A DNA stretch of 64,000 nt. Origin: Psammoneis japonica. Taxonomy: Eukaryota. The translations under genes were made by a program, and so were the position numbers. The DNA lies in NCBI GenBank assembly GCA_008632985.1, contig QPGO01000278.1:1-64000 (forward strand), given 5' to 3'. Every line of letters starts with the position of its first letter. Within the stretch, counting starts at the first letter, position 1. The notes below the pieces were generated by a model. The model ran no database searches, had not been told where the DNA came from, and saw nothing but the letters and a program-made list of their open reading frames with translations. Shown here in pieces: positions 1 through 64,000 of this stretch.

Positions 1-2
1 AT

Positions 3-2880
3 ATGATTATTGGACGTGACATTCTGGAGACACAAGGCATTGATATTGTCTTCTCTAAACAGATGATAGAGTGGCCATTAGTCAATGGAGAAGTACCAAT
101 GAGGCACGTAGATGCTACGGTAGAAACCTCCTTCTATCTTCAAGATCCAGAAGCCTTATCTTCGGAAACCGACCGGATTTCGCGTATTTTAGACGCAAAG
201 TACGCGCCGGCCTGCCTCAAAGACATAACGCGAGAGGCAATAGGTCTTTCTATAGTTCAACAAAACGACCTTTTGGCACTATTGAAACGCCATGAGTCCT
301 TATTTGATGGGACATTAGGAGAATGGAAGGGAGAACCCTACCATATCCAACTCAAGGAGGGTGTAGAACCATACCACGCTCGTCCGTATAAAGTACCTCG
401 TGCGTACGAAGCTACGCTACGTAAAGAAGTAGAACGCCTAGTGCGTATCGGTGTTCTCAAACGCGTTAACCGATCCCAATGGGCAGCTCCATCATTTATC
501 ATACCGAAGAAAGATTTAACGGTACGCTTTATTTGATTTCAGAGAGCTGAATAAACGGATCAAGCGATTGCCTTATCCGATTCCTAACATCCAAGATATG
601 CTACTTAAGCTCAAGGCTTTATGTGGGCTACATCGCTGGATTTAAACATGGGCTATTATCATATCCGATTGGATACTGATAGTAAGAAGCTCTGCACGCT
701 CATCTTCCCGTGGGGCAAGTATGAGATGCAGGTGTTGCCCATGGGATTATGCAATTCGCCAGACATTTTCCAAGAACGCATGTCAGGCTTATTTGAAGAT
801 CTGTCGTTCATTCGAACGTACTTAGATGACCTTCTCGTCGTGACGAAAGGCACCTATGAAGATCACCTCAACAAACTTGAAGAAGTTTTGTTGAGGGTCC
901 AGAAAGCAGGACTAAAAGTTAACGCAACTAAATCTCACTTCTGTCAAACCCAATTAGAATGCTTGGGTTATCTGGTCAACAGAGACAGAATGTGACCAAT
1001 GCCTAATAAAGTCGACGCCATTAAGCGAATCGCGACCCCAACCAATGAACGCGACCTGCGTTCATTCATTGGTGTGGTGAACTGCTGCCGCGACACGTGG
1101 ATTAGATGTTCTGAAGTCTTGGCTCCACTGGCACGACTCACAAGCAAGACTGTTAAGTGGGAGTGGACGTCCGTTGAAGACGAGGCATTCGAAACCGTTA
1201 AACGGGTGACATCGGATGATGTTTTGTTGTCACATCCTGATTTTAGTGAACCCTTTGAGATGCATGCCGATGCCTCTAAATGTCAATTGGGGAGCAGTTA
1301 CATCCCAAGATGATAAACCTGTCGCCTTTTACAGCAGAAAGCTTGGCAGTGCGCAATTAAATTGTGCAACAACGGAGAGAGAATTGCTCGCCATTGTGGA
1401 GACGTTGAAAGAATTTCGAACGATTCTCCTTGGTCATCGTACAATTATACATGCTGATCATAAAAATCTTACGTACAAAGCATTCAATGCCGAGCGCGTT
1501 ATGCGCTGGCGGTTGACATGCGAAGAATGCGGTCCTGAATTACGCCATGTTAAGGGCACCCATAACCCAGTCGCTGACGCTCTTAGTCGCCTTCGACCAG
1601 CACCCAGCTTGCCTTCCGAGGCCAATCCAGATGTAAAAGACACTCCATCGAGTCGTCCTTTGCATGAAGCTTTTAATGCAGACGCACAAGATGAGACATC
1701 TCTGCCTGTTAGCTTCAAGCGCATTCAAAAAGCACAACAAAAGGACAAGCACCTGCTCTCACGAGCTGAGGACTCATCCGACTGCTCCATTCGCGCGTGT
1801 CGTGGGGGAGGGTCATCACGACAGTTAATCTGTCATAAGGACAAAATCGCAGTACCACAGTCATTGCAGGTTCCGCTAACTGAATGGCACCACGAGACAC
1901 TGTGTCATCCAGGTGAGACACGCACGGAAATGTCCATTGCCCAGCACTTCTGTTGGCCTGGCATGAGGTCTACGGTGCATTCTACGTGCGTTAAGTGCGA
2001 TCGATGCCAGAAGACAAAACGCCGAATGCAGCGTCATGGGAAGCTGCCAGAAAAGGTCGCAGAGATAATTCCATGGGAGACTCCATGCATGGATGTGATG
2101 GGGCCACATAAAATTCAAAGACGCGGAAAGGACACCTTGCAATTATGGGCAGTCACAATGATTGACCCAGCAACCGGGTGGTTCGAGATTAAAGAAGTGT
2201 CTATGAAATGCGCAGACGTCGCAGCAAACGTCGTGGAACAAACGTGGCTGTGCAGACATCCGTGGCCAACCCAGGTGGTTTATGACCGTGGGACAGAATT
2301 TATGGCAGAATTTAGCCAGATGATTAAAAATGACTATGGGATTTTGAAGAAACCCACAAGCAAACGGAATCCACAGGCGAATGCCATGGTGGAACGTGTG
2401 CGCCAGACACTTGGTAACATGGCACGTTCCTTTTCAGTGCAGGACATGGAACTGGACGAAGATGACCCATGGAGTGGCATCCTCTCCGCAGTGGCCTTCG
2501 CCATTAGAGCCACGGCACATGCAACCACGCGTGCAAGTCCCATGCAATTGGTCTTCGGACGCGATGCGGTTTTGTCTGTTGCCCATCGTGCTAAGTGGAA
2601 GCACATAGAAACCAGAAAGCAGAAGCTTGTCCACTTAAACAACAAGCGTGAAAATCAGAAATGCAAGGAGCATCAACACACCGTAGGGCAATTGGTGCTT
2701 GTCAAACAGGAACAATCCTCTAAGTGCGGTTCTGACAGCTGTGCAGGACCCGCCAGAGTTGTCCGTGCACATGACAACGGCACGTTGCATGTCCAGAACG
2801 GAGCGCTGACAGATGCGTGCAATCTACGGCAGATTGCACCCCATCACCAGCAAGACATCCTGTCACTTAACGGCCCTGAT
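3..2880 (+). pseudogene. pol: gypsy pol (protease tail, RT, RNase H, integrase) with frameshifts or stops near 535, 620, 993 and 1300
   Basis: ORFs 3-536, 621-995, 999-1313 and 1216-3018 carry consecutive gypsy pol motifs. Confidence 0.9.
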
Positions 2881-2890
2881 CATGGGGGAG

Positions 2891-3289
2891 TGTGCAGTGT
2901 GCCTCGCTGCTGGACAACACGGCGAGACCGTGCACAAGCCTCTTGTGCGTGGCAACGTAGTGTTGTTAACACGCACCTGGGAAGCACGACCACAGGAGGG
3001 CGTGGCTCCAGGTCTTAGACAATTCCAGAAGGATGCCAAGAGAGCATCCGTGTGAAGCACACTAGCCCGTCGTCTGGCCCACGATGGCAGCGTGATTCCA
3101 CACGATGACATCACTCGTGCATGGCGCGTGATGGCTTGATTCGCACGATCCACAATGCGAATGCACAATCGATTTAATGCGATCCAAATGCGAACGAACA
3201 GGGATTTGGCAAGATTCCCCATTCGCACGATCCCATTTTCTCCACTCTAAACTAGCTCATAATTTTCACAACGACAAAGTCATAACACA
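2891..3289 (+). repeat. Probable 3' LTR of G1
   Basis: Starts with TG directly after the PPT and ends ...CATAACACA where the opposite-strand ORF resumes. The partner LTR is not in the window, so the right end is approximate. Confidence 0.6.
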
Positions 3290-5891
3290 TCTTCTTTTTC
3301 AGCGCCTGGCACACACATGGGGCAGTGGATCTCTCTGCCTGCGGGGGTGGCGGCACTGCCAACGATGCCGGTGGCAGCTGGAAAGGCTCTCGGCCCAGAG
3401 TCCCCGAGCTCGGGCCATTGCCGAAGACCTGTTTGGTCTTCCAATGCTCCGTTGCCCACGTGAGGAGGTTTGCCTGGTCGCTCTCCGCGTGGTTGTTATG
3501 ATGGTCCGCTGCACACCCACAGTTTGAGTTGCACTGCCCTTTCAAGTGGTGCGGGAGGCACAGTGGGTTTCCTTGTGCGTCGACCAGCAGTGCGACCCCA
3601 TTCTGAGTGCAACGCTGCTTTACCTCCCGTGACCCAACATTGGGACAATCGCGGACGGCATTGAAACGTTCGTCGCATTGGGGGTTGCGCACTGGCGTGT
3701 TGTCGCCCGGTGCGCCTGGGCGTGGATTTTGTGCGGCACCACCCACGGGCTGGGCCAACGAGGGAGTCGTAGTGGTTGGGGCGGGCGCGCTCCCGGAAAC
3801 CACTGCAATTGTAGGGGGCAGCGTGCAACACCACGAATCGTTTCCCTTCAAAGCATCGCCCACCACTGGGCGCGCGTGGAATGGGACCGTGGTGTTGCAG
3901 GCTGTCTCCTGCAGCCGAAACCAAGATGTGAGCTCCACTTGCACACAACGCTGGATGTCCGCCACTGGCGTTGGATTCCGGGAGCACTCCACAGCCAGGT
4001 CCTCGGCGCACGTGTCCAGGTCCTGCCGGGAATCCGTGAAGTGCTGGACCACAGGGTGTCCCGCACCCAGCAGTGTTGCGAGTGCAACACGTGTGCTCTC
4101 CAAACAACATTGGAGCGATTCGATGGTGGTGGTCACGCGTGCGTTGTCAGGCATTTCCAGCACCATCGTGTCGGCAAGACTGGGCCGACTGTCACCTCCG
4201 TGGATCTGGCGGTACATGGCAGCACGGTGAGTGATTTGCTGCGCTTGCTCTGGGGTCATGAGACCAAATTGGTGCAGGTTGACTCCTTGGGCAGGGTCAT
4301 CTCTATTGTCTCCAGCAAAGTTGAGGCTCATCAATTTTGACACCAAACTTGCAGTGACCGGGATGCGGAAACGCACTCCCAAGGCGCGGCGCGTCTCATC
4401 AACTGCATTCTGGACCTCAGCAATGCATCCCGCCTTTGAAGCCCGCGCGAGGCGTGGCCACATGGGTGGCAGCTGATCTTCAGTGTACACTTGGCAAAGT
4501 CTCATAAGTTTGTACACGCCCAGATCGCCGAACGCTTGCACCGGCGTCTTTCCTTGCTCGGCGGCTCGCTGGTGTGCCTGTGCGTCAATGCGCGTCTGAC
4601 GCTGCTCGGTTGTGAGTCCATCGATCGCCCTCACTGCTGGTGCAATGTGATGGGGCGGAAGCACAAGCTCGTCACGCCCCGGCAGGTCGAAATTGACCTT
4701 CTGGTCGAAGTGCCGCATGAGCGCCGCGTTCGGGGGCTGGGGCATGGTTGGCCACTCTCCCGCAACGGCCGACACGTGGGGGTCCCCCGCCGTGGCGGTG
4801 CACGCAACCTTGAGATAGTCCAACAAAGGACGCATCGCGTCGACCTCGTTCCTGGCCGCAGCCGCTCCAAGAATTCATGTGAAGGCTTGCTTTGGGGACA
4901 GACCCCCTGGGAGAAGCATGTTCACGTAGGTGAACGGAACGTGCATCGTGAATCGCGCACGTGCTTCCACCGTGTTTGCTGCATTCAGGTCCGCGGGGCC
5001 TGCCAACCCTTCAGGGTGCGCCGTGATCTCCGTAGCCATCCCCGCGTCGTCTGGCACAAATGTGCCAGCGGCGGCGAGGCCCATCTCCTCTGGTGGACAC
5101 GGGACCACTGTGAACTGGTTGGCGACCAGGTCCCCGGCTAGGGCATGGGTGTTTCCGTCCCACGGCTGTGCAGGCCCGATGATGGCAGTCGGGCAGGTTG
5201 AAACGTGGTGGTGCACCTGAATCGACCCTTCGTCTGGCACGCCCTGCGCGCGGCAGAGGCGCACTGATGCCATCGGCATGTTGTGCTTGGACGCCGCTGA
5301 CACCCTCTGTGCTGGGGCTTGTGGGTTGTAACGGGAGGCCCCCTGTGCACGGGCCGCAAAGTCAATCATGGGCTCCGTGTGGACCCCTTGGTGGGGGTCC
5401 TTGGTGTTTGTCGTGAAAAAATCTTGGCAGGTCCTGGGGTTCCCTTGTTGGGGAACCTGGGCTGCGCCGGCTGGTGGTGCCGGTTGGGCAGCTGCTTGTG
5501 GCTGCACGCCTGGTTGCCCCGCTTGTGGCACGGGGTGCAACGGCGGTGGCGGCACTCCCGGCGGTGGTTGCGGTGGTTGCCCGGGCGGTTGCCCGTTGCC
5601 AGGATTCACGGTGTTTGGTGGTTGGTCATTCATGCTGCGTGCCGTGTCGAATTCTTTCTGTGATAGAACAAAGACGGTGGAGGTGTCCTGCGTCGCGGTC
5701 TTACAGCGATTAAACTGTGCTGACGACAGCGGCTTGTCTTTGTCGATCTTGAAAGAATGAGACAAGCCAGTGACCGAAGAAAAACAACAACCAACCCTTA
5801 CAGCACATTCAACGTGCGTACGTGGTTCAACAGGCAATGGGTCTTCTCCCCGATTCTGGCACTGGATGAGGACAGCACGACGTTTTGACAT
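3290..5891 (-). pseudogene. Gag-like ORF, probably of a tyrosine-recombinase (DIRS/Ngaro-like) retroelement, 3'-truncated at G1
   Basis: ORFs 4875-5891 and 3252-4835 are in one frame, separated by a single TGA. Pro/Gln-rich N-terminus (MNDQPPNTVNPG..) and a C-terminal Cys/His finger LCLPHHLKGQCNSNCGCAADH. The family call is from resemblance only; no RT or YR is present. Confidence 0.5.
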
Positions 5892-7069
5892 CCCCCGTAA
5901 GACGACCTGTGATGGTCAGATGAGAATTGTGCGTGATCGGCTCACCAAAGGGACCCTAAAGATGCCACCATTTGCACTCAACAATCGATTTTGACCAAAT
6001 GCACACTTTTTGCCGCACCCGAGTGTTGCCTGGTGAATCCGTGGATGCGGTGTTAACAACGAACGGGATGTCACAGCCCGGCGACTTCTGATTTTAAGAT
6101 GGTCCAAGATTTCAAGTCAAGTCTGGCTCAAGTCAAGTCTTTTTCAAGCCAAGTTACAAGTCAAAACTCCGAGTCAAGACCGCGCTCTAGATTGGTTCCT
6201 GTCTTTTGTTTCTGCTGCACCGTCCTCCGTCATGGTTCTCACGTGACAGCAACAAACCGACAGCTTTAAATACATTCTAGGCACTGTGCTCAATCAAGAC
6301 GATGACAGCCCTCTTCGTTCTGCCCTGTCCATCAACGGGATTGAATCGTGTGAGGAATTGTTCACGTTCTTACCCACCCAAATTGATGCCCTCACTTACA
6401 GAGATGGCGCCAATGCAGTTCCTTTGCCACGGACCTACAGAAACCTCCTAGCAGCATTGATCAGCTTCTACTTTGTCAAAGTTTGCAACGGTGATGATGT
6501 GACCAATGAACCCCAGTTGCTTGCACCCGAGGAATTTTGCGACTGCCGCCTTGGTCCGGACTGCTTGACCTCTCTAGCCACTGGCGCAGCACCCTCCGCA
6601 CCTGTGCCGAGTCCCTTGCCATCCAAACCAGGTGAACCCAGCGCCATTTTGACACCAGCCTTGCACTGTGCCACCACTCAGGTGTCCCCAAGAAGTGGTG
6701 TCAGTCGCGCCCCACATGTCTTGACCAACCCGCCTGCAAGCAAACTCGGCCCAGTGCAGGATTGCAGCCCTTGCGCAGGCCCGCACTTCGAAACCAGTTG
6801 GGACACTACACCCATGGCTTCCAAAGCTGCAGCCTTTGCACCCCGCAAACCACGTGCTGCCAACCTCCACGTGTTGACCACTGTCACCCTTCACGACCTT
6901 CATTTGGGAAGTGATGGAGATGACAACTTGCTTCTTGCATCTCCTGATGGGGAGCCTCCTTTTCCCGTCATTGAAGCTGTTCACAACAGTTCAACCGGTT
7001 CATCAGATGGGGAGTTCAGGACATCCAAGCAGCTTCATTGTCTTTAGATCCTCCAAGCATCGCACCACG

Positions 7070-7640
7070 AGACGAGGCCTTCTGATTGGATGCCCCAAGT
7101 CTCGCACCTTGAGACCAGGCCTCCTGACTGGATGCCTCAAGTCTCGTGCCTCGAGACTGGGCCTCCTGGTTGGATGCCCCAAGTCTCGTGCCTTGAGACG
7201 AGGCCTCCGGATTGGATCCCTCAAGTCTCGTACCTTGAGACCAGGTCTCCTGATTGGATGTCCCAAGTCTCGTACCTCGAGACTGGGCCTCCTGATCGGA
7301 TGCCTCAAGTCTCGTACATCGAGACTGGGCCTCCAGATTGGATCCTCCATGTCTCGCACCTCAAGACTCGGCCTCCGGATTGGATCCCTCAAGCCTTGCG
7401 CCACAAGACTCGGCCTCCTAATTGGATCCCCCAAGTCTCGCACCTCAAGACTTGGCCTCCTGATTGGATCCCCGAAGACTCGTGTCACAAGACTGGCAAG
7501 TCCTTTTGGATTCCAGAAGTCTTGCAGCACGGGACTGGTTGCCCCAATCAGACATCTGCAGTCTTGCACCACAAGATGTCTTGCTCCAATCCGATCCCCA
7601 AAGGCTTGCACCTTGAGACTCGTTCCTCCAATTGGATCAG
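7070..7640 (+). repeat. 42-bp tandem repeat, about 14 units, each with an internal hairpin
   Basis: Unit is approximately TGGATGCCCCAAGTCTCGTACCTCGAGACTGGGCCTCCTGAT; TGGAT recurs at 7087, 7129, 7171, 7213... The 14-aa repeat MPQVS.LET.PPDW appears in the ORF track. Confidence 0.95.
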
Positions 7641-8068
7641 TCTCTCAGGAGATGCAGCTGAGCTTGCAATCGGATTGGTGGAACACAAGACCACCGCTTG
7701 TGCCTTTGAACTCATGCTTGCTCTGTTCCCCAAGTCATGCAAACGCCATGCCACCCTGCTCAAGCACTGCTCTGTTTTTCTAGCAGCAGCCCAGTGTGGC
7801 AACCGTTCCAAGAACCAACAGATGGCTGTCATTCTTTGCGACCTTCGCTCAGGGAGTGAAGGTGATGTTAACTTGTTTGCATTGTCCTGCGATGTTGCCC
7901 CACTGTTCAACATTGTCAACCAGACCAAGCTTTGCTCCTTCCATTGCAAGTGCGGATGTGGAATCCCACAAGATCCCAAGTGTGCCTTGAGCTTTGAAAA
8001 GCACAACAGCATCTGCAATTGGGGAGACGCAGCTCATCTCAAGATGACCCACTTGGAGAATGCAACTG

Positions 8069-8251
8069 TGCGCACGATGCAGTTTGCTTTCGAGCCACTT
8101 GGCTCACAAGAATGACAACAGCAGCCCGATTGCACCAACTTGCATGTCTTTCAGCTCCTGCAACGGTCTCTGAGCGGAGACTCATCTGCCATTTAGACAG
8201 CAGTGAGGAGTTGTTGTTTGAATTCTTGCCATTTGCCTTCAATTTCTGTCA
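8069..8251 (+). repeat. Partial family A LTR (3' two thirds)
   Basis: Reverse complement of 48582-48765; ends TTCAATTTCTGTCA. Confidence 0.9.
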
Positions 8252-9289
8252 AGGCGCCTCAGATTCGGCCGCCCTTCACGCAGACAACTGTGCCAAGGGT
8301 TGCACTGCTACACTGTCACTTGGTCGGGTGAAGACCTCCAGCACAGCTGCCATGAAGCATGCAAGCCTAAAGGGTGTTTTTCTTCTGAGGATTGGGTGCC
8401 AAGCAAAGTGAGAGACAAGGAAGACACAGGCGTCGTGGAAGACTGTCTGAAGCCGGCTACAAGGACAGAAACGATGCTGCTGCTCCTGACACTTTTGGCA
8501 GTTCAGAAGTGCTGCCTCACAGTGATTCAGAATCTGCAACTGGTGATCATGGCAGAACCATGGGCTCCGGTGAGAAATTGGTCTGCATTGATCTGTTGGA
8601 TGATTTTGCAAATGTGAGCTCCAGCAGTCCAGCAGCAACCATCGGAATCAGGCAATCCTTGAAAACACAACCAAAACGTGGACATCATGTTGGGTGTTCA
8701 GGGGAGCTTCTTTAGCAGCAATGGGTGTTGACACAAGATTCTAAGACACCAATTTGATGGTTTGTGGAGAGCATGATCGGATGATCGGGATTGGGAAATC
8801 CGCGAAAACGCAACGCCACTGGCATGTTGGGTGGCCCCATTTCGTTGTGTGGGAGTTGCTCGAGCAGCAATTGCCATTTTAGACTTCAAAGCAATGCTTT
8901 GTTGAGCATTTCTGTTAGAAGGCACCTGGAATCGAGAGTTGCACTAGAGTCAAAACCTGGAATCGAGAGTTGTGGCGAGTGCACTGTGCACAGCGACAAA
9001 CAGCATCACATCCAGTTGCAGTTGTCCCAGCTCAGACAATGTTTCAAACCCTTGCACTTGTCGTTCACTGATGGGCAGGCATTGTGAGTGTCCCACAGGA
9101 GACAGTTTGGCACTCTTTTTTTGTTTCCAGCGCCTCGACTGAATGCATGTTTTTTTGATGCCGCCAACACACAAAAGACACCGTTTGTGGTCATTTTCAT
9201 GTTCAAAACTTCTCTGTCAACAAAGGACAGCTGAGGGCACTCCACATCTCCTGCTTGCGCCTCTTCCTCTGTTTCTTTCCACCGGCTTG

Positions 9290-9840
9290 ACCTTCCATTT
9301 GGGTGGGCTGTGGGCTGGTGGATGGTGGAGGCGTTTGTTGTGTCGCTGGGTCGGCAACAGCGACATGGAGACAAACAATTGCTGTCATAAAAATGCCTTC
9401 TGCTGTTGATCCTTTTGATCAAACCTCACCAATGGGAGCAGAACAAATGATTCATTGGCAAGCATTGGCAAGCATTGGCAAGCATTGGCAAGCATTGACA
9501 GCAGGACAGTTGCAATGACCAAACGAATGTTTGTGAGATGCATGACGTTGGCGCAACACGACAAAGAACATTGACATTTTGCGACTTGCCCGTGGCACTG
9601 AAACCCTGGTTTTCTTCCATGCTGGCACCACACATCATTTGCTGGGATTGCACGCTTCTTTTCGTCAGCTTTTTCTTCCATTTGGGTGGGCGTAGAGGCG
9701 TTTGGGGCATCGCTGCTGATTGGCAATGGCGACATTGAGGTGCAATTGTTGTTGTCACAAAACACTTTCTGCTGGCGATCCTTTTCGCCAAATGTCAGCA
9801 ACAGGAGCAGAACAAATGATTTGTTGAAAAGGATTGCCAG
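9290..9840. repeat. Diverged local duplication (9290-9465 vs 9675-9840) with a (AGCATTGGCA)n microarray
   Basis: Shared blocks cttccatttgggtggg, gaggcgtttg, gatccttt and ggagcagaacaaatgatt. The 10-mer is repeated about 4 times at 9452-9497. Confidence 0.75.
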
Positions 9841-12254
9841 CAGAACAGCTGCAACAAGGTTGGCACACAACAGACTGAAATGGATTTCATTGCGGCGATT
9901 GACACGAGAAGGGCTGTGCTCAACTCAAAAAAGTTGCTCAAGCGGATGGACATACAGACTTGCGGGGGGTCACCGTCAAGCAAGTGGGCGTGCCGGAGTT
10001 TTCGGCCCGTTTGCTTTCTACGTGGCCTGGTGCAACCCAAATCTGTGTAGATTCAGTGCATTTTGCCCTGTGGAACAGTTTTTGGGAGTGTTCTCTGGCT
10101 CGCGGCTCAAAATGACACGCAAAAAACACGGACAGTGGTGTTTCACCGATTTGAAAAATGCAACCGTCTCTGAGGTTGGAACCTGTGTGCTCTCAAAGGA
10201 ATTTGGTGCGTCACATCATAAGATGTGAGATGAGCTTGAGAATGTCCAGGTTCATGTGGGCAGATCATGGTGAAATTTTGAACTGAAGATTGGTGTTGAC
10301 ACCGCCGATTTTGTTGCATCAACACGCAACTCATGCATCACCATTCATGCTGTGCATTTCGTTGAGCACTCACACATTCACATTCTGTCAACTTGCACAC
10401 ATCATGTTGTCTTTTCTCATTGTTGTTTTGTTCTGCAGGGTCCATCTTGCCATGAGCCATCCCCGAGAGAGAAATGCTTGCTTTGAATGTCACTTCCACC
10501 TTGCAACGGCCATGGCAGTCTGACGACAAGTCCAAGTCACAAATGCAGCATCAGGATGACTTCATGACAAATGTGGAAGCTTGGGTCTGTGGTGTCTGAA
10601 GATGTTCAAGCTCTTGACAGCTCAGATTTGTCACCAAGCAATTTTGCTGTGCATTTGACGTGCATCCAGAAGGTGATGATGCAAAGTTTCACTCAACAGA
10701 GAAATGCACCGCGGCAATTGTGAAGGGGTGGATTGTTTCTTCATTTTACAAGGCAGTTTACAAGCCAGAAACATGTGACTGGTTTGCCTGCATTGTCAGC
10801 CAGCACAACAAATTTGGAGGTGAAAGGCAATGCACAGTGCACAAACAACGAACCAAGCCTCAAAAGTGCAGCAGGCTAGCCAGAGAGTTTGCACCAACAG
10901 GAAGAACTGGCTTTGCCATTTGTCATGGGACAGCAGAGATTTTGTTTCATTGGGGTGACAAGTCTCCATTGCTGTTCTAGAGTGACCAGCATTGGTTTGG
11001 CCATTGCAGCCTTCATGCATGCCCACCTCTTGACAATCTGTTTTGTTCTGAGATTGTGCAATGAAAAACCTTTGTTTGCAATGTTCCATCACAAGAGAGA
11101 GCCAACAGAAAGACACTGATGATGACAGTGAAGGACACCATTTTGATGCACTGTCATCTGGTGGTGTGGTTGATGGAGTGCAGTGCTTTCTGTTTTGTGC
11201 TGCTGCTGTGCAGGAATGCACGTGCTTGGCTCTTGGGCAGCTCCTGTGTAAAAAGTGAACCAGGCCATCTCCGGACCGCCCTCTTAAGAATCCATGCATC
11301 CGGGTTTCTTTTGGCACTTTTCATCGCCACGTCCTGGTTGCTTGAGGTTGCATCTTGGATGGTTTCACACATTTGCCACATGGAAAGCTGCACAAATTTG
11401 CAGTGCATGACGTCACAACTTGATCTTGCCTCCAACGCAATGCTGAACGAACGAACAAAAACACCACTTCTCCCACCATGGGACTTGGTCGTCCATGCGT
11501 TGACAGCCGCGTGGTCGATCAAGTTGAGAGTGTTGTCACACAACAACAAGACAGTGCTTGATGCGATCAATGTGTTGGATTCATTGTTGCTGTTGACCAT
11601 CATGCCACATTCAGACATGCCAAGAGGCAGTGTGTTTGCTGACTTTTTGCAATGCTCTCACGACGGCGGCACACATGAGTGCACACGTCTGCAATCGTTC
11701 AGTTCATTTCCACTGTGGATGGCACAATTGCATGTGATGAATGCACACAGAGTGTTTGTGCCATGATCTTTGTCTCGTGACAGGAACAGAAATTGGGATT
11801 TGCTTGAGACAGTGATGCCATTGACCATCACACTGTTTTTGACATTTAACACAGTCTTCGTCATCACTCATGTGCCACAACTCATCAATTTGGAAGTGTT
11901 TTGCTTCATGCTTTTTCAATCAACTTTCCTGTGAATGCTTTTGGCATCCTCTCTGCATGTTGAAAGTTCTCGCACTCGTGAAGCCTTGGTCTCTTGTGCC
12001 CCACAGTGCAGCTGCAGCTTGGCTGTGTGACGCAGCATGTGACATGTGCTTTGTCACGGGACAGTGTGTGAAACCAAACATTGTGGCAGATTAGAGAGAC
12101 AAACCATCAGAAAATGGATTTGGAATGAGCTCGTTGAGCTGGCTCCAAATCCGTGCTCAAATGGTTTGTCTCGGCTGTCCTTGCTTGTGTCTGTGCATCG
12201 TGCAGACGGAAACTTAATTTGCCATAAATGGACATGCTAACTGGCCATCCACCC

Positions 12255-13172
12255 TCCTGCTGGATTCAACTTAGAATCAATTGAAGGGTCCTGTGGACGC
12301 TCTTCATGAACCTCTTGGGTCTGGTGGACCCTTTCTTGCTGCTGAGAGCCTTTGGTTTCTTCAGATTGTCTCGAAAATGACAACTCTGATTCTGAAGTGC
12401 ATTTCCTCAGAAGACATGAGCCAAGAGATGCTCAAACCACTTTCAACGGTTCCTTCTTGCTCTTTGGACTCAAGGCTTGTCAATTGGGCCTCAAAAAACT
12501 CTCCAACAGTCTCTCCTTTCATGGTGGATGTGTTTCTTGGACCTGATTGACTCATGACCTGAAACTCCATCCAACCATGACTTGGCGCAGATGTTTCGAC
12601 AATGCTGTGCACTTGCAGAGTCCTTGATCCTGAGTCACTTGAGCTGGATCACATCAGAACAAATCCTCTTGTCTTGCAGATGAAAAACAGGGCTCCATCT
12701 TGAGGTGCTGCTCGGATTGAGCTGCCTCCACTCAGAAATCGATTCCAGCAGAACCAACGCATTTCATGCCTGCTCATGGAAGAATTTACAAAGGCACATT
12801 GGTTGAAATTTTCATTTTCCATGTTTTTACCTTCTGTGGTGTGCACACACAATTGCACTGTGCTTGAAGAACGAGTGTGAACGAAAGTGGAGTCAAGCAT
12901 GAAAAGTGAAAATTATGAGACCAAATTTTGCTCTGTGATTTTTGGTTTCTCCGAACAAGTTCTCAATGGCCCAAAGCTTCTGCACTGCTTCCACAGACAA
13001 AAGGCCTGTTGGAGAATGTGCTCGTGACAACAGATTGTCCGGGTGCTGTTGCTGTTGACACGCAAGATGTCAACATCATCAATCGATTGTGTTTGCAATT
13101 TTTGACATCCGATCAACTCTGTGTGATCGTTCTGTCCTTTGTGCGCATCCATGACTGTGGTGTGATTGACGC
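12255..13172. repeat. Dispersed repeat R1 copy 1 (unclassified, about 900 bp)
   Basis: Collinear high similarity with 18170-19083, e.g. gaacgaaagtgga.tcaagcatgaaaagtgaaaatt. Confidence 0.9.
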
Positions 13173-14117
13173 ACAAACAACACACAATTGTGAACATGCA
13201 CATGACAGTCGCACACTGCATTCGCCTCCCCACTGGGCAAAAATTAATTTGGTGTTTCGCGTGACAGTCTGGCAGGGCTTGGATGGCCGTCGCAAAAAAG
13301 GCACATGCAGAAAGTGCGCCAGTTTCTACATGCACAAGCAAACACCACACAAAGACTTTGAGGAGCCACACGCAGAATGTGCGCTAAATGTCACATGCAC
13401 AAATGTCTTGACAGAAAATGGTGACACCAACGGAATGACGGCACGCACGCATGCACGCACAAAAGATGAATGACCACTGTCTTGCTGTCGCACCTGCATG
13501 CTGTGTCCTGCGAGAGGGCACACGCAGCCAAATTTCAGTGCCAGGCACTGCATGCAGTTAAAGTCTGCCATGCAGAACCTGGCACTAATTCTGCGCATGT
13601 CCAAAATTCGTGGCAGGCAGGCAGTGCTTCAGACAGAAATGTCGCACGAAACACCACATTGATTTTTAGCCGGCTGGTTGCACATTGGAGTCATTCATCA
13701 AGTGGAGTGATTCAACGGACATTGACGTTGTCAACAATGTCTCCACGTCAACTGCATTGTGCCATTGGCAATGACTGTTGTTGTTTTGCACAGGCCAGCA
13801 CGGGGCCGTTTCAATTTCCAAATGTCTTTCAAGAGCACCATGGTTTGTCTCGCGCTTTGTGTGCACACACAATGCTCTCTGTGTGTGCACACATGAGCAC
13901 ACTGCAGTGTTGCATCAAGCATTCTCTCTGACAGCATTTTGTTCATGTGGACACAAGGACCAATTGTCCTGCTGTTCTTTCATGGTGTCGATTGCACACA
14001 GCATGTTGCCCAGCACTCGATGTGCGCTCTTGGTTGGCGTTCACTTGCTTGCTTGTGGATTTCGTGCAGTTTGGCGGGCTCACTTCATGTGCCACATTGC
14101 TCTGCTGCACTGCCATG

Positions 14118-14138
14118 CAACCCTGACCCTAACCCCAA
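14118..14138 (+). repeat. Short degenerate (CCCTAA)n telomere-type tract
   Basis: CAA CCCTGA CCCTAA CCCCAA reads as CCCTAA units with TA changed to TG or CA. Confidence 0.55.
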
Positions 14139-14628
14139 GGTGGCACGGGTGCAAAAGTGGGCCAGACTCTACGTGTGCAGAGCTTGGCATGTTTTCTACA
14201 CAAATCGCCAAAGTCGGCTCGCCAACTTGAGTCCTCTCCCGGATGATGGAAACTTGGACATTTCACACAACAAAGTGTTTTGACTGCTTGGTTGCACTCT
14301 CCTCGACTTGTTTGGGGAGAGAAGTTACAAGTTTTCACAGGTTTCTGAGGATGCACAACGAATCTAATCAGAAAGGTGCCGAAATTGCAACGTTCGAGTT
14401 TTGCAGAGCCATGCAAAACAAGAAACCCATGGAAACTTGTGACTTCTCTTCATGAACAAGTTGAGGGGAGTGCAGTTGAGCAGTCCAAACACTTTGTCAT
14501 GTGAAATGTCCAAGTTTCCATCATCCTGGAGAGGGTTCAAGTTGGCGAGCCGACTTTGGCAATTTGTGTGGAAAACATGCCAAGCTCTGCGTGCGCAGGA
14601 TCTGGCCCACTTTTGCACCCATGCCACC
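14139..14628. mobile_element. MITE / foldback element with ~210-bp terminal inverted repeats, PIF/Harbinger (Tourist)-like
   Basis: 14139-14347 is the reverse complement of 14421-14628 (GGTGGCAYGGGTGCAAAAGTGGGCCAGA...). Flanks CAA and TGA fit a mutated TAA target duplication. Confidence 0.85.
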
Positions 14629-14799
14629 TGAGCAGCAATTGACGATGGTCAAGGATGTGACCATTTGGTCTTGACAATCAATTCTGTGATGGTTGTGAAC
14701 TCCATTGTGATTTTTTGCACTTCAACCATCCATCAGTTGGATTTTAATCATCATTTGGACGTTTCTTTTTGACATGCTGGCATCATTTTGTCATTCCGA

Positions 14800-17700
14800 A
14801 GGCACTGCTTTCGTGCACTGAGTGGACAAATGTCCATTTTTCTTTTCTTCTTCTGAATGTTTGGCACATCTCGTGTGTCCACATGATGCACGTTTTAATG
14901 TCTTGCCTCGCACATTGTACGGTGCAACCGTGCGGTGTTGTGAGATTGTCTTTTGCCAGTGTGAAGTGGATGCCACAATTGTGCGCCAATCTGTCACAGA
15001 GTTTTTTTTCAACCGTCCTTGTGTGAGACGATTTTGTCCTTGTGACATGAGCATTTTTCGATCTCGCTCCCTCCACGAAAAGTGCTTGCATGACATGTTG
15101 CGTCCGACAATTTGGAGGGAATGTCTTCACCCCATTTTAACGGCGGGACATTGTCGCAGGATTCAATTTTCCATGCTGTGCAGCAGCAAGTCGGCTGATC
15201 GTGTCCACTGTGCCGCATCACCAGAGGTGCACAAATCGTCTTGTCGTCCACACGTGTGCTTCCTTGCATGCAATCAATGTGCAAACGACAAATCATTTTG
15301 TCGTTGGTGTGCGCGCTGAGTGTGTGAGTGCGCATGTGCGAATGACAACAGACGATTCATGCACCTCTGCTGTGTCGCGACGATGTTTGCCTTGCCCTTG
15401 ATGTGTTTTAATTCGGGGCTGAAGTTTTCTGTTGCAAGTTGTCAATGCATGACTTTGCCCGTTGTGCCCTGTGATCCGTGTGTGTGTCAATTTGTTGGCC
15501 AAACAGTGCTGCATGTTTCGGAATTTTATGAGTGTTTCCACCATGGACAGAAGTTCTTTTTTCCGTTGTGACATGTGACATTGAAATTTGTGTGTGACAA
15601 CAACACAGTTTTTGATTTGGTGTGCTCCATGTTTTCAGAGACTTTTTGTTCCACACTTGTGCTTTTGCCGTTTGACCTTTGTTGAGATGAATTTGGCTGG
15701 CATTGTGCAGGAGATCATTGAGATCACATGTCTCGACAGCAGTGACGTGTGACAATGAGATGTTGCAGTGTTCTTTTGCGTTTTTCTCAGTGTTGCGATT
15801 GCTTGAATCACCTCCATTTTCTCAGCAATTGATTGCATGTCATTGCACATGGAAGTCTTGACAGTTTGTTTCAAGTTAAAAAGTGAAGGACTTTTTGTTG
15901 TTGACCTTCCAAGCGACTGTTCTAGTCGCACGAATGCCGTTTCAAGTGTCACTTGCACAGGCGACATTTTGAAGTCACTTTTTGTCAGGCACAAACGATC
16001 ACACACAGTTGTTCTGACAACTTCAAACCTGTCATGAGTTCACTCATGTGTTGCACAAAAATGTCTGGGGCTCTGTGGCTTCTCATTGGAAGTTCACAGT
16101 GCTTGTTTTCTCCCCACAGCATGATTTTCGTGTTGGCACTGCATGTGCTTTTTTAATTTGATGTGACAGTGTCCCACGTTCAAATCAAGCAAGGTCATGC
16201 ATGTGAAACCTTCCAGTTTCTGAAGTGCATCCTGAACATTTGGCAGAGGATGCAGCGTGCATGCTGGCCTCTCACTCAGTTCACGAAAGTTGGGCAGAAA
16301 CCAAGCTTTGACCATTTTTCCACTTTTTAAAGGTCGGAGCTGTCCATTCAGAATGGTTTGTTTTTCTTTAGGACTTTTAGCTTGCAGAGCCTTTCAACCC
16401 ACTCACAAGTCGCCTCCAAGGCTTGTGGAAACAGGAAACCTTTCGCGTGATGCAGTTTCAAGCCAGACTTCACTGCGAGGTTTTCCAGTCCACTCACCTG
16501 GAGAACCATCAAAAAGAGATTCAAATCTTTTCAAAGGGAAGATCAATGGCTTCTGCTCCTCTGGAGTCAGGCAAGTTGCTGCAGCTGTCACATCATTGAG
16601 GTTGGAAGCATGACAATGTGAGTCGAGGACCATTGGCTCCGTTGTTGACTCTGTTCACGGCATCATGTTTTTCAATGTGATTGGCACTCAGCTGGATGAC
16701 ATCGGCTTCAAAGAGTGGATCAACATTCTTCATAGATGTGGTTGCTTCTTCCTCTTTGATTTCTTCATTTGCACAGTCCAATGTGATTTCAAGACTGGAC
16801 ATTGAGTCGTGTCTCATGATCATGTCACATGGACTTGAAGAAGATTGTTGTTGTCAACACATCATGTTGTTGGCATCATTGCATGCTTGTCAAATTCAGG
16901 CGAAGAGAACTGCATTGAACAGCGACCATCAGTCGTGAAGAGTCACCCTTGGTTTCCCAAGTTTTGGCAGCGGATTTCTTCATTCTCACTTCAGCGTGAA
17001 TTTGCGCAAAATTGTGGATGACGATGTTCTTTGATGAAAAGAACGGCACTGAAGCTTGTTTTTTGCATTCCTCAGAGAAGTGCTTGCATGAACAGCGAGG
17101 ATGGGACCAGCACAACACACTGTGATGCTTTTTCTGGATTGCCAGACGTCCTGCAATGTGCTGTGCTCCTTGAGTGGTGCAATTTTTTGATCGGAGTCGA
17201 TTGGATCAATTTTTCCAAATTGACAGTTTCATTCATTGAGCGTTTTAGAGTCGTAATTTTCACTCTTGTTGTTTTGTTCCTTTGCCAAGGAACTCACTTC
17301 AATTGTTTTTGTGAACCACCTGGTCACTGTGGCGTTCAATTCCTCTTTCACAGAGGTGTTTTTCTGCCATCATCACATCGCGTGCAATTGCTGTTAGAGT
17401 GTCACATTTTTGGGTCTGATGCGTTCCAGCCCTGGGTGGGACTCCGTGTGACATTGGGCCCGCAGAATTCTGCGTGCGAGCTCCGCAGTGCGAGAATTTA
17501 ATCAATGGATGTGTTTGTCTTCAACATCAAACAAACGGCCAAGTTTGTGGTGCAATTGTGCCTCTTGCCACTCGACGTTTTTGCAAATTTGCCTGCCCTG
17601 CGCGATTCTCAAGACATCACAGAATCGCGCTGTAACAAAAAATGTCAAAAGTTGTTGGATGGATCGCTCAATGAGTGCACCGTGAAATGACACAAAATGT
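14800..17700 (-). mobile_element. Heavily decayed Ty3/gypsy element G2 (gag-pol remnants)
   Basis: Minus-strand fragments MIMRHDSMSSLEITLD (PR), FESLFDGSPGEWTGKP, NFRELS..HPLPNVQDALQKLEGF..LDLNVGHCHIKL (RT) and KELLSMVETLIKFRN (RNase H) lie in gypsy order and parallel G1. Ends are approximate. Confidence 0.8.
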
Positions 17701-18169
17701 CAAAAAAAATCACGCAGAAATCTGTGTGCGTGACATGCGACAAGATTCAAAAAACTGTCGATGTCACAGTTCAGCAGTGTGAGGCCCCACCTGGACCTGG
17801 AACGCACTGTCTCTCTCAGAGCCACCCTTGCACTCTTTTTGCTGCTCCATTTTCAGAATGGGCTTCAATCCATGATGGAGGTGTTCTTTTTTTCAAAGAT
17901 TGGACCTCTTGTTCACTTTTGATTGTTCAGGTGCCATGCAGGAGACCATTTTTGGAACCAAATTTGGAACCATTTTGGTTTTGGAATCAACTCCACTGTC
18001 AGAGCCTGATTTGACATGTTTTTTTGTCATGGACGTCTTCAACGACCTTTGGATGACTCAAAACTTAATCAGCTCATCAAGGATGAGTTCCAACAGTTGA
18101 TTGTTTTGGACAGTAGACTGATGCCGCCATCCTTGCGGTGCAAGTGACAGCTGACAGCTCACGCCTTGG

Positions 18170-19083
18170 TTTCCCGCTGGACTCAACTTGGAATCGATTG
18201 AAGGGTCGCACAGACACTCTTCATTGACCTCTTGGGTCCAACAGGCACTCTCTTGCTGCTGAGAGCCTTTGGTTTCTTCAGATCATCTCGAAAATGACAG
18301 CTCTGATTCTGAAGTGTAATTTCTTGGAAGACATGAGTTGAGAGACTCTTGAAGTTCTTTTCAACGGTTTCTTCTTGGTCTTCAGACTCGAGGCTCGTTG
18401 ACTTGGTCTCTAAAAACTCTCCAATGGTCTCTCCTTGAACAGCAGATGCATTTCTCGGACCTGATCGACTTGAGACTTGAAATTCCATCCAACCATGACT
18501 TGGGGCAGATGTTTCAACAATGCTGTGCTCTTGTAGAGTCCTTGGTCCTGAGGTGCTTGAAATGGATTGCACTGGAACGAATCCTCTTGTCTTGCAGACG
18601 AAAAATGGGGTTCCATCTTGAGGCACTGCTCGGATTGAACTGCTTCCGCTCGGAAATCGATTCCAGCAGAACCAGCGCATTTCGCACCTGCTCATGGAAG
18701 AATTTGCAAAGGCACACTGGCCAAAATTTTCATGTTCCGTGTTTTTACCTTCTGTGGCACAATGCACTGTGCTTGAAGAACGAGTGTGAACGAAAGTGGA
18801 ATCAAGCATGAAAAGTGAAAATTGTGAGATTAAATTTTGCTCTGTGATTTTTGGTTTCTCTGAACAAGTTCTCAATGGCCCAAAGCTTCTACACTGTTTC
18901 TACAGACAAAAGGCCTTTCGGAGAATGTGTTCCTGACAACAGATTGTCCGGATGTGATTGCCATTGACACACAAGATGTCAACATCGTCAATGGATTGTG
19001 TTTGCAATTTTCGACATCCGATCAACTCTGTGTGATTGTTCTGTCCTTTGTGCACACCCACGACTGTGGTGCGATTGACACAT
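18170..19083. repeat. Dispersed repeat R1 copy 2, cut at its right end by Copia C
   Basis: Collinear with 12255-13172. Confidence 0.9.
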
Positions 19084-19267
19084 TGAACAAATGCTGCCAT
19101 GAAAGCTGAGAATTGGGTGCAAGACAAGACAGAGTGTTGAACAGCATCAACAGGTTCTGGAATTGTGAGATGTTGCGCTGCTGGGACCACCAAATGAGCG
19201 ACAGTGGACCAATTGCCAACAGTGCACAAACTGCCTGCATTCGTGACAGCATGTCAGCATTTGTTCA
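19084..19267 (-). repeat. 3' LTR of C
   Basis: Ungapped match to 25492-25675; 18-bp terminal inverted repeat TGAACAAATGCTG[C/A]CATG. Confidence 0.9.
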
Positions 19268-19489
19268 GTCCCCTCGAACTGACACTGGCTCCACTCGGGC
19301 CACAGATTCACAGACAAATGCAAGCTGATGCTGCCCTGTTCCAGGGTGGCATTTTAATTTTGATTTTGGGGATGGGAAAAGCCGCACCTGCACGGCAAAC
19401 CCACTTTGGTTTGTCCCCTTTTGGGACTCACCACGGGACATGACTTGTGATTTCCCAGAGCTTCGGTCCAGGCAACAACTTGGTTGGTG

Positions 19490-22400
19490 CACCCGCTAAA
19501 TTCAATGCACGCCATTCCAGTGGCTTGTGCCTCACGAGTCCTGTGACAGGCAACTGCATTGTGCTTCTTCTTTAAAGTGGACTCTGGCTCAGTTGAGTTC
19601 TTGAAGACAGCCTCATTGTCGCAGAAAACGTCAGTGGCCCCATCCATGGGGATTCCGAGCATCCGAAGCTTGCGACGCAATGCTTCAATTGGCTCCACTG
19701 CGGTCTTCATAGCCACGAACTCCGACCCAAAAGCAGAGGACTCTACGGCATTCTGCCGCTTAGAGCAACACAAGATGGGCGCTTGTTGGATGAATGTCAG
19801 GATCCCAGTGTGGGACCTGCGTGTCACACGGCATCTGGCATGATCAGCGCCGACAAAGCAAGCAGTGGTCATGCCATTCCCGCGTGCCTCCGGCACATTC
19901 GGCGGCATTGGTTCAGCCGCGCCAGGGCAATGTTCTTCCCAATTGCACTTGGCAAAATGACTCTTGTCAAAGACAGGCTCAGTGTCGTCGAACACCAGCA
20001 CAGACTCAGAGCGAGCCTTCAAGCATGCAAAGATGTGGAGCACCTCGTCCAGGTGTCCAACTCGTGGTGCCACTGGGCAGGAGGACATGAGCAAGACAGC
20101 GACAAAAATGTCCACTCGCCCTGGCTCAACTGCCCATCGCAGCACACCAACAAGGCCTTGGCAGCAGTTGGCCGTTTTGGCATTCAACTCAGGTGAGCCA
20201 TCCAGCTCAGGCCTGTGGCCCGAGCTCAAGGGGTCGACGCCTTCGTCGGAAGACGCCTGTCAGTTTTCTCAAGCTCTGACTCAACATCAGCTGATGCCCT
20301 TTTGACACAAAGGTCAGAGGACATGGCCCAGCGTGTCACACTGTCCGAGTCAGACAGCTGGCACTTTCTGACCTGGGCGCCTGAGTGCTCTTCTGGCTCG
20401 CAGACACTTCCGTCCTTGAGCTTGCACCTGGAGCTCATGTGATCCATGACCTTCTGAGGTTCATGGGAGACACACAACAAGTTGTCCACGTAGACAAGCA
20501 CATGTTTCCAGTGCTTGAAGCCACCCGGCTTAACCACAGCTCGCATCCAGATGTCCGGGTCAGCCTCACAAGACTCAAACCCAGCATCACGCAAAGTGGC
20601 TGCCACATGTTCCCCAAATCTTGCACCTGAAGACTTGAGACCATGCAAGGCACGGACAATGATCACCGGCCTTCCCTCGTCATGCTTCCCAAATTCCAGG
20701 CCAGCAGCAGCACAACACTTTTCCTTGGTGTGTGCGTTCAAGCAGGCATTCTGAACATCAGCACTCAGGACCTCCAGGTCATTCAGAGCTGCTGTGGTGA
20801 ATGCCATCCCAATGCTGTCACGCCACACCACGCTGGAATGGGTCGATTCCTTCGGTGGATCGGTTTGATGGCCTCTGGCCACGAACCTCGCTTTACGTTG
20901 GAGGGTGCTCTTGATGTCAAAGATCATGTGACAATCAACATGTTTGCACCCGACCAGTGCAGCATTGTCATCGCGGAATTCGAATGCGGGCATGACGTTG
21001 CGCATTTCCTTTTCGATGGCCATGAACCAGAAGTCAGTCCCTGTTCTGTTGTCTGTTTCCACAGCTTCCTTGACAGATTTCGAGAGTTCAATTCCGAACT
21101 CATGCGCACGTTTCCAGCAGCGCGACTTGACTTTCTTCAGGATCCTTGACCTGCGATGCAAGACGTCTTGGACCCACCAGTTAAAAGCTGGCTAACTGGC
21201 CACCTTGTTCTCTGCAGCACTCTCAGCAACCTTGACTGGATTGGATTCCTTCAAATCCTTGAGGGGAACCCAGGATGCAGTCCCATCCTTCCACTCAACT
21301 TGCAGGTCCCAGCCTGCGGTCGTCCTCCCAGGAGCGTGCCTGCCAGTCTCAGTTGTCATGCACCCATCATCAGCCGTTGCGGCACGGGCATCACGTTGGT
21401 GATCGACTGTCTCCTTCATAATCTGGCAGGCATTCCCTTCAGAGTCGATCTGAGCAAACAGGTTCTCTGCAATGATCAGTGGATCCGTCAGGAAACCATC
21501 GCATGTCCTCAAGTCCAGGACAGGGTTGTCGTTCCCAGTGCCAATGGGAACCCCGTTGCTGTCTCGTTTGCGTGCAATGACCCTGGCATGAGTCAGCTCG
21601 CCTCCACGTGGTGACATGACTTGAGCTGTGAGACATTCATCTGGCCCCTCCGGGGCACACTCATCAGCTTCTGGTTTGGAAGCGTTGGGTTCCACGGGTT
21701 CAACGGCATCGTCCCATTTGTCCATGAAGTCGTCAGGGGGTTCAGGGAAGTCAGCATTGGTGTCCTGTTCCGGGATGTTGAGCCATTCGATCAAAGCCTG
21801 ATTGACCAATGCAAGATCCGTTTGGATTGCCGGAGTTTTAAGGTCATCCTCCGGCATGGCCCGTGCATCTTTCCAAATGATGGGTCTGCCTGATTTGGGC
21901 AGGACAACAAATGCCATGTCGTCAGTGCAGTTGTCAGCCACTCCAAGCCAACGGCCAATGCACTTTTTCTCGTGTGGGAACTCCGCCACAGGCATGTAGC
22001 AACAGACATGTTGACACCAGTCAAAGAGAGAGAGGGACGAAGTGTCAGGTGTTGAACCTGTCACCTCCTCTTCTGGGACTCGTCCTCCCATGTCCGACAT
22101 GCTGTTCGCAATCATGCATTGGGTGTCACATGTCCATTTGGCACTGTGGGGTCAAAGTCACCTGTGAGTGCCAGTCCGGCGTAGAGTCACACGGACTCTC
22201 TTCTTCAGGGGCTGCACAGGGTGGACACCTCCTGGTGTGTCCTGCATTCCTTGCATGTCTCCTTGGTCTGGCCTTCCGCCATTTCCGGCGTGCCATCCGA
22301 CACAAGGACTTGTGGCACGCCAACGTCATGCATGTGTGACATGACAGCATTTGGGTGGTCCTGTTTCCTCTTCCAAGGACAGAACCTGTCACACCCTCTT

Positions 22401-23440
22401 CCATTGGCAAACACACTTCCTCCTGTCTCCCCATGCATCGATTTAACCTTCGAAAACATCTGGTCAGAGTAGAAGCGTCCTTTGACAGCAGGGAACTTAA
22501 GCCAAGGGGCTTTCTTCCGGACTTTCCGTTCAGCTGGTGTGCAGACATTACGGACCCCTGCCTGGGTCGTCACTCTGAGGGTGTTCTCAGTGGCCATCAG
22601 ACCAATGTGCCACATTTTGGAGAGTGTCTCGGGTGTGACAGTCGATGCACGACTCGAGGTTGACAGTGCATGCATCCGTTTCCGCTCGGCACAATCCGGG
22701 TGGACATCCAGGTCGTGCCGGTCATGTAGCCCGTCTCCCTCAATGTTGTTGTGGGAGACATTCACCTGAGCAACCAGGCGGTGACACAGAGAGTCGTCGT
22801 CATTGGTGTCCACAATGACACCCTCGTTGTGATGGGACGTTTGACATGAATGAATTGAAGCAACACACCTGGTCGCATTCATCATCATTGCCTGTCCGTC
22901 AGACTTCACTGATCCTTGGTGCACACTGGCACACACATGCACTTCCTCCTTTTGTGCCATGGCATCAGCAGAAGGCTCCCATTTCAGGGGTGATGTGAGT
23001 TCCAGCCGGGGGAGGTTCTCCAGATCCTCCTTTGTCGGCTTGTGTGAGTCAAAGACTGAAGCAACACCTCGCATGCGCAATGGCATCCTGATCGTTGAGT
23101 CAGGGAAAGAAATGGAGTGTGTGCCATTCGGGTCAAACTGGCGAGGGGTGTCATGGACAGTCAGTCCATTTGCTCGCAGTTGGTTGGGGCACAGCAGAGT
23201 GTCAGTCAACCTGTCCCCGAAAAACACAGCCTCATGGACTGACAGTGGGCATGGTTGTCCATCAGTTGGGTCAACCCACAAGGTGGCAGCCGTGCAAACA
23301 GGAATGTTTTTCATTGGTGCATGCTCTTTGGAGCAAGGGTGCACCACGACAGTTCTGTCGACATCAGAGCACATGTGAAATTGGACCCAACAGCACACGT
23401 GTCAGCGTGCGAGTCCAAATCATTGGTTGCTTCACCATCT
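19490..23440 (-). pseudogene. pol: Copia C pol (PR, IN, RT, RNase H), frameshifted
   Basis: LDSHADT, VSDGTPEM, RKARFVA, ADVQNACLNA, RALHGLKSSG, YVDNLL, VESSAFGSEFVA, FCDNEAV, KKKHNAVACH. Confidence 0.9.
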
Positions 23441-23524
23441 GAATGTCCAGCAGATGACAAAGAGACACATGTGTCCTGGTTTAGCAACAGTCGGTTCTAT
23501 GCCTTTCAGTGCTGGTGCAACTGT

Positions 23525-24946
23525 TCATTCCTCCTTCTGAGGTTTCTTGTGCACGCCATGTCCGAACTGTGTGCCTGCATTGGTGGCAGGTTTGTCCGAC
23601 TCTTCGGAGTCCTTTTGTTCATCAGTGGGTTTAGGTTCAGGCTCGGCAACAGCCACCTTCTTAACAGCATGCGTTTCGGTGTTGACCGATTCAGCCTCCA
23701 AGGATGCAGCTGCAGCTTTGCATTTCTTCTCGGCTTCCTTGGCATCGCACAGCTTCTTGACCTGCTCTTGCCAAGGCCTGTCAAGAGCACTCCACTCTTC
23801 AACAGGATGATGGCCTGCCCGGATCCTGGGCTCATCCTTTTTGGGTTGGTGCTTTCCACCAGGGTTTCCATGCCGGTTGTTGCGGCGTTGGACGGACGCG
23901 ATTCCTCGAGCATCCGCGTTGCTGTTCTTAGAATTCTCTGCCAGAGTCTTCATGTGCTGCTGGCATGCCTCAAAATCCGTGAGCTTCATTGGGTCCCCAT
24001 CCACTGCACTCTTGCCAGTTTCCAACCTGGGGTCGGAAACACCCTTTAGAAAGTCAGAGACCTTCTTGGTCTCGGCCACCGGCTCATCAAGCTCGGACAA
24101 GTGGTTGTGAGCCTTTTGATGATGCTGAGCGCACTGGTCGAAAGTTAATCGCCCCCGTCTGGTGCACTTCGTGGCAGCAATCTGTGCATGGGCATGGTTC
24201 TTTTGGGCAGTGGCGGCAGCCGATCCTTCTGCCTGCCTCTTGAGTGCAAAGAAAGCAGTGCGACCATCGCGATTGCGATTGGAATGTTTGACAAAAGCCC
24301 ATCCGGGCCCACCTGTCACTGGCTTCTTCAAGAGATCACACAGGCGTTGCCCATTCTGTGCATGCTGAGCTCCTGCAAGTCGAGTGGCAGCAATGAGATC
24401 CTTGTCAATGGCAGTGCAGGCAGCAGCCAACATTTCGGCGGTGACGTCTTCATGCTCCCCAGTTGGGCAGACAAGGGGCACGCCGGTGACGGTGCTGTGG
24501 TGGTGGCATGGTTTGGTCTCCAGCAACTCCTGGAAGGCAGGCCAGTCACACAGATTCTTGAGTTCCATGGCCGTCTTGGCAGCCAATTCATCGTCTGAGT
24601 CTGCTGACTTGAGTTGTTCCAGTTCTGTGAGACGTGCCGTCCATGTTCCAATGATGTTGCCAGTGAAGAGAGCAGCGGTCGGCTGTTGGTTTTGGGCTCT
24701 GCTGCAGTCAATCCATGCATGCAGTGCCTTGAGCTTGCGATTTGCCAGGTGTGGGAAGCGGACTTGGGGGTTGGCGGCGGTGTCCACGCTCTTCACAATG
24801 CCCTCAGTCATGTCAGCAATTTCTGCCAAAGGGACCTGTTCCAAGTCCTTGACAGCAGCAAAGCCTTGGCGGGCTGTGTGGGCATGCATCTGCGCATTGC
24901 ATCCACAACGCGTGAGACAGGCGGCAAAGGCTGTGGCAGCGGCCAT
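23525..24946 (-). CDS. gag: Copia C gag (473 aa, no tyrosine left)
   Basis: Long ORF upstream of the protease with DGRTAFFALK..EG and ETKKVSDFLKGVSDP motifs. Confidence 0.8.
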   Translation of the reverse strand: MAAATAFAACLTRCGCNAQMHAHTARQGFAAVKDLEQVPLAEIADMTEGIVKSVDTAANPQVRFPHLANRKLKALHAWIDCSRAQNQQPTAALFTGNIIGTWTARLTELEQLKSADSDDELAAKTAMELKNLCDWPAFQELLETKPCHHHSTVTGVPLVCPTGEHEDVTAEMLAAACTAIDKDLIAATRLAGAQHAQNGQRLCDLLKKPVTGGPGWAFVKHSNRNRDGRTAFFALKRQAEGSAAATAQKNHAHAQIAATKCTRRGRLTFDQCAQHHQKAHNHLSELDEPVAETKKVSDFLKGVSDPRLETGKSAVDGDPMKLTDFEACQQHMKTLAENSKNSNADARGIASVQRRNNRHGNPGGKHQPKKDEPRIRAGHHPVEEWSALDRPWQEQVKKLCDAKEAEKKCKAAAASLEAESVNTETHAVKKVAVAEPEPKPTDEQKDSEESDKPATNAGTQFGHGVHKKPQKEE

Positions 24947-25491
24947 GGTGTGTCAGCAGTTGTTCGCGTTTCGATGCGTGAGCATCCACTTGTGTGAGTG
25001 GAGGAAAGTGAGAAAAATGTGTGGTTCTCGCGCAGATTTGGCGGTTTCCACTTGGCAAACCCGCGAGCAGGCGGTGTTGCTCCTGAGTGATGACATCCAA
25101 CAGACATGTGTCCACATGCACAGTGTCGTAACAATTCGACAACGTGTTTTTGTTAATCAAATGTGCACAGTCAAAAACAGACCTCAACACACAAATCATT
25201 GTGTCATCTGTGTCACGGATGTTTGTGTGCCCTAGCCAACATGTTCCATCCACTTGATCAAACATTCCATCCACTGACGTCATGTCTGACGGATCACAGC
25301 TCTGGTCTCCAAGAGCACATTGTTCACATCCATGAATGTTGACACACACAAAGGACTCAGCGATTGCGTGAGCAACCATGGGACCAACATGGCGCTTGCT
25401 GCAAAAATCGATCGATCGCAACGATGCCGTTGCACCATTCGCGATGCCCGTTCCAGGCGATGAACATCACAGCGCGTTGGCTCTGACAAAG

Positions 25492-25675
25492 TGAATGAAC
25501 ACTGCCATGGTGGCTAAGAATTGGGTGCAAGACAAGACAGAGTGTTGAACAGCATCAACAGGTTCTAGAATTGTGAGATGTTGCACTGCCGGGGCCACCA
25601 AATGAGCGACAGTGGACCAATCACCAACAGCACATAAACTGCCTGTGTTCGTGACAGCATGTCAGCATTCATTTG
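25492..25675 (-). repeat. 5' LTR of C
   Basis: Direct repeat of 19084-19267. Confidence 0.9.
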
Positions 25676-27333
25676 TTCCCATTCAAGCATGACATTGCAG
25701 CTTGAGCCTTTCCAAGAGGGGTTGTGGGGGGCCTCAACAGTCTTTCGTGTGACACAATGTGATGTCTGAATCTCCAGATGGTGGTGCCACTGTCTTCTTG
25801 CTCCATGTGACAAATGATGTCTCATTGCAGACAAGGATTTCTTTGCATTCGTCATTGTCAACTGAACAAATGCACTTCACGATTTCCGGGTTGTCACCGA
25901 TCTCCCATCTCCCAGCAGCGGTCCTCAACAGCCTTGATGATGCGGGTCCTGCAGCCCTGTCCATTCTTTTGTGGCTTCATGAGAAAGGTGCATCTGACAA
26001 TGTCCTCAGGGTCAAAGACTGGCAACTTGGGCATCCTGATCTCTTCACCATCTGATGAAAATCTGTCAAATCCTTGGAGTGGTGATGGGATTTGATGTCA
26101 ATGGGTGTGGTGGACTCCCCATCAGGAGGATCAAGATGCAAATTGTGTGTCAACGGGTCACCAGTGGCAGAGCCGATGTCAGACTGGCAAAGAATTTTCT
26201 GAGTGTTGTCAGAGAGAATCCTGAAGGTCACTTGATGGCCCATGTGTTTGGCAATGCCAATGAAGCAACCTTGCAACTCACAAGATTCAGACAGCCAGTC
26301 GGAATTGTCCAGGTGGCAGTGCACAGGTTCCCACCATTGGAAATGGAGGAGGGGGCTGATGTCAGGAGTGGATCCAGACAGCACTTTGGCGGGGGGGTGC
26401 CAGCGGAGCTTGGCAGAGGCCGTGTGGTTGAGCACAAAACACACACAAATCAGAGTGAGAAGCCAGGTGCAGGCTGGGGAGCCAAAGCAATCCATGATGG
26501 TGTTGGCCATGTTCTTCACAGTTTGGCAGCGACAATCTGCAAAGTTCTGGTGCTGTTGATGAAGCTTGCTTTGCCAACTTGACACAAAGAGGGCACGGAG
26601 GATGCCAAGGACCTTGTTGCTGATCTCAACTTGAGCGCAATTGCTGATGAGCTTGGACTGGGCACCCCATGGTTGTGAATGTTGTCTTCAAGAGTGTTGA
26701 CAAATTCCTTGTCCATCTTGGTGCTGCACACACAGGTGACAAGGGATTTGGCACCAAGAAAGAGCTGTGTGCTGATGCACCCAGAGTCAACAGTGGGGGT
26801 GTTGGAGTGCACAGTGTCAGTGGCAACAGGTTCATTGTGGTGATGGTTGCCAAGAGCCAAGTTGGGTGACTTGCACACCTTTTTCAGGTGTGTGCTGGCA
26901 AGCATGTGGCTGCACTGGGTTGTGCAATCAAAAGTGCAATGAATGGTGTCCTTTGGGAGGAAACCAAAATGGGGGCACAAGGACTCACAGTCCGGGTCCT
27001 GGGGTTAATGTCATGCTCGTGGCACTCACAAAAGAAGTCGGACGTTGGCAGGATGTGATGGTTGAGCACAGAGTCTGCAAGCATTGCATTGTTCACAACA
27101 TGACAGTGACGACAGTTGCCAAACTCATCAAAGAGGTTGGTGGTGGGATCATCCTGGAAGTTGGACATGGCATCATGCCATGTCTTGTCAGCATCGGTGA
27201 ACTGGCAGTCAAGCACAGATGGGTCCCAGGTGTCATCGCAAGTGAGAATCACATGGGGCAGGTCATCCCATTTGGCATCAATGTGCAGCACATGGCAATG
27301 CACAGCAGGCCACCTTTGATGTCAATGGGAATG

Positions 27334-27780
27334 TGCAGCATGCATGCAGACAAAAGGTCATTTTTGTCACACCCTTTGTGACATTTAAAGGCTGTGACAC
27401 GTCCCCGTGATGCATTGGCTCTTAGCAGCAGCTGTGTGTTGCACTCCTCCCCATGTGTCACGCGTCCACACGGCTCTTTGCTAACATGTTCTGACACTGC
27501 ACAGTTTTGGCGGAACAGTGTGGGTGCGCACGAAGGAACACACAGAACTGCACAGAGTTTTGTGCGTTCGACAGTGATCAACGTTGCTGCAGACAACTCC
27601 CACTCAGGGTTTCGAACCCCTGGCCTCCTGCCCAATGGTTGCGATGAACCACTCCGCTGTGAATTCATGGTGCAGCATGCATGCAGACAAAACGTTGTTT
27701 TTGTCACGCCCTTTGTGACATTTAAAGGCTGCAACATGTCGCCGTGATGCATCGACTCTCATTGGCAGCTGTGTGTTGCA
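27334..27780 (-). mobile_element. TRIM (miniature LTR element), 447 bp
   Basis: 110-bp direct repeats at 27334-27443 and 27671-27780, both TG...CA. TSD AATG at 27330-27333 and 27781-27784. PPT CATGGGGAGGAG next to the 3' LTR. No ORF. Confidence 0.9.
27598..27659 (-). promoter_or_regulatory. tRNA-like Pol III A-box/B-box inside the TRIM
   Basis: A box CAGCGGAGTGG (27659-27649) and B box GGTTCGAAACC (27618-27608) in a CAGGG/CCCTG stem, with tRNA-like spacing. Confidence 0.6.
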
Positions 27781-30073
27781 AATGACACAGCCATGGTGGT
27801 GATGTGCTGCAGACTGTTGTGGACCTTGACAGACTGGTTGTTGATGTCGTGCTTGCACCACTCAAGCTGGCTACAGGAATGAAAGGTTTTGCCCTTTCCA
27901 GTGCAGGCATGCCAGTGAAGGATGGCAATGATGGGGCCATGTTGCGTGTCAGCAGTGACAACAGGATTGTCGACAAGTTGGTGGTTGTCAATGCCTTGCA
28001 CATCAACCTGCCAATCAGCGCATGTGATGGCATGACATTGTCACCAGCAATTCTGCCATTGGCGCCACGATCAACTGGAGCTCCCTTGCATGTTGAGTTG
28101 TGAGTCAACACAGAATGGACAATGTTGTGGTTGTTGACAATGCAACAAGTGTGTCCATTTGTCTGGATGTCAGTGGCAGAGCCAGGAGAGGATGTCAAGA
28201 TGGGAGGTTTCTTGCCAGAATGGGCTGAGGGAGGTTTGTCGGGCAACAGGAGATGTTGAAGATTGCCGGGTGGCAAAGGCCTGCACTTTGTAAGGTGCGC
28301 CAGGATTGCGCTGGTGTCTGTTGCACTGTTGGCAGCATCGGGGGTGCTGCAGCCAAGGCAAGGTCGTGAGTGTTGGCAGACAAATCAATGTCACCATCGC
28401 TTCCCAGATCATGAAGGTTAACAGCCTCCAACTCATGGCAATTGCTGGAATGGGAGGTGTGCAATCCAAGGATGATGGCCTTGGTGGACTGAGGTGGGGT
28501 GTCCCAGATGATGAGCCATTGATCTGACGGAATGTGGTGCCATGGTTTCTTGGTGAGAGTGGACCATGGGTTTGAGAAGCATGAGCTTGAATGACATCAA
28601 CATCACTGTCAATGTTGATGTCAAAGAATGCATCATCATCAGGGTCATTGGGTGCCAGGTCATGGGTGCAAATGGCTTGGCCTGGGGTGTGGGAGGCCGT
28701 TTTGGGCACAAAAGTGCTGTCACACTGCACCGCCACAGAAAGTGGGAGCCCACAACATTGCTTGTGGGCGAGGCTCTTGCCGTTCTGTGTGCAACACTGT
28801 TTGGCTTGGTTCTTGACTGAACAAAGTTCTTTGACAGGGTGAATGGCATTCTCCGGCATGACACGTTTCTGGCCAGCAGAAAATCAATCCACATCTGGGA
28901 TCAGAGCTTCATGCTTGCAAAGTTGATCTTGCCAGTGAAGTGTGAAGACCTGGGTGGAGCCCTTCCAGGCACCATCACTGAGAGGAGCTGTGCTGAGGTG
29001 TGCAAGCAGGGTTGATGATTCCAGTGCTGCCTGGGTGGATGCAAAGGTGCCCTCAGAGAGTTTCTTGTACATGGCTTGCACATCAGAGGAGTCCACATGT
29101 TCTCAAACAAGTGCTTTGCCTTTGTCATTTTGCAAAATGTGCTCAAAGATGGTGAACATGTGCTTCTGTTTTTCTTTGAACAAAGCCTTGTCTTTGGGTG
29201 CAGAGGGTCTTGCACTTCAAATCAAAAATGCGGCAAACATCCTGAGAGTGGGCCTGTGCAACAATGGAGGTGTTCCACATGTGCCACTGCTTGTCAGGCT
29301 TGAGAGTCACGAATGTGAGTGGGTCACATTTCATGCCTTGGTTTAAGTCACGCACTGGGTCACGTGGTTTGGGAGGCAATGAGCCAGGTGTGGGAGCAGA
29401 TGGTGCTGTGCCCATGGAGAGAGATGCTGCACATTTGGGACTGAGATGACACCAGTCAGTGCATTCTTCAAGTCTGAACAAAGTGGGGTTGTTGCTGACA
29501 TCAGTGCCACTGTGTGCTTTTGCAGTGTAAAAGCCAATCAATGCCACTGTGAGTGCTTTGCATCCTCGTGGCAAAGGGAGTTGGTTGGTGCAATCAATGT
29601 AAACTGGGGCAGACGTCAAGTTGAGCCAGAGCAAAGGCAAAGAGATCTTGGCAGGAGTCAGTTCCATCAATGGACATGTTCCAGCTGCACATGAACCAAA
29701 ACGTGCACAAAAATGACATTCGCGCAATTTTTGCGCGGTCTCTGACTTGCAAATGAGCTTTCACCACCAAAAGCATGGATTCACACAAACACAAATGTTT
29801 TGCAACACTGGCAAGACTTGTGTCAGTGTTGCAATGTCATTGTTTTTGCACGATCAATGTCACTTCATTGCCACAAATGAGTTGTGACAGCAGATGATTT
29901 TCGCCAAAATTTTTGAAGATTCACGTGGTGTTGCTGTTTGAAGGCTAACACAAAACACTTGTGTTTGCATTTTGCAGTGACAATCTGCTGGCACAAAAAG
30001 TTCTGTAGGATGAGTGCTGACATGCAGCCAGCATTGTTTCCACATAAAAGTTTCATCACATGTGTGTCATGAA

Positions 30074-30293
30074 TGAGCAAATCCCAGTGGAGTGGTCTGT
30101 GTTTGGTCAGTGTGTGGAGTTGTTGCTGGCATCAGGGCAATGGCACTGCTGGCATGGGAGGAAAGGCTGCGGACATGCATTTGGGGCACAATTTCTAATC
30201 ACACAGGAAGGACAATGCAGAAATGAGTGCATTGACAAGACAAGGGCAAGAGTGTTGTGGCACAGGCCACATCACTGCATCAGCATTCATTTG
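30074..30293 (+). repeat. 5' LTR of D
   Basis: Direct repeat of 36685-36904. Confidence 0.92.
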
Positions 30294-30747
30294 CTTTGTC
30301 AGAGCCATGGTCCATTGTTGATCATCCGAATGCAATGAAATTGTCATCGCATGGGTGTGAAAAAATGCGCGCGGTTGTTTGTTGCTGTGCAGAACCACAT
30401 GGGTGTCAGTCATGGAAACAGTGCTGGGTTCTGAGTGTGCGTGTCACGCAATGTCAGATTTTGCAACGAATGTGAATGGACCATGAGAATCACTGTGGTT
30501 AAAACAGCACCACACTTGCAAATCAATGGTTTTCAACATGTGCAACAGGCATCAAACAGAGCAGGGTGGGGTGGCATGCCCAGAGAGTGTGCTCATTCAG
30601 ACAAAATGGCATGAGGTGTCCTCTCATTGCCGGTTGGCTGCATGGACCCGTTGTCATGGCACTTGCAGAGTGTTCAGTCTCCTGTCTACACCCATTGTGA
30701 GAGTCTCACAGTCACCATGACTTGATTGTCTTTGCAATGTGGGAGAC

Positions 30748-32283
30748 ATGGCAGCAGCAGCAGCTCGAGCTTTGGCAGCATGAGCACTGGCAGTGGATGT
30801 TGACAACGTTCTGCAGACATGTGCCATCACCAATGTCAATGCAAGAGCTTGCTTGGTGCATTGTGATGGATTCATGACACTGGAGAACCTTGCAGTTATG
30901 GAAGGTGACTCGGACATGGAAGACATGGCAAACAGAGTTGGCCATTGCACCAACCAGGATGGGAGAGTGACACTTGGCACCACCCAAATTAAGAATCTGC
31001 AAGCTTTGGTTTGGTGGCTTCCTGATTGTCAGAAGCACAACCTTGCATTGGATGCAGCACTGTTTAATCAGGCAGCACTGGTTGATGCTTGCCAGAAGAA
31101 GTGGGTTGAAAAGGATGTGGTTGAATCAGAAGTGTTGGTCAGCTCATTGCCAGCATTCAAAACCGAGGATTTTGACATGATGGAAGACGCATTTCTGAAC
31201 CTCTTGTCACAGAAAGTTGGGGCATTGAAAGAACCATTGCATTGTGTGGTGAGGCTGGCAGCAATGCCAGCCACATTTGTTGACACAGTCAAGGAGTGCA
31301 TGCATCAATTGAGTTTGAATGGGATGGCATTCAATCAGGACCATCACACTGTGTGTCATCCGTTGAAAGCTTGCCTGGTGAACATGGAAGCAGCAACATG
31401 GATTGAAGCCTGCAACAGCACAGAGAATGGGAGAGATGCCTTCTGGGCATGGGCAAACCATTGCCATGGACAGGGAGAGCTCAGCAAGCACACCCAGTTG
31501 GCATCAGCAAACATCAGGTCATTGCACTGTAAGAATGAGCATTGCTTGTCATTTGAATGGCACACAGCAAAACTCACCAGTGCATTTGCAACCTTGGCAA
31601 AGGACGAGGACCAGCATGAGACAGACAGGCAGAAAGTTGAGATCCTCCAAAGAGGGGTTGAGACTGACAATGTTCGGCTGCAGGCTTGCATTCCTGTGAT
31701 CAGTCAGCAGCATCCTTGTGACTTTCCTGGCATGTGTGCATTCATTTCTGCTGAAGTTTCTTGTTTGCATGTTGCATCTCAGTTGGAGGCTCAGTGTCAT
31801 TCAAAGCACAAGACATTGAAAATGTCCCATGATGGAGGCCCAGGCAGTGGCTTTGCTGGTGGTGGTGGTCGAGGCCCCCAAGGAGGTGGTGGTCAAGATG
31901 GTCGTGGGCCTGGAGGCCACAGCAGGGGACAATTCAGTGGCAGAAGTGCAAGTGCAATGACCAATGGTGTGGATGTGTTGGATCTCTCTCACACCTTTTC
32001 CCCAGATGAATGACAGCAACTGAGGTTCAATGGTGACCAAGCGCATGTCATGCAAGCCCACGAGCGGATGGCTGGAGGTGGTGGCAGTCCTGGGCATGGA
32101 CGTGGCAGCCCCAGTGGAAGACAGGTGTGTGGTGCATGCCAGAGTCTGGACGAATCAATGCATCAACAACAGGAACAGCCACCAGCCAATGATTCAAGTG
32201 CAAGTTGTGGATGTGGACACAAGAATGAGAAAGGGGGCAGACATGGAGCAGGTTTTGGTCATGGTGCCTGTGCGCACACCTGA
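30748..32283 (+). pseudogene. gag: Copia D gag with in-frame TGA stops
   Basis: ORF 30793-32013 (406 aa, no Tyr) with KNLQALVWW, NGRDAFWAW..H..GQGE and a Gly-rich tail. Confidence 0.8.
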
Positions 32284-32429
32284 TGGTGTGGAGTGACAGC
32301 TGCTTCAGCTTTGCTTGCACATTGTGTAAACGTGATTGCATTGTCTCTGCTGTTGTCACTTGTGCTGTCTAAACCCCACCCAAACAACACCACAAAGAGC
32401 TTCCAAAGGATTGAGGTAACTTCCAAAGA

Positions 32430-35400
32430 TTGGTGCAATCAATGAATGCAATGACAACCCCAAGCTGTGCGGTTCCCAGTCATGTGTCCCACAATGAATG
32501 TGACACCCATGCGGACACGTGTGGTGCAGGAGCAAACTGGAGTTTGATGGAGACCACCAATGAAATGTGTGAAGCAAGTCCATTCCTCAAATCACATGAT
32601 CTGGTCAAACAGATTCCAGTTGCATGATGTTGTGCTGTTTGGACAGATCCAGATGCAATGGACAAACATTCATTGGTCAGTGACCAGATGCCATGGTTCA
32701 GACAGCAAATGGAGCATTTCCTTGTCAACCCAAATCAGCCATGGGCAAGTCAATGACAACCCTTGCAATCCCCAAGACAGCTTTGGCATTTCAACAGAAG
32801 AAATCTTTGTCCCTTTTCATGCCATGGGAAAGTTGTGTTTTTTGAGTCTCATGTGACCAGTCACTCCACTTGCAGGTGATGCTTGGAATTCATTGGAAGT
32901 CAACATGGTTTCCTGAACAAGACTGGAGAGCAACAGGAGATGCAGACCATCCGATCATTGACATCCCACTTGCAAAAGTCAGAGCCATCAGAGCCAGGAG
33001 CGGAGTGAGACAAGTCTGTGGTGGTCCAATGGGGGGAAGTGGAGGAAGCCATGGCAAGCATTTCCCCAATTCATCACCTTCAGATGTTTTGTGGCCACAC
33101 AATTGCATCTGCAAAGATCGCGTGTGCCTGCAGGGAGGACATTGACAAGCTGGAACAGAAATTCTTGGAACTTTGTATGAAGGATCGGCGCTTGAAGATT
33201 GCAGCAGAAGAGCTGGCACAGAAATGGAGTGTTGGCCTGGATGCGGCAAAGGACATTCTCAATGTCACGACTCAGCGAGGAGCCAGAACAGCAATGCAGC
33301 CATTGTCGAGACGTGTTCGTGTGGACCATTTGGATTTACACCCAAAGAGACTGAGAGGGACATGGTTTGCTGAAACTCTCATTTTAAAGGTCAAGTCCAT
33401 TCTCCGCAACACTTGTGCCAATGTTTGCACCCAGGGAAAGTTTGTGAAGGTCACCCCAATGGTGGCTCAGTCAGAAGCAAGATGATCATTAATTGAGTTT
33501 GCAGATGATGTTGGAATGCCCAAGTTCTTGTTGACAGACGGGGCAGGAGAATTTACTGGCAAGAATGTGGACTTTGTCAAACAAGTGAGATGCATGTGTG
33601 TGCAGCTCAGGAACTCAGAACAATGCAGGAAGAACCAAAATCATGCAGCAGAATGGGAGATGGGTTTTCCAGCCAAGCATTGGAGGCTGCAAATGAACAA
33701 GAAGAAAGTTCCAAAGTGATTGTGGGATTTTGGTCTTGCACATGAAGCAGAGTTACTGTCAAGAATGGCATGAGGACACAACAGAAGAACCTGATGTGAG
33801 AAAGTAACAGGACAAACACCGGAGATCAGGGAGCACCTAGATTTTGGATTCTGCGACCCAGTTTGGTGGCGAGATAGACCTGGTTCAAAGCCAAGTGCAG
33901 CTGAAGATCCAGATGACTTGGGAGATGGCTTGGTGTGTCACACAAGGTTAGATTGGACATGTGTCATTGGATTGTGACCAAGAGTGGCAAGTTGGTGTCC
34001 AAGACTTCAGCAGAGCACATTGCACAGGCATGTTGTCTGGAACTGGATGAAAGGAAATGGATGGATGAGTTCAATGAGGCTTTGATGAGATGGTTGGATG
34101 ACGCAAACTTTGTCATTGAAGGCGATGAAGCGGTCCCAGCATTTTGCTCAGATGATTGTGTGATTGAAGGGGACAATGGAGTGCAGTGTGAAGGAGGTGC
34201 AATGCCAGATGACAAAGAATGTGGTGACATGCCAACAGACGATGAGTGCCCTGATGATGATGACCAAGAAGCTGTGGACCAGCATCTCAGCATTGAACCA
34301 ATCCTGGATGTTGGAACAGAAGGAGAAAGATGTGGTGCAGTCACAAAGAGAGTGAGAGCACAATGGCAAACCAACAGGAAGGAGAAATCAGAATCCTCTG
34401 TTTTACACAAGAGAGTGCAAAATTGAGTGTGTGGATGGGACCACAGATGAGCACACCGCAAATGTCATGGCGGAGAATGTGTTTGCTCAGGTCAATGACA
34501 AGGGTCATCAGCTCTCCATTTTTCATGAAGTGCAAGACCACAGGACAATGCAGGAAGCAATTTTGAAGGACGATGGTGTGGTCAAGACTGCAGGAGGCCC
34601 GAGCAAGAAGAAGAAGAAGAGAACCAAAGGTTGGGAGTTGCTGATGGCATGGAAAGACAGCAGTTCCCACTGGGTCAAGTTAAAGGATGTCAAGGATTCT
34701 AACCCCAATGAAGTGGCAGAGCATGCAGTGGCCAATCGAATTGCCAATGAACCAGCATTTCCCTTGGTGGGCACCTCATGTGCTGAGGAAGTGGAGTCCC
34801 ATTGCATCAAAGGTCAAGTTGAGGCATTGGCAAATCACTCATGAGTTTGGGGGTCAAGTTGCCAAAGAGCATTGATGAAGCATTGCAGATGGATTGTAAA
34901 ATGGGGACAGATTGCTGGGCCAGAGCTGTTGACAAGGCGATGACTGAGGTGAAGGTGGCATGGGAAAAGCATGATGGCGAAACTCTAAAAGAGTCAAAAA
35001 CTGCATGAACATCAAGAGATGCAGTGCCACATGGTGTTTGATGTCAAGATGGACTTAACCTGCAAGGCTGGGTTTGCAGCAGGAGGTCACCCTGTGCCAG
35101 ATTCAATCACACACTCAAGCATTGTCTGGAGGGACAGCGCACAAATTGCTTTTGTGCCAGCAGCTTTAAACAAAGTGAATGTTGCTGTGATTGACTTAGA
35201 GAATGCTCTCTTGAATGCACTGTGTGCAGAGCAGATGTTGTTTGAAGGTGGAGCTGAATGTGGCCGGTTCAAAGGGTGCACATTGGTTGCAGTGAGAGCA
35301 CCCCATGGATTGAAAAGCACAGGGTTTTCATGGTGATTGGCATCTTCTTTTGCTTTGCAAGATGTGGGTTTTGAACCAACACAAGCAGATCCCAATGTGT

Positions 35401-36546
35401 GTCCACAAGCAGCAGTTTGCAAGGATGGGCACAAATGTCATGAGGTGCCATTGGTCTGTGTTGATTTTGTGTTGACAATGTTGCACAAAGGGAAGTCAGT
35501 TGTCAAGTCTGTTGCCAAGCATTGCAAGATCAAGCCTGGGAGTGAAGGGGAACCCAAGACTTGTCTGGGAGCAATGACAAAGAAGATTCAGACACAGGAC
35601 GGTTGTGTGATTTGGGCCAGTTCACCCAAGGACTGTGTCAAGAATGCAATTGAGACAGTGGAAGATCTGCTGAGTGAGGATGGCAATGTGCAGTCTTGAA
35701 GAACAATGTGAAGGATCTGTCCCCATCAAAGCACAAGCCAGAGCCAGATGTGACAGATGAGTCAGGTCCCAATTTTGATGTCCCGGTGTTTGCAGCTCAT
35801 TGGAATTGTGAGATGGGCGATTGAGTTGGGTCACATTGACATTTTGTTTGAAGTGTCTTTGCTTTCTCAATGTCAGGTGAATCCAAGGAAGGGTCACTTG
35901 GAAGCCTTGCATCACGCATTCATGCATGTGAAGAAGCATCCGAGCCAAGGATGAGTCGGATTTGATCCCAAGAGTCCCAAGATTGATGAGTCTGTGTTTG
36001 ACAGTGTGGCAGATCGGACCAAATTTTGTGGCAACATTGAGGAAAGAGTTGCCACCTAAGATGCCCAAGCTGTGTGGGAACCCCATGACTGCGCATGCTT
36101 TCATTGATGCAAATCATGCTGGAAACATTGTTGCGTGCAGGTCGCACTCCAGCACCATCATCTTTGTGAACAATTCTCCAATCATGTGGTTCAGCAAATG
36201 GCAGGATGCGGTTGAGTCTTCTGCTTTTGGGAGTGAGTTGGTCACAATGCACATTTGCAAGGACATGATTGTTGCTTTGCAAAGCAAGTTGCACATGTTT
36301 GGAGTGCCGCTGGATGGACCCCCAAATGCATTTTGCAACAACTGCAGTGTGGTGAAGAATGTCAGCATTCTGGAATCTACATCACACAAGAAGCACAATG
36401 CAGTTGACTGTCACACAGTGAGAGAGGCAGTTGCAGCTGGAATTGTGAGAGTCGGAAAGGAAGATGCGGAGACGAATTTGGTGGATCTGTTGACAACTCT
36501 TGCAACAGGTGAAAAGCACTGGCAATTGTGCTCATTTGTCTTTTAG
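32430..36546 (+). pseudogene. pol: Copia D pol, fragmented
   Basis: ECDTHADTC, LTDGAGEF, KGWELLMAWKD, CHMVFDVKMD, APHGLKS, FIDANHAG, VESSAFGSELV, KKHNAVDCH. Confidence 0.9.
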
Positions 36547-36684
36547 TGAGGTCCTTTGCAGCCAAGGTTCAGGGCTTGTAACTCGCGTTCATGCCTTGTG
36601 ACCTCCCAAGCCAGACCAACTGGTGGCAAGTTGGGTTTGCATTTTACCTCTCTGGTGTGAGAGGATGTTTAGAGTGGATGAGAC

Positions 36685-36904
36685 CAAGCAAATCCCAGTG
36701 GAGTGGTCTGTGTTTAATCAGTGTGTAGAATTGTTGCTGGCATCAAGGCAATGGTGTCACTGGCATGTGAGGAACAGCTGTGGACGTGCACGTGGGATGC
36801 AATGTCTGCTCGCACAGGAAAAACAACGTAGAAACGAGTGCATCGACAAGACAAGGGCAAGAGTGTTGCGGCACAGGCCGTGACACTGCATCAGCATTTG
36901 TTCG
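36685..36904 (+). repeat. 3' LTR of D
   Basis: Direct repeat of 30074-30293. Confidence 0.92.
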
Positions 36905-37248
36905 ATGAAGACTTGAACACTGATGAAAAAATTGTGTAAATGTTCACACTCCAACCAAATGCAAAAGCCAGAATGCACAAGCATTTCAATGAACAGCCTC
37001 AATGCATGAAGCTCACATGAATTGTGTTCAAAATGGGTTGTCGTTTTGTGTGTCACCTGGGGCTGGAACATGTCAATAAAGAGGGCAGAGCACAGAGGAC
37101 TGTCCACAGCTTTGTTCAGAACAGTGCCCAAGATGTGCTCAAAGCCATCGGTTTGTTGCTGTTGAGTGAGGACCATGGTTCAACTGAGGAGAGTGTTGGA
37201 ACTTGGACCAGAGGTTGAACTTGAATTGACTTGAAACTTAACTTGATG

Positions 37249-37392
37249 CTTGGCTTGAGGCTTGGCTTGAGGCTTGGCTTGAGGCTTGGCTTGAGGCTTG
37301 GCTTGAGGCTTGGCTTGAGGCTTGGCTTGAGGCTTGGCTTGAGGCTTGGCTTGAGGCTTGGCTTGAGGCTTGGCTTGAGGCTTGGCTTGAGG
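37249..37392 (+). repeat. Perfect 12-bp minisatellite (CTTGGCTTGAGG)x12 in the A2 5' UTR
   Basis: Twelve identical units counted directly. Confidence 0.97.
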
Positions 37393-37789
37393 CTTGACTT
37401 GAAATCTTGAGCCACATTGCGAATCAGAAGCCACCGGGTCATGCTGTCCCATTTGCAATTAAGTGCCAAGCTTCCTGTCTGGTCTGCAGAGTTGTGTGGG
37501 CATGTTGGAACCCTTGGCTGTTGATGCCTTGGGTTGCTTGAGAGCAGAGCAATGGGTTAAAAACCCCTGCTGACAAGCCAACCAGAGGTGGACAAATCTG
37601 ACAGAATTTGAACAAGAATGACTCACTCTTGTCCCACTCCGTTGTCCAGCTGATTCCAACACCAATGATGCTGCATGGATCAATGCAGTGCACATCACCA
37701 TGCATGAGTCTCTTCATGACTCTCATCCAGTCTCATCTGACTGTGATTGTGGCACTTTTGAGGTCAATGCCATGCACTTTGAGAAATCA

Positions 37790-40700
37790 GAATGCTGTGG
37801 GCAACTTGACGCTGGTGCTTCTATCTCGTGCATGGGTGAACGTGACCTCCTTCACTCCCATCGGGAATTTTCTGATGAATTTCCTTGTCCTCTGGACATG
37901 GCCCCTGCTGTGGGATCCAAGGCCATTCCCCATGGTGTTGGTCATCTGCGTGTCCCTGCCGAAATGGACAATGGTTTTGTTTGTGTGCGGAGTTGCTGCC
38001 ACCCCGCTCTCCGTTCAACTCTTGTCAATGAACACAATTTCCTTACTCCCAATGGTGCACATCGACAAGTGCATTCAAAAGTTCCACGACCTCAGAACTT
38101 GTCGATTTGCTGCGAAACATTGTTTGCGGAAGAGTCAGGACGTCCTCACACGTGTGCAACTCATCAATGGAGAATGTTTTGCTCACCCATTGATTCGGCC
38201 TCAGACGACAGATGCAATTGACACATCGATTGCTCAACTCAAGGTGGATGACCCTGAATTTGCTGATGAGTGCAATGCTGTCACAGCACACCTTGTTGAA
38301 ACACACAAGGATTGCAAGCAGGAAGCCCTTCATCAAGAGAAGAAACTCATTCCTCGTTGCCATAAAGACCTGGAATTCCAGGAATGTGTTGACGATGAGG
38401 CTCCAATCCAGTCTCTCAAGGCCGACACCGAATGCTTGCTGTGGCATCAGCGTCTTGGTCACCCAAGTGATTTGCACTCATTTGATGCTCACAAGCATGT
38501 TGATGGAGTCCCCAAGTTCTCCAAAGGTCAATCTCCCCTTGACACTTGCCCTGCATGTGTTCAGGTGAAGCAGACCAAGACACCGGTTGGACCTGACACT
38601 GCTTGGACGGCTGCTCAACCTTGTCAAGGTCTTGCTGTTGACTTCTCTTTCTCTGGCATGAAGTCTAAAGACTCTGAACATGCCGTTGATTGTGTTGGTC
38701 TCAACAGGGAGACTTGTTGGATGCTTGTCTATGACCATTGCTCCCAACATCTCCATGGTGCTGCTTGTGTTTCCAAAGCCTCGCCGATTAGTTGGCTCAG
38801 CCGTTTCCAGGACGAACACTCGCCAAATTGTCCTGACAAACATGTGTTTGTGGACCAGGGTGGGGAATTGCACTCAAATCCTGAGGTGCAAAGACTTTTT
38901 GAAGATGACTTCAGTTGTGACATGCGCCCGACTGGAAAGGATGCCTCCAATCAGAATGGCCCTGTTGAACATGCCCACTTGACAGTGGCGAACGCAATTC
39001 GAGCACTCTTGATCGGCGCCGATTTGCCGATTAAATTCTGGCCTCATGTGTTCCATCATTGTCTTTGGATTAAGAATGCTGTCCCGCCCAAGGACAAAGA
39101 TCACTCTCCTTTGACAATTGCCACAGGAAAGGTGGATAACTTCAAGGATCTCTGCACATTTGGTTGTCGTGTGTGGGTGCACGGTTCTAACCAACGACCC
39201 GCCAAACTCAAGTCTAACTCGTGCAAGGGTGTGTTTCTTGTTGGTTGCCTGCCTGACACCACCAAGAATGTCTTGTGGTGTGATCCAGAGACATCACGCA
39301 TCAAGATTGCCAAGCATGTTCGTTTTCATGAAGGCATGAATGACCTCCCTCCTGACAAGATTCCGCCTGACGTTGTTCATTTACAACGTGTCCAGAATGG
39401 TGAACCATTGCCTGCTGAACCATCTGAAACAACAGTTGATGATTTTCATTTTACTGGCAATCCTTTTGCCAAGACACTGTCATGGACATTGAAAGGAACC
39501 AACTCAGACAGCTCCTGCGGCATGACCCTTGACACTGATCCACTCTACAAGCGGGTTCATTTAACGGGGATCAACCGTGCAAGTCCTGCGTCAGGCCCAT
39601 TTTCATCTTTGAAGGCCATGAGGAACAAGGCATTGGGCACACACATTGCATTGATTGATGGTGCTGACATGTTCACCAATGATCAGGCCCTGCATGAACT
39701 CCAACGGCTTCATGAGAAGGGCGCGGAAAGTTTCAATGTTGTGTTTGCACCTGAGCGGCGCCTTGACTCTCGTGAATTACAACGTGCTCTTGTTGAGCAC
39801 AACATTTTCTCCCCACCTCCTGCACCTGATGAGGACCATGTCCCTGAACTTGCCATGGCGGACATCATGCACATTGCTGCATTGCTGCATCCGGACACGG
39901 ATTTCTCCGATGTGACCCCAGGTGAACATGTTGAGGAACCGTTCGTTGACTGTGAGATGGCCACTGTCAACCTGTGTGCCATTTCTTCTCACACTGTTGC
40001 ACCTGAGGAGAAGGCCATTGGCAGTTTTGCACATCGGCATCTTAAGAATTTAGCTGCTTGGCCTGAATGGCTTGCTGGTGAGAAGAAACAACTTGACCAG
40101 TTTCACGATCTTTGAATGTTTGGTGCACCTGTCCAACGACCACCGGGTGCTGTTGCACTTCGCCCTCATTGGCAACATCAAATCAAACAGGATGGTGCTT
40201 GATGCTCCAGACAGTGTTGCAATGGTTCCCCTTGGGCTGCCCTGGCTCTACACTGCATCCATTCAACACACTCATGGTGCATTGAACAACCAATTCAGCG
40301 TCCATTTTTTGCCATTGCCGCTTCCTTGTCCTGTCGGGTCTACAATGCAGACACTCAAGATGCATGTGCACACTCACCCTGTCCTGCCAATCCTGTGCAC
40401 GTTGCCATTGACGATGCTTGCGCGACATGGCACAAGGAACGTTTTGGCATTGACATTGATCGTGGTGTGGTTTTGCCAATGCGTCATGCCCTCCAAGGTC
40501 ATCCCGAATTGGGCGTCTTGTGGGAGAAGCATGTCAACAGCATCCTTGCTGATGCCAAGCTACTTTTCAAGAGCACCGTGCATGACAAGTGCATCCACAC
40601 CTCGATGTTCAATGGAAAGAAGATCCTGTCACTCTGCCAGGTCGATGATTTCTCTGTCGCATGTCTGGAGGAATCTTGTGCTGTTGGGATTTTTGAGTTG

Positions 40701-41000
40701 ATTGGAAAGGCTCTTCAGACACCATCTGAGGACAAGCCTCCTTTCAAGTGCCTTGGCCCATGTGATGCTTTCAATGGTGTTGACGTTCATCAGTGCAATG
40801 ATTCATTGTCTGTCGCCTGTCACACCCATCTGGACCATGTCTTCATTTCCCATGGATGGGACAAACCGGCTGAGGGTGAACTTGACACTGATTTCCGTGC
40901 TGTGCCCATTCCAGTTGAGTCAATTGGCTCGCTTTGCCGCAAAGTTGGTCCCATGGAAGGGACGGCTGAGCATGATGAACTGGCAAAACAGGCTGGTTTC
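37790..41000 (+). mobile_element. pol: Ty1/copia element E: truncated pol (PR-IN-RT), no LTRs seen
   Basis: QLDAGAS, LWHQRLGHPS..C..C, DQGGEL, QNGPVE, TFGCRVWV, HVRFHE, HALQGHPELG.LW, QVDDF. Confidence 0.88.
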
Positions 41001-42045
41001 ATCGGCATTTCGCTCATGGTGCAAGGTGGGAAAAATCCTGGTCGTGCACGCACAGAATCGCAGCATGTTTCTACAACAGAAAATTTTTGTCAAAGTTGAG
41101 CTCAAAAAGTTGTCGGACCAAAAATGGCAGTGCCGGCTTGTTGCAGCTCACAAAATGATCGAATGAAGAAAGAATCAACAGCACAGAGAAATTGTGACCA
41201 GCACAAGGCCACAACCTGTCAGAGCACCAAAAGGACAGAGGCAACAATGGGTCAAAGACTCCCCAAAGACTGGGACAGTGATGCAACACGTGCGCCAGTG
41301 ATCAAGAATGAGAGGATCTCGGATGGAGATCCACGAGGCCATCTAAAAGGGTTTGTCCATCAATCCTGCAGTGCAGTCTGTCAGCATGCCATCATCCAGT
41401 AGACTGACACCAGCATTGATGACATCAGGTGGACACGGCAAGCAGAGCTCCAGCCCAGACCCAGTGCAACACCTCACTGCTGTCTGCACAGCAGATGAGT
41501 CTCCGTGCGTGCAGAGACCATTGCAGGTGCCCCTGTGAATGATGGGGACATGTGTTCCAGGGTCAGGAACAGTTTTTAGTCTGGCCAGGTAGAAGTGCCT
41601 GGTCTCATGCCTGTGATGGCACACCCAAATGTGCAGACACCCAGATGGCTAAGACACTTGGTTGGTGTGACTCGAGCCCAAGCCCACTTTGGCATTTGTG
41701 CCAGAATGTGCCACCATTGCTGACAGATTTCCATTCCCTGACTGAGAAATGGAGTGATCTTCCAGCACTCATGCCATCAATTTGTCGCTGTTGCTGTTTT
41801 CTGTTTTGTTGTTCATCATGCAGGCTGACTGCCAAAATTCCATTCTTCTTAGATTTTTGTCACTCCCCATCAACCTGAAACTGTGAATGTCACTCATCCA
41901 TCTCTTTTCAGTGGCTCCTGGCTTTGCTGACAAATGAACCCCAGAATCAACTCTTGTCACCACTCATGCATTTGTGTCCTTGCAATGTTCTCATTGCTCA
42001 ATGACAGCTCGAGGTTGTTGACAAGGGTCATCAAAACTGTCAATC

Positions 42046-42286
42046 TGACAGAAATTGAAAATGGCTGGGTGGAAGAATGACTCCTTGCTGCTGTCTAAAC
42101 AGCAGATGAGCATCCATGCAGAGACTGTTGCAGGAGCTGAAAGACTGGTGTTGTTGACATCGGTGCCACTGTTGTCATTCTTGTGAGCCATGTGGTTTGA
42201 AAGCAAACTGCATCGCTTGACGCGCACCGAACTAAGAGCACACATGATTGTGTGTGATGAACTAAAATCTTGTTCAAATCCTGTCA
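42046..42286 (-). repeat. Family A LTR (3' LTR of A3)
   Basis: TGACAGAAATTGAA...TTCAAATCCTGTCA, followed by CTCCCCAG (the PPT on the minus strand). Confidence 0.9.
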
Positions 42287-45200
42287 CTCCCCAGTTTGCT
42301 TGAGGGGTCAACAGCAACAGATTCAAGGTCAGATTGGCAGAAAGCCTCGGGATTGAAGTTTAAAACATCAGAGGATGAAGGAGGTTCCAGACTTGGGAGC
42401 AACCCCAGTGCTTGACAAGGATGTCAGCTGGGTTGTGGGAGCTTTCAATGAAATGAAACTCAAGGAAACCAGAAGCAATTGCCTCATGCACATGATGGAA
42501 CAAGAGGGCAGTGTGTTGCTTGTGTGGCTTGGAGTGCGGGATGGCAGCACTGTCCACAACCAACTTGTTGTCCCCAAACATGTGACATGTTTCAGGAGTG
42601 GGGACGCCAAGGTGATGTGAAGTGTTGCACAGATCAATGATCTGCTCAACGCACGTCCTTGCAGCAACAAACTCAGATCCACATGTGGCAGTCTCGACTG
42701 TTGCTTGTTTCTTGGAGAACCAATCAGCTGGAAACTGGTTGAGGAAATGAAGGATGCCGGTGACAGAGCATCGGGTGAGCATGCAATGGATCAAGTTCAC
42801 ATTGACGCAGTGTGTCATGGTGACAAACTTGCCAAGTGGCTCGGGCACATCTTGCGGGAGCAGCTCTTCTACCTCCCCACACTCTGATTGGGCCCAGTCA
42901 CACATGGGCTTAGGAAGGTCCGAACAGTCAGGCTCCTTGGTGCACACTTGGAGGGCACCATGACGCATCTTGGAGAGGAATCCGCAGACAAGTTTGGCAC
43001 GGTCCAGGTGGCCCTGGTGGGGTGCTGCACAGAAGCCAGACAGAGACATGACAGCCGCAGTGATGTCAATGTGACCAAGGGATGCGGCCCATTGCAGGGA
43101 ACCAACTGAGGATTGAAATTGGTGGATGCCATCCGGTTCAAGCAATTTGGAAGTGTCAAGCTCAGGGTGGTCTCCCTTGTCAAGGGATGAAAGCACATCA
43201 GTGCCGGGTTGGGGTCAGTTGTCAACCATGCGCTCAATGCACTTGCGGGGGGCAAGGCACAGGGTGCCGTCTGGATCGAGGGTGAAATTGCAACCAAGAT
43301 GGAACTCCAATGGTCCAGTGCCCTTGAGCTTGAACTTGCATTTCTACATGAGGGTGTCTGCAAAATCCTGGAGGTCCTTCATGGTGAAGGCCAGGTCGTC
43401 CACATGTGCTGCCATGCATTTGTGGTGTGCACCATTCCCACGCAGCCAGATGTCGGGTTCAGCTTTGCATGGGAAGAAGCCTTCAGCAAGCAAGCAATCA
43501 GCAAAGCGTTCATGCCATCTGAGGCCAGAGCTGTGGAGTCCGTACAAGGCCTCATGGATGACAAGGATGTGTCCTTCTAGCTTGCCGAATTCAGGGCCTG
43601 CTGCGATGTTCAGTTTCTCCTTGGTTGCAGCTTTGAGGTGGGCATTCCCAATGTCGGTGGCCCAAGTCTCCAGTCAGTTAAGTTCGGCTGGGAAGATCAT
43701 CATTTGCAGGCCACGAAGAGACACTGCTCCGGAATGGACACTGTGGACGGGTGTGTCTGTGAGGTGTCCATCGGCAACAAGCCTTGCTTTGTGCCATTCG
43801 TCATGTTTGACGTCGCAGACAAGATGCACCTGGATCTTCTTGTGTCCCAATGGGGCACTGGAATCTTTGTAATGTCCGCAGTCGTGGAAGACCTTGCACT
43901 CATCAAGCTGAGTCATCTCGAGGTCTGTTGCGTCTCCCCACTTGCGGTTGCCATTGCGCTCATCAAGGGCCAAGGGTGTGCTTGCAATCCCATGGCACTT
44001 CATGCCCGTCGATCATCCTTGGCAATGATGGCAAGGGGTTCGGACGTGATCTCCCCATTCTCCCATTCAAGCATGACATTGTAGCTTGAGCCTTTCCAAG
44101 AGGGATCATGGGGTTGCAATGGTCCTTTGTGCCATGCGATGCATCGGAACTTCAAGAGGGCAGTGCCCTCATCTTCTTGTTCGATGTGGTGCATGATGTC
44201 ATTGTGGGCTGGGACTTCCTTGCATTCGTCATTGTTGATGGAGCAAATGAACTTGACCAGTTCAGGATTGTCTCTGATTTTCCAGTCATGGTCTTCAACG
44301 GCTTTGATGATGTGGGCTCTGTGGCATTGTCCATCCTCTTGTGGCTTCATGAGGAAGGCACGTCCGATGATGTCCTCGGGGTCAAAGACTGGCATTTTGG
44401 GAATCCTGATCGCCTCCCCATCTGGTGAATCTGGTGAATCCTTGGAGTTGTGGCAGGATTCAATGATGGGCTCAGCAGATTTTTTGTCAGGAGGATCAAG
44501 ACACAGGTTTGGAGCAGACGGATCATGGGTGGAACGCATGTTGGAACAGCAGAGAATCTTCTGAGTGTCATCAGAAAGAATCTTGAACGTCATTTGGTGG
44601 CCCACGTGTTTGGCAATGCCAACAAAGCGACCACGTAATTCACAGGATTTGGACAGCCAGTTGGAATCATCCAGGTGACAACACACGGGTTCCCACCATT
44701 GAAAACAGAGGAGTGGGCTGATGTCGGGAGTAGAGCCGGACAGCACTTCGGTGGGGGTACGCCAGTGGAGCTTGGCAGACGCTGTGTGGTTGAGCAGGGT
44801 GCACATGTGCATCAGGGCGAGCAGCCAAGTGTAAGCCGGAGACCCAAAGCAATCCATGATGGTGTTGGCCATGGTCTTCACAGTTTGGTGGCGATGTTCA
44901 GCAAAATTCTGATGCTGTTGATGAGGCTTGCTTTGCCCACTAGAGATGAAGAGGGCACGGAGGATGCCAAGAACCTTGTTGCTGATCTCAACTTGAGCAC
45001 GGTCGCTGATGAGCTTGGATGGGGCACCATGATTGTGAATGTTGTCCTCAAGCATGTCAACAAATTCTCTGTTGGTCTTCATTCCGTGCACGTCCGTGAC
45101 AAGGGATTCGGTGCCAACAAAGAGCTGGGTGCTGGTGCAGCCGGAGTCAACGGCGGGCGTGTCAGAGTGCACCGTGTCAGAGGCAATGGGTTTGTTGCAT

Positions 45201-47860
45201 TGGTGAACATTTAGAGACGGGTTGGGTGACTTGTGCACCTTTTTCAAGTGAGTGCTGGCTGGCATGCGGGCACATTGTGTCGTGCAATCAAAAGTGCAGC
45301 AAACAGTGTCCTTCGGGAGAAAGCCAAAATGAGGGTGCAGAGACTTAAGTCAGGATCCTTTGGATTGATCTCGTGCCAATTGCATTCACAGAAGAATTCG
45401 GATGTCGGGAGCAGGTGGTCATCAAGGATGGAGTCCACAAGCATCGTGTTGTTGACAACATGACAGTGGTGACAGTTGCCGAACTCATCAAAGAGGTTGG
45501 CAGTTGGGTTGGCCTGGAGGTCAGATGCAGCATCATGCTGCGTCTCATTGTCGGTGAACTGGTGGTCCAGGACAGATGGGTCCCAGGTGTCATCACCAGT
45601 GAGGACAACATGTGGCAAGGTGTCCCATTTGGCATCAGTGTGCAGATGCATGGCGATGTACGGAAGGCCACCTTTGATGTCAATGGGGATGACGCATCCA
45701 TCAATGGTGGTGATGCATGGCAGTTGCTGGTGTGGGCGGTGTGCCAGCCAAGGATGATGGCCTTGGTGGACTGGGGCAAGGTGTCCCAAATGCTGATGGT
45801 CTGGCGGGATGCGATGCCATTGTTCCCTGGTGAGGGATTTGCTGCAAGACTGTGCAGCACAAGCTTGGACAACATCAACATCACTGTCGATGTCAAAAAA
45901 TGCATCATCATCAGGATCGTCAGGGGCCAAGTCATGTTCGTGTGTGGCATGGCGCGGAGCGCGAGGAGCCGTCTTGGGGGTGAATGTGCTGTTGCACTGT
46001 GCTGCTGCAGAAAGCAGGAGCCCACAGTGCTGTTTGTAAGAAAGACCTCTGCCATTCTGTGTGCGAAACTGATTGGCCTGATTCTTTGCCGAACGAAGTT
46101 CTTTGATGGGATGAACGGCATTCTCAAGCATGATGCGTTTCCGGCCATCACAGAAGTGGTCCGCACCCAGAATGAGAGCTTCACACTTGCAAAGCTGGTC
46201 TTGCCAGTGAAGCATGAAGGCATGAGTGGATCCTTTCCAGGTGCCATCACCAAGGCGGGCAGTGGTGAGGTGCAAGAGAAGGGTTGAGGGCTCCAGGGAT
46301 GTGCGAGCAGATGCAAGTGCACACTTGGACAGGTCACGACACACTGCTTGAGCATCAGAGGAGCCGACATGTTCACGAACAAGTGCCTTGCCTTTGTTGT
46401 TCTGCAAGATGTGTTCAAATGCGGCGAACATGCATTTCTGTTGTTCGTCGAACAGGGCCTTGTCCTCAGCTGTAGAGGGCTTGTACATTGGATCAAGAAT
46501 GCGGTCGACGTCCTGGGAGTGGGCCTGTGCAACGATGGAGGTGTGCCACGTGTGCCACTGTTTGTTGGACTTGAGAGTTGCAAAGGTGAGAGGGTCACGT
46601 TTGATGCCTCATTTTAAGTCACACACATGATCACGTGGTTTGGGTGGCAATGAGCCAGGAGTGGGAGCAGATGGTGCTGCACCGATGGAAAGGGACGCTG
46701 CGCACTCAGGACTAAGACAACAGTCAGTGAACTCCTCACATGTGAACAAGTGAGGGTCGTTGCTAACATCGGTGCCACCGCGCACTTTTGCCATGTGCAG
46801 ACTGATCAGCACAGCCATCTGTGCTTTGCAACCACATGGCAAGGGGATCTGATTGGCGCCATTGTTGTGAACCAGGGCATCCAGTTGCATCAGAGTAAAA
46901 GTGAAGAGATCCTGATGTGAGTCAGTTCCATCAATGTTGAGGGCGGAGCGCAATGGACTGTCTGTGGCTTGATTCAGAACAGTGCCCAGAATGTGCTCGA
47001 GGCCATCAATTTGTTGCTGCATGGTGAGAACCATGTTGCAACTGGGTGGGTGTTGGGACTGGCTAGAGTGGGAGGGTGAGCTTGAAACAACTTGAAACTT
47101 GACTTGAATCTTGACTTGAAGTCTTGAACAATCTTGCAAGTCAGAAGCCACTGGGCTGTGATGTCCCATTTGCAGTTGAGTGCTGAGCTTCCTTTCCAGT
47201 CCATGGAGTTGTGCTGGCACATCCAAACCCGCAGCTGGCAACGCTTTGGGTTGCCTGAGAGTGGAGCAACGGGTTAAAAACCCCTGCATCTGCTGACAAG
47301 CTGACCAGAGGTGGACAAGACCTCCGAACCGTTGTCATTTTGTGTCAGTTGGACAACCCAATCAGGCCGGCCAAATTTGGCACTGTGGAGGGACAAACAA
47401 ACATGGGAAATGCACCCTTGCCCCAACGCAGGCTGCAATCATGAACTGCTTCCTCTCACAGTTTTCCTCGTGGACCTTGCAGGACTGTAGAAGACCAGCA
47501 ATCCGGTGCAGACATGAGGCAGTAGACTTGGCGTGCGTGGAGCAAGGCCAGAGTCAAGGGTTTGCATCATGTGCGTGTGGACGTGAGTGGATGGATTGGT
47601 CTCTCTGCCAACCAGGGTAGAATCCGCTGTGTGGAATCCAGAATCTCGGATGTCTGAGAATTTGGAAATTCCTGACCAAACAAACATCTGTTGAACAAAC
47701 AAATCCAACGATGGGAGGCATTGGATGAATCCAAATGCACAGATTTAATCCAGCATCCAGCAGTGAAGAAGGCAGATGTGCACTTCCACCGCCAACAGTG
47801 CGCGTCATCGAAAAATTTCTCGACAACGATGATGAACGCTCAATGGACAAGAATGAGCAT
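42046..47860 (-). mobile_element. Copia family A copy A3 (5' LTR missing, protease deleted)
   Basis: UTR 47040-47860 resembles A4; gag MVLTMQQQIDG at 47034; integrase ORF 44000-45265; RT (KARLVADGH, YGLHSSG, HVDDL); RNase H ORF 42360-43196; PPT and LTR. Confidence 0.92.
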
Positions 47861-48581
47861 CAGAGGGCACAACATGGTGATCTGGCTTTGCCTTTTCATT
47901 GTGATTTTTGTCTCTTTAACAGATGAAATTTTCACAGTTTCAAACCTTGTTGGTCTTAGTGGATCGTGTCATTCCTGCTTGGACACAGGGATCTCTGTCA
48001 GGTTGTGAGCAATGCTCACACAGACGTGCAAGCAAGGCTCCTCTGCCACTGCCGACAACACATTTTCCTCTCGTTTCATTGTCGACAACACCGGCAGAGA
48101 GCGCCCACATCGTAAACTTTGCCGCTCCATCGATGACAACGACGTCTGCGTCTCGGATGCTGATTCACGCCATTGCTGTTTGTTTTTGCAGCTGCTTGCG
48201 TGGGTGTCAGTGTGCCTTCTACGTGCATCGCGATCTCCCTGGGTACACACCACAGAGATCCGACACATGCTGCCCCCACATGGTGGAACGACATTGATTT
48301 TTATTTTCGTTGTCGCTCACCATGGCCCCTGCTAACAGCACCCATTCGAAAACGGCATCCTCTTGGCAGGACACTCTGTCATCACTCCAGGCCGCTGTGT
48401 CACCTGTGTCGGCCGACGACTCCCCCATCTCTCCTCCTCCGGCGGAGACTGACCCCACTTCTGCTGGTGATGCAATGGCAGAGGACACTTCGGTGCCTCA
48501 CGATGCGCCCACGGCAGAGGACGCAATCGAGGTGGAAGCCACCATTGCGGCAAACATCACTGCTCCGGAAGCTGATGCGAG

Positions 48582-48857
48582 TGACAGAAATTGAAGGCAA
48601 ATGGCAAGAATTCAAACAACAACTCCTTGCTGCTGTCTAAACAGCAGATGAGTCTCCGCTCAGAGACCGTCACAGGAGCCGAAAGACGTGTGAGTCGGTG
48701 CAATCAGGCCACTGTCATCATTCTTGTGAGCCTTGTGGCTCGAAAGCAAACTGCATCGCGCGCGAACGCGCTGAACTAAAGCACACAAAACTGTGCGCGG
48801 CAAACTAAACAGCGTGCGACATTTCGCGCGCACCTGAATCCTGTTCAAATCCTGTCA
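48582..48857 (-). repeat. 3' LTR of A4
   Basis: TG...CA with a 14-bp imperfect terminal inverted repeat; PPT adjacent. Confidence 0.95.
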
Positions 48858-48889
48858 CTCCCCAGTTTGCTTGAGGAGTCACAGAAACA

Positions 48890-51800
48890 GATTCGACTTC
48901 GGATGGAATGAAGTTCCAGAACATGAGGGGGCGGAGAAGGTCCCAGACTTGGGAGCAACCCCAATGCTTGCTGAGAATGTCAGCAGGGTTGCGGGAGCCT
49001 TCGATGAAGTGGAGCTCAAGGTGACCAGAGGCAATTGCCTCACGCACATGGTGGAATGACAGTGCGGTGTGTCGCTTGTGTAACTTGGAGTGCGGGATGG
49101 TGGCACTGTCTACAACCAACTTGTTGTCACCAAACATGCAACTAATGTCACGGATTGGGACGCCGAGGCAACGCAGGGCAATGCGCAGGTCGACAATCTG
49201 CTCGACACAAGTCCTTGCAGCAACAAATTCGGACCCGTGGGTCGCAGTCTCCACACGGTGGCTTGCTTCTTAGAGAACCAATCAGCCAGGAATTTGTTGA
49301 GGAAGTGGAGCATTCCCATGACAGAGCGTCCGGTGAGCATGCAATGACACAAGTTTGCATCGACGCAGTGGGTGGCAGTGACAAACTTGCCAAGGGGCGG
49401 TGGAGCATCCTTCGGGATCATCTCCTCTGCTTCGCCGCACATGGAATGCATCCATTCACAGGGCGGTGCAGGGAGATCCCAATGGTCTGGCTCTTCCGTG
49501 CGAATGCGGAGAGGGCCGTGTCGCATCTTGGAGAGGCACCCACAGACGCGTTTGGCACGATCCAAGTGGCCTTGATGGGGTGCAGCTCGGAAGCCGGAGA
49601 GTGACATGATGGCCGTGGCAATGTCAATTCGACCAAGAGACACTGCCCATTGGAGGGAACCAACAAGAGACTGGAACTGTTGAATGCCATCGGGCTCCAG
49701 CAGTTCGGAAGTGTCCAGTTTGGGGTGGTCACCCTTTTCCAGAGGGGACAGGATGTTGGTGGTGGGTTTCTCCCCAAACAGTCATGTGCAGCTGTTGACG
49801 TTGACCATGCCTTCGATGCACTTGCGTGGAGACAGACACAAGGTGCCGTCAGGATCACGGGAGAAGTCGCAGCCTAGATGGAACTCAATCGGCCCCGTGC
49901 CCTTGAGCTTGAACTTGTGCTTTTCCGTGAGGGTGTCGACAAAAGATTGAGGATCCTTCATGGCAATGGCGAGGTCATCCACACAAGCAGCAACACATTT
50001 GCAGTGGTCGCCGTTCCTGCGCATCCAAATGTCGGGTTCGGCGCGGCAGGGGAAGAAACCTTCAGCTCGCAGGCAGTCGGTGAAGCGCTCGTGCCAGTGG
50101 AGGCCGGAGCTGCGCAGTCCATGCAGGGCCTTGTGGATGACAAGAATGTGGCCTTCGAGTTTGCCAAATTCGGGTCCAGCTGCAATGTGCAGCTTCTCCT
50201 TGGTGGTGGCTTCAAGGCAGGCATTGCCAATGTCGGTGGCCCATGTCTCCAACTCGTTGAGTTCGGCCAGGAAAATCATCAGCCGAAGGCCACGGAGGGA
50301 GACCACTCCGGAGCAGACACTGTTGATGGGCATGTTGGTGAGGTGCCCATCAGCTACGAGTCATGCCTTGTGGCGGCTGTCGTGTTTCACGTCGTGCACC
50401 AGGTGCACTCGGATCTTCTTGTGTCCCGCAGGAGGAGTGGAAGACCAGGAGGGCCCGCAGTCATGAAAGACTTCGCATTCATCGAGTTGGTCCATCTCGA
50501 GATTAGTTGCGTCTCCCCATTTGCGGTTGCCGTTGCGTTCATCTGGTGACATGGCATGTTTGCAGTTCCGGGGAACTTCGCATCCGCACTTGCAGCGAGG
50601 TGCAGTGCGGAAGGAGCGAAGCTTGGCTTGGTTGGCCATGCGGAATGGCTTCTTCTGGCGCCTCGCGATGGTGCGGAACCGCTTCCAGCCATCAGTGTCG
50701 AGAAGTCCGTTCTCTCGTGCATAGATGGCGCAAGTGACAGGGTCGTCCTTGGCGATGATGGCAAGAGGCTCGGACGTGATCTCCCCACTTTCCCATTCAA
50801 GCATGATGTTGTAGCTTGAGCCTTTCCAGGTTGGGTCATGAGGCTTCAGAGGTCCTTTGTGTGACACAATGCATCAAAATTTCCAAACAGCAGTGTCTTT
50901 GTCTTCTTGCTCAATGTGATTCATGATGTCGTTGCAGGCCAGGACTTCCTCGCATTCGTCGTTGTTGACAGAGCAGACGAACTTGGTGAGCTTGGGGTTG
51001 CTGTTCACTTTCCATTCGTGGTCTTCGACGGCCTTGACGATGCGAGCTCTGTGGCGTTGTCCGTCCTCTTGTGGCTGCATGAGGAAGGTGCGTCCCATGA
51101 TGTCTTGCGGATCAAAAACTGGCATCTTGGGTGTCTTGATCTCCCCATTGGGTGAATCGACGGGGTTGTCGTCATGGCGAGTGACAGAAATTGAAGGCAA
51201 ATGGCAAGAATTCAAACAACAACTCCTTGCTGCTGTCTAAATGGCGGATGAGTCTCCGCTCAGAGACCGTTGCAGAAGCCGAAAGACGTGCAAGTCGGTG
51301 CAATCGGGCTGCTGTTGTTGTTCTTGTGAGCCTTGTGGCTTGAAAGCAAACTGCATCGCGCGCGAACGCGTGGAACTAGAGCACACAAAACTGTGCGCAG
51401 TGAACTAAACAGGCAAACCGAAACGATCCATGACAGTGTTCGCCATGCGCTTCATGGTCTGGTGTCGACGTTCGGCAAAGTTTTGGTGTTGCTGGTGAGG
51501 CTCACTTTGCCAGCTGGAGACAAAGAGGGCTCGCAGGATCCCGAGCACCTTGTTGCTGATCTCAACTTGAGCACGGTTGCCAATGAGTTTGGATGGAGCA
51601 CCACGCTCACGGATCTGATCCTCAAGTGTGTTGACAAACTCTTTGTCCATTTTGGTGCCGCAGACGTCAGTGACGGCAGACTCAGTGCCAACAAACAGTT
51701 GGGCGCTGGTGCAACCAGAGTCGATGGCCGGGGTGTCGGCATGAACGGTGTCAGTGGTGACGGGCTCATTGTGGTGGTGCACATTGAGGGCGGGGTTGGG

Positions 51801-52770
51801 CGACTTGTGGGCCTTCTTAAGGTGTGTGCTGGCATGCAAAGAACACGTCGTCATTCGGAATGAGGTGGTCATCGAGGGCGGACGTGTGATCGGCAGACAA
51901 GGAGGCGGACATGATGGCCTTGTTGACAACGACACGGTGACGGCAGTTGCCGCATTCGTCAAAGAGGTTGGCAGTGGGGTCGTCCTGCAGGTCAGAGATC
52001 GCGTCGCACCACTGGTCGTCATCAGTGATGGAGTGATTGAGGATGGAAGGATCCCATGTGTCATCACCGGTGAGGATGACATGGGGCAGGGTGTCCCAAT
52101 CGGCGTCAGTGCAGGGTCGCATGGCAGCATGAGGCAGGCCGCCCTTGATGTCAATTGGGACGACATGGCCATCAGGGGTGGCGACACGTTGCAAGCCATT
52201 GGGCACCTTGACAGAGCGATCGTTGACATCATGTTTGCACCATTCGAGCTGGCCGCAGGAATGAACGGTCTTGCCTTTTCCCGTTTGTGCACACTGATGG
52301 AGGATGGCGATGATGGGACCACGCTGTGTCTCAATGACGGCACCAGCGGTGACAATGGGGATGTCCACCAATTGATGGTCGTCAATGCCCTGAACGTCGA
52401 CTTGGTGAGAGGTGCGTGCAATGACACAAACGTTGTCACCAGCAATGCCGCCGTTGGCTCCACGATCGACCAGAGCACCAGTGCGGGTGGAGCGGTGAGC
52501 GGAGGCAGAGCAAATGACATTGTGGGCATTGACGTGGCGGTGGGCACGGCCGTTAAGTTCCATGTCATCTGCAGGAGCAGGCGAGGTAGAGGGAGCGGCG
52601 GATGGGCCCGGTCGACTGGCATTGGGGGCTTGGTTGGGAGACAACAGGCGTTGCAGATCACCGGGTGGCAGTGGCTTGCACTTGGTGAGGTGCGCCAGAA
52701 TGGGATCATCTGAAGTGGCATCCACATTTGGAGCAGGGTCACCAGAGTCAGCAGGAGTCGTGTTGGACAA
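48890..52770 (-). pseudogene. pol: A4 pol (PR, IN, RT, RNase H), frameshifted
   Basis: ALVDRGANGG, KEFVNTLEDQIRERGAP, SEPHQQHQNFAE, TDIGNACLEA, ALHGLRSSG, CVDDL, ETATHGSEFVAAR, NPADILSKHW. Confidence 0.92.
51182..51412 (-). repeat. Extra partial family A LTR inside the A4 integrase
   Basis: Matches 48582-48812 and replaces the integrase C-terminal part present in A3. Confidence 0.9.
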
Positions 52771-52799
52771 GTTGACATCACCGTCACTCCCAAGTCGTT

Positions 52800-54162
52800 G
52801 GTCGTGAAGGTTGACCGCAACGGACTCATGGCAGTTGCTGGCTCACGGGTTGCGGGGAGGCGGACGAGAATGCTCAAGGATGATCGCCTTGGAGGAATGG
52901 GGCAACGAATCCCAAATCCGTTGGTGGTCGGGAGGGAGACGATTCCATTGGTCACCGGCGAGGCTGGGACCGCGGGCGCAGGCAGTGTTAGCCTGAAGAA
53001 CGTCAATGTCGCTGTGGATGTCACAGAACACATCATTGGATGGTTCCTCGGAGTGGACGTCGTGTGCGTGTGTGGTGCATCGGGGAGCTCAAGGTGTCGT
53101 CTTGGGTTGAAACGTGCTGTCGCATTGAGCCACCGCGGAGAGGAGCAAGCCACAATGTTGATCACATGTGAGGCTCTTGCCACTCTGCGTGCGATGCTGA
53201 TCAGCTTGGTTCTTGACAGCACGGAGTTCCTCGACAGGATGTGCGGCATTCTCGAGCATGACGCGCTTCTGTCCTTCAGAGAAGTGGTCACTGGCTGGGA
53301 TGAGTGCCTTGTGCTTGCGCAGCTGATCCTGCCAATGAAGGATGAACCCGTGGGTCGGACCTTTCCAAGTGCCATCACCAAGACGTGCGGTGGTGAGGTG
53401 CGTGAGCAAGGTGGAGGACTCGACAGAAGCGCGGGTGGAGGCAAGCGCATGCTCGGACAAGGCGTGGCAGACGGTCTGGGCGTCAGAAGACCCCACATTT
53501 TTGCGAATGAGAGCCTTGCCCTTGTCGGTGAGAAGGATGCATTCGAAGACGGCGAACATGTGCTTTTGCTGTTCAGCAAAGAGCAGTTTGTCTTTGGGGC
53601 TGGTCGGTTTGTACGACGAGTCTAGAATGCACTCGACGGCTTGGGCATGGGCTTGTGCCACAAGTGAGGTGTGCCAAGTGTGCCACTGCTTGTCGGATTT
53701 GAGAGCCGTGAAAGCGGTGGGGTCACACTTGATGCCTCGCTTGAAGTCTCGCAACGGGTCGCGTGCCTTGGTCGGGTTGGTGACATGCGGAGGTGCGAGG
53801 GGCGAGCTGCTGACGGACACAGAAGACATGCAGTCGGGGCTGAGGCGGCAGGCAAGGAACTCCTCATGCGTGAACAATGAGGAATCATTGGCAACGTTGA
53901 GACCTTTGTGTGCTTTGACAATGCACAGACCAACTGGAGCTGCTGACATGTTCTCATGAGCACGGGGCAAAGGGATCACATTAGTGCCGTCATTGTGCTC
54001 AAGCGAGTCGATTTGGGACGGCATGAACGTGAACAGTTCTTGACACGAGTCCGTGCCGTCGTGGGTCAAAGCCAAACGAAGAGGGCTCCCAGCACTTTGG
54101 GCAAGCACGGTTCCAACAACGTGCTCGAAACCATCGGTTTGTTGCTGACGAGTGAGAACCAT
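52800..54162 (-). pseudogene. gag: A4 gag
   Basis: ORF 53089-54162 MVLTRQQQTDGFEH..DFKRGIKCD..FILHWQDQ..MLENAAHP, continuing after a stop. Confidence 0.88.
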
Positions 54163-55098
54163 GGTAGACGAAAGCGGTGTCAGGACAAGCGATTCTTGTT
54201 GGGACGCGAAGGTAGACTTGAAACTTGGGTGAGAATAGACTTGACTTGAAACAGACTTGACTTGAAATCTTGAACTACCTTAAAATCAGAAGTCGCCGGG
54301 TTGTGCTATCCCGTTCGTTGTTGAGTGCTAAATTTCCTATCCGGTCTGTAGAGTTGTGCCGGCACGTCCGAACCCGCAGCCAGCGGCGCTTTGGGTTGCT
54401 TACGAGCGGAGCAGCGGGTTGTAAACCCCTGCAGCTGAGCTGACCAGAGGTGGACAAGACCCCCGAACCGTTCTTGTTTTACATCGGTTGGATTTCCCGA
54501 TCAGGCTGGCCAGTTGACGTAGGCGTCAGGCGCTGTGGACGAACGAACAAACGTGGGAAAACACCCTCGCCCCAACGCAGGCTGCAATCATGGCTGCTTG
54601 CTCTCACAGTCATCCTCGTGGACCTAGCAGAACTGCAGAGCACCAGCAGTCTGGGGTAGATCAGGTGCAGTGGACTCGGTGTGCTTGTAGAGTGGTGGCA
54701 AAGCCGCAGTCCAAAGAGTGGGTGCAAGTTCTTGGCCATGAAGACACAGACACACACATGTCTTCAGTGATGAAGATCCTTGAATGTGCAGGGTTCTTGA
54801 CCGTTAACGGTTGAATGGGTGTGTCAAGGGATGAGGATCAAGGATGGACTTGGGTGTGACCGTTGAATGCATGTCTTCAGCGACAAAAGGTGGCACAATC
54901 AATCCAGATGTCCAGCGGCAAGGAGACTTGACGGTGATGTTAACTTCCTGCCGATGCCTGGCATTGAATGCGCGCAGACTTGCCAGTGCACGTAGAACAT
55001 GTGCGGAGGTCCACGCAGAATTGAAATGGCATCGTCGGCAAATCAACAACAATGATGGCGGTTGCTCAATGGGTTGACAATGAGCAAGACTGTTGATC

Positions 55099-55374
55099 TG
55101 ACAGAAATTGAAGGCAAATGGCAAGAATTCAAACAACAACTCCTTGCTGCTGTCTAAACAGCAGATGAGTCTCCACTCAGAGACCGTTGCAGGAGCCGAA
55201 AGACGTGCAAGTCGGCACATTTGGGCTGCTGTTGTTGTTCTTGTGAGCCTTGTGGCTCAAAAGCAAACTACATCGCGCGCGAATGCGCGGAACTGAAGCA
55301 CACAAAACTGTGCGCGGCAAACTGAACAGTGCGCCACATTTCGCGCGCACCCAAATCCTGTTCAAATCCTGTCA
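55099..55374 (-). repeat. 5' LTR of A4
   Basis: Ungapped direct repeat of 48582-48857. Confidence 0.95.
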
Positions 55375-55379
55375 GCGAG

Positions 55380-57688
55380 CCCTGCACAGATGGAAACCCC
55401 TGCCTCTCTCTCAGAACAGCCGCCGCTGCCAGTGCTCCCAACCCTGCCTCCATGCTTGCCACCTGCCCTGCCTCCTGAGTGGCCTCACACGCCTCCTGGC
55501 AATCCCCCGCAGCCTGAGGAACCTCCCGACCCTCCACACTTTCCTCCGACATCGCCTCAGGCTCTTCTCAAAATGCACGAGAGTCATCTTAACTCGGCTG
55601 TTGCCCGCATCCACGAATGTAAATGGGCACTGGATGTCTCTGCGGAAGAAGTTTCCAGGCTCAAGCGGGAGCTGCGCGACATCCGTTCGGTCACGAACAA
55701 TCACGCCTCGGCCATCACGGACCTCAAACATGCCAGTGATTTCAACCTCCTCTGTGCCAAGGTTCAGACCCAAATGAAAGCAACTGCGGATGAAGCTGTC
55801 GCTTTGGCTGGCGACGCGGCCAACAAAGCTTTGGCGACACTTGATGCCCAATTCCTGGAAGCTCTTGACAAGAAGATTGTTCCGGTTTACGAAGCTGTGG
55901 AAGCAACGACACTCGAATGCATCCGCACCACATTGACGAATGCACAAAACAACATGGCGTCTTTTGTGGTGGACCAAACCAGCCGGCTGGAATCGGCCAC
56001 CTCAGAAGCTGTCCGTGCTGTGGGTGACCACGTCGGTGCCACCCGTAAAAAGTTCCAGGCTCGACTCAAGCACGACGTTAAACTACAAACGGACAACCTG
56101 GATGTCACCCTCACCAGATTGGACTCCACCAAGAATGCTGCAGAGCAGATCATTCAAAATGGCTTCACTGTGGCCAATGCAATGGCAGCCCTTTTGGAAG
56201 ACTGTGAAAACGCCGCTGCACCCTCGTCTGTGGACACCTCGTCTTCTCCGGCTGCAGGCCTCCAATGTGTCACGAAGGACCACCTGGCGGACACGCTGAG
56301 AGATGACTTGGACGGCCTCCAGGCTCAACTGACCCTCCAACAGGACACCGCTCAAGTGCACGCCGGTGAGATCAAACACGCCAATGATGCATCTGAAGCT
56401 GCTCGGCGTGCGGCAGCTGGCGTTCAGAAGGAACTGGGCAAATGTCTGTCGGAGTCATCGAATCTGACAGCAAACTTGTCACCCGCCACACTGGATCCTG
56501 GCCCAAAGTTTACAGAATGCATTGCTTCGTCATTGGACAACATCGCCGATCGTCTCGTGAATTCGCCTGATCCCACAATCTCTCCGGCACCCCCGGCCGT
56601 TGGCACCAATCATGCTGCTACGAGCAAACTGGCCTCCTCTTCAGAATGACACTGCAACTCCAAAACCTTCCGTGAGACCCCCAGCCCCTTTCTCCGTTCC
56701 ATGGAACCAAACGACATCGCTCTGTTTCTCAAAGGCATGTGCACACGGTGCACCCAGGCCCATGTTCCCATCCAGGATCCGGACACTCTTACTCGCGCGC
56801 AGCCCGACTTCTTCAACCCGATGTTGGTGAGCACGTCCCATCGTCAACGGCACGCGATTGAGACACATTCCAAATTGGTGTGGGATGACGCACTTCCAGA
56901 TCACCGACTGTGTGACGGGTGGAAAAAGACACATGCCGCATCGATGGACGGTTTTGCGATCCTCAATCACCTCGCGGCTCTTGGACTTCCACCCCTGACG
57001 GGCAAAGTGGTTGACACCCCATCCTGGAAAGGCGACCTTTGTGAGCTTGTGGCAGAATTCACCATTTGCTTCACTGCCGTGGAAGCCTTGCACGCCAAGA
57101 CGGATCCCACTGCACCCCCAGCCTGCTCGGAACGCCAGAAGTCTCTCAAATTGCTGGAGGGTGCTCCTTCTCAAACACCGCCTGAATGAGATTGGGGACT
57201 CCGCTCCCCTGCCCCATGATCTCCACCTGGTCTCTCTTGTCACACAGATTGACCCCAGGCTCACTGCGAATGCCGACCCGATGGGATCTTTGAGTGCATT
57301 CCACGGCCGACTGTCTCGCGGCCGCCAGTCCGTTTCGCCAGATCGACAGCACACCCCATTCCAGCCCCAGAAGGATCTCATTTGTGATGCATGCGGAGCG
57401 TGCGGCCACAGTCATTGTGGCTGCACTAACCTGGCCCGCACTGCTTTGCTGTTGGATTTCATTGAGGTGAACATGGAGAAAGCCAAGTCCATTGTTTCTA
57501 AATGGCAGTCTCACAACCAACGCCGCAAGGACTCGCCACGCCCAACTGCCCGTCCATTTACGGCCGATGTCTCTCATGACATTGCCGACCATGTGATGGA
57601 TGAAACGGCCTCGGACCTCCTGTTTGAATCGGGCGCACCTCTGGATTTTTTTTGTAAGCCAGCCGCATGCTCCATCATTGTGCGGTGA
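55380..57688 (+). pseudogene. gag: Copia B gag, 3' part (coiled-coil region and CCHC zinc knuckle)
   Basis: ORFs 55390-56649, 56701-57189 and 57011-57688; CDACGACGHSHCGC = C-x2-C-x4-H-x4-C. Confidence 0.75.
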
Positions 57689-60600
57689 ACGGCTCACCAA
57701 TGGCTGCGGGGCAGATGATCGGGACGATTCATCGTCTCTGCCTTCCACTGACTCTCCGATCCCTCCTCCAATCTGTTGCTCATTCGAATCCAGCATCCCC
57801 TGCTTTAATCAGCTGCCGGACTGGAGTCATTCAGGCCACCCTCCCAATCTCGCTAGCATGGATTCGGATTCTACGACGTTGCACTCGATGCGGGACGACG
57901 ACTCACTTTCCCTGTCAGACGAGTTGTGGGCTGCGGCGGTCGAGGATTTTGCCGAAGATCCTCAGGCTGCTCTTCACCACTTTGCCACCAAATTTGAGTC
58001 AATGGAGTCCGTCACTCCTCCCACCATTGCGCTTTCCACAGCTCTGGCACTGGAACATGAAACCGCATCACTGCCCACCTTTCACCATGCCAGTGTTGGG
58101 AACCTCACTCCGGACTCTCCAGTGGAAGTGTCAGGACAGACGGACACAGGTGCCAATTGCAGCGCCACATCTCAACGACACCTGCTTGCCAACTGCCGCC
58201 GCTTTATGAATCCCAAACCCACGAGCACAGCTTCTGCATCCAACACCACCCTCACGGCGCTGGGTGCAGGCATGTGCATCATCCGTGACATGGATGATCC
58301 CGAGCATGACATTCCGATGTTCTGCTGCCCTGGGCTGGGTGAAACCCTGATTTCGCCTGATCATCTGTGCAGAGCGTCCAAAGAACAATGCAGCCAATGC
58401 CATGCTTCGCACTTTCAGGATTCTGGTCATGGCATGCTCACGGTGACTGATCGGGACCGCTCCCTCATCCGGTCTTTTCCGATGGTGCGCGCTGACGGCT
58501 TGTGGTTCATGCCACGGCTCCACCCCGATGTGCCACCAACTGACGGACACACGGAACTGGAGGGTGCAATGCGCACGTTGCGGATGCATCCACCGACATC
58601 GAGAGACCTCGGACATGAGTTCGATGTGCCCAATCCTCCCGGCAAATGCGAACAGCTTGACTCGGATGCCCCATCATCCCCTGCACCCACGGACCCTGTC
58701 CCCGAGCATCCCAGTGTCAGCGAGGACCCGCCCGATGTTCCCGCTCCCCACTTGTCCTCCCTTCAACGCATTGACACCAGCGAACTGTGGCACCACCGCC
58801 TGGGTCACCCTGGCATGCACCAACTGTCATGCCTCCGCCGTCATGCTACAGGCATCCCATCGTCCGCTGATGCCACACCTCATCCCCATTGATCATGCTC
58901 CGCATGCAACGATGCCTGGCACAGGTGTGCTCCCATGGGCACCCCACAGGATGACATGGACTTGGAGCCAGCGGCGTGTTTCCAGATGGACTGCAGGCAC
59001 ATGTGATGCGGAAAGGACGGCATTGAGCGCATTGTTCAATCACGGGACGGGTGCAATTCGCACCCACTGGTTGTGGATGCTAAAACTCGGCACACGTGGG
59101 TGTTCCTCACCCCGAGTGAGGACCCACCAATTGAACTGGTGGACGCTTTCCTAGCTCGGCACAAGCGCACCAATGGTGCAAGCACGGTCAGGGCAGATCA
59201 AGGTGGAGAACTGGCCCACTCTGAGGAATTCCGGAAGGTTTGTTTGAAACACGACCATGTCGTGGAGCCCACCGGTGCGGACGCCCCATGGCAGAATGGC
59301 AGGGTTGAGATTTTGAATCGCACTTTTGGCGTCATGGTGCGAGCTCTGCCATGCTCATTGGGTCTCCCGGCCACCTGCTGGGCCGATGCCCTCACCCATG
59401 CGGTGTACCTCAAGAACCGGCTGTGGCACTCGGCCATCGATGTGACTCCGCACCAGGCATGGACGGGTGAGGTTCCAGACTTGTCACATCTCCGGGCATT
59501 TGGATCTCGCATGTGTGCTCGGCGTCCTGGGAAACTGGCTGCCAAATTGGACAAACATGCCTTCCACGGCATCTTTGTTGGACACTCGGCTGCGGACGGC
59601 AACGTGCGACATGTGGATGCCACATCCGGACGAGAGAAGTCTACTCCGCACGCCATGTGCAACGAGGCACACTTCACTCAACCGATTGGGCCTCCTGGTC
59701 CTCAGCTCTTGTTCGATCTTGGCATCCAACAGGTTGCACCTCCATCCCCGCCTCCCCACAAGCCAGCGGCCCCAGCACCACACCCCCCTTGTGCTCAACA
59801 AAGGCTTGTCTCCACCCCCCCCCCTGATGAGCCTGATCCAGGGTTTGCCGCTTGGTGAAAACACGTTGTTTCCCAATGCCCAATGTCACGCGATGGCTGC
59901 TGCTTTTGCATCCAAGGACCCCGTCACCCCCGAATCCGTTGCCAATGTTGCGATGTCCTTCGATCCGTGTGACGACTCTTTTGATGTACCTTTGCCCAGC
60001 CGCGGGTCTAGAAAACCAAGATTGGGTTTTGAGTTTGACTGTGACCCCCGCCGCCATCGACTGCGACTCCGTCANGTCACTGTCACCCTGGATCACAGGC
60101 GGCGCGGATCCCACGATGGCTATCCGAACTCCGACGCTCGTGCCTCATTGCAGTTAACACCCGGCCTGTCCACGATTTTGCTGACCTCGACCGCGTTTTA
60201 GCCGACATCAATCCGGATGCTCAGGACGTTGTGCTCCGCTTTGCCCACGACCACCGGTCACCGACATTGGATGCTGCGGGATTGCCACAACTGTTTTTGG
60301 ACCAGATCAACCACGTCCACCATCAGCTCAACTCCATGCATGACCCCACTCTTCCTTCATTGTACAAGCTCACACGCCGGAAACTCCAGACGCAGGAAGA
60401 TTGGCCCGACTGGGAATCGGGTGAATTCAAATGGCTCGACATGCACAACAGCCAAGGCATGTTTGGGGATCCCATTCCTGCCCCTCAGGAAGCCCGCGGT
60501 GTTCCCATGGGTGTGGTCACACTTGGTTAAGAACGATGCGGCCCGCACCAAGAAGGCCGGCGGAGCATGTGATGGCAGCCCCAGAGCTGGATTCGTCCAA

Positions 60601-62170
60601 ACACTGGCCCAGACACATGCCGCGTCTGTTGAGCAACCTGGCACTCGCCTGTTCTTTGCTTTGGCAGCCCTTAAAAACAAACGGGTGTACGGCGCGGATG
60701 TCAGCAATGCCTTCGCTGAAGCTCCTCCTCCTGAGCAACGGCTCTGCATGAGAGTGGACAAAGTTTTTCAAAACTGGTGGACCAAACACCTGGGTCGCCC
60801 TCCCATCCCCGAGGGCTGTGCACTGCCTGTGCCACACGCGCTCTCCAGGGTCACCCCGAATCTCCCCGTTTGTGGAGCATGCATGTGGACAAGATCATCC
60901 GTGAACACCTCCATCTTGCCCCAACCACCCATGAACCATGCACACACAGCGGCACAGTGAATGGCGAAGAGGTGCCATTTCTGCGTCAAGTCAATGATTT
61001 CGCCATTGCAATGGACTTGGACGCCACATGTCAACACATGTGCGACATTGTGGATGACCATCTTGCCGGTGGCAAGATTGAACATCAGGGCTTGCTCACC
61101 CTGTTTCTTGGTTATGATGTGGAACAGACAAAAGACTGCATCCGGCTGCAAAGTGCCTCCTGCATAAAACGGATCTTGGCTGACCATGCTTTCCTGACTG
61201 ACGACAACCTCGGCCCACCTCCCGCCATCCCGATGCCCGGTGATGCCTCCCATTCCAAATCCCTTGATGAGGCTCCCACTCCGACTGACTCCAAGGCATC
61301 CAAGACCCTTCAACAACAACAGGGTTTCTCTCACCGGAAGGCAGTCAGTGCACTGACATGGGCCATGGTCACCACCTGCGTGGATCTCAGCTGCTCGATC
61401 ACCAAGCTAAGTCAATTCAGCTCCAATCCTGGACAACTGCACTGTGAAGGTGTGAAGCATTCTCTCCAGCACCCCAAGCATCACCCGGATTTCGGACTTA
61501 CATGCTGGCGTCAACAACCCAACACGATGCTCCCCCATGCTCCTCCTCCACCTCCGATGACTGCACCCCATGACCGAGTGCCGCTGCCCCCTCAGGCTTC
61601 ATCTCCTGCCGAGCTCACCGGCTACAAGGACTCTGATTGGGCTGCTGACATCCGACACCGCCGCTCGATTGCCGGCATTGCGTTTTTCCCAGCGGGAGCT
61701 GCAATCGCATGGAAGACCAGAGTGCAACCGACTGTGTCAACCTCTTCATCGGAAGCAGAGTTTGTCGCTGCATCGGACACCGGCAAAATGGCACTTCATC
61801 TCCGGTCTGTCATGGATGAACTGTCGGTCCCCCAGATGCAAGCTACATTGGCATGCAAAGACAATGGTGCATCCCGCAAGATGGCCGCCGCAAGCCAACC
61901 CACACGCCGCACCCGCCACATTGATGTCCGCCATTTCGCTCTTCAAGACTGGGTCGAACACGACTTAGTTCGACTGGATCGCATTGACACATCAGCAAAT
62001 TGCAGCGACATGCTCACCAAGAATGTGGCGCGCATCTTGTTTTTCTGCCATTTGGATGCGTTGAGTGGACGTCACCATCCCCTCTGTGTGCCAGACAGCA
62101 GTGACGACACACCACTGCACTGTTCACTAGAAGAAAAGTGCACCCAGACTCACAGGGGTCACGATTCTCC
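57600..62170 (+). pseudogene. pol: Copia B pol (PR, IN, RT, RNase H)
   Basis: TDTGAN, LWHHRLGHPG, RADQGGEL, QNGRVE, ADVSNAFAEA, ALQGHPESPRLW, RQVNDF, DSDWAAD, SSEAEF, RHIDVRHF, DMLTK. Confidence 0.92.
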
Positions 62171-63035
62171 CAGTGTGGGGGGGTCTCAGTGGATCGTGTC
62201 ATTCCCACTTAAGATGCAGGGATCTCTGTCAATCAGTTGTGCAGCTGGTAAAAAATTTTAATCTGTGACAGCCAATTTTTTTTAACTGTAGAGACCTCTT
62301 TTTGTCCACAAGAAAAAACCTCAAGGACACATCCACGGGGGTGAGGGCAGACATTTACGGACCCACAATTTTTTGGGACAATGACCGGATGCACTGCACC
62401 AAATGCACGCGCGTTCGCCAAATGAAATTCCAGCAATGGGTCTGACTTTGTCAGTTCCCAAGACATCATAGAATGCACAAACGATGGTTGTGACCATGTG
62501 CGATCTTTAGCTTGTCGACTGTAGATGTGTCCACAGCCAATCAAACGCCAATTGTCGGCATTTCCTGGAAAGTTGCAGCTCATCTGCCATGAGCAGCGCG
62601 ATTTTGGCGAAAATTGGCGGCAATTTCAACCTGGCAACAGGGCATGGGCCGACAAGTGGCATTTGAAGCTTCAAACATGCAGCTCACACAGCAGTCTAAC
62701 AGCCCTGATGAGGGTTTGTCGAACACATGAGTGTTTGGGGGTGTTCGGAGACGGGTCCAAATGGCACGGCGAAGTGTGGGAAAATCAGCACCCACAACCC
62801 ATTCGCCTCACCCCCGTGGACACATCCTTGACTGTGTAAATGTCCCCCTCTTTTCCCATTTGGGATGTGCCTTCATTCACTGTGACTGCTGACAATCAAT
62901 GTCATTGGCAATTTTCACATCATGTGACAGTTTTGTTGTCCAAAGGGACAAACACAATGAATTTGGTCCACTCTTTTCAATCAACCAAGATGCATCGCTG
63001 TGGCTTTGTGACATCTGTTGTCAATCAATGCTGAG

Positions 63036-63943
63036 TCAATGCTGCAGTCCTGGTTGTCCCACATTTCCAACTTGCTTGTGCTGGAGTCTCATTTCCTTTG
63101 CTTCCGTCACTGTCTTCCTGGCTGGAGCTGCATCTTCCTCCTCATCTCCTTTGCCACCTGGCGTCTCCATTGCTTCATCGTCCTCCTCGTCATCACTAGA
63201 AAGTTCCGTTGTTGCTTGCGTTCTTGTCTCCGTTTTCGCTGGCTCTTGAGTGGTTCTTGCCATTTTTCCCTTTTCTTTGCTCTCCTTTTTCTTTTTGTCT
63301 GTGTGCCACGTGTTGAAATGCACACCCTGCTCTCTCGCCCTGTCTTCCTTTGCCTCCTTTGGCAATGTGTTGAAGCACTTCATTCCTTCATCCTTCCAAG
63401 AGTCACGCTGTTGCAACGGGTCTGTGAACAACGAAGCCTGTTTTTCCTCTTCGCTCCCTTCCTCATCTGCCTTCTGCATCTTCTTGTGCTCCCAAACCTT
63501 CCAGCAGTTTTCCATCATCAACAGGGCCAGTGCCTTGTCGCTTGCAGCAGCCAGATCTGTGGCCTTGGTGCTTCCGGACTCCACCATCCTCCTCCACATC
63601 GCAGTGCTCTTCATGAATTTTGGGATGTTGTGGTGGAACCATGCGCGCGCCTCTCTGTTCTTTCACTTCTCAAACACAATTGTGTCCACCGTCCCATCCT
63701 CCCAAGTTGCAATGAACTCTTCCTCAATGTTGGCTTCATCCTGTTTCCGCTTCCTTCCGGATTTCTTCTTCCTTGCTTCATTCTTTTTTTTTTTTGTCGT
63801 GGATTTCCTCTGCTTGTTTTTCTGCCACAACAACTGCAGAAAAATGAGCAATTCATTGGCAGCACCACTTTCCATTTTCGCTTTGGAAATGCTCCACTCC
63901 TCCTCACTTGCCACTCATTGCACTCCTCATTGTCATCTGACAC
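63036..63943 (-). pseudogene. Decayed acidic/basic ORF of unknown function, probably a transposon accessory protein
   Basis: ORFs 63663-63914 and 63036-63614 (SDKALALLMMENCWKVW..SWKDEGMKCFN) are Lys/Glu-rich and show the same Tyr loss as the repeats. No domain recognised with certainty. Confidence 0.4.
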
Positions 63944-64000
63944 ACGGTGTTTCTTTTTGCATTGATCGCATTGAGCACGCTTTTTTTAGCCCAGTCCTCC

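What the first reader, a model, noticed from the sequence alone, without database searches (positions are those of the whole stretch)
1..1600. Edge of the mutated domain lies inside a single gypsy pol gene
The first ~900 bp have normal TpA (4-5 per 60-bp line in lines I counted) and 12 Tyr in 301 aa, including intact GYYHI and YLDD. From ~950 the same gene shows LECLGY, NCCRD, KCQLG and NCATTE, and the 600-aa RH-IN ORF has only 4 Tyr. Targeting therefore follows chromosomal position or a homology boundary rather than element identity, and this gives an internal unmutated control.
Basis: partly seen in the sequence, partly recalled or inferred. Interest (0 to 1): 0.8.

Follow-up and report, generated by a model that had tools for sequence, protein, structure and literature searches.

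The report
Hypermutation edge inside one retrotransposon gene
A broken gypsy retrotransposon gene is untouched in its first 700 bases and then increasingly riddled with one special kind of mutation (TA changed to TG or CA) that has almost erased TA from the next 60 kb, so it marks where a recently described genome-editing-like process stops.

Summary
TA makes up 57 of 129 TA+TG+CA sites at 1-692, 72 of 540 at 693-3324 and 363 of 12,839 in the remaining 60 kb. At columns where 57 related pol proteins have Tyr, the window keeps 9 of 12 before position 900 but 4 of 24 after it; 17 of the 24 are Cys or His. In 37 related elements the two parts do not differ.

The fall starts near 700-720, not 900-950. 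Its width is unresolved, from 4 bp to about 2.6 kb. TA keeps falling towards the 3' LTR.

The mutation is TpA to TpG/CpA on both strands, at DNA level and independent in different copies. The only precedent found is a 2026 preprint on Bigelowiella natans.

My reading is that the reach of this process ends inside this copy, set by position rather than by element identity (about 0.5). A recombinant or gene-converted copy (0.27) and an assembly join or collapsed contig end (0.13) are not excluded. The window starts inside the gene and no genome was available, so what lies to the left is unknown. The host may not be B. natans, because the named relatives of a copia element in the window are from diatoms.

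The parts
3..2850 (+). Remnant of a Ty3/gypsy pol: end of the protease region, then RT, RNase H and integrase. It reads in frame 3 up to about 1295 and in frame 1 after that.
   Evidence: The ORFs are. Pfam finds RVT_1 (1.1e-21), RT_RNaseH (2.9e-20), RT_RNaseH_2, Integrase_H2C2 (1.4e-12) and rve (26.9 bits, below its cut-off of 32.6). tblastn of 57 full-length homologues gives 49-59% identity in the rows printed, over 3-1295 and 1291-2850.
1..692 (.). Unmutated stretch, with TpA o/e about 0.85-1.1.
   Evidence: TA is 57 of 129 TA+TG+CA sites. Nine of 12 consensus-Tyr columns up to position 900 are still Tyr. TA-type replacements are 0 of 134 at conserved columns in 3-900.
677..834 (.). Transition zone, inside the RT domain between the GYYHI and YLDD motifs and just beyond.
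   Evidence: The step model puts the break at 693, with a 2-lnL interval of 677-729. Sigmoid centres run from 688 to 834 for widths up to 1.3 kb. The first place where the window has TG and 41% of other-copy depth has TA is 734. The first Tyr-to-Cys column is 960.
693..3324 (.). Partly mutated part of the same element. About two thirds of the expected TpA is lost, and TA keeps falling to the right.
   Evidence: TA is 72 of 540 sites. Retention relative to the left part is 0.34, 0.43, 0.29, 0.17 and 0.23 in 475-bp bins. The logit slope is -0.42 per kb, LRT 5.97. Of 24 consensus-Tyr columns, 8 are Cys and 9 are His.
533..612 (+). Short out-of-frame patch between two small deletions.
   Evidence: Other copies have 2 extra letters behind 533 (7 contigs, about a third of depth) and 1 extra letter behind 612 (all depth). 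The reading frame is seen.
993..995 (+). In-frame TGA stop.
   Evidence: At 993, 96% of other-copy depth reads another letter, and the difference is of CpG type.
1291..1295 (+). Frame change from frame 3 to frame 1.
   Evidence: The tblastn segments of all printed homologues switch frame here.
2891..3324 (+). 3' LTR, starting TG and ending CA, preceded by a purine run at 2884-2890.
   Evidence: Summed contig depth rises from about 18,000 to 54,000-76,000 in the bins covering 2851-3300, then falls to 4,292 and to 264-640. Twelve loose ends lie behind 3324. The exact start is read from the sequence and is inferred.
3325..64000 (.). TE-rich domain that is nearly saturated with the same mutation (copia and gypsy remnants).
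   Evidence: TA 363, TG 6513, CA 5963. TpA o/e is 0.00-0.35 per kb, mostly 0.03-0.18, and TG and CA o/e are 1.2-2.3. Pfam finds RVT_2, gag_pre-integrs and SH3_retrovirus.

Best explanation
The window is a transposon-rich domain of at least 60 kb that has been hit by a DNA-level, TpA-specific A:T-to-G:C hypermutation (TpA to TpG or CpA, both strands). This is the kind measured directly in Bigelowiella natans, where an adenine deaminase acting on DNA has been proposed.

A gypsy copy abuts this domain with its 3' LTR. The intensity of the process falls with distance into the copy. It is near saturation in the flank, about 75-85% TpA loss in the last 1.4 kb (1900-3324), about 60-65% between 950 and 1900, and none left of about 700.

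So the limit of the process is set by place (a chromatin-like domain or its spreading) or by the extent of some targeting tract, not by which element the DNA belongs to.

Shown: the signature, both strands, independence between copies, the contrast within one gene, and the rightward trend. Inferred: that the contrast arose in place at this locus, the enzyme, and the chromatin link.
For: 1. Signature. TpA o/e is 0.00-0.35 with TG and CA at 1.2-2.3 over 3-64 kb. At columns conserved in at least 80% of homologues, 27 of 55 mismatches in 901-2850 are undone by TG/CA back to TA, and 4 by the CpG route.
2. Both strands. Of those 27, 15 are A>G and 12 are T>C on the + strand (my hand count from the list). 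Tyr became Cys 8 times and His 9 times.
3. Independent events in different copies. At 1363-1366 the window has TG,TG where 5 contigs have CA,CA. At 2671-2680 it has CA,CA,CA where 2 contigs have TG,TG,TG. At 524 and 531 it keeps TA where 7 contigs have TG.
4. The contrast is not intrinsic to the gene family. In 37 relatives the two parts are 0.76 and 0.77; in the window they are 0.91 and 0.46.
5. Graded profile. There is a further significant fall inside 730-3324 (LRT 5.97), and widths up to about 2.6 kb fit as well as a step. Retained TA sites in the mutated part are not clustered (runs z=0.97).
6. Similar background decay on both sides. Non-TpA, non-CpG mismatches are 13/134 against 24/306. 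Near-fixed private differences of other kinds are 3 against 3. The left side has 2 frame slips; the right side has 1 frame change and 1 stop.
7. No step in summed depth at the edge: 12,733, 13,957 and 13,166 in the three bins around it.
8. Precedent. Regionally confined, TpA-only, two-strand hypermutation, including a single-copy 186-kb region, is reported in preprint 10.64898/2026.01.13.699255 (Results and Discussion read).
Against: - The window starts inside the gene, so the left neighbourhood is unseen. The unmutated stretch is only about 700 bp.
- A step model fits slightly better than any sigmoid (nll 300.6 against 301.4-302.5). A step is what a junction between two copies would give.
- Private CpG-type differences of the window copy are 0 per 42 CpG in 1-800 against 11 per 100 in 801-2400 (p=0.034). 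This fits a shared domain, but it fits an older or differently housed right-hand parent equally well.
- Only 40 of 547 variant places were shown, and contigs drop rare variants. 'Private' differences and the background comparison therefore rest on small, filtered counts.
- The best holder run has only 47% of the sampled words. The exact locus could not be checked against reads.
Confidence: 0.5

Rival explanations
1. Mosaic copy. The right part belongs to a copy that sat in the hypermutating domain. The left part came from an unmutated copy, by ectopic gene conversion, homologous recombination, or template switching between two packaged RNAs during reverse transcription. On this reading the edge is a junction, not a limit of the mutator.
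For: - The family is very abundant and diverse. 4346 contigs of run X1 were laid on 4.5 kb: 846 at 99% or more alike, 1148 at 95-99%, 1662 at 90-95% and 690 below 90%. Donors therefore exist.
- The step model is the best single fit.
- Private CpG-type changes also start only at 810.
- Homology with relatives runs through the edge without an indel, as a homologous junction would.
Against: - There is no excess of other private differences on the right (3 in 800 bp against 3 in about 2100 bp), nor of non-TpA mismatches to homologues.
- The left part has its own private changes: 3 substitutions that all 14-38 other contigs lack, and two small deletions. It is therefore not a fresh copy of a donor visible in that run. 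Yet it has lost no TpA, so it has escaped the process for some time.
- The rightward trend within the mutated part is not predicted by a simple two-parent mosaic.
Confidence: 0.27
2. Assembly artefact. The assembler joined two different copies inside the repeat. Or the first 700 bp are the end of a contig, built as a consensus of reads from many copies. Such a consensus would restore TA at sites that were mutated independently in a minority of copies.
For: - The family is high in copy number, and the finding sits at the very start of the window.
- Two small indels in the left part lie in or next to short homopolymer runs, as consensus errors often do.
- No listed contig spans the whole stretch.
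Against: - The left part carries three substitutions absent from all other contigs that cover them (221, 245, 586). A majority consensus would not have these.
- The remaining 63 kb reads as a coherent nested-TE sequence with a single N.
- The transition can be fitted as a gradient, and it continues within the element.
Confidence: 0.13
3. Editing of a replication intermediate. The gradient along the element arose on RNA or single-stranded cDNA during retrotransposition, as in APOBEC3G gradients on retroviral minus-strand DNA or ADAR editing of double-stranded RNA. It was then fixed on integration.
For: The mutation load rises from 5' to 3' towards the polypurine tract and LTR. This resembles the known retroviral APOBEC3G gradient (recalled, not from a call).
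Against: - Both strands are hit about equally, 15 A>G against 12 T>C on the sense strand. A single-stranded intermediate would give one kind only.
- The non-element flank and unrelated copia remnants are mutated even more.
- Different copies carry opposite products at the same TpA sites.
Confidence: 0.04
4. Intrinsic composition or selection. The RT part keeps TA because of codon usage or constraint, and nothing positional is involved.
For: None beyond the fact that RT is the most conserved domain.
Against: - In 37 related elements the two parts have equal TpA o/e, and the lowest right/left ratio is 0.72 against 0.50 here.
- The left part is itself frameshifted.
- Other copies are mutated in the left part.
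Confidence: 0.02

Closest known systems
TpA-specific hypermutable regions of Bigelowiella natans (Mettrop et al., bioRxiv 10.64898/2026.01.13.699255; abstract, Results and Discussion read, plus a term look-up; supplements not available)
   Same: - The mutation is TpA to TpG/CpA only, on both strands.
- It is confined to regions.
- It leaves TpA depletion with CpA+TpG enrichment.
- Reverse-transcriptase and DDE Pfams are enriched among TpA-poor ORFs.
   Different: - There the measured targets are an integrated giant virus (186 kb, Rho TpA 0.45) and a virophage (25 kb), which are far from saturation. Here the target is an LTR-retrotransposon domain of at least 60 kb with TpA o/e of 0.00-0.35 (mostly 0.03-0.18).
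- The preprint's text has no occurrence of gypsy, LTR, boundary or border.
- The host here is not identified. The named relatives of a copia ORF in the window are diatom proteins, and no Bigelowiella name appeared among the 206 listed hits.
Repeat-induced point mutation (RIP) of Neurospora and other ascomycetes
   Same: It is a DNA-level, dinucleotide-specific, two-strand hypermutation that ruins transposons. Its extent is set by a tract (the duplicated segment) with some leakage into flanks (recalled knowledge).
   Different: - The direction is opposite. RIP turns CpA/TpG into TpA and makes DNA AT-rich. Here TpA is destroyed and G+C rises from 0.44 to 0.50-0.60.
- Repeat dependence is not shown here. 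In B. natans a single-copy region is hit.
APOBEC3G hypermutation gradients on retroviral cDNA, and ADAR hyper-editing of double-stranded RNA
   Same: Both are deaminase-type transitions in a preferred neighbour context (ADAR prefers U before the edited A). Both give a 5'-to-3' gradient along a retroelement (recalled knowledge; the ADAR preference is also stated in the preprint's Discussion).
   Different: Those act on one strand of a replication or transcription intermediate. Here both strands are hit equally, and non-element flanks are hit too.
Ty3/gypsy LTR retrotransposons
   Same: The domain order is RT, RNase H, integrase. A YLDD box, an H2C2 zinc-binding domain and a TG...CA LTR are present.
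   Different: This is a dead copy. It has three frame disruptions and a stop, and 27 of 306 highly conserved columns are replaced by TA-type changes. The closest proteins found are only 58-60% identical.

Membership tests
Ty3/gypsy LTR retrotransposon | Reverse transcriptase with a YxDD box | tested here: met
   RVT_1 scores 78 bits against a cut-off of 29.6. YLDD at 819-830 sits at columns that are 100% Y, D, D in 57 homologues.
Ty3/gypsy LTR retrotransposon | Domain order RT, RNase H, integrase | tested here: met
   RVT_1 lies at 609-992. RT_RNaseH and RT_RNaseH_2, then Integrase_H2C2 and rve, follow in 996-3015. The rve score of 26.9 bits is below its cut-off of 32.6.
Ty3/gypsy LTR retrotransposon | Two LTRs with a target-site duplication | not testable with these tools
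   Only the 3' LTR (2891-3324) is in the window, inferred from the depth step and the loose ends. The 5' end lies left of position 1, and no genome is held.
TpA-specific A:T>G:C hypermutation (B. natans type) | Changes fall on TpA and give TpG or CpA | tested here: met
   In 3325-64000 there are 363 TA against 6513 TG and 5963 CA. At conserved columns in 901-2850 there are 27 TA-type replacements against 4 CpG-type. In 3-900 there are 0 TA-type.
TpA-specific A:T>G:C hypermutation (B. natans type) | Both strands are hit | tested here: met
   15 A>G against 12 T>C on the + strand (hand count). 8 Tyr>Cys against 9 Tyr>His. The TG-CA skew per kb is no greater than in control loci.
TpA-specific A:T>G:C hypermutation (B. 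natans type) | Confined to delimited regions next to normal DNA | tested here: inconclusive
   One side of a limit is seen, at 1-692 against the rest. What lies left of the window is unknown.
TpA-specific A:T>G:C hypermutation (B. natans type) | A measured de novo rate about 1000-fold above background, in some lines only | not testable with these tools
   This needs mutation-accumulation lines or resequencing. Here there are only differences between copies: opposite products at the same TpA sites.
TpA-specific A:T>G:C hypermutation (B. natans type) | Same host lineage (chlorarachniophyte) | tested here: inconclusive
   No host gene, tRNA or Rfam RNA is in the window. The named relatives of the copia ORF are diatoms at 35-50% identity, 44-47% for the best-scoring ones. 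TE relatives are weak evidence of the host.
RIP (ascomycete repeat-induced point mutation) | C>T at CpA, giving TpA excess and AT-rich DNA | tested here: not met
   TpA is depleted to 0.00-0.35 o/e, CpA and TpG are in excess, and G+C is higher in the mutated DNA.
Editing of retroelement RNA or cDNA (ADAR or APOBEC type) | Changes of one kind on the sense strand only, confined to the element | tested here: not met
   Both kinds are present in about equal numbers. The flank and unrelated elements are also mutated.

The most novel reading that the evidence does not exclude
The host is not Bigelowiella but another marine protist; the copia relatives point to diatoms. In that case TpA-directed hypermutation of DNA would be a wider eukaryotic genome defence. 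It would work in chromatin-like domains, run to near saturation over tens of kb of retrotransposons, and creep 2-3 kb into a newly inserted element. This gypsy copy would then record the decay profile of the mutator at a domain edge, base by base.
Probability: 0.3. Interest if true: 0.8.

Novelty: new member of a known kind. Interest (0 to 1): 0.6.

Why it matters
TpA-only hypermutation of DNA has, as far as six full-text searches show, been described once, in a 2026 preprint. That preprint gives no information on how its targets are delimited.

A single gene that is clean on one side and mutated on the other is a natural control. Age, sequence family and codon usage are the same on both sides, so the difference must come from place, from a targeting tract or from a junction.

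If it arose in place, it gives two things. It gives the length scale on which the mutator is confined, at most about 2.6 kb. It also shows that family identity (for example small RNAs matching the whole element) cannot be the sole guide.

There is a practical point as well. The process removes TAA and TAG. The mutated DNA therefore carries 61 stop-free frames of 200 aa or more in 64 kb, and these will be mistaken for genes.

Tried and rejected
- Whole genome: none is held, so the window could not be extended leftwards.
- Earlier notes of this scan: nothing by place, words or sequence.
- Other copies of the family:
  - None inside the window by blastn or tblastn; there is only a distant gypsy remnant at about 15.4-16.6 kb.
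  - None above 60% identity among 1401 protein hits to the RH-IN ORF, nor above 70% among 8 hits to 996-1310.
  - The best of 516 confirmed metagenome loci is 70% identical at protein level.
  - A degenerate 28-mer from 647-674 found 0 matches in viral contigs and 0 in genome contigs.
- Per-copy mutation maps could therefore not be made. One search showed only 40 of 547 variant places.
- Run X3 (a metagenome; 37 contigs laid, 24 of them under 90% alike) and runs X2 and X4 (small shares) add nothing firm about habitat or strain.
- Strand coordination:
  - Ordered along the gene, the 27 TA-type changes split 10:4 (A>G:T>C) in 901-1600 and 5:8 in 1601-2850 (hand count). I ran no test on this split.
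  - TG:CA counts are 46:32 in 950-1424 and 29:48 in 1425-1899, p=0.010. This split was picked after looking at the bins.
  - Window-wide TG-CA skew is no larger than in control loci.
- Clustering of retained TA in the mutated part: none (runs z=0.97).
- Copy-number step at the edge as a sign of a homology boundary: none seen in summed depth. That depth is a poor measure of copy number.
- ESM Atlas look-up of the neighbouring 540-aa ORF: recognition was below the useful level and no family emerged.
- Rfam and tRNA scans of the window: nothing.
- Base-calling artefact at modified TpA: rejected. Contigs of public runs show the same TG/CA-for-TA differences between copies, and the changes appear as Tyr to Cys/His at 17 of 24 columns.
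Full report
**What is there.** Positions 3-2850 (+) are the remnant of a Ty3/gypsy pol.
- Pfam finds RVT_1 at 609-992, RNase H models, Integrase_H2C2 and a sub-threshold rve in 996-3015.
- 57 full-length homologues from metagenomes align without interruption over 3-1295 (frame 3) and 1291-2850 (frame 1), at 49-59% identity in the rows printed.
- The gene is dead on both sides of the reported edge. There is a short out-of-frame patch between small deletions at 533 and 612, an in-frame TGA at 993-995, and a frame change at about 1291-1295.
- The element ends with a 3' LTR at about 2891-3324. The summed depth of public contigs rises about four-fold over 2851-3300 and collapses after 3324, where 12 contigs run on into unrelated sequence.

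**The observation.** It is confirmed.
- TpA per 60-nt line is 3-8 in lines 1-12 and 0-6 (mostly 1-3) afterwards.
- TA accounts for 57 of 129 TA+TG+CA sites in 1-692, 72 of 540 in 693-3324 (p=1.7e-13), and 363 of 12,839 in 3325-64000.
- The 301 codons of 3-905 hold 12 Tyr. The 602-aa ORF at 1210-3015 holds 4 Tyr, 24 Cys and 30 His.
- Of 36 columns where at least half of the 57 homologues have Tyr, the 12 up to position 900 read 9 Tyr, 1 His and 2 other. The 24 beyond read 4 Tyr, 8 Cys, 9 His and 3 other (Fisher p=3e-4).
- At columns conserved in at least 80% of homologues, replacements that are undone by turning a TG or CA back into TA number 0 of 134 in 3-900 and 27 of 306 in 901-2850.
- The Cys residues of LECLGY, NCCRD and NCATTE sit on Tyr columns that are 93-100% conserved. 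The Cys of KCQLG does not.
- The contrast is not a property of this kind of gene. In the 37 of 80 related metagenome loci long enough to test, TpA o/e left and right of the equivalent point is 0.76 and 0.77, with a lowest ratio of 0.72. The window has 0.91 and 0.46.

**Where the edge is and how sharp.** A step model places it at 693, with a 2-lnL interval of 677-729.
- The width is not resolved. Sigmoids with 10-90% widths from 4 bp to about 2.6 kb all fit within 2 lnL units.
- Inside the mutated part, TA keeps falling towards the LTR. Retention relative to the left part is 0.34, 0.43, 0.29, 0.17 and 0.23 per 475-bp bin. The logit slope is -0.42 per kb, LRT 5.97.
- Beyond the element TA falls further, to a fraction of 0.028.
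- The retained TA sites are not clustered.

**What the mutation is.** The whole window from about 3.3 kb on has TpA o/e of 0.00-0.35 (mostly 0.03-0.18), with TpG and CpA at 1.2-2.3.
- The changes are on both strands. Among the 27 TA-type replacements, 15 are A>G and 12 are T>C on the sense strand (hand count).
- The family is very abundant in one public run. 4346 contigs were laid on 4.5 kb, and A>G, T>C, G>A and C>T account for 443 of the 501 variant places tallied for that run.
- Different copies have been hit independently. At 1363-1366 the window has TG,TG where five contigs have CA,CA. At 2671-2680 it has three CA where two contigs have three TG. At 524 and 531, in the window's clean part, seven contigs have TG where the window keeps TA. 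At the TA sites 721, 748, 790 and 819, 34-82% of other-copy depth is changed.
- This is therefore a DNA-level process acting on copies after they separated. It is not editing of a single-stranded replication intermediate, and it is not RIP, which creates TpA.

**What is in print.** Six full-text searches gave one precedent: Mettrop et al., bioRxiv 10.64898/2026.01.13.699255. I read its abstract, Results and Discussion and ran a term look-up. Its supplements were not available.
- In mutation-accumulation lines of Bigelowiella natans, 230 of 231 new mutations in a 186-kb integrated giant virus and a 25-kb virophage were A>G or T>C, and all of these fell on TpA.
- The rate was about 1000 times the background, in some lines only.
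- Genome-wide, 124 TpA-poor clusters were found, with reverse-transcriptase and DDE domains enriched. An ADAT2-like deaminase was proposed.
- The text does not mention gypsy, LTRs or boundaries.
- From its numbers I compute about 1e-5 changes per TpA per generation (211 mutations, 3132 generations, 6169 TpA). The roughly 70% loss seen in 693-3324 would then need on the order of 1e5 generations, if this host behaved alike. This is my inference.

**How the contrast arose.**
- *In place (about 0.5).* The mutator's reach ends, or decays, inside this copy. Evidence for this:
  - The profile is graded.
  - Non-TpA, non-CpG mismatches do not jump (13/134 against 24/306).
  - Near-fixed private differences of other kinds are 3 in 800 bp against 3 in about 2100 bp.
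  - Disruptions lie on both sides.
  - The left part has its own private changes yet has lost no TpA.
  - Summed depth shows no step at the edge.
- *A mosaic made by gene conversion, recombination or template switching (about 0.27).* It would explain a step. It would also explain why private CpG-type changes of this copy start only at 810: 0 per 42 CpG in 1-800 against 11 per 100 in 801-2400, p=0.034.
- *An assembly join or a collapsed contig end (about 0.13).* It cannot be excluded, because the runs are available only as contigs and the best holder has 47% of the sampled words. The three private substitutions in the left part argue against a majority consensus.
- *Editing during retrotransposition, or intrinsic composition.* These are close to refuted.

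**Host.** No host gene, tRNA or Rfam RNA is in the window.
- The named relatives of a copia-type ORF at 37602-40112 are from the diatoms Nitzschia inconspicua and Cylindrotheca fusiformis, at 35-50% identity (44-47% for the best-scoring ones).
- No Bigelowiella name occurs among the 206 hits listed.
- This is weak evidence, but it leaves open that the process exists outside chlorarachniophytes.

**Verdict.** The mutational process is a known kind, though only just described. That this is the in-place edge of the domain is the best reading, but it is not proven. Comparing the two LTRs of this copy, and finding long reads across the edge, would settle it.

Noticed in passing
window 3000-64000, all six frames: The mutation removes TAA and TAG, so TGA is almost the only stop left: TAA 161, TAG 108, TGA 1463. 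The window holds 61 stop-free frames of 200 aa or more, many overlapping on both strands, almost without Tyr and rich in Cys and His. Most had no Pfam family. Gene finders would call them as genes.
   Followed up: partly
window 6000-47000 compared with 3000-6000 and 48000-61000: CpG o/e varies from 0.12 to 0.93 between segments that are all nearly free of TpA. CpG decay and TpA decay therefore run at unlinked rates in different elements.
   Followed up: no
window 1363-1366 and 2671-2680, compared with contigs of run X1: Neighbouring TpA sites within a copy were changed on the same strand (TG,TG or CA,CA,CA), and on the opposite strand in other copies. This hints at short strand-coordinated patches. 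However, these places came to light only because such clusters make the aligner clip, so the sample is biased.
   Followed up: partly
window 37602-40112 (+), 20229-21191 (-), 57597-58889 (+): These are copia-type remnants carrying gag_pre-integrs, SH3_retrovirus and RVT_2. The named relatives of the first are diatom proteins at 35-50% identity, and the best unnamed hits are at 51%.
   Followed up: partly
window 15376-16630 (-): A distant second gypsy remnant, 39-55% identical to pieces of the pol at 3-2850 in short segments.
   Followed up: no
window 3255-4874 (-) and 4878-5915 (-): Two adjoining long frames (540 and 346 aa) directly beside the LTR, with no Pfam family and no usable Atlas match. 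Contigs of run X1 cover this stretch at a summed depth of 260-640, all differing from the window at the listed places, so it too is repeated.
   Followed up: partly
window 7002-7631: A tandem array of a 42-bp unit. Eleven overlapping 210-nt copies in register are 60-82% identical to the reference copy.
   Followed up: no
window 54100-54600: The only stretch right of 3.3 kb with a noticeably higher TA share, 11 TA in 300 bp and a fraction of 0.24. It is non-coding-looking sequence with short GACTTGA-type repeats.
   Followed up: no
window 60075: A single N, the only one in the window.
   Followed up: no

Follow-up and report, generated by a model that had tools for sequence, protein, structure and literature searches.

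Element A4 and the surrounding nest

The window, i.e. the whole stretch of 64,000 nucleotides of Psammoneis japonica DNA analyzed here, consists from ~1 kb onward of nested LTR elements of the copia and gypsy types (Table 1). A4, a dead Ty1/copia retrotransposon, runs along the minus strand, which makes the LTR at 55099 its 5' LTR. An RVT_2 match (E = 1.1e-17) follows the integrase, integrase-like sequence being located upstream of the reverse transcriptase (RT) in the sense of the element. The LTRs have TG...CA ends and are bordered by a 5-bp target duplication. The pair of 276-bp LTRs with intact GCGAG described in the first-pass annotation was recovered at the coordinates of Table 1. The RT/RNase H region contains three in-frame TGA stops and its YVDD motif reads CVDD. 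The integrase motif PHQQ was dropped as a candidate Tyr-to-His change because the homologs carry His there too. The best protein matches of the copia and gypsy elements of the window share 57-65% identity and are mostly metagenomic; the 150-aa open frame covering LTR c had no matches in a protein search.

The internal partial LTR copy b stands in place of ~411 bp that are found between integrase and RT in the older copy A3. GCGAG also precedes copy b and, therefore, a flank-plus-LTR junction was copied into A4 after insertion. Sequencing contigs of one sample (4 runs) were aligned to positions 41900-55500. Abundance of the family is high, with 18,622 pieces in X1, and the variants are mostly transitions. 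One X1 contig links 48576 to 55375 with five letters in common, its shorter side comprising only 20 letters, and lends weak support to an empty site of A4.

Table 1. Features of the A4 locus and of the surrounding TpA-depleted domain
Feature	Coordinates	Strand	Remarks
Dead Ty3/gypsy pol (RT, RNase H, integrase) across the domain edge	1..3018	+	
TpA-depleted, CA/TG-enriched domain; nested LTR elements of copia and gypsy type	950..64000	.	
Truncated family-A LTR copy s	8070..8251	-	182 bp
A3, older family-A copy	42046..48581	-	~75% identity with A4
Target-site duplication GCGAG, left copy	48577..48581	.	directly before 48582
LTR a of A4 (3' LTR in element sense)	48582..48857	-	276 bp, TG...CA ends
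Degenerate RT/RNase H region of A4 (RVT_2)	49113..51170	-	
Internal partial LTR copy b	51177..51412	-	LTR part 51182-51412, 231 bp, GCGAG in front
Integrase-core remnant of A4	51408..51800	-	aligns to integrase part of the homologs' consensus
LTR c of A4 (5' LTR in element sense)	55099..55374	-	276 bp; 90.2% identity with LTR a, gap-free
Target-site duplication GCGAG, right copy	55375..55379	.	directly after 55374

The LTRs of A4 differ predominantly by CA/TG swaps

LTR a and LTR c differ at 27 sites, 24 by transition and three by transversion. Sixteen of the sites form eight CA/TG swaps, while three are TA/TG, three CG/TG and two CG/CA differences. The eight swaps and three TA/TG sites counted previously were thus reproduced, with exact agreement in all seven swap contexts and three TA/TG contexts that had been listed. 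Within this LTR pair there was no double difference other than CA/TG and no transition outside TA- or CG-derived contexts, and conversion of TpA to TpG or CpA is compatible with 17 of the 27 letters that changed. When 24 transitions and three transversions were placed at random on LTR a in 20,000 trials, swaps arose with a mean of 0.36 and a maximum of four, compared with the eight observed. The same signature dominates in the window's three remaining LTR pairs, for which such a check had been suggested (23, 5 and 4 swaps), and TA/CG pairs occur in none of the four. A TG-to-TA-to-CA 'flip-flop' via RIP-like C-to-T changes was rejected on the grounds that the A4 pair is devoid of transitions outside TA/CG contexts. 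The background spectrum of the pair is odd, with three transversions versus no transitions outside these contexts, and this counts against the explanation that we favor below.

TG and CA products are both present in each A4 LTR. This, together with the divergence of two LTRs that belong to a single insertion, shows that the mutation occurred after integration, at the level of DNA and on both strands. In this respect the first reading of the sequence was correct. Base modification at TpA might also have led to systematic base-calling errors in the assembly, a possibility considered solely because the signal is motif-specific and for which no supporting evidence was found. Systematic errors should affect both LTRs alike rather than produce opposite letters in them. 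Furthermore, of the 31-letter words sampled from 47500-57400, 47% recur in an independent run, 3196 contig pieces on 41900-55500 are at least 99% alike, and the mutation calls of a preprint on Bigelowiella natans are based on Illumina data (Mettrop et al., bioRxiv 2026, 10.64898/2026.01.13.699255). We regard the probability of an artefact as negligible.

In an alignment of the five family-A LTR copies of the window, CG is present in other copies at one of the eight swap sites (alignment column 124, atCAgg). Three other copies carry it, in line with the CpG origin that had been assigned to this swap, and CG is absent from the remaining swap sites, also as stated before. TA was found at the eight swap sites in none of the five copies, the states being TG, CA or, at the one site, CG. 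Both A4 LTRs retain 14 CpG, those of the CGCGCGCG runs among them; the survival of these runs, which had been pointed out earlier, extends to copy b. At three further TG/CA swap sites LTRs a and c are the same and other copies differ, and these sites represent the hidden class predicted by a TA-erasing model. A degenerate 21-nt LTR pattern retrieved 14 loci from metagenomes, all of which matched the pattern only and are therefore chance matches.

Ancestral state of the converted sites

Polarity was assigned with 21 outside homologs in columns where Tyr (TAY) is kept. Nineteen of the 23 conserved Tyr codons in A4 now read TGY (16) or CAY (3), whereas two are still TAY and two are TTC. As controls, Trp was retained in 14/14 cases, other conserved residues in 413/457 and Arg CGN in 31/38, seven of the 38 Arg codons having decayed to TGN or CAN. 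Tyr accounts for 3.8-5.0% of residues in the 21 homologs compared with 0.3% in the A4 RT region, where Cys and His amount to 4.7% and 4.5%, respectively. A3 has lost 92% of Tyr TA and 73% of Arg CG (22/30 CGN codons decayed to TGN or CAN). Its Tyr codons have become TGY or TGA in ten cases and CAY in another ten, and six conserved Tyr codons are CA/TG swaps between A3 and A4. The change runs from TA to TG or CA and is restricted to TpA.

A TA model with 17 sites and a loss of 0.91 yields 7.0 swaps, 2.8 one-sided changes and 0.14 sites kept in both LTRs (observed: 7, 3 and 1), and a CpG model with 20 sites and a loss of 0.18 yields 0.32 swaps, 5.9 one-sided changes and 13.4 kept sites (observed: 1, 5 and 14). 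Among the 40 best-supported of ~2,264 variant rows from the aligned contigs, at least seven places, all outside the LTR swap sites, have TA in other genomic copies where A4 has TG or CA. The TA ancestors postulated in the first-pass annotation for the swap sites agree with Tyr polarity, the A3/A4 swaps, the model fit and the mutation-accumulation spectrum given in the B. natans preprint (Mettrop et al., 2026), and they are indirectly but strongly supported.

Alternatively, all swap sites could formerly have been CpG, with deamination of 5-methylcytosine hitting both LTRs and leaving TG in one and CA in the other. CpG decay is real in this DNA, as is evident from the CpG observed/expected ratio of 0.57 for the window, the swap site with CG in three other copies and the decay of Arg CGN codons in A4 and A3. 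At least eight places among the same 40 best-supported rows have CG in other copies where A3/A4 have TG or CA, and the LTR sites themselves may constitute an unusually hypermutable CpG class. However, the per-copy loss of 0.18-0.33 in young copies predicts only ~0.3-1 swaps instead of eight and, for sites devoid of CG throughout the five copies, ~0.06 instead of seven, and 14 CpG in the two LTRs were left untouched. Neither TpA at ~0.1 of expectation nor the outgroup-polarized change of Tyr to Cys or His would be explained. With CG at one of the eight swap sites, CpG decay fails as their sole cause and is very improbable as the explanation.

It is also conceivable that ADAR-like A-to-I editing acted on the RNA, or that a cDNA strand was deaminated in reverse transcription, so that the changes were made before or during integration and then fixed. 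ADAR prefers a 5' U. A TA motif would suit this preference, as is also said in the Discussion of the B. natans preprint (Mettrop et al., 2026), and A4 has an excess of A-to-G changes on the sense strand at Tyr codons (TGY:CAY 16:3). This excess is not predicted by a purely symmetric DNA process and counts against our best explanation. On the other hand, no sense-strand bias is seen in A3 (10:10), A2 (4:2), D and N, and the depletion spans elements of both orientations and is graded inside a gypsy element. De novo mutations are moreover reported for integrated, transcriptionally silent DNA in the preprint (Mettrop et al., 2026). For the LTR differences pre-integration editing is already contradicted: one template serves for both LTRs, so that RNA editing, as had been argued at the outset, would have made them identical, and editing of one RNA or cDNA strand cannot yield both products in each LTR, where both strands were struck. 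We consider this scenario extremely unlikely.

Extent and edge of the TpA-depleted domain

Loss of TpA is regional. Observed/expected ratios for the window are 0.13 for TA, 0.57 for CG, 1.67 for CA and 1.59 for TG, so that the TpA enrichment and CpA/TpG depletion typical of fungal RIP are not found. The first 2 kb are normal (TA 0.72). With rho calculated according to our own reading of the description in the preprint, rho(TpA) is ≤0.43 in 62 of 64 1-kb segments with a median of 0.10 over the 61 segments from 3001 onward; both cluster thresholds of Mettrop et al. (2026) are passed by 47/64 segments and the one for TpA by 62/64. Stop-type triplets in the window comprise 202 TAA and 131 TAG versus 1517 TGA. 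The depletion covers elements of both orientations and sets in gradually within the gypsy pol: before position 900 all six conserved Tyr codons survive, beyond 950 three of nine.

Tentatively, the target of the TpA-erasing process may be neither individual elements nor repeats but a domain of chromatin-like nature and graded edge, with a wider preference for TAT/ATA. In this possible scenario, the edge would cut a dead gypsy gene in its middle part, from ~900 to ~3000, saturation would be reached well ahead of any visible CpG decay or background mutation, and LTR-retrotransposon nests would be a main long-term substrate in addition to viral insertions, perhaps also in a host other than B. natans.

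A model of post-integration TpA hypermutation

The differences between the A4 LTRs very probably result from hypermutation of TpA to TG or CA in the chromosomal DNA of the nest after integration. A4 would have inserted once, generating the GCGAG duplication and two identical LTRs with ordinary TpA content (~17 in 276 bp), and the chromosomal DNA of the entire nest would subsequently have undergone dinucleotide-specific hypermutation. A hit on the top-strand A would convert TpA to TpG, and a hit on the bottom-strand A would convert it to CpA. TpA equals its own reverse complement, so that either product arises in each copy at random. In two converted copies, about half of the sites are therefore CA/TG swaps; TA-to-CG products do not arise because one hit removes the target on both strands. 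About 91% of the TpA in A4 would have been converted, while slower CpG decay, with ~18% of CpG lost, would account for one swap and the five single differences. Almost no changes would have occurred in A4 beyond these two dinucleotides.

By analogy with the B. natans preprint, the chemistry would be adenine deamination on DNA, with the resulting inosine read as G (Mettrop et al., 2026), and the hypermutation may serve to defend the host against foreign DNA that has integrated. A different chemistry is conceivable, in which the T of TpA is modified, e.g. hydroxylated by an enzyme of the TET/JBP type, and then mispairs with G, resulting in T-to-C changes. At the sequence level, an A-to-G change is indistinguishable from T-to-C on the opposite strand. 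Some protists are known to possess systems that modify thymine preferentially at TpA. Still, nothing in our analysis points to thymine modification, which we deem rather unlikely. The only published proposal is an ADAT2-like adenosine deaminase candidate (Mettrop et al., 2026).

Relation to known systems

The TpA-erasing process itself has already been described in the 2026 preprint, and the novelty of the earlier reading was therefore overrated. Its authors report de novo hypermutation of TpA to TpG or CpA in integrated viral DNA of B. natans mutation-accumulation lines, with a TpA-restricted spectrum: the integrated viral DNA of two regions had acquired 231 de novo mutations, 230 of which were A-to-G or T-to-C, all of them at TpA (Mettrop et al., 2026). 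Direct evidence stems from one giant-virus and one virophage insertion, the main target is single-copy, and 124 TpA-depleted clusters are reported along with enrichment of RT domains in TpA-depleted coding sequences (Mettrop et al., 2026). Our window resembles that work in changes that are almost solely A:T to G:C, occur only at TpA and give TpG or CpA according to strand, in regional TpA-depleted, CpA+TpG-enriched clusters, in integrated foreign or mobile targets and in the involvement of chromosomal DNA. That the same process acted here is suggested by likeness of signature only. In the window, by contrast, hardly any TpA is left (median rho 0.10). The terms 'LTR', 'retrotranspos' and 'copia' are absent from the preprint text, as are the paired-LTR swap signature, a graded edge and a flank preference from its accessible sections. 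What the window adds is LTR retrotransposons in the role of target, proof from paired LTRs, a graded domain edge and a flank preference.

Apart from this preprint, our literature search for such hypermutation yielded only papers on fungal RIP. RIP is likewise a DNA-level, dinucleotide-specific transition hypermutation that riddles transposons, leaks to neighbours and spoils LTR dating. In ascomycete fungi, however, it converts CpA/TpG to TpA and enriches TpA, whereas here TpA is erased and CpA/TpG are enriched. Decay of methylated CpG, the slower second process in this window, also turns a self-complementary dinucleotide into TG and CA and hence creates swaps, but explains about one of eight and is unable to deplete TpA. 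APOBEC3, acting on cDNA, and ADAR, acting on repeat RNA, share deaminase-type hypermutation against retroelements; theirs is one-stranded, takes place before integration and leaves matching LTRs, in contrast to the two-stranded, post-integration changes observed here.

Implications

TpA-erasing hypermutation is the mirror image of fungal RIP and has so far been documented in this one 2026 preprint for two viral insertions. The same signature is seen here near saturation over a 60-kb LTR-retrotransposon nest, from sequence and outgroup polarity, and the paired LTRs provide an internal proof that chromosomal DNA was struck on both strands after insertion. LTR dating is misled, as had been cautioned: 24 of the 27 differences lie in the two hypermutable dinucleotides, and the naive divergence of 9.8% drops to 1.1% without them. 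Loss of TAA and TAG creates long false open reading frames in all six frames that mislead gene callers, and the mutated proteins are mostly missed by Pfam. The graded edge and the flank preference offer handles toward the enzyme and its targeting.

CA/TG swaps between the paired LTRs of A4

The Ty1/copia element A4 is bounded by LTRs a and c of 276 bp each, which start with TG, end with CA and align without gaps at 90.2% identity. The motif GCGAG adjoins the element on both sides, left of LTR a and right of LTR c. We counted 27 differences between the two LTRs (24 transitions and three transversions), and 16 of the 24 transitions fall in eight adjacent double differences, termed swaps here, in which one LTR has CA and the other TG. 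Double differences of any other kind were absent from this alignment. The remaining transitions are three TA/TG and five CG/TG or CG/CA differences. When 24 transitions and three transversions were set at random on LTR a in 20,000 trials, 0.36 swaps arose on average and four at most. The swap pattern is real and far above chance, and the eight swaps and three TA/TG differences that the first-pass annotation had reported were borne out. Swaps recur in the window's other three LTR pairs; TA/CG pairs occurred in none of the four LTR pairs.

Features of the window discussed in the text
Feature	Position	Strand	Remarks
Element A4	48582-55374	-	Ty1/copia
LTR a	48582-48857		
A4 interior	48858-55098		
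LTR copy b	51182-51412		partial; 51177-51412 with flank
LTR c	55099-55374		
Element A3	42046-48581		neighbouring family-A copy, ~75% identical to A4
Truncated LTR copy	8070-8251		
LTR pair	12255/18172		23 swaps
LTR pair	19076/25484		5 swaps
LTR pair	30076/36687		4 swaps
Edge of the TpA-depleted domain	1-3300		
Two long open frames	3255-5915	-	540 and 346 aa
Tandem array	7002-7631		42-bp unit
Single N	60075		

On its minus strand, the interior of A4 carries a Ty1/copia reverse transcriptase (RT; RVT_2, E = 1.1e-17), and LTR c is therefore the 5' LTR. An integrase remnant is located upstream of RT in the sense of the element. Between integrase and RT lies the partial LTR copy b, which stands in place of ~411 bp present there in A3 and is directly preceded by GCGAG, the same motif as the A4 target duplication; evidently, flank and LTR piece were copied into A4 after its insertion. 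An empty A4 target site is weakly suggested by a single X1 contig that connects 48576 with 55375, the two sides having five letters in common and the shorter one being only 20 letters. Copia and gypsy elements, nested and lying in both orientations, make up the remainder of the window.

Ancestral state of the swapped sites

A protein search with the A4 RT region, in which three TGA stops were read as X, returned many copia proteins of 49-65% identity, mostly metagenomic, and 21 copia homologs were aligned as outgroups. Tyr makes up 3.8-5.0% of the residues in these homologs and Cys 0.9-1.7%; in the A4 RT region, the shares are 0.3% for Tyr, 4.7% for Cys and 4.5% for His. The 21 homologs were then compared with the window by tblastn, and a codon entered the count only if 10 or more homologs covered it and 80% or more of these agreed. 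At conserved Tyr codons, A4 has TGY 16 times, CAY three times, and TAY and TTC twice each, while CGN was kept at 31 of 38 Arg codons and Trp at 14 of 14, and 413 of 457 conserved residues other than Tyr are unchanged. The corresponding Tyr codons of A3 are TGY (9), TGA (1), CAY (10), TAC (2) and TTY (3), with Arg CGN kept at 8 of 30 and other conserved residues at 379 of 464. Compared codon by codon, A3 and A4 differ by a CA/TG swap in six of the Tyr columns (79, 286, 318, 390, 396 and 418), which indicates that TA-derived sites do yield such swaps between copies. On these alignments, the outgroups settle the TA ancestry of the coding part. The integrase motif PHQQ was dropped as a candidate Tyr-to-His change because the homologs have His there too.

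For the LTR sites themselves, LTRs a, c and b, the truncated copy and the A3 LTR were aligned. It had been stated that one swap derives from CpG and that CG is absent from the other swap sites, and both statements hold in the five copies: CG occurs at column 124 only, of the eight. TA was found at none of the eight sites in these copies. Decay of CpG at the other seven would require its loss from every copy. At sites with CG in some copy, per-copy loss was 3/16, 5/16, 2/11, 3/9 and 9/11, from which simple arithmetic gives ~0.06 sites lost in all five, versus seven seen. We also applied a two-class model with 17 TpA sites (the random expectation for 276 bp) at a per-copy loss of 0.91, taken from the Tyr codons, and 20 CpG sites at a loss of 0.18. 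For ancestral TpA, the model predicts 7.0 swaps, 2.8 one-sided changes and 0.14 sites kept in both LTRs (observed: 7, 3 and 1), and for ancestral CpG 0.32, 5.9 and 13.4 (observed: 1, 5 and 14). This simple model fits the LTR-pair counts well. It also predicts about seven hidden sites at which a and c changed alike, and three such sites are revealed by the opposite change in other copies (columns 47, 61 and 221).

Among the best 40 of ~2,264 variant rows obtained from sequencing runs against 41900-55500, none lies at an LTR swap site. In the same 40, seven places have TA in other genomic copies but TG or CA in A4, and eight have CG in other copies but TG or CA in A3 or A4, so that both TpA loss and CpG decay are visible genome-wide. 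A metagenome scan with the LTR pattern gave chance matches only, and a protein search with the open frame across LTR c found no match. The Tyr codons of the outgroups, the Tyr swaps between A3 and A4 and the fit of the model together lend strong though indirect support to the earlier reading of seven of the eight swaps as descendants of TA.

Timing and strands

In a retroelement, a single template gives rise to both LTRs, and RNA editing would consequently leave them identical. Editing of a cDNA strand is expected to leave a one-strand bias. The A4 LTRs differ and each carries both TG and CA products, which indicates that the changes struck both strands of integrated DNA, in agreement with the post-integration, DNA-level origin proposed in the first-pass annotation. 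At the conserved Tyr codons of the A4 interior, TGY exceeds CAY on the sense strand (16:3). This excess may be local or due to chance and is without bearing on the LTR differences; such bias is absent in A3 (10:10) and in the further elements A2 (4:2), D and N. In A4, TpA loss (91%) is far ahead of CpG decay (18%), as it is of everything else.

The TpA-depleted domain

Observed/expected ratios over the whole window are 0.13 for TA, 0.57 for CG, 1.67 for CA and 1.59 for TG, and by arithmetic the TA and CG deficits together roughly equal the CA and TG excess. The first 2 kb are ordinary (TA 0.72, CG 1.02); all later 2-kb bins have TA ratios of 0.05-0.32. The fall occurs inside one dead gypsy pol gene, with TpA per 200 bp dropping from ~15 at 1-800 to 0-4 beyond 3000. 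Conserved Tyr codons of this edge element are kept at 6 of 6 positions before 900 and at 3 of 9 after 950. The edge is graded, resembling leakage or spreading, with no sharp boundary.

TAA and TAG are scarce (202 and 131, versus 1517 TGA), and long false ORFs are therefore open in all six frames. The window holds 110 ORFs of at least 150 aa, most without Pfam match even within recognisable elements. Two long minus-strand open frames are TpA-depleted and have no Pfam match, the second (346 aa) being Pro- and Gln-rich. The tandem array, also within the depleted region, comprises at least 11 overlapping copies of 60-82% identity.

The classes ATA and TAT (A before or T after TpA) account for 38 of 370 surviving TpA versus 61 of 149 swap sites, counted over 3001-64000 and the repeat pairs with some CpG-derived sites among the swaps. 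Survivors are mostly in TTAA, CTAA, CTAC and GTAA. As a lead, given those CpG-derived sites, this suggests that ATA/TAT contexts were erased first, and their avoidance by survivors may mean that the mutator prefers a wider motif.

Relation to known systems

Fungal RIP, which converts CpA/TpG into TpA, runs in the opposite direction and does not match the TA deficit and CA and TG excess of the window. Besides papers on RIP, full-text literature searches gave one match, a preprint on Bigelowiella natans (bioRxiv 10.64898/2026.01.13.699255). There, two integrated viral regions accounted for 231 of the 302 nuclear point mutations of mutation-accumulation lines; 230 of these 231 were A-to-G or T-to-C changes, all 230 on TpA, at ~6e-7 per site per generation versus 3.5e-10 elsewhere (10.64898/2026.01.13.699255). 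The preprint also describes 124 TpA-depleted, CpA+TpG-enriched clusters, enrichment of RT and DDE domains in TpA-depleted CDS, and an ADAT2-like deaminase as candidate enzyme (10.64898/2026.01.13.699255). With rho, the dinucleotide depletion measure of the preprint, computed as we understand its definition, 47 of the 64 1-kb windows pass both cluster thresholds and 62 pass that for TpA; the 61 windows that start at 3001 or later have a median rho(TpA) of 0.10. The window would belong to a B. natans-type system by its signature rather than by species, and adenine deamination, as the preprint proposes, is the probable chemistry.

The observation of the first-pass annotation was confirmed and its interpretation supported by the swap counts, the polarity at Tyr codons and the presence of both products in each LTR. 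The process itself is already described. The terms LTR, retrotranspos- and copia are absent from the text of the preprint (10.64898/2026.01.13.699255), and LTR retrotransposons are a new kind of target for this very recently reported system. The graded domain edge, the flank bias of survivors and TpA loss outrunning CpG decay are further additions, and the loss of TAA and TAG, with its false ORFs, is a trap for gene callers. The paired-LTR swap signature provides proof, from sequence only, of action on both DNA strands after integration, and nests of LTR retrotransposons serve as substrates of TpA loss over the long term, close to saturation.
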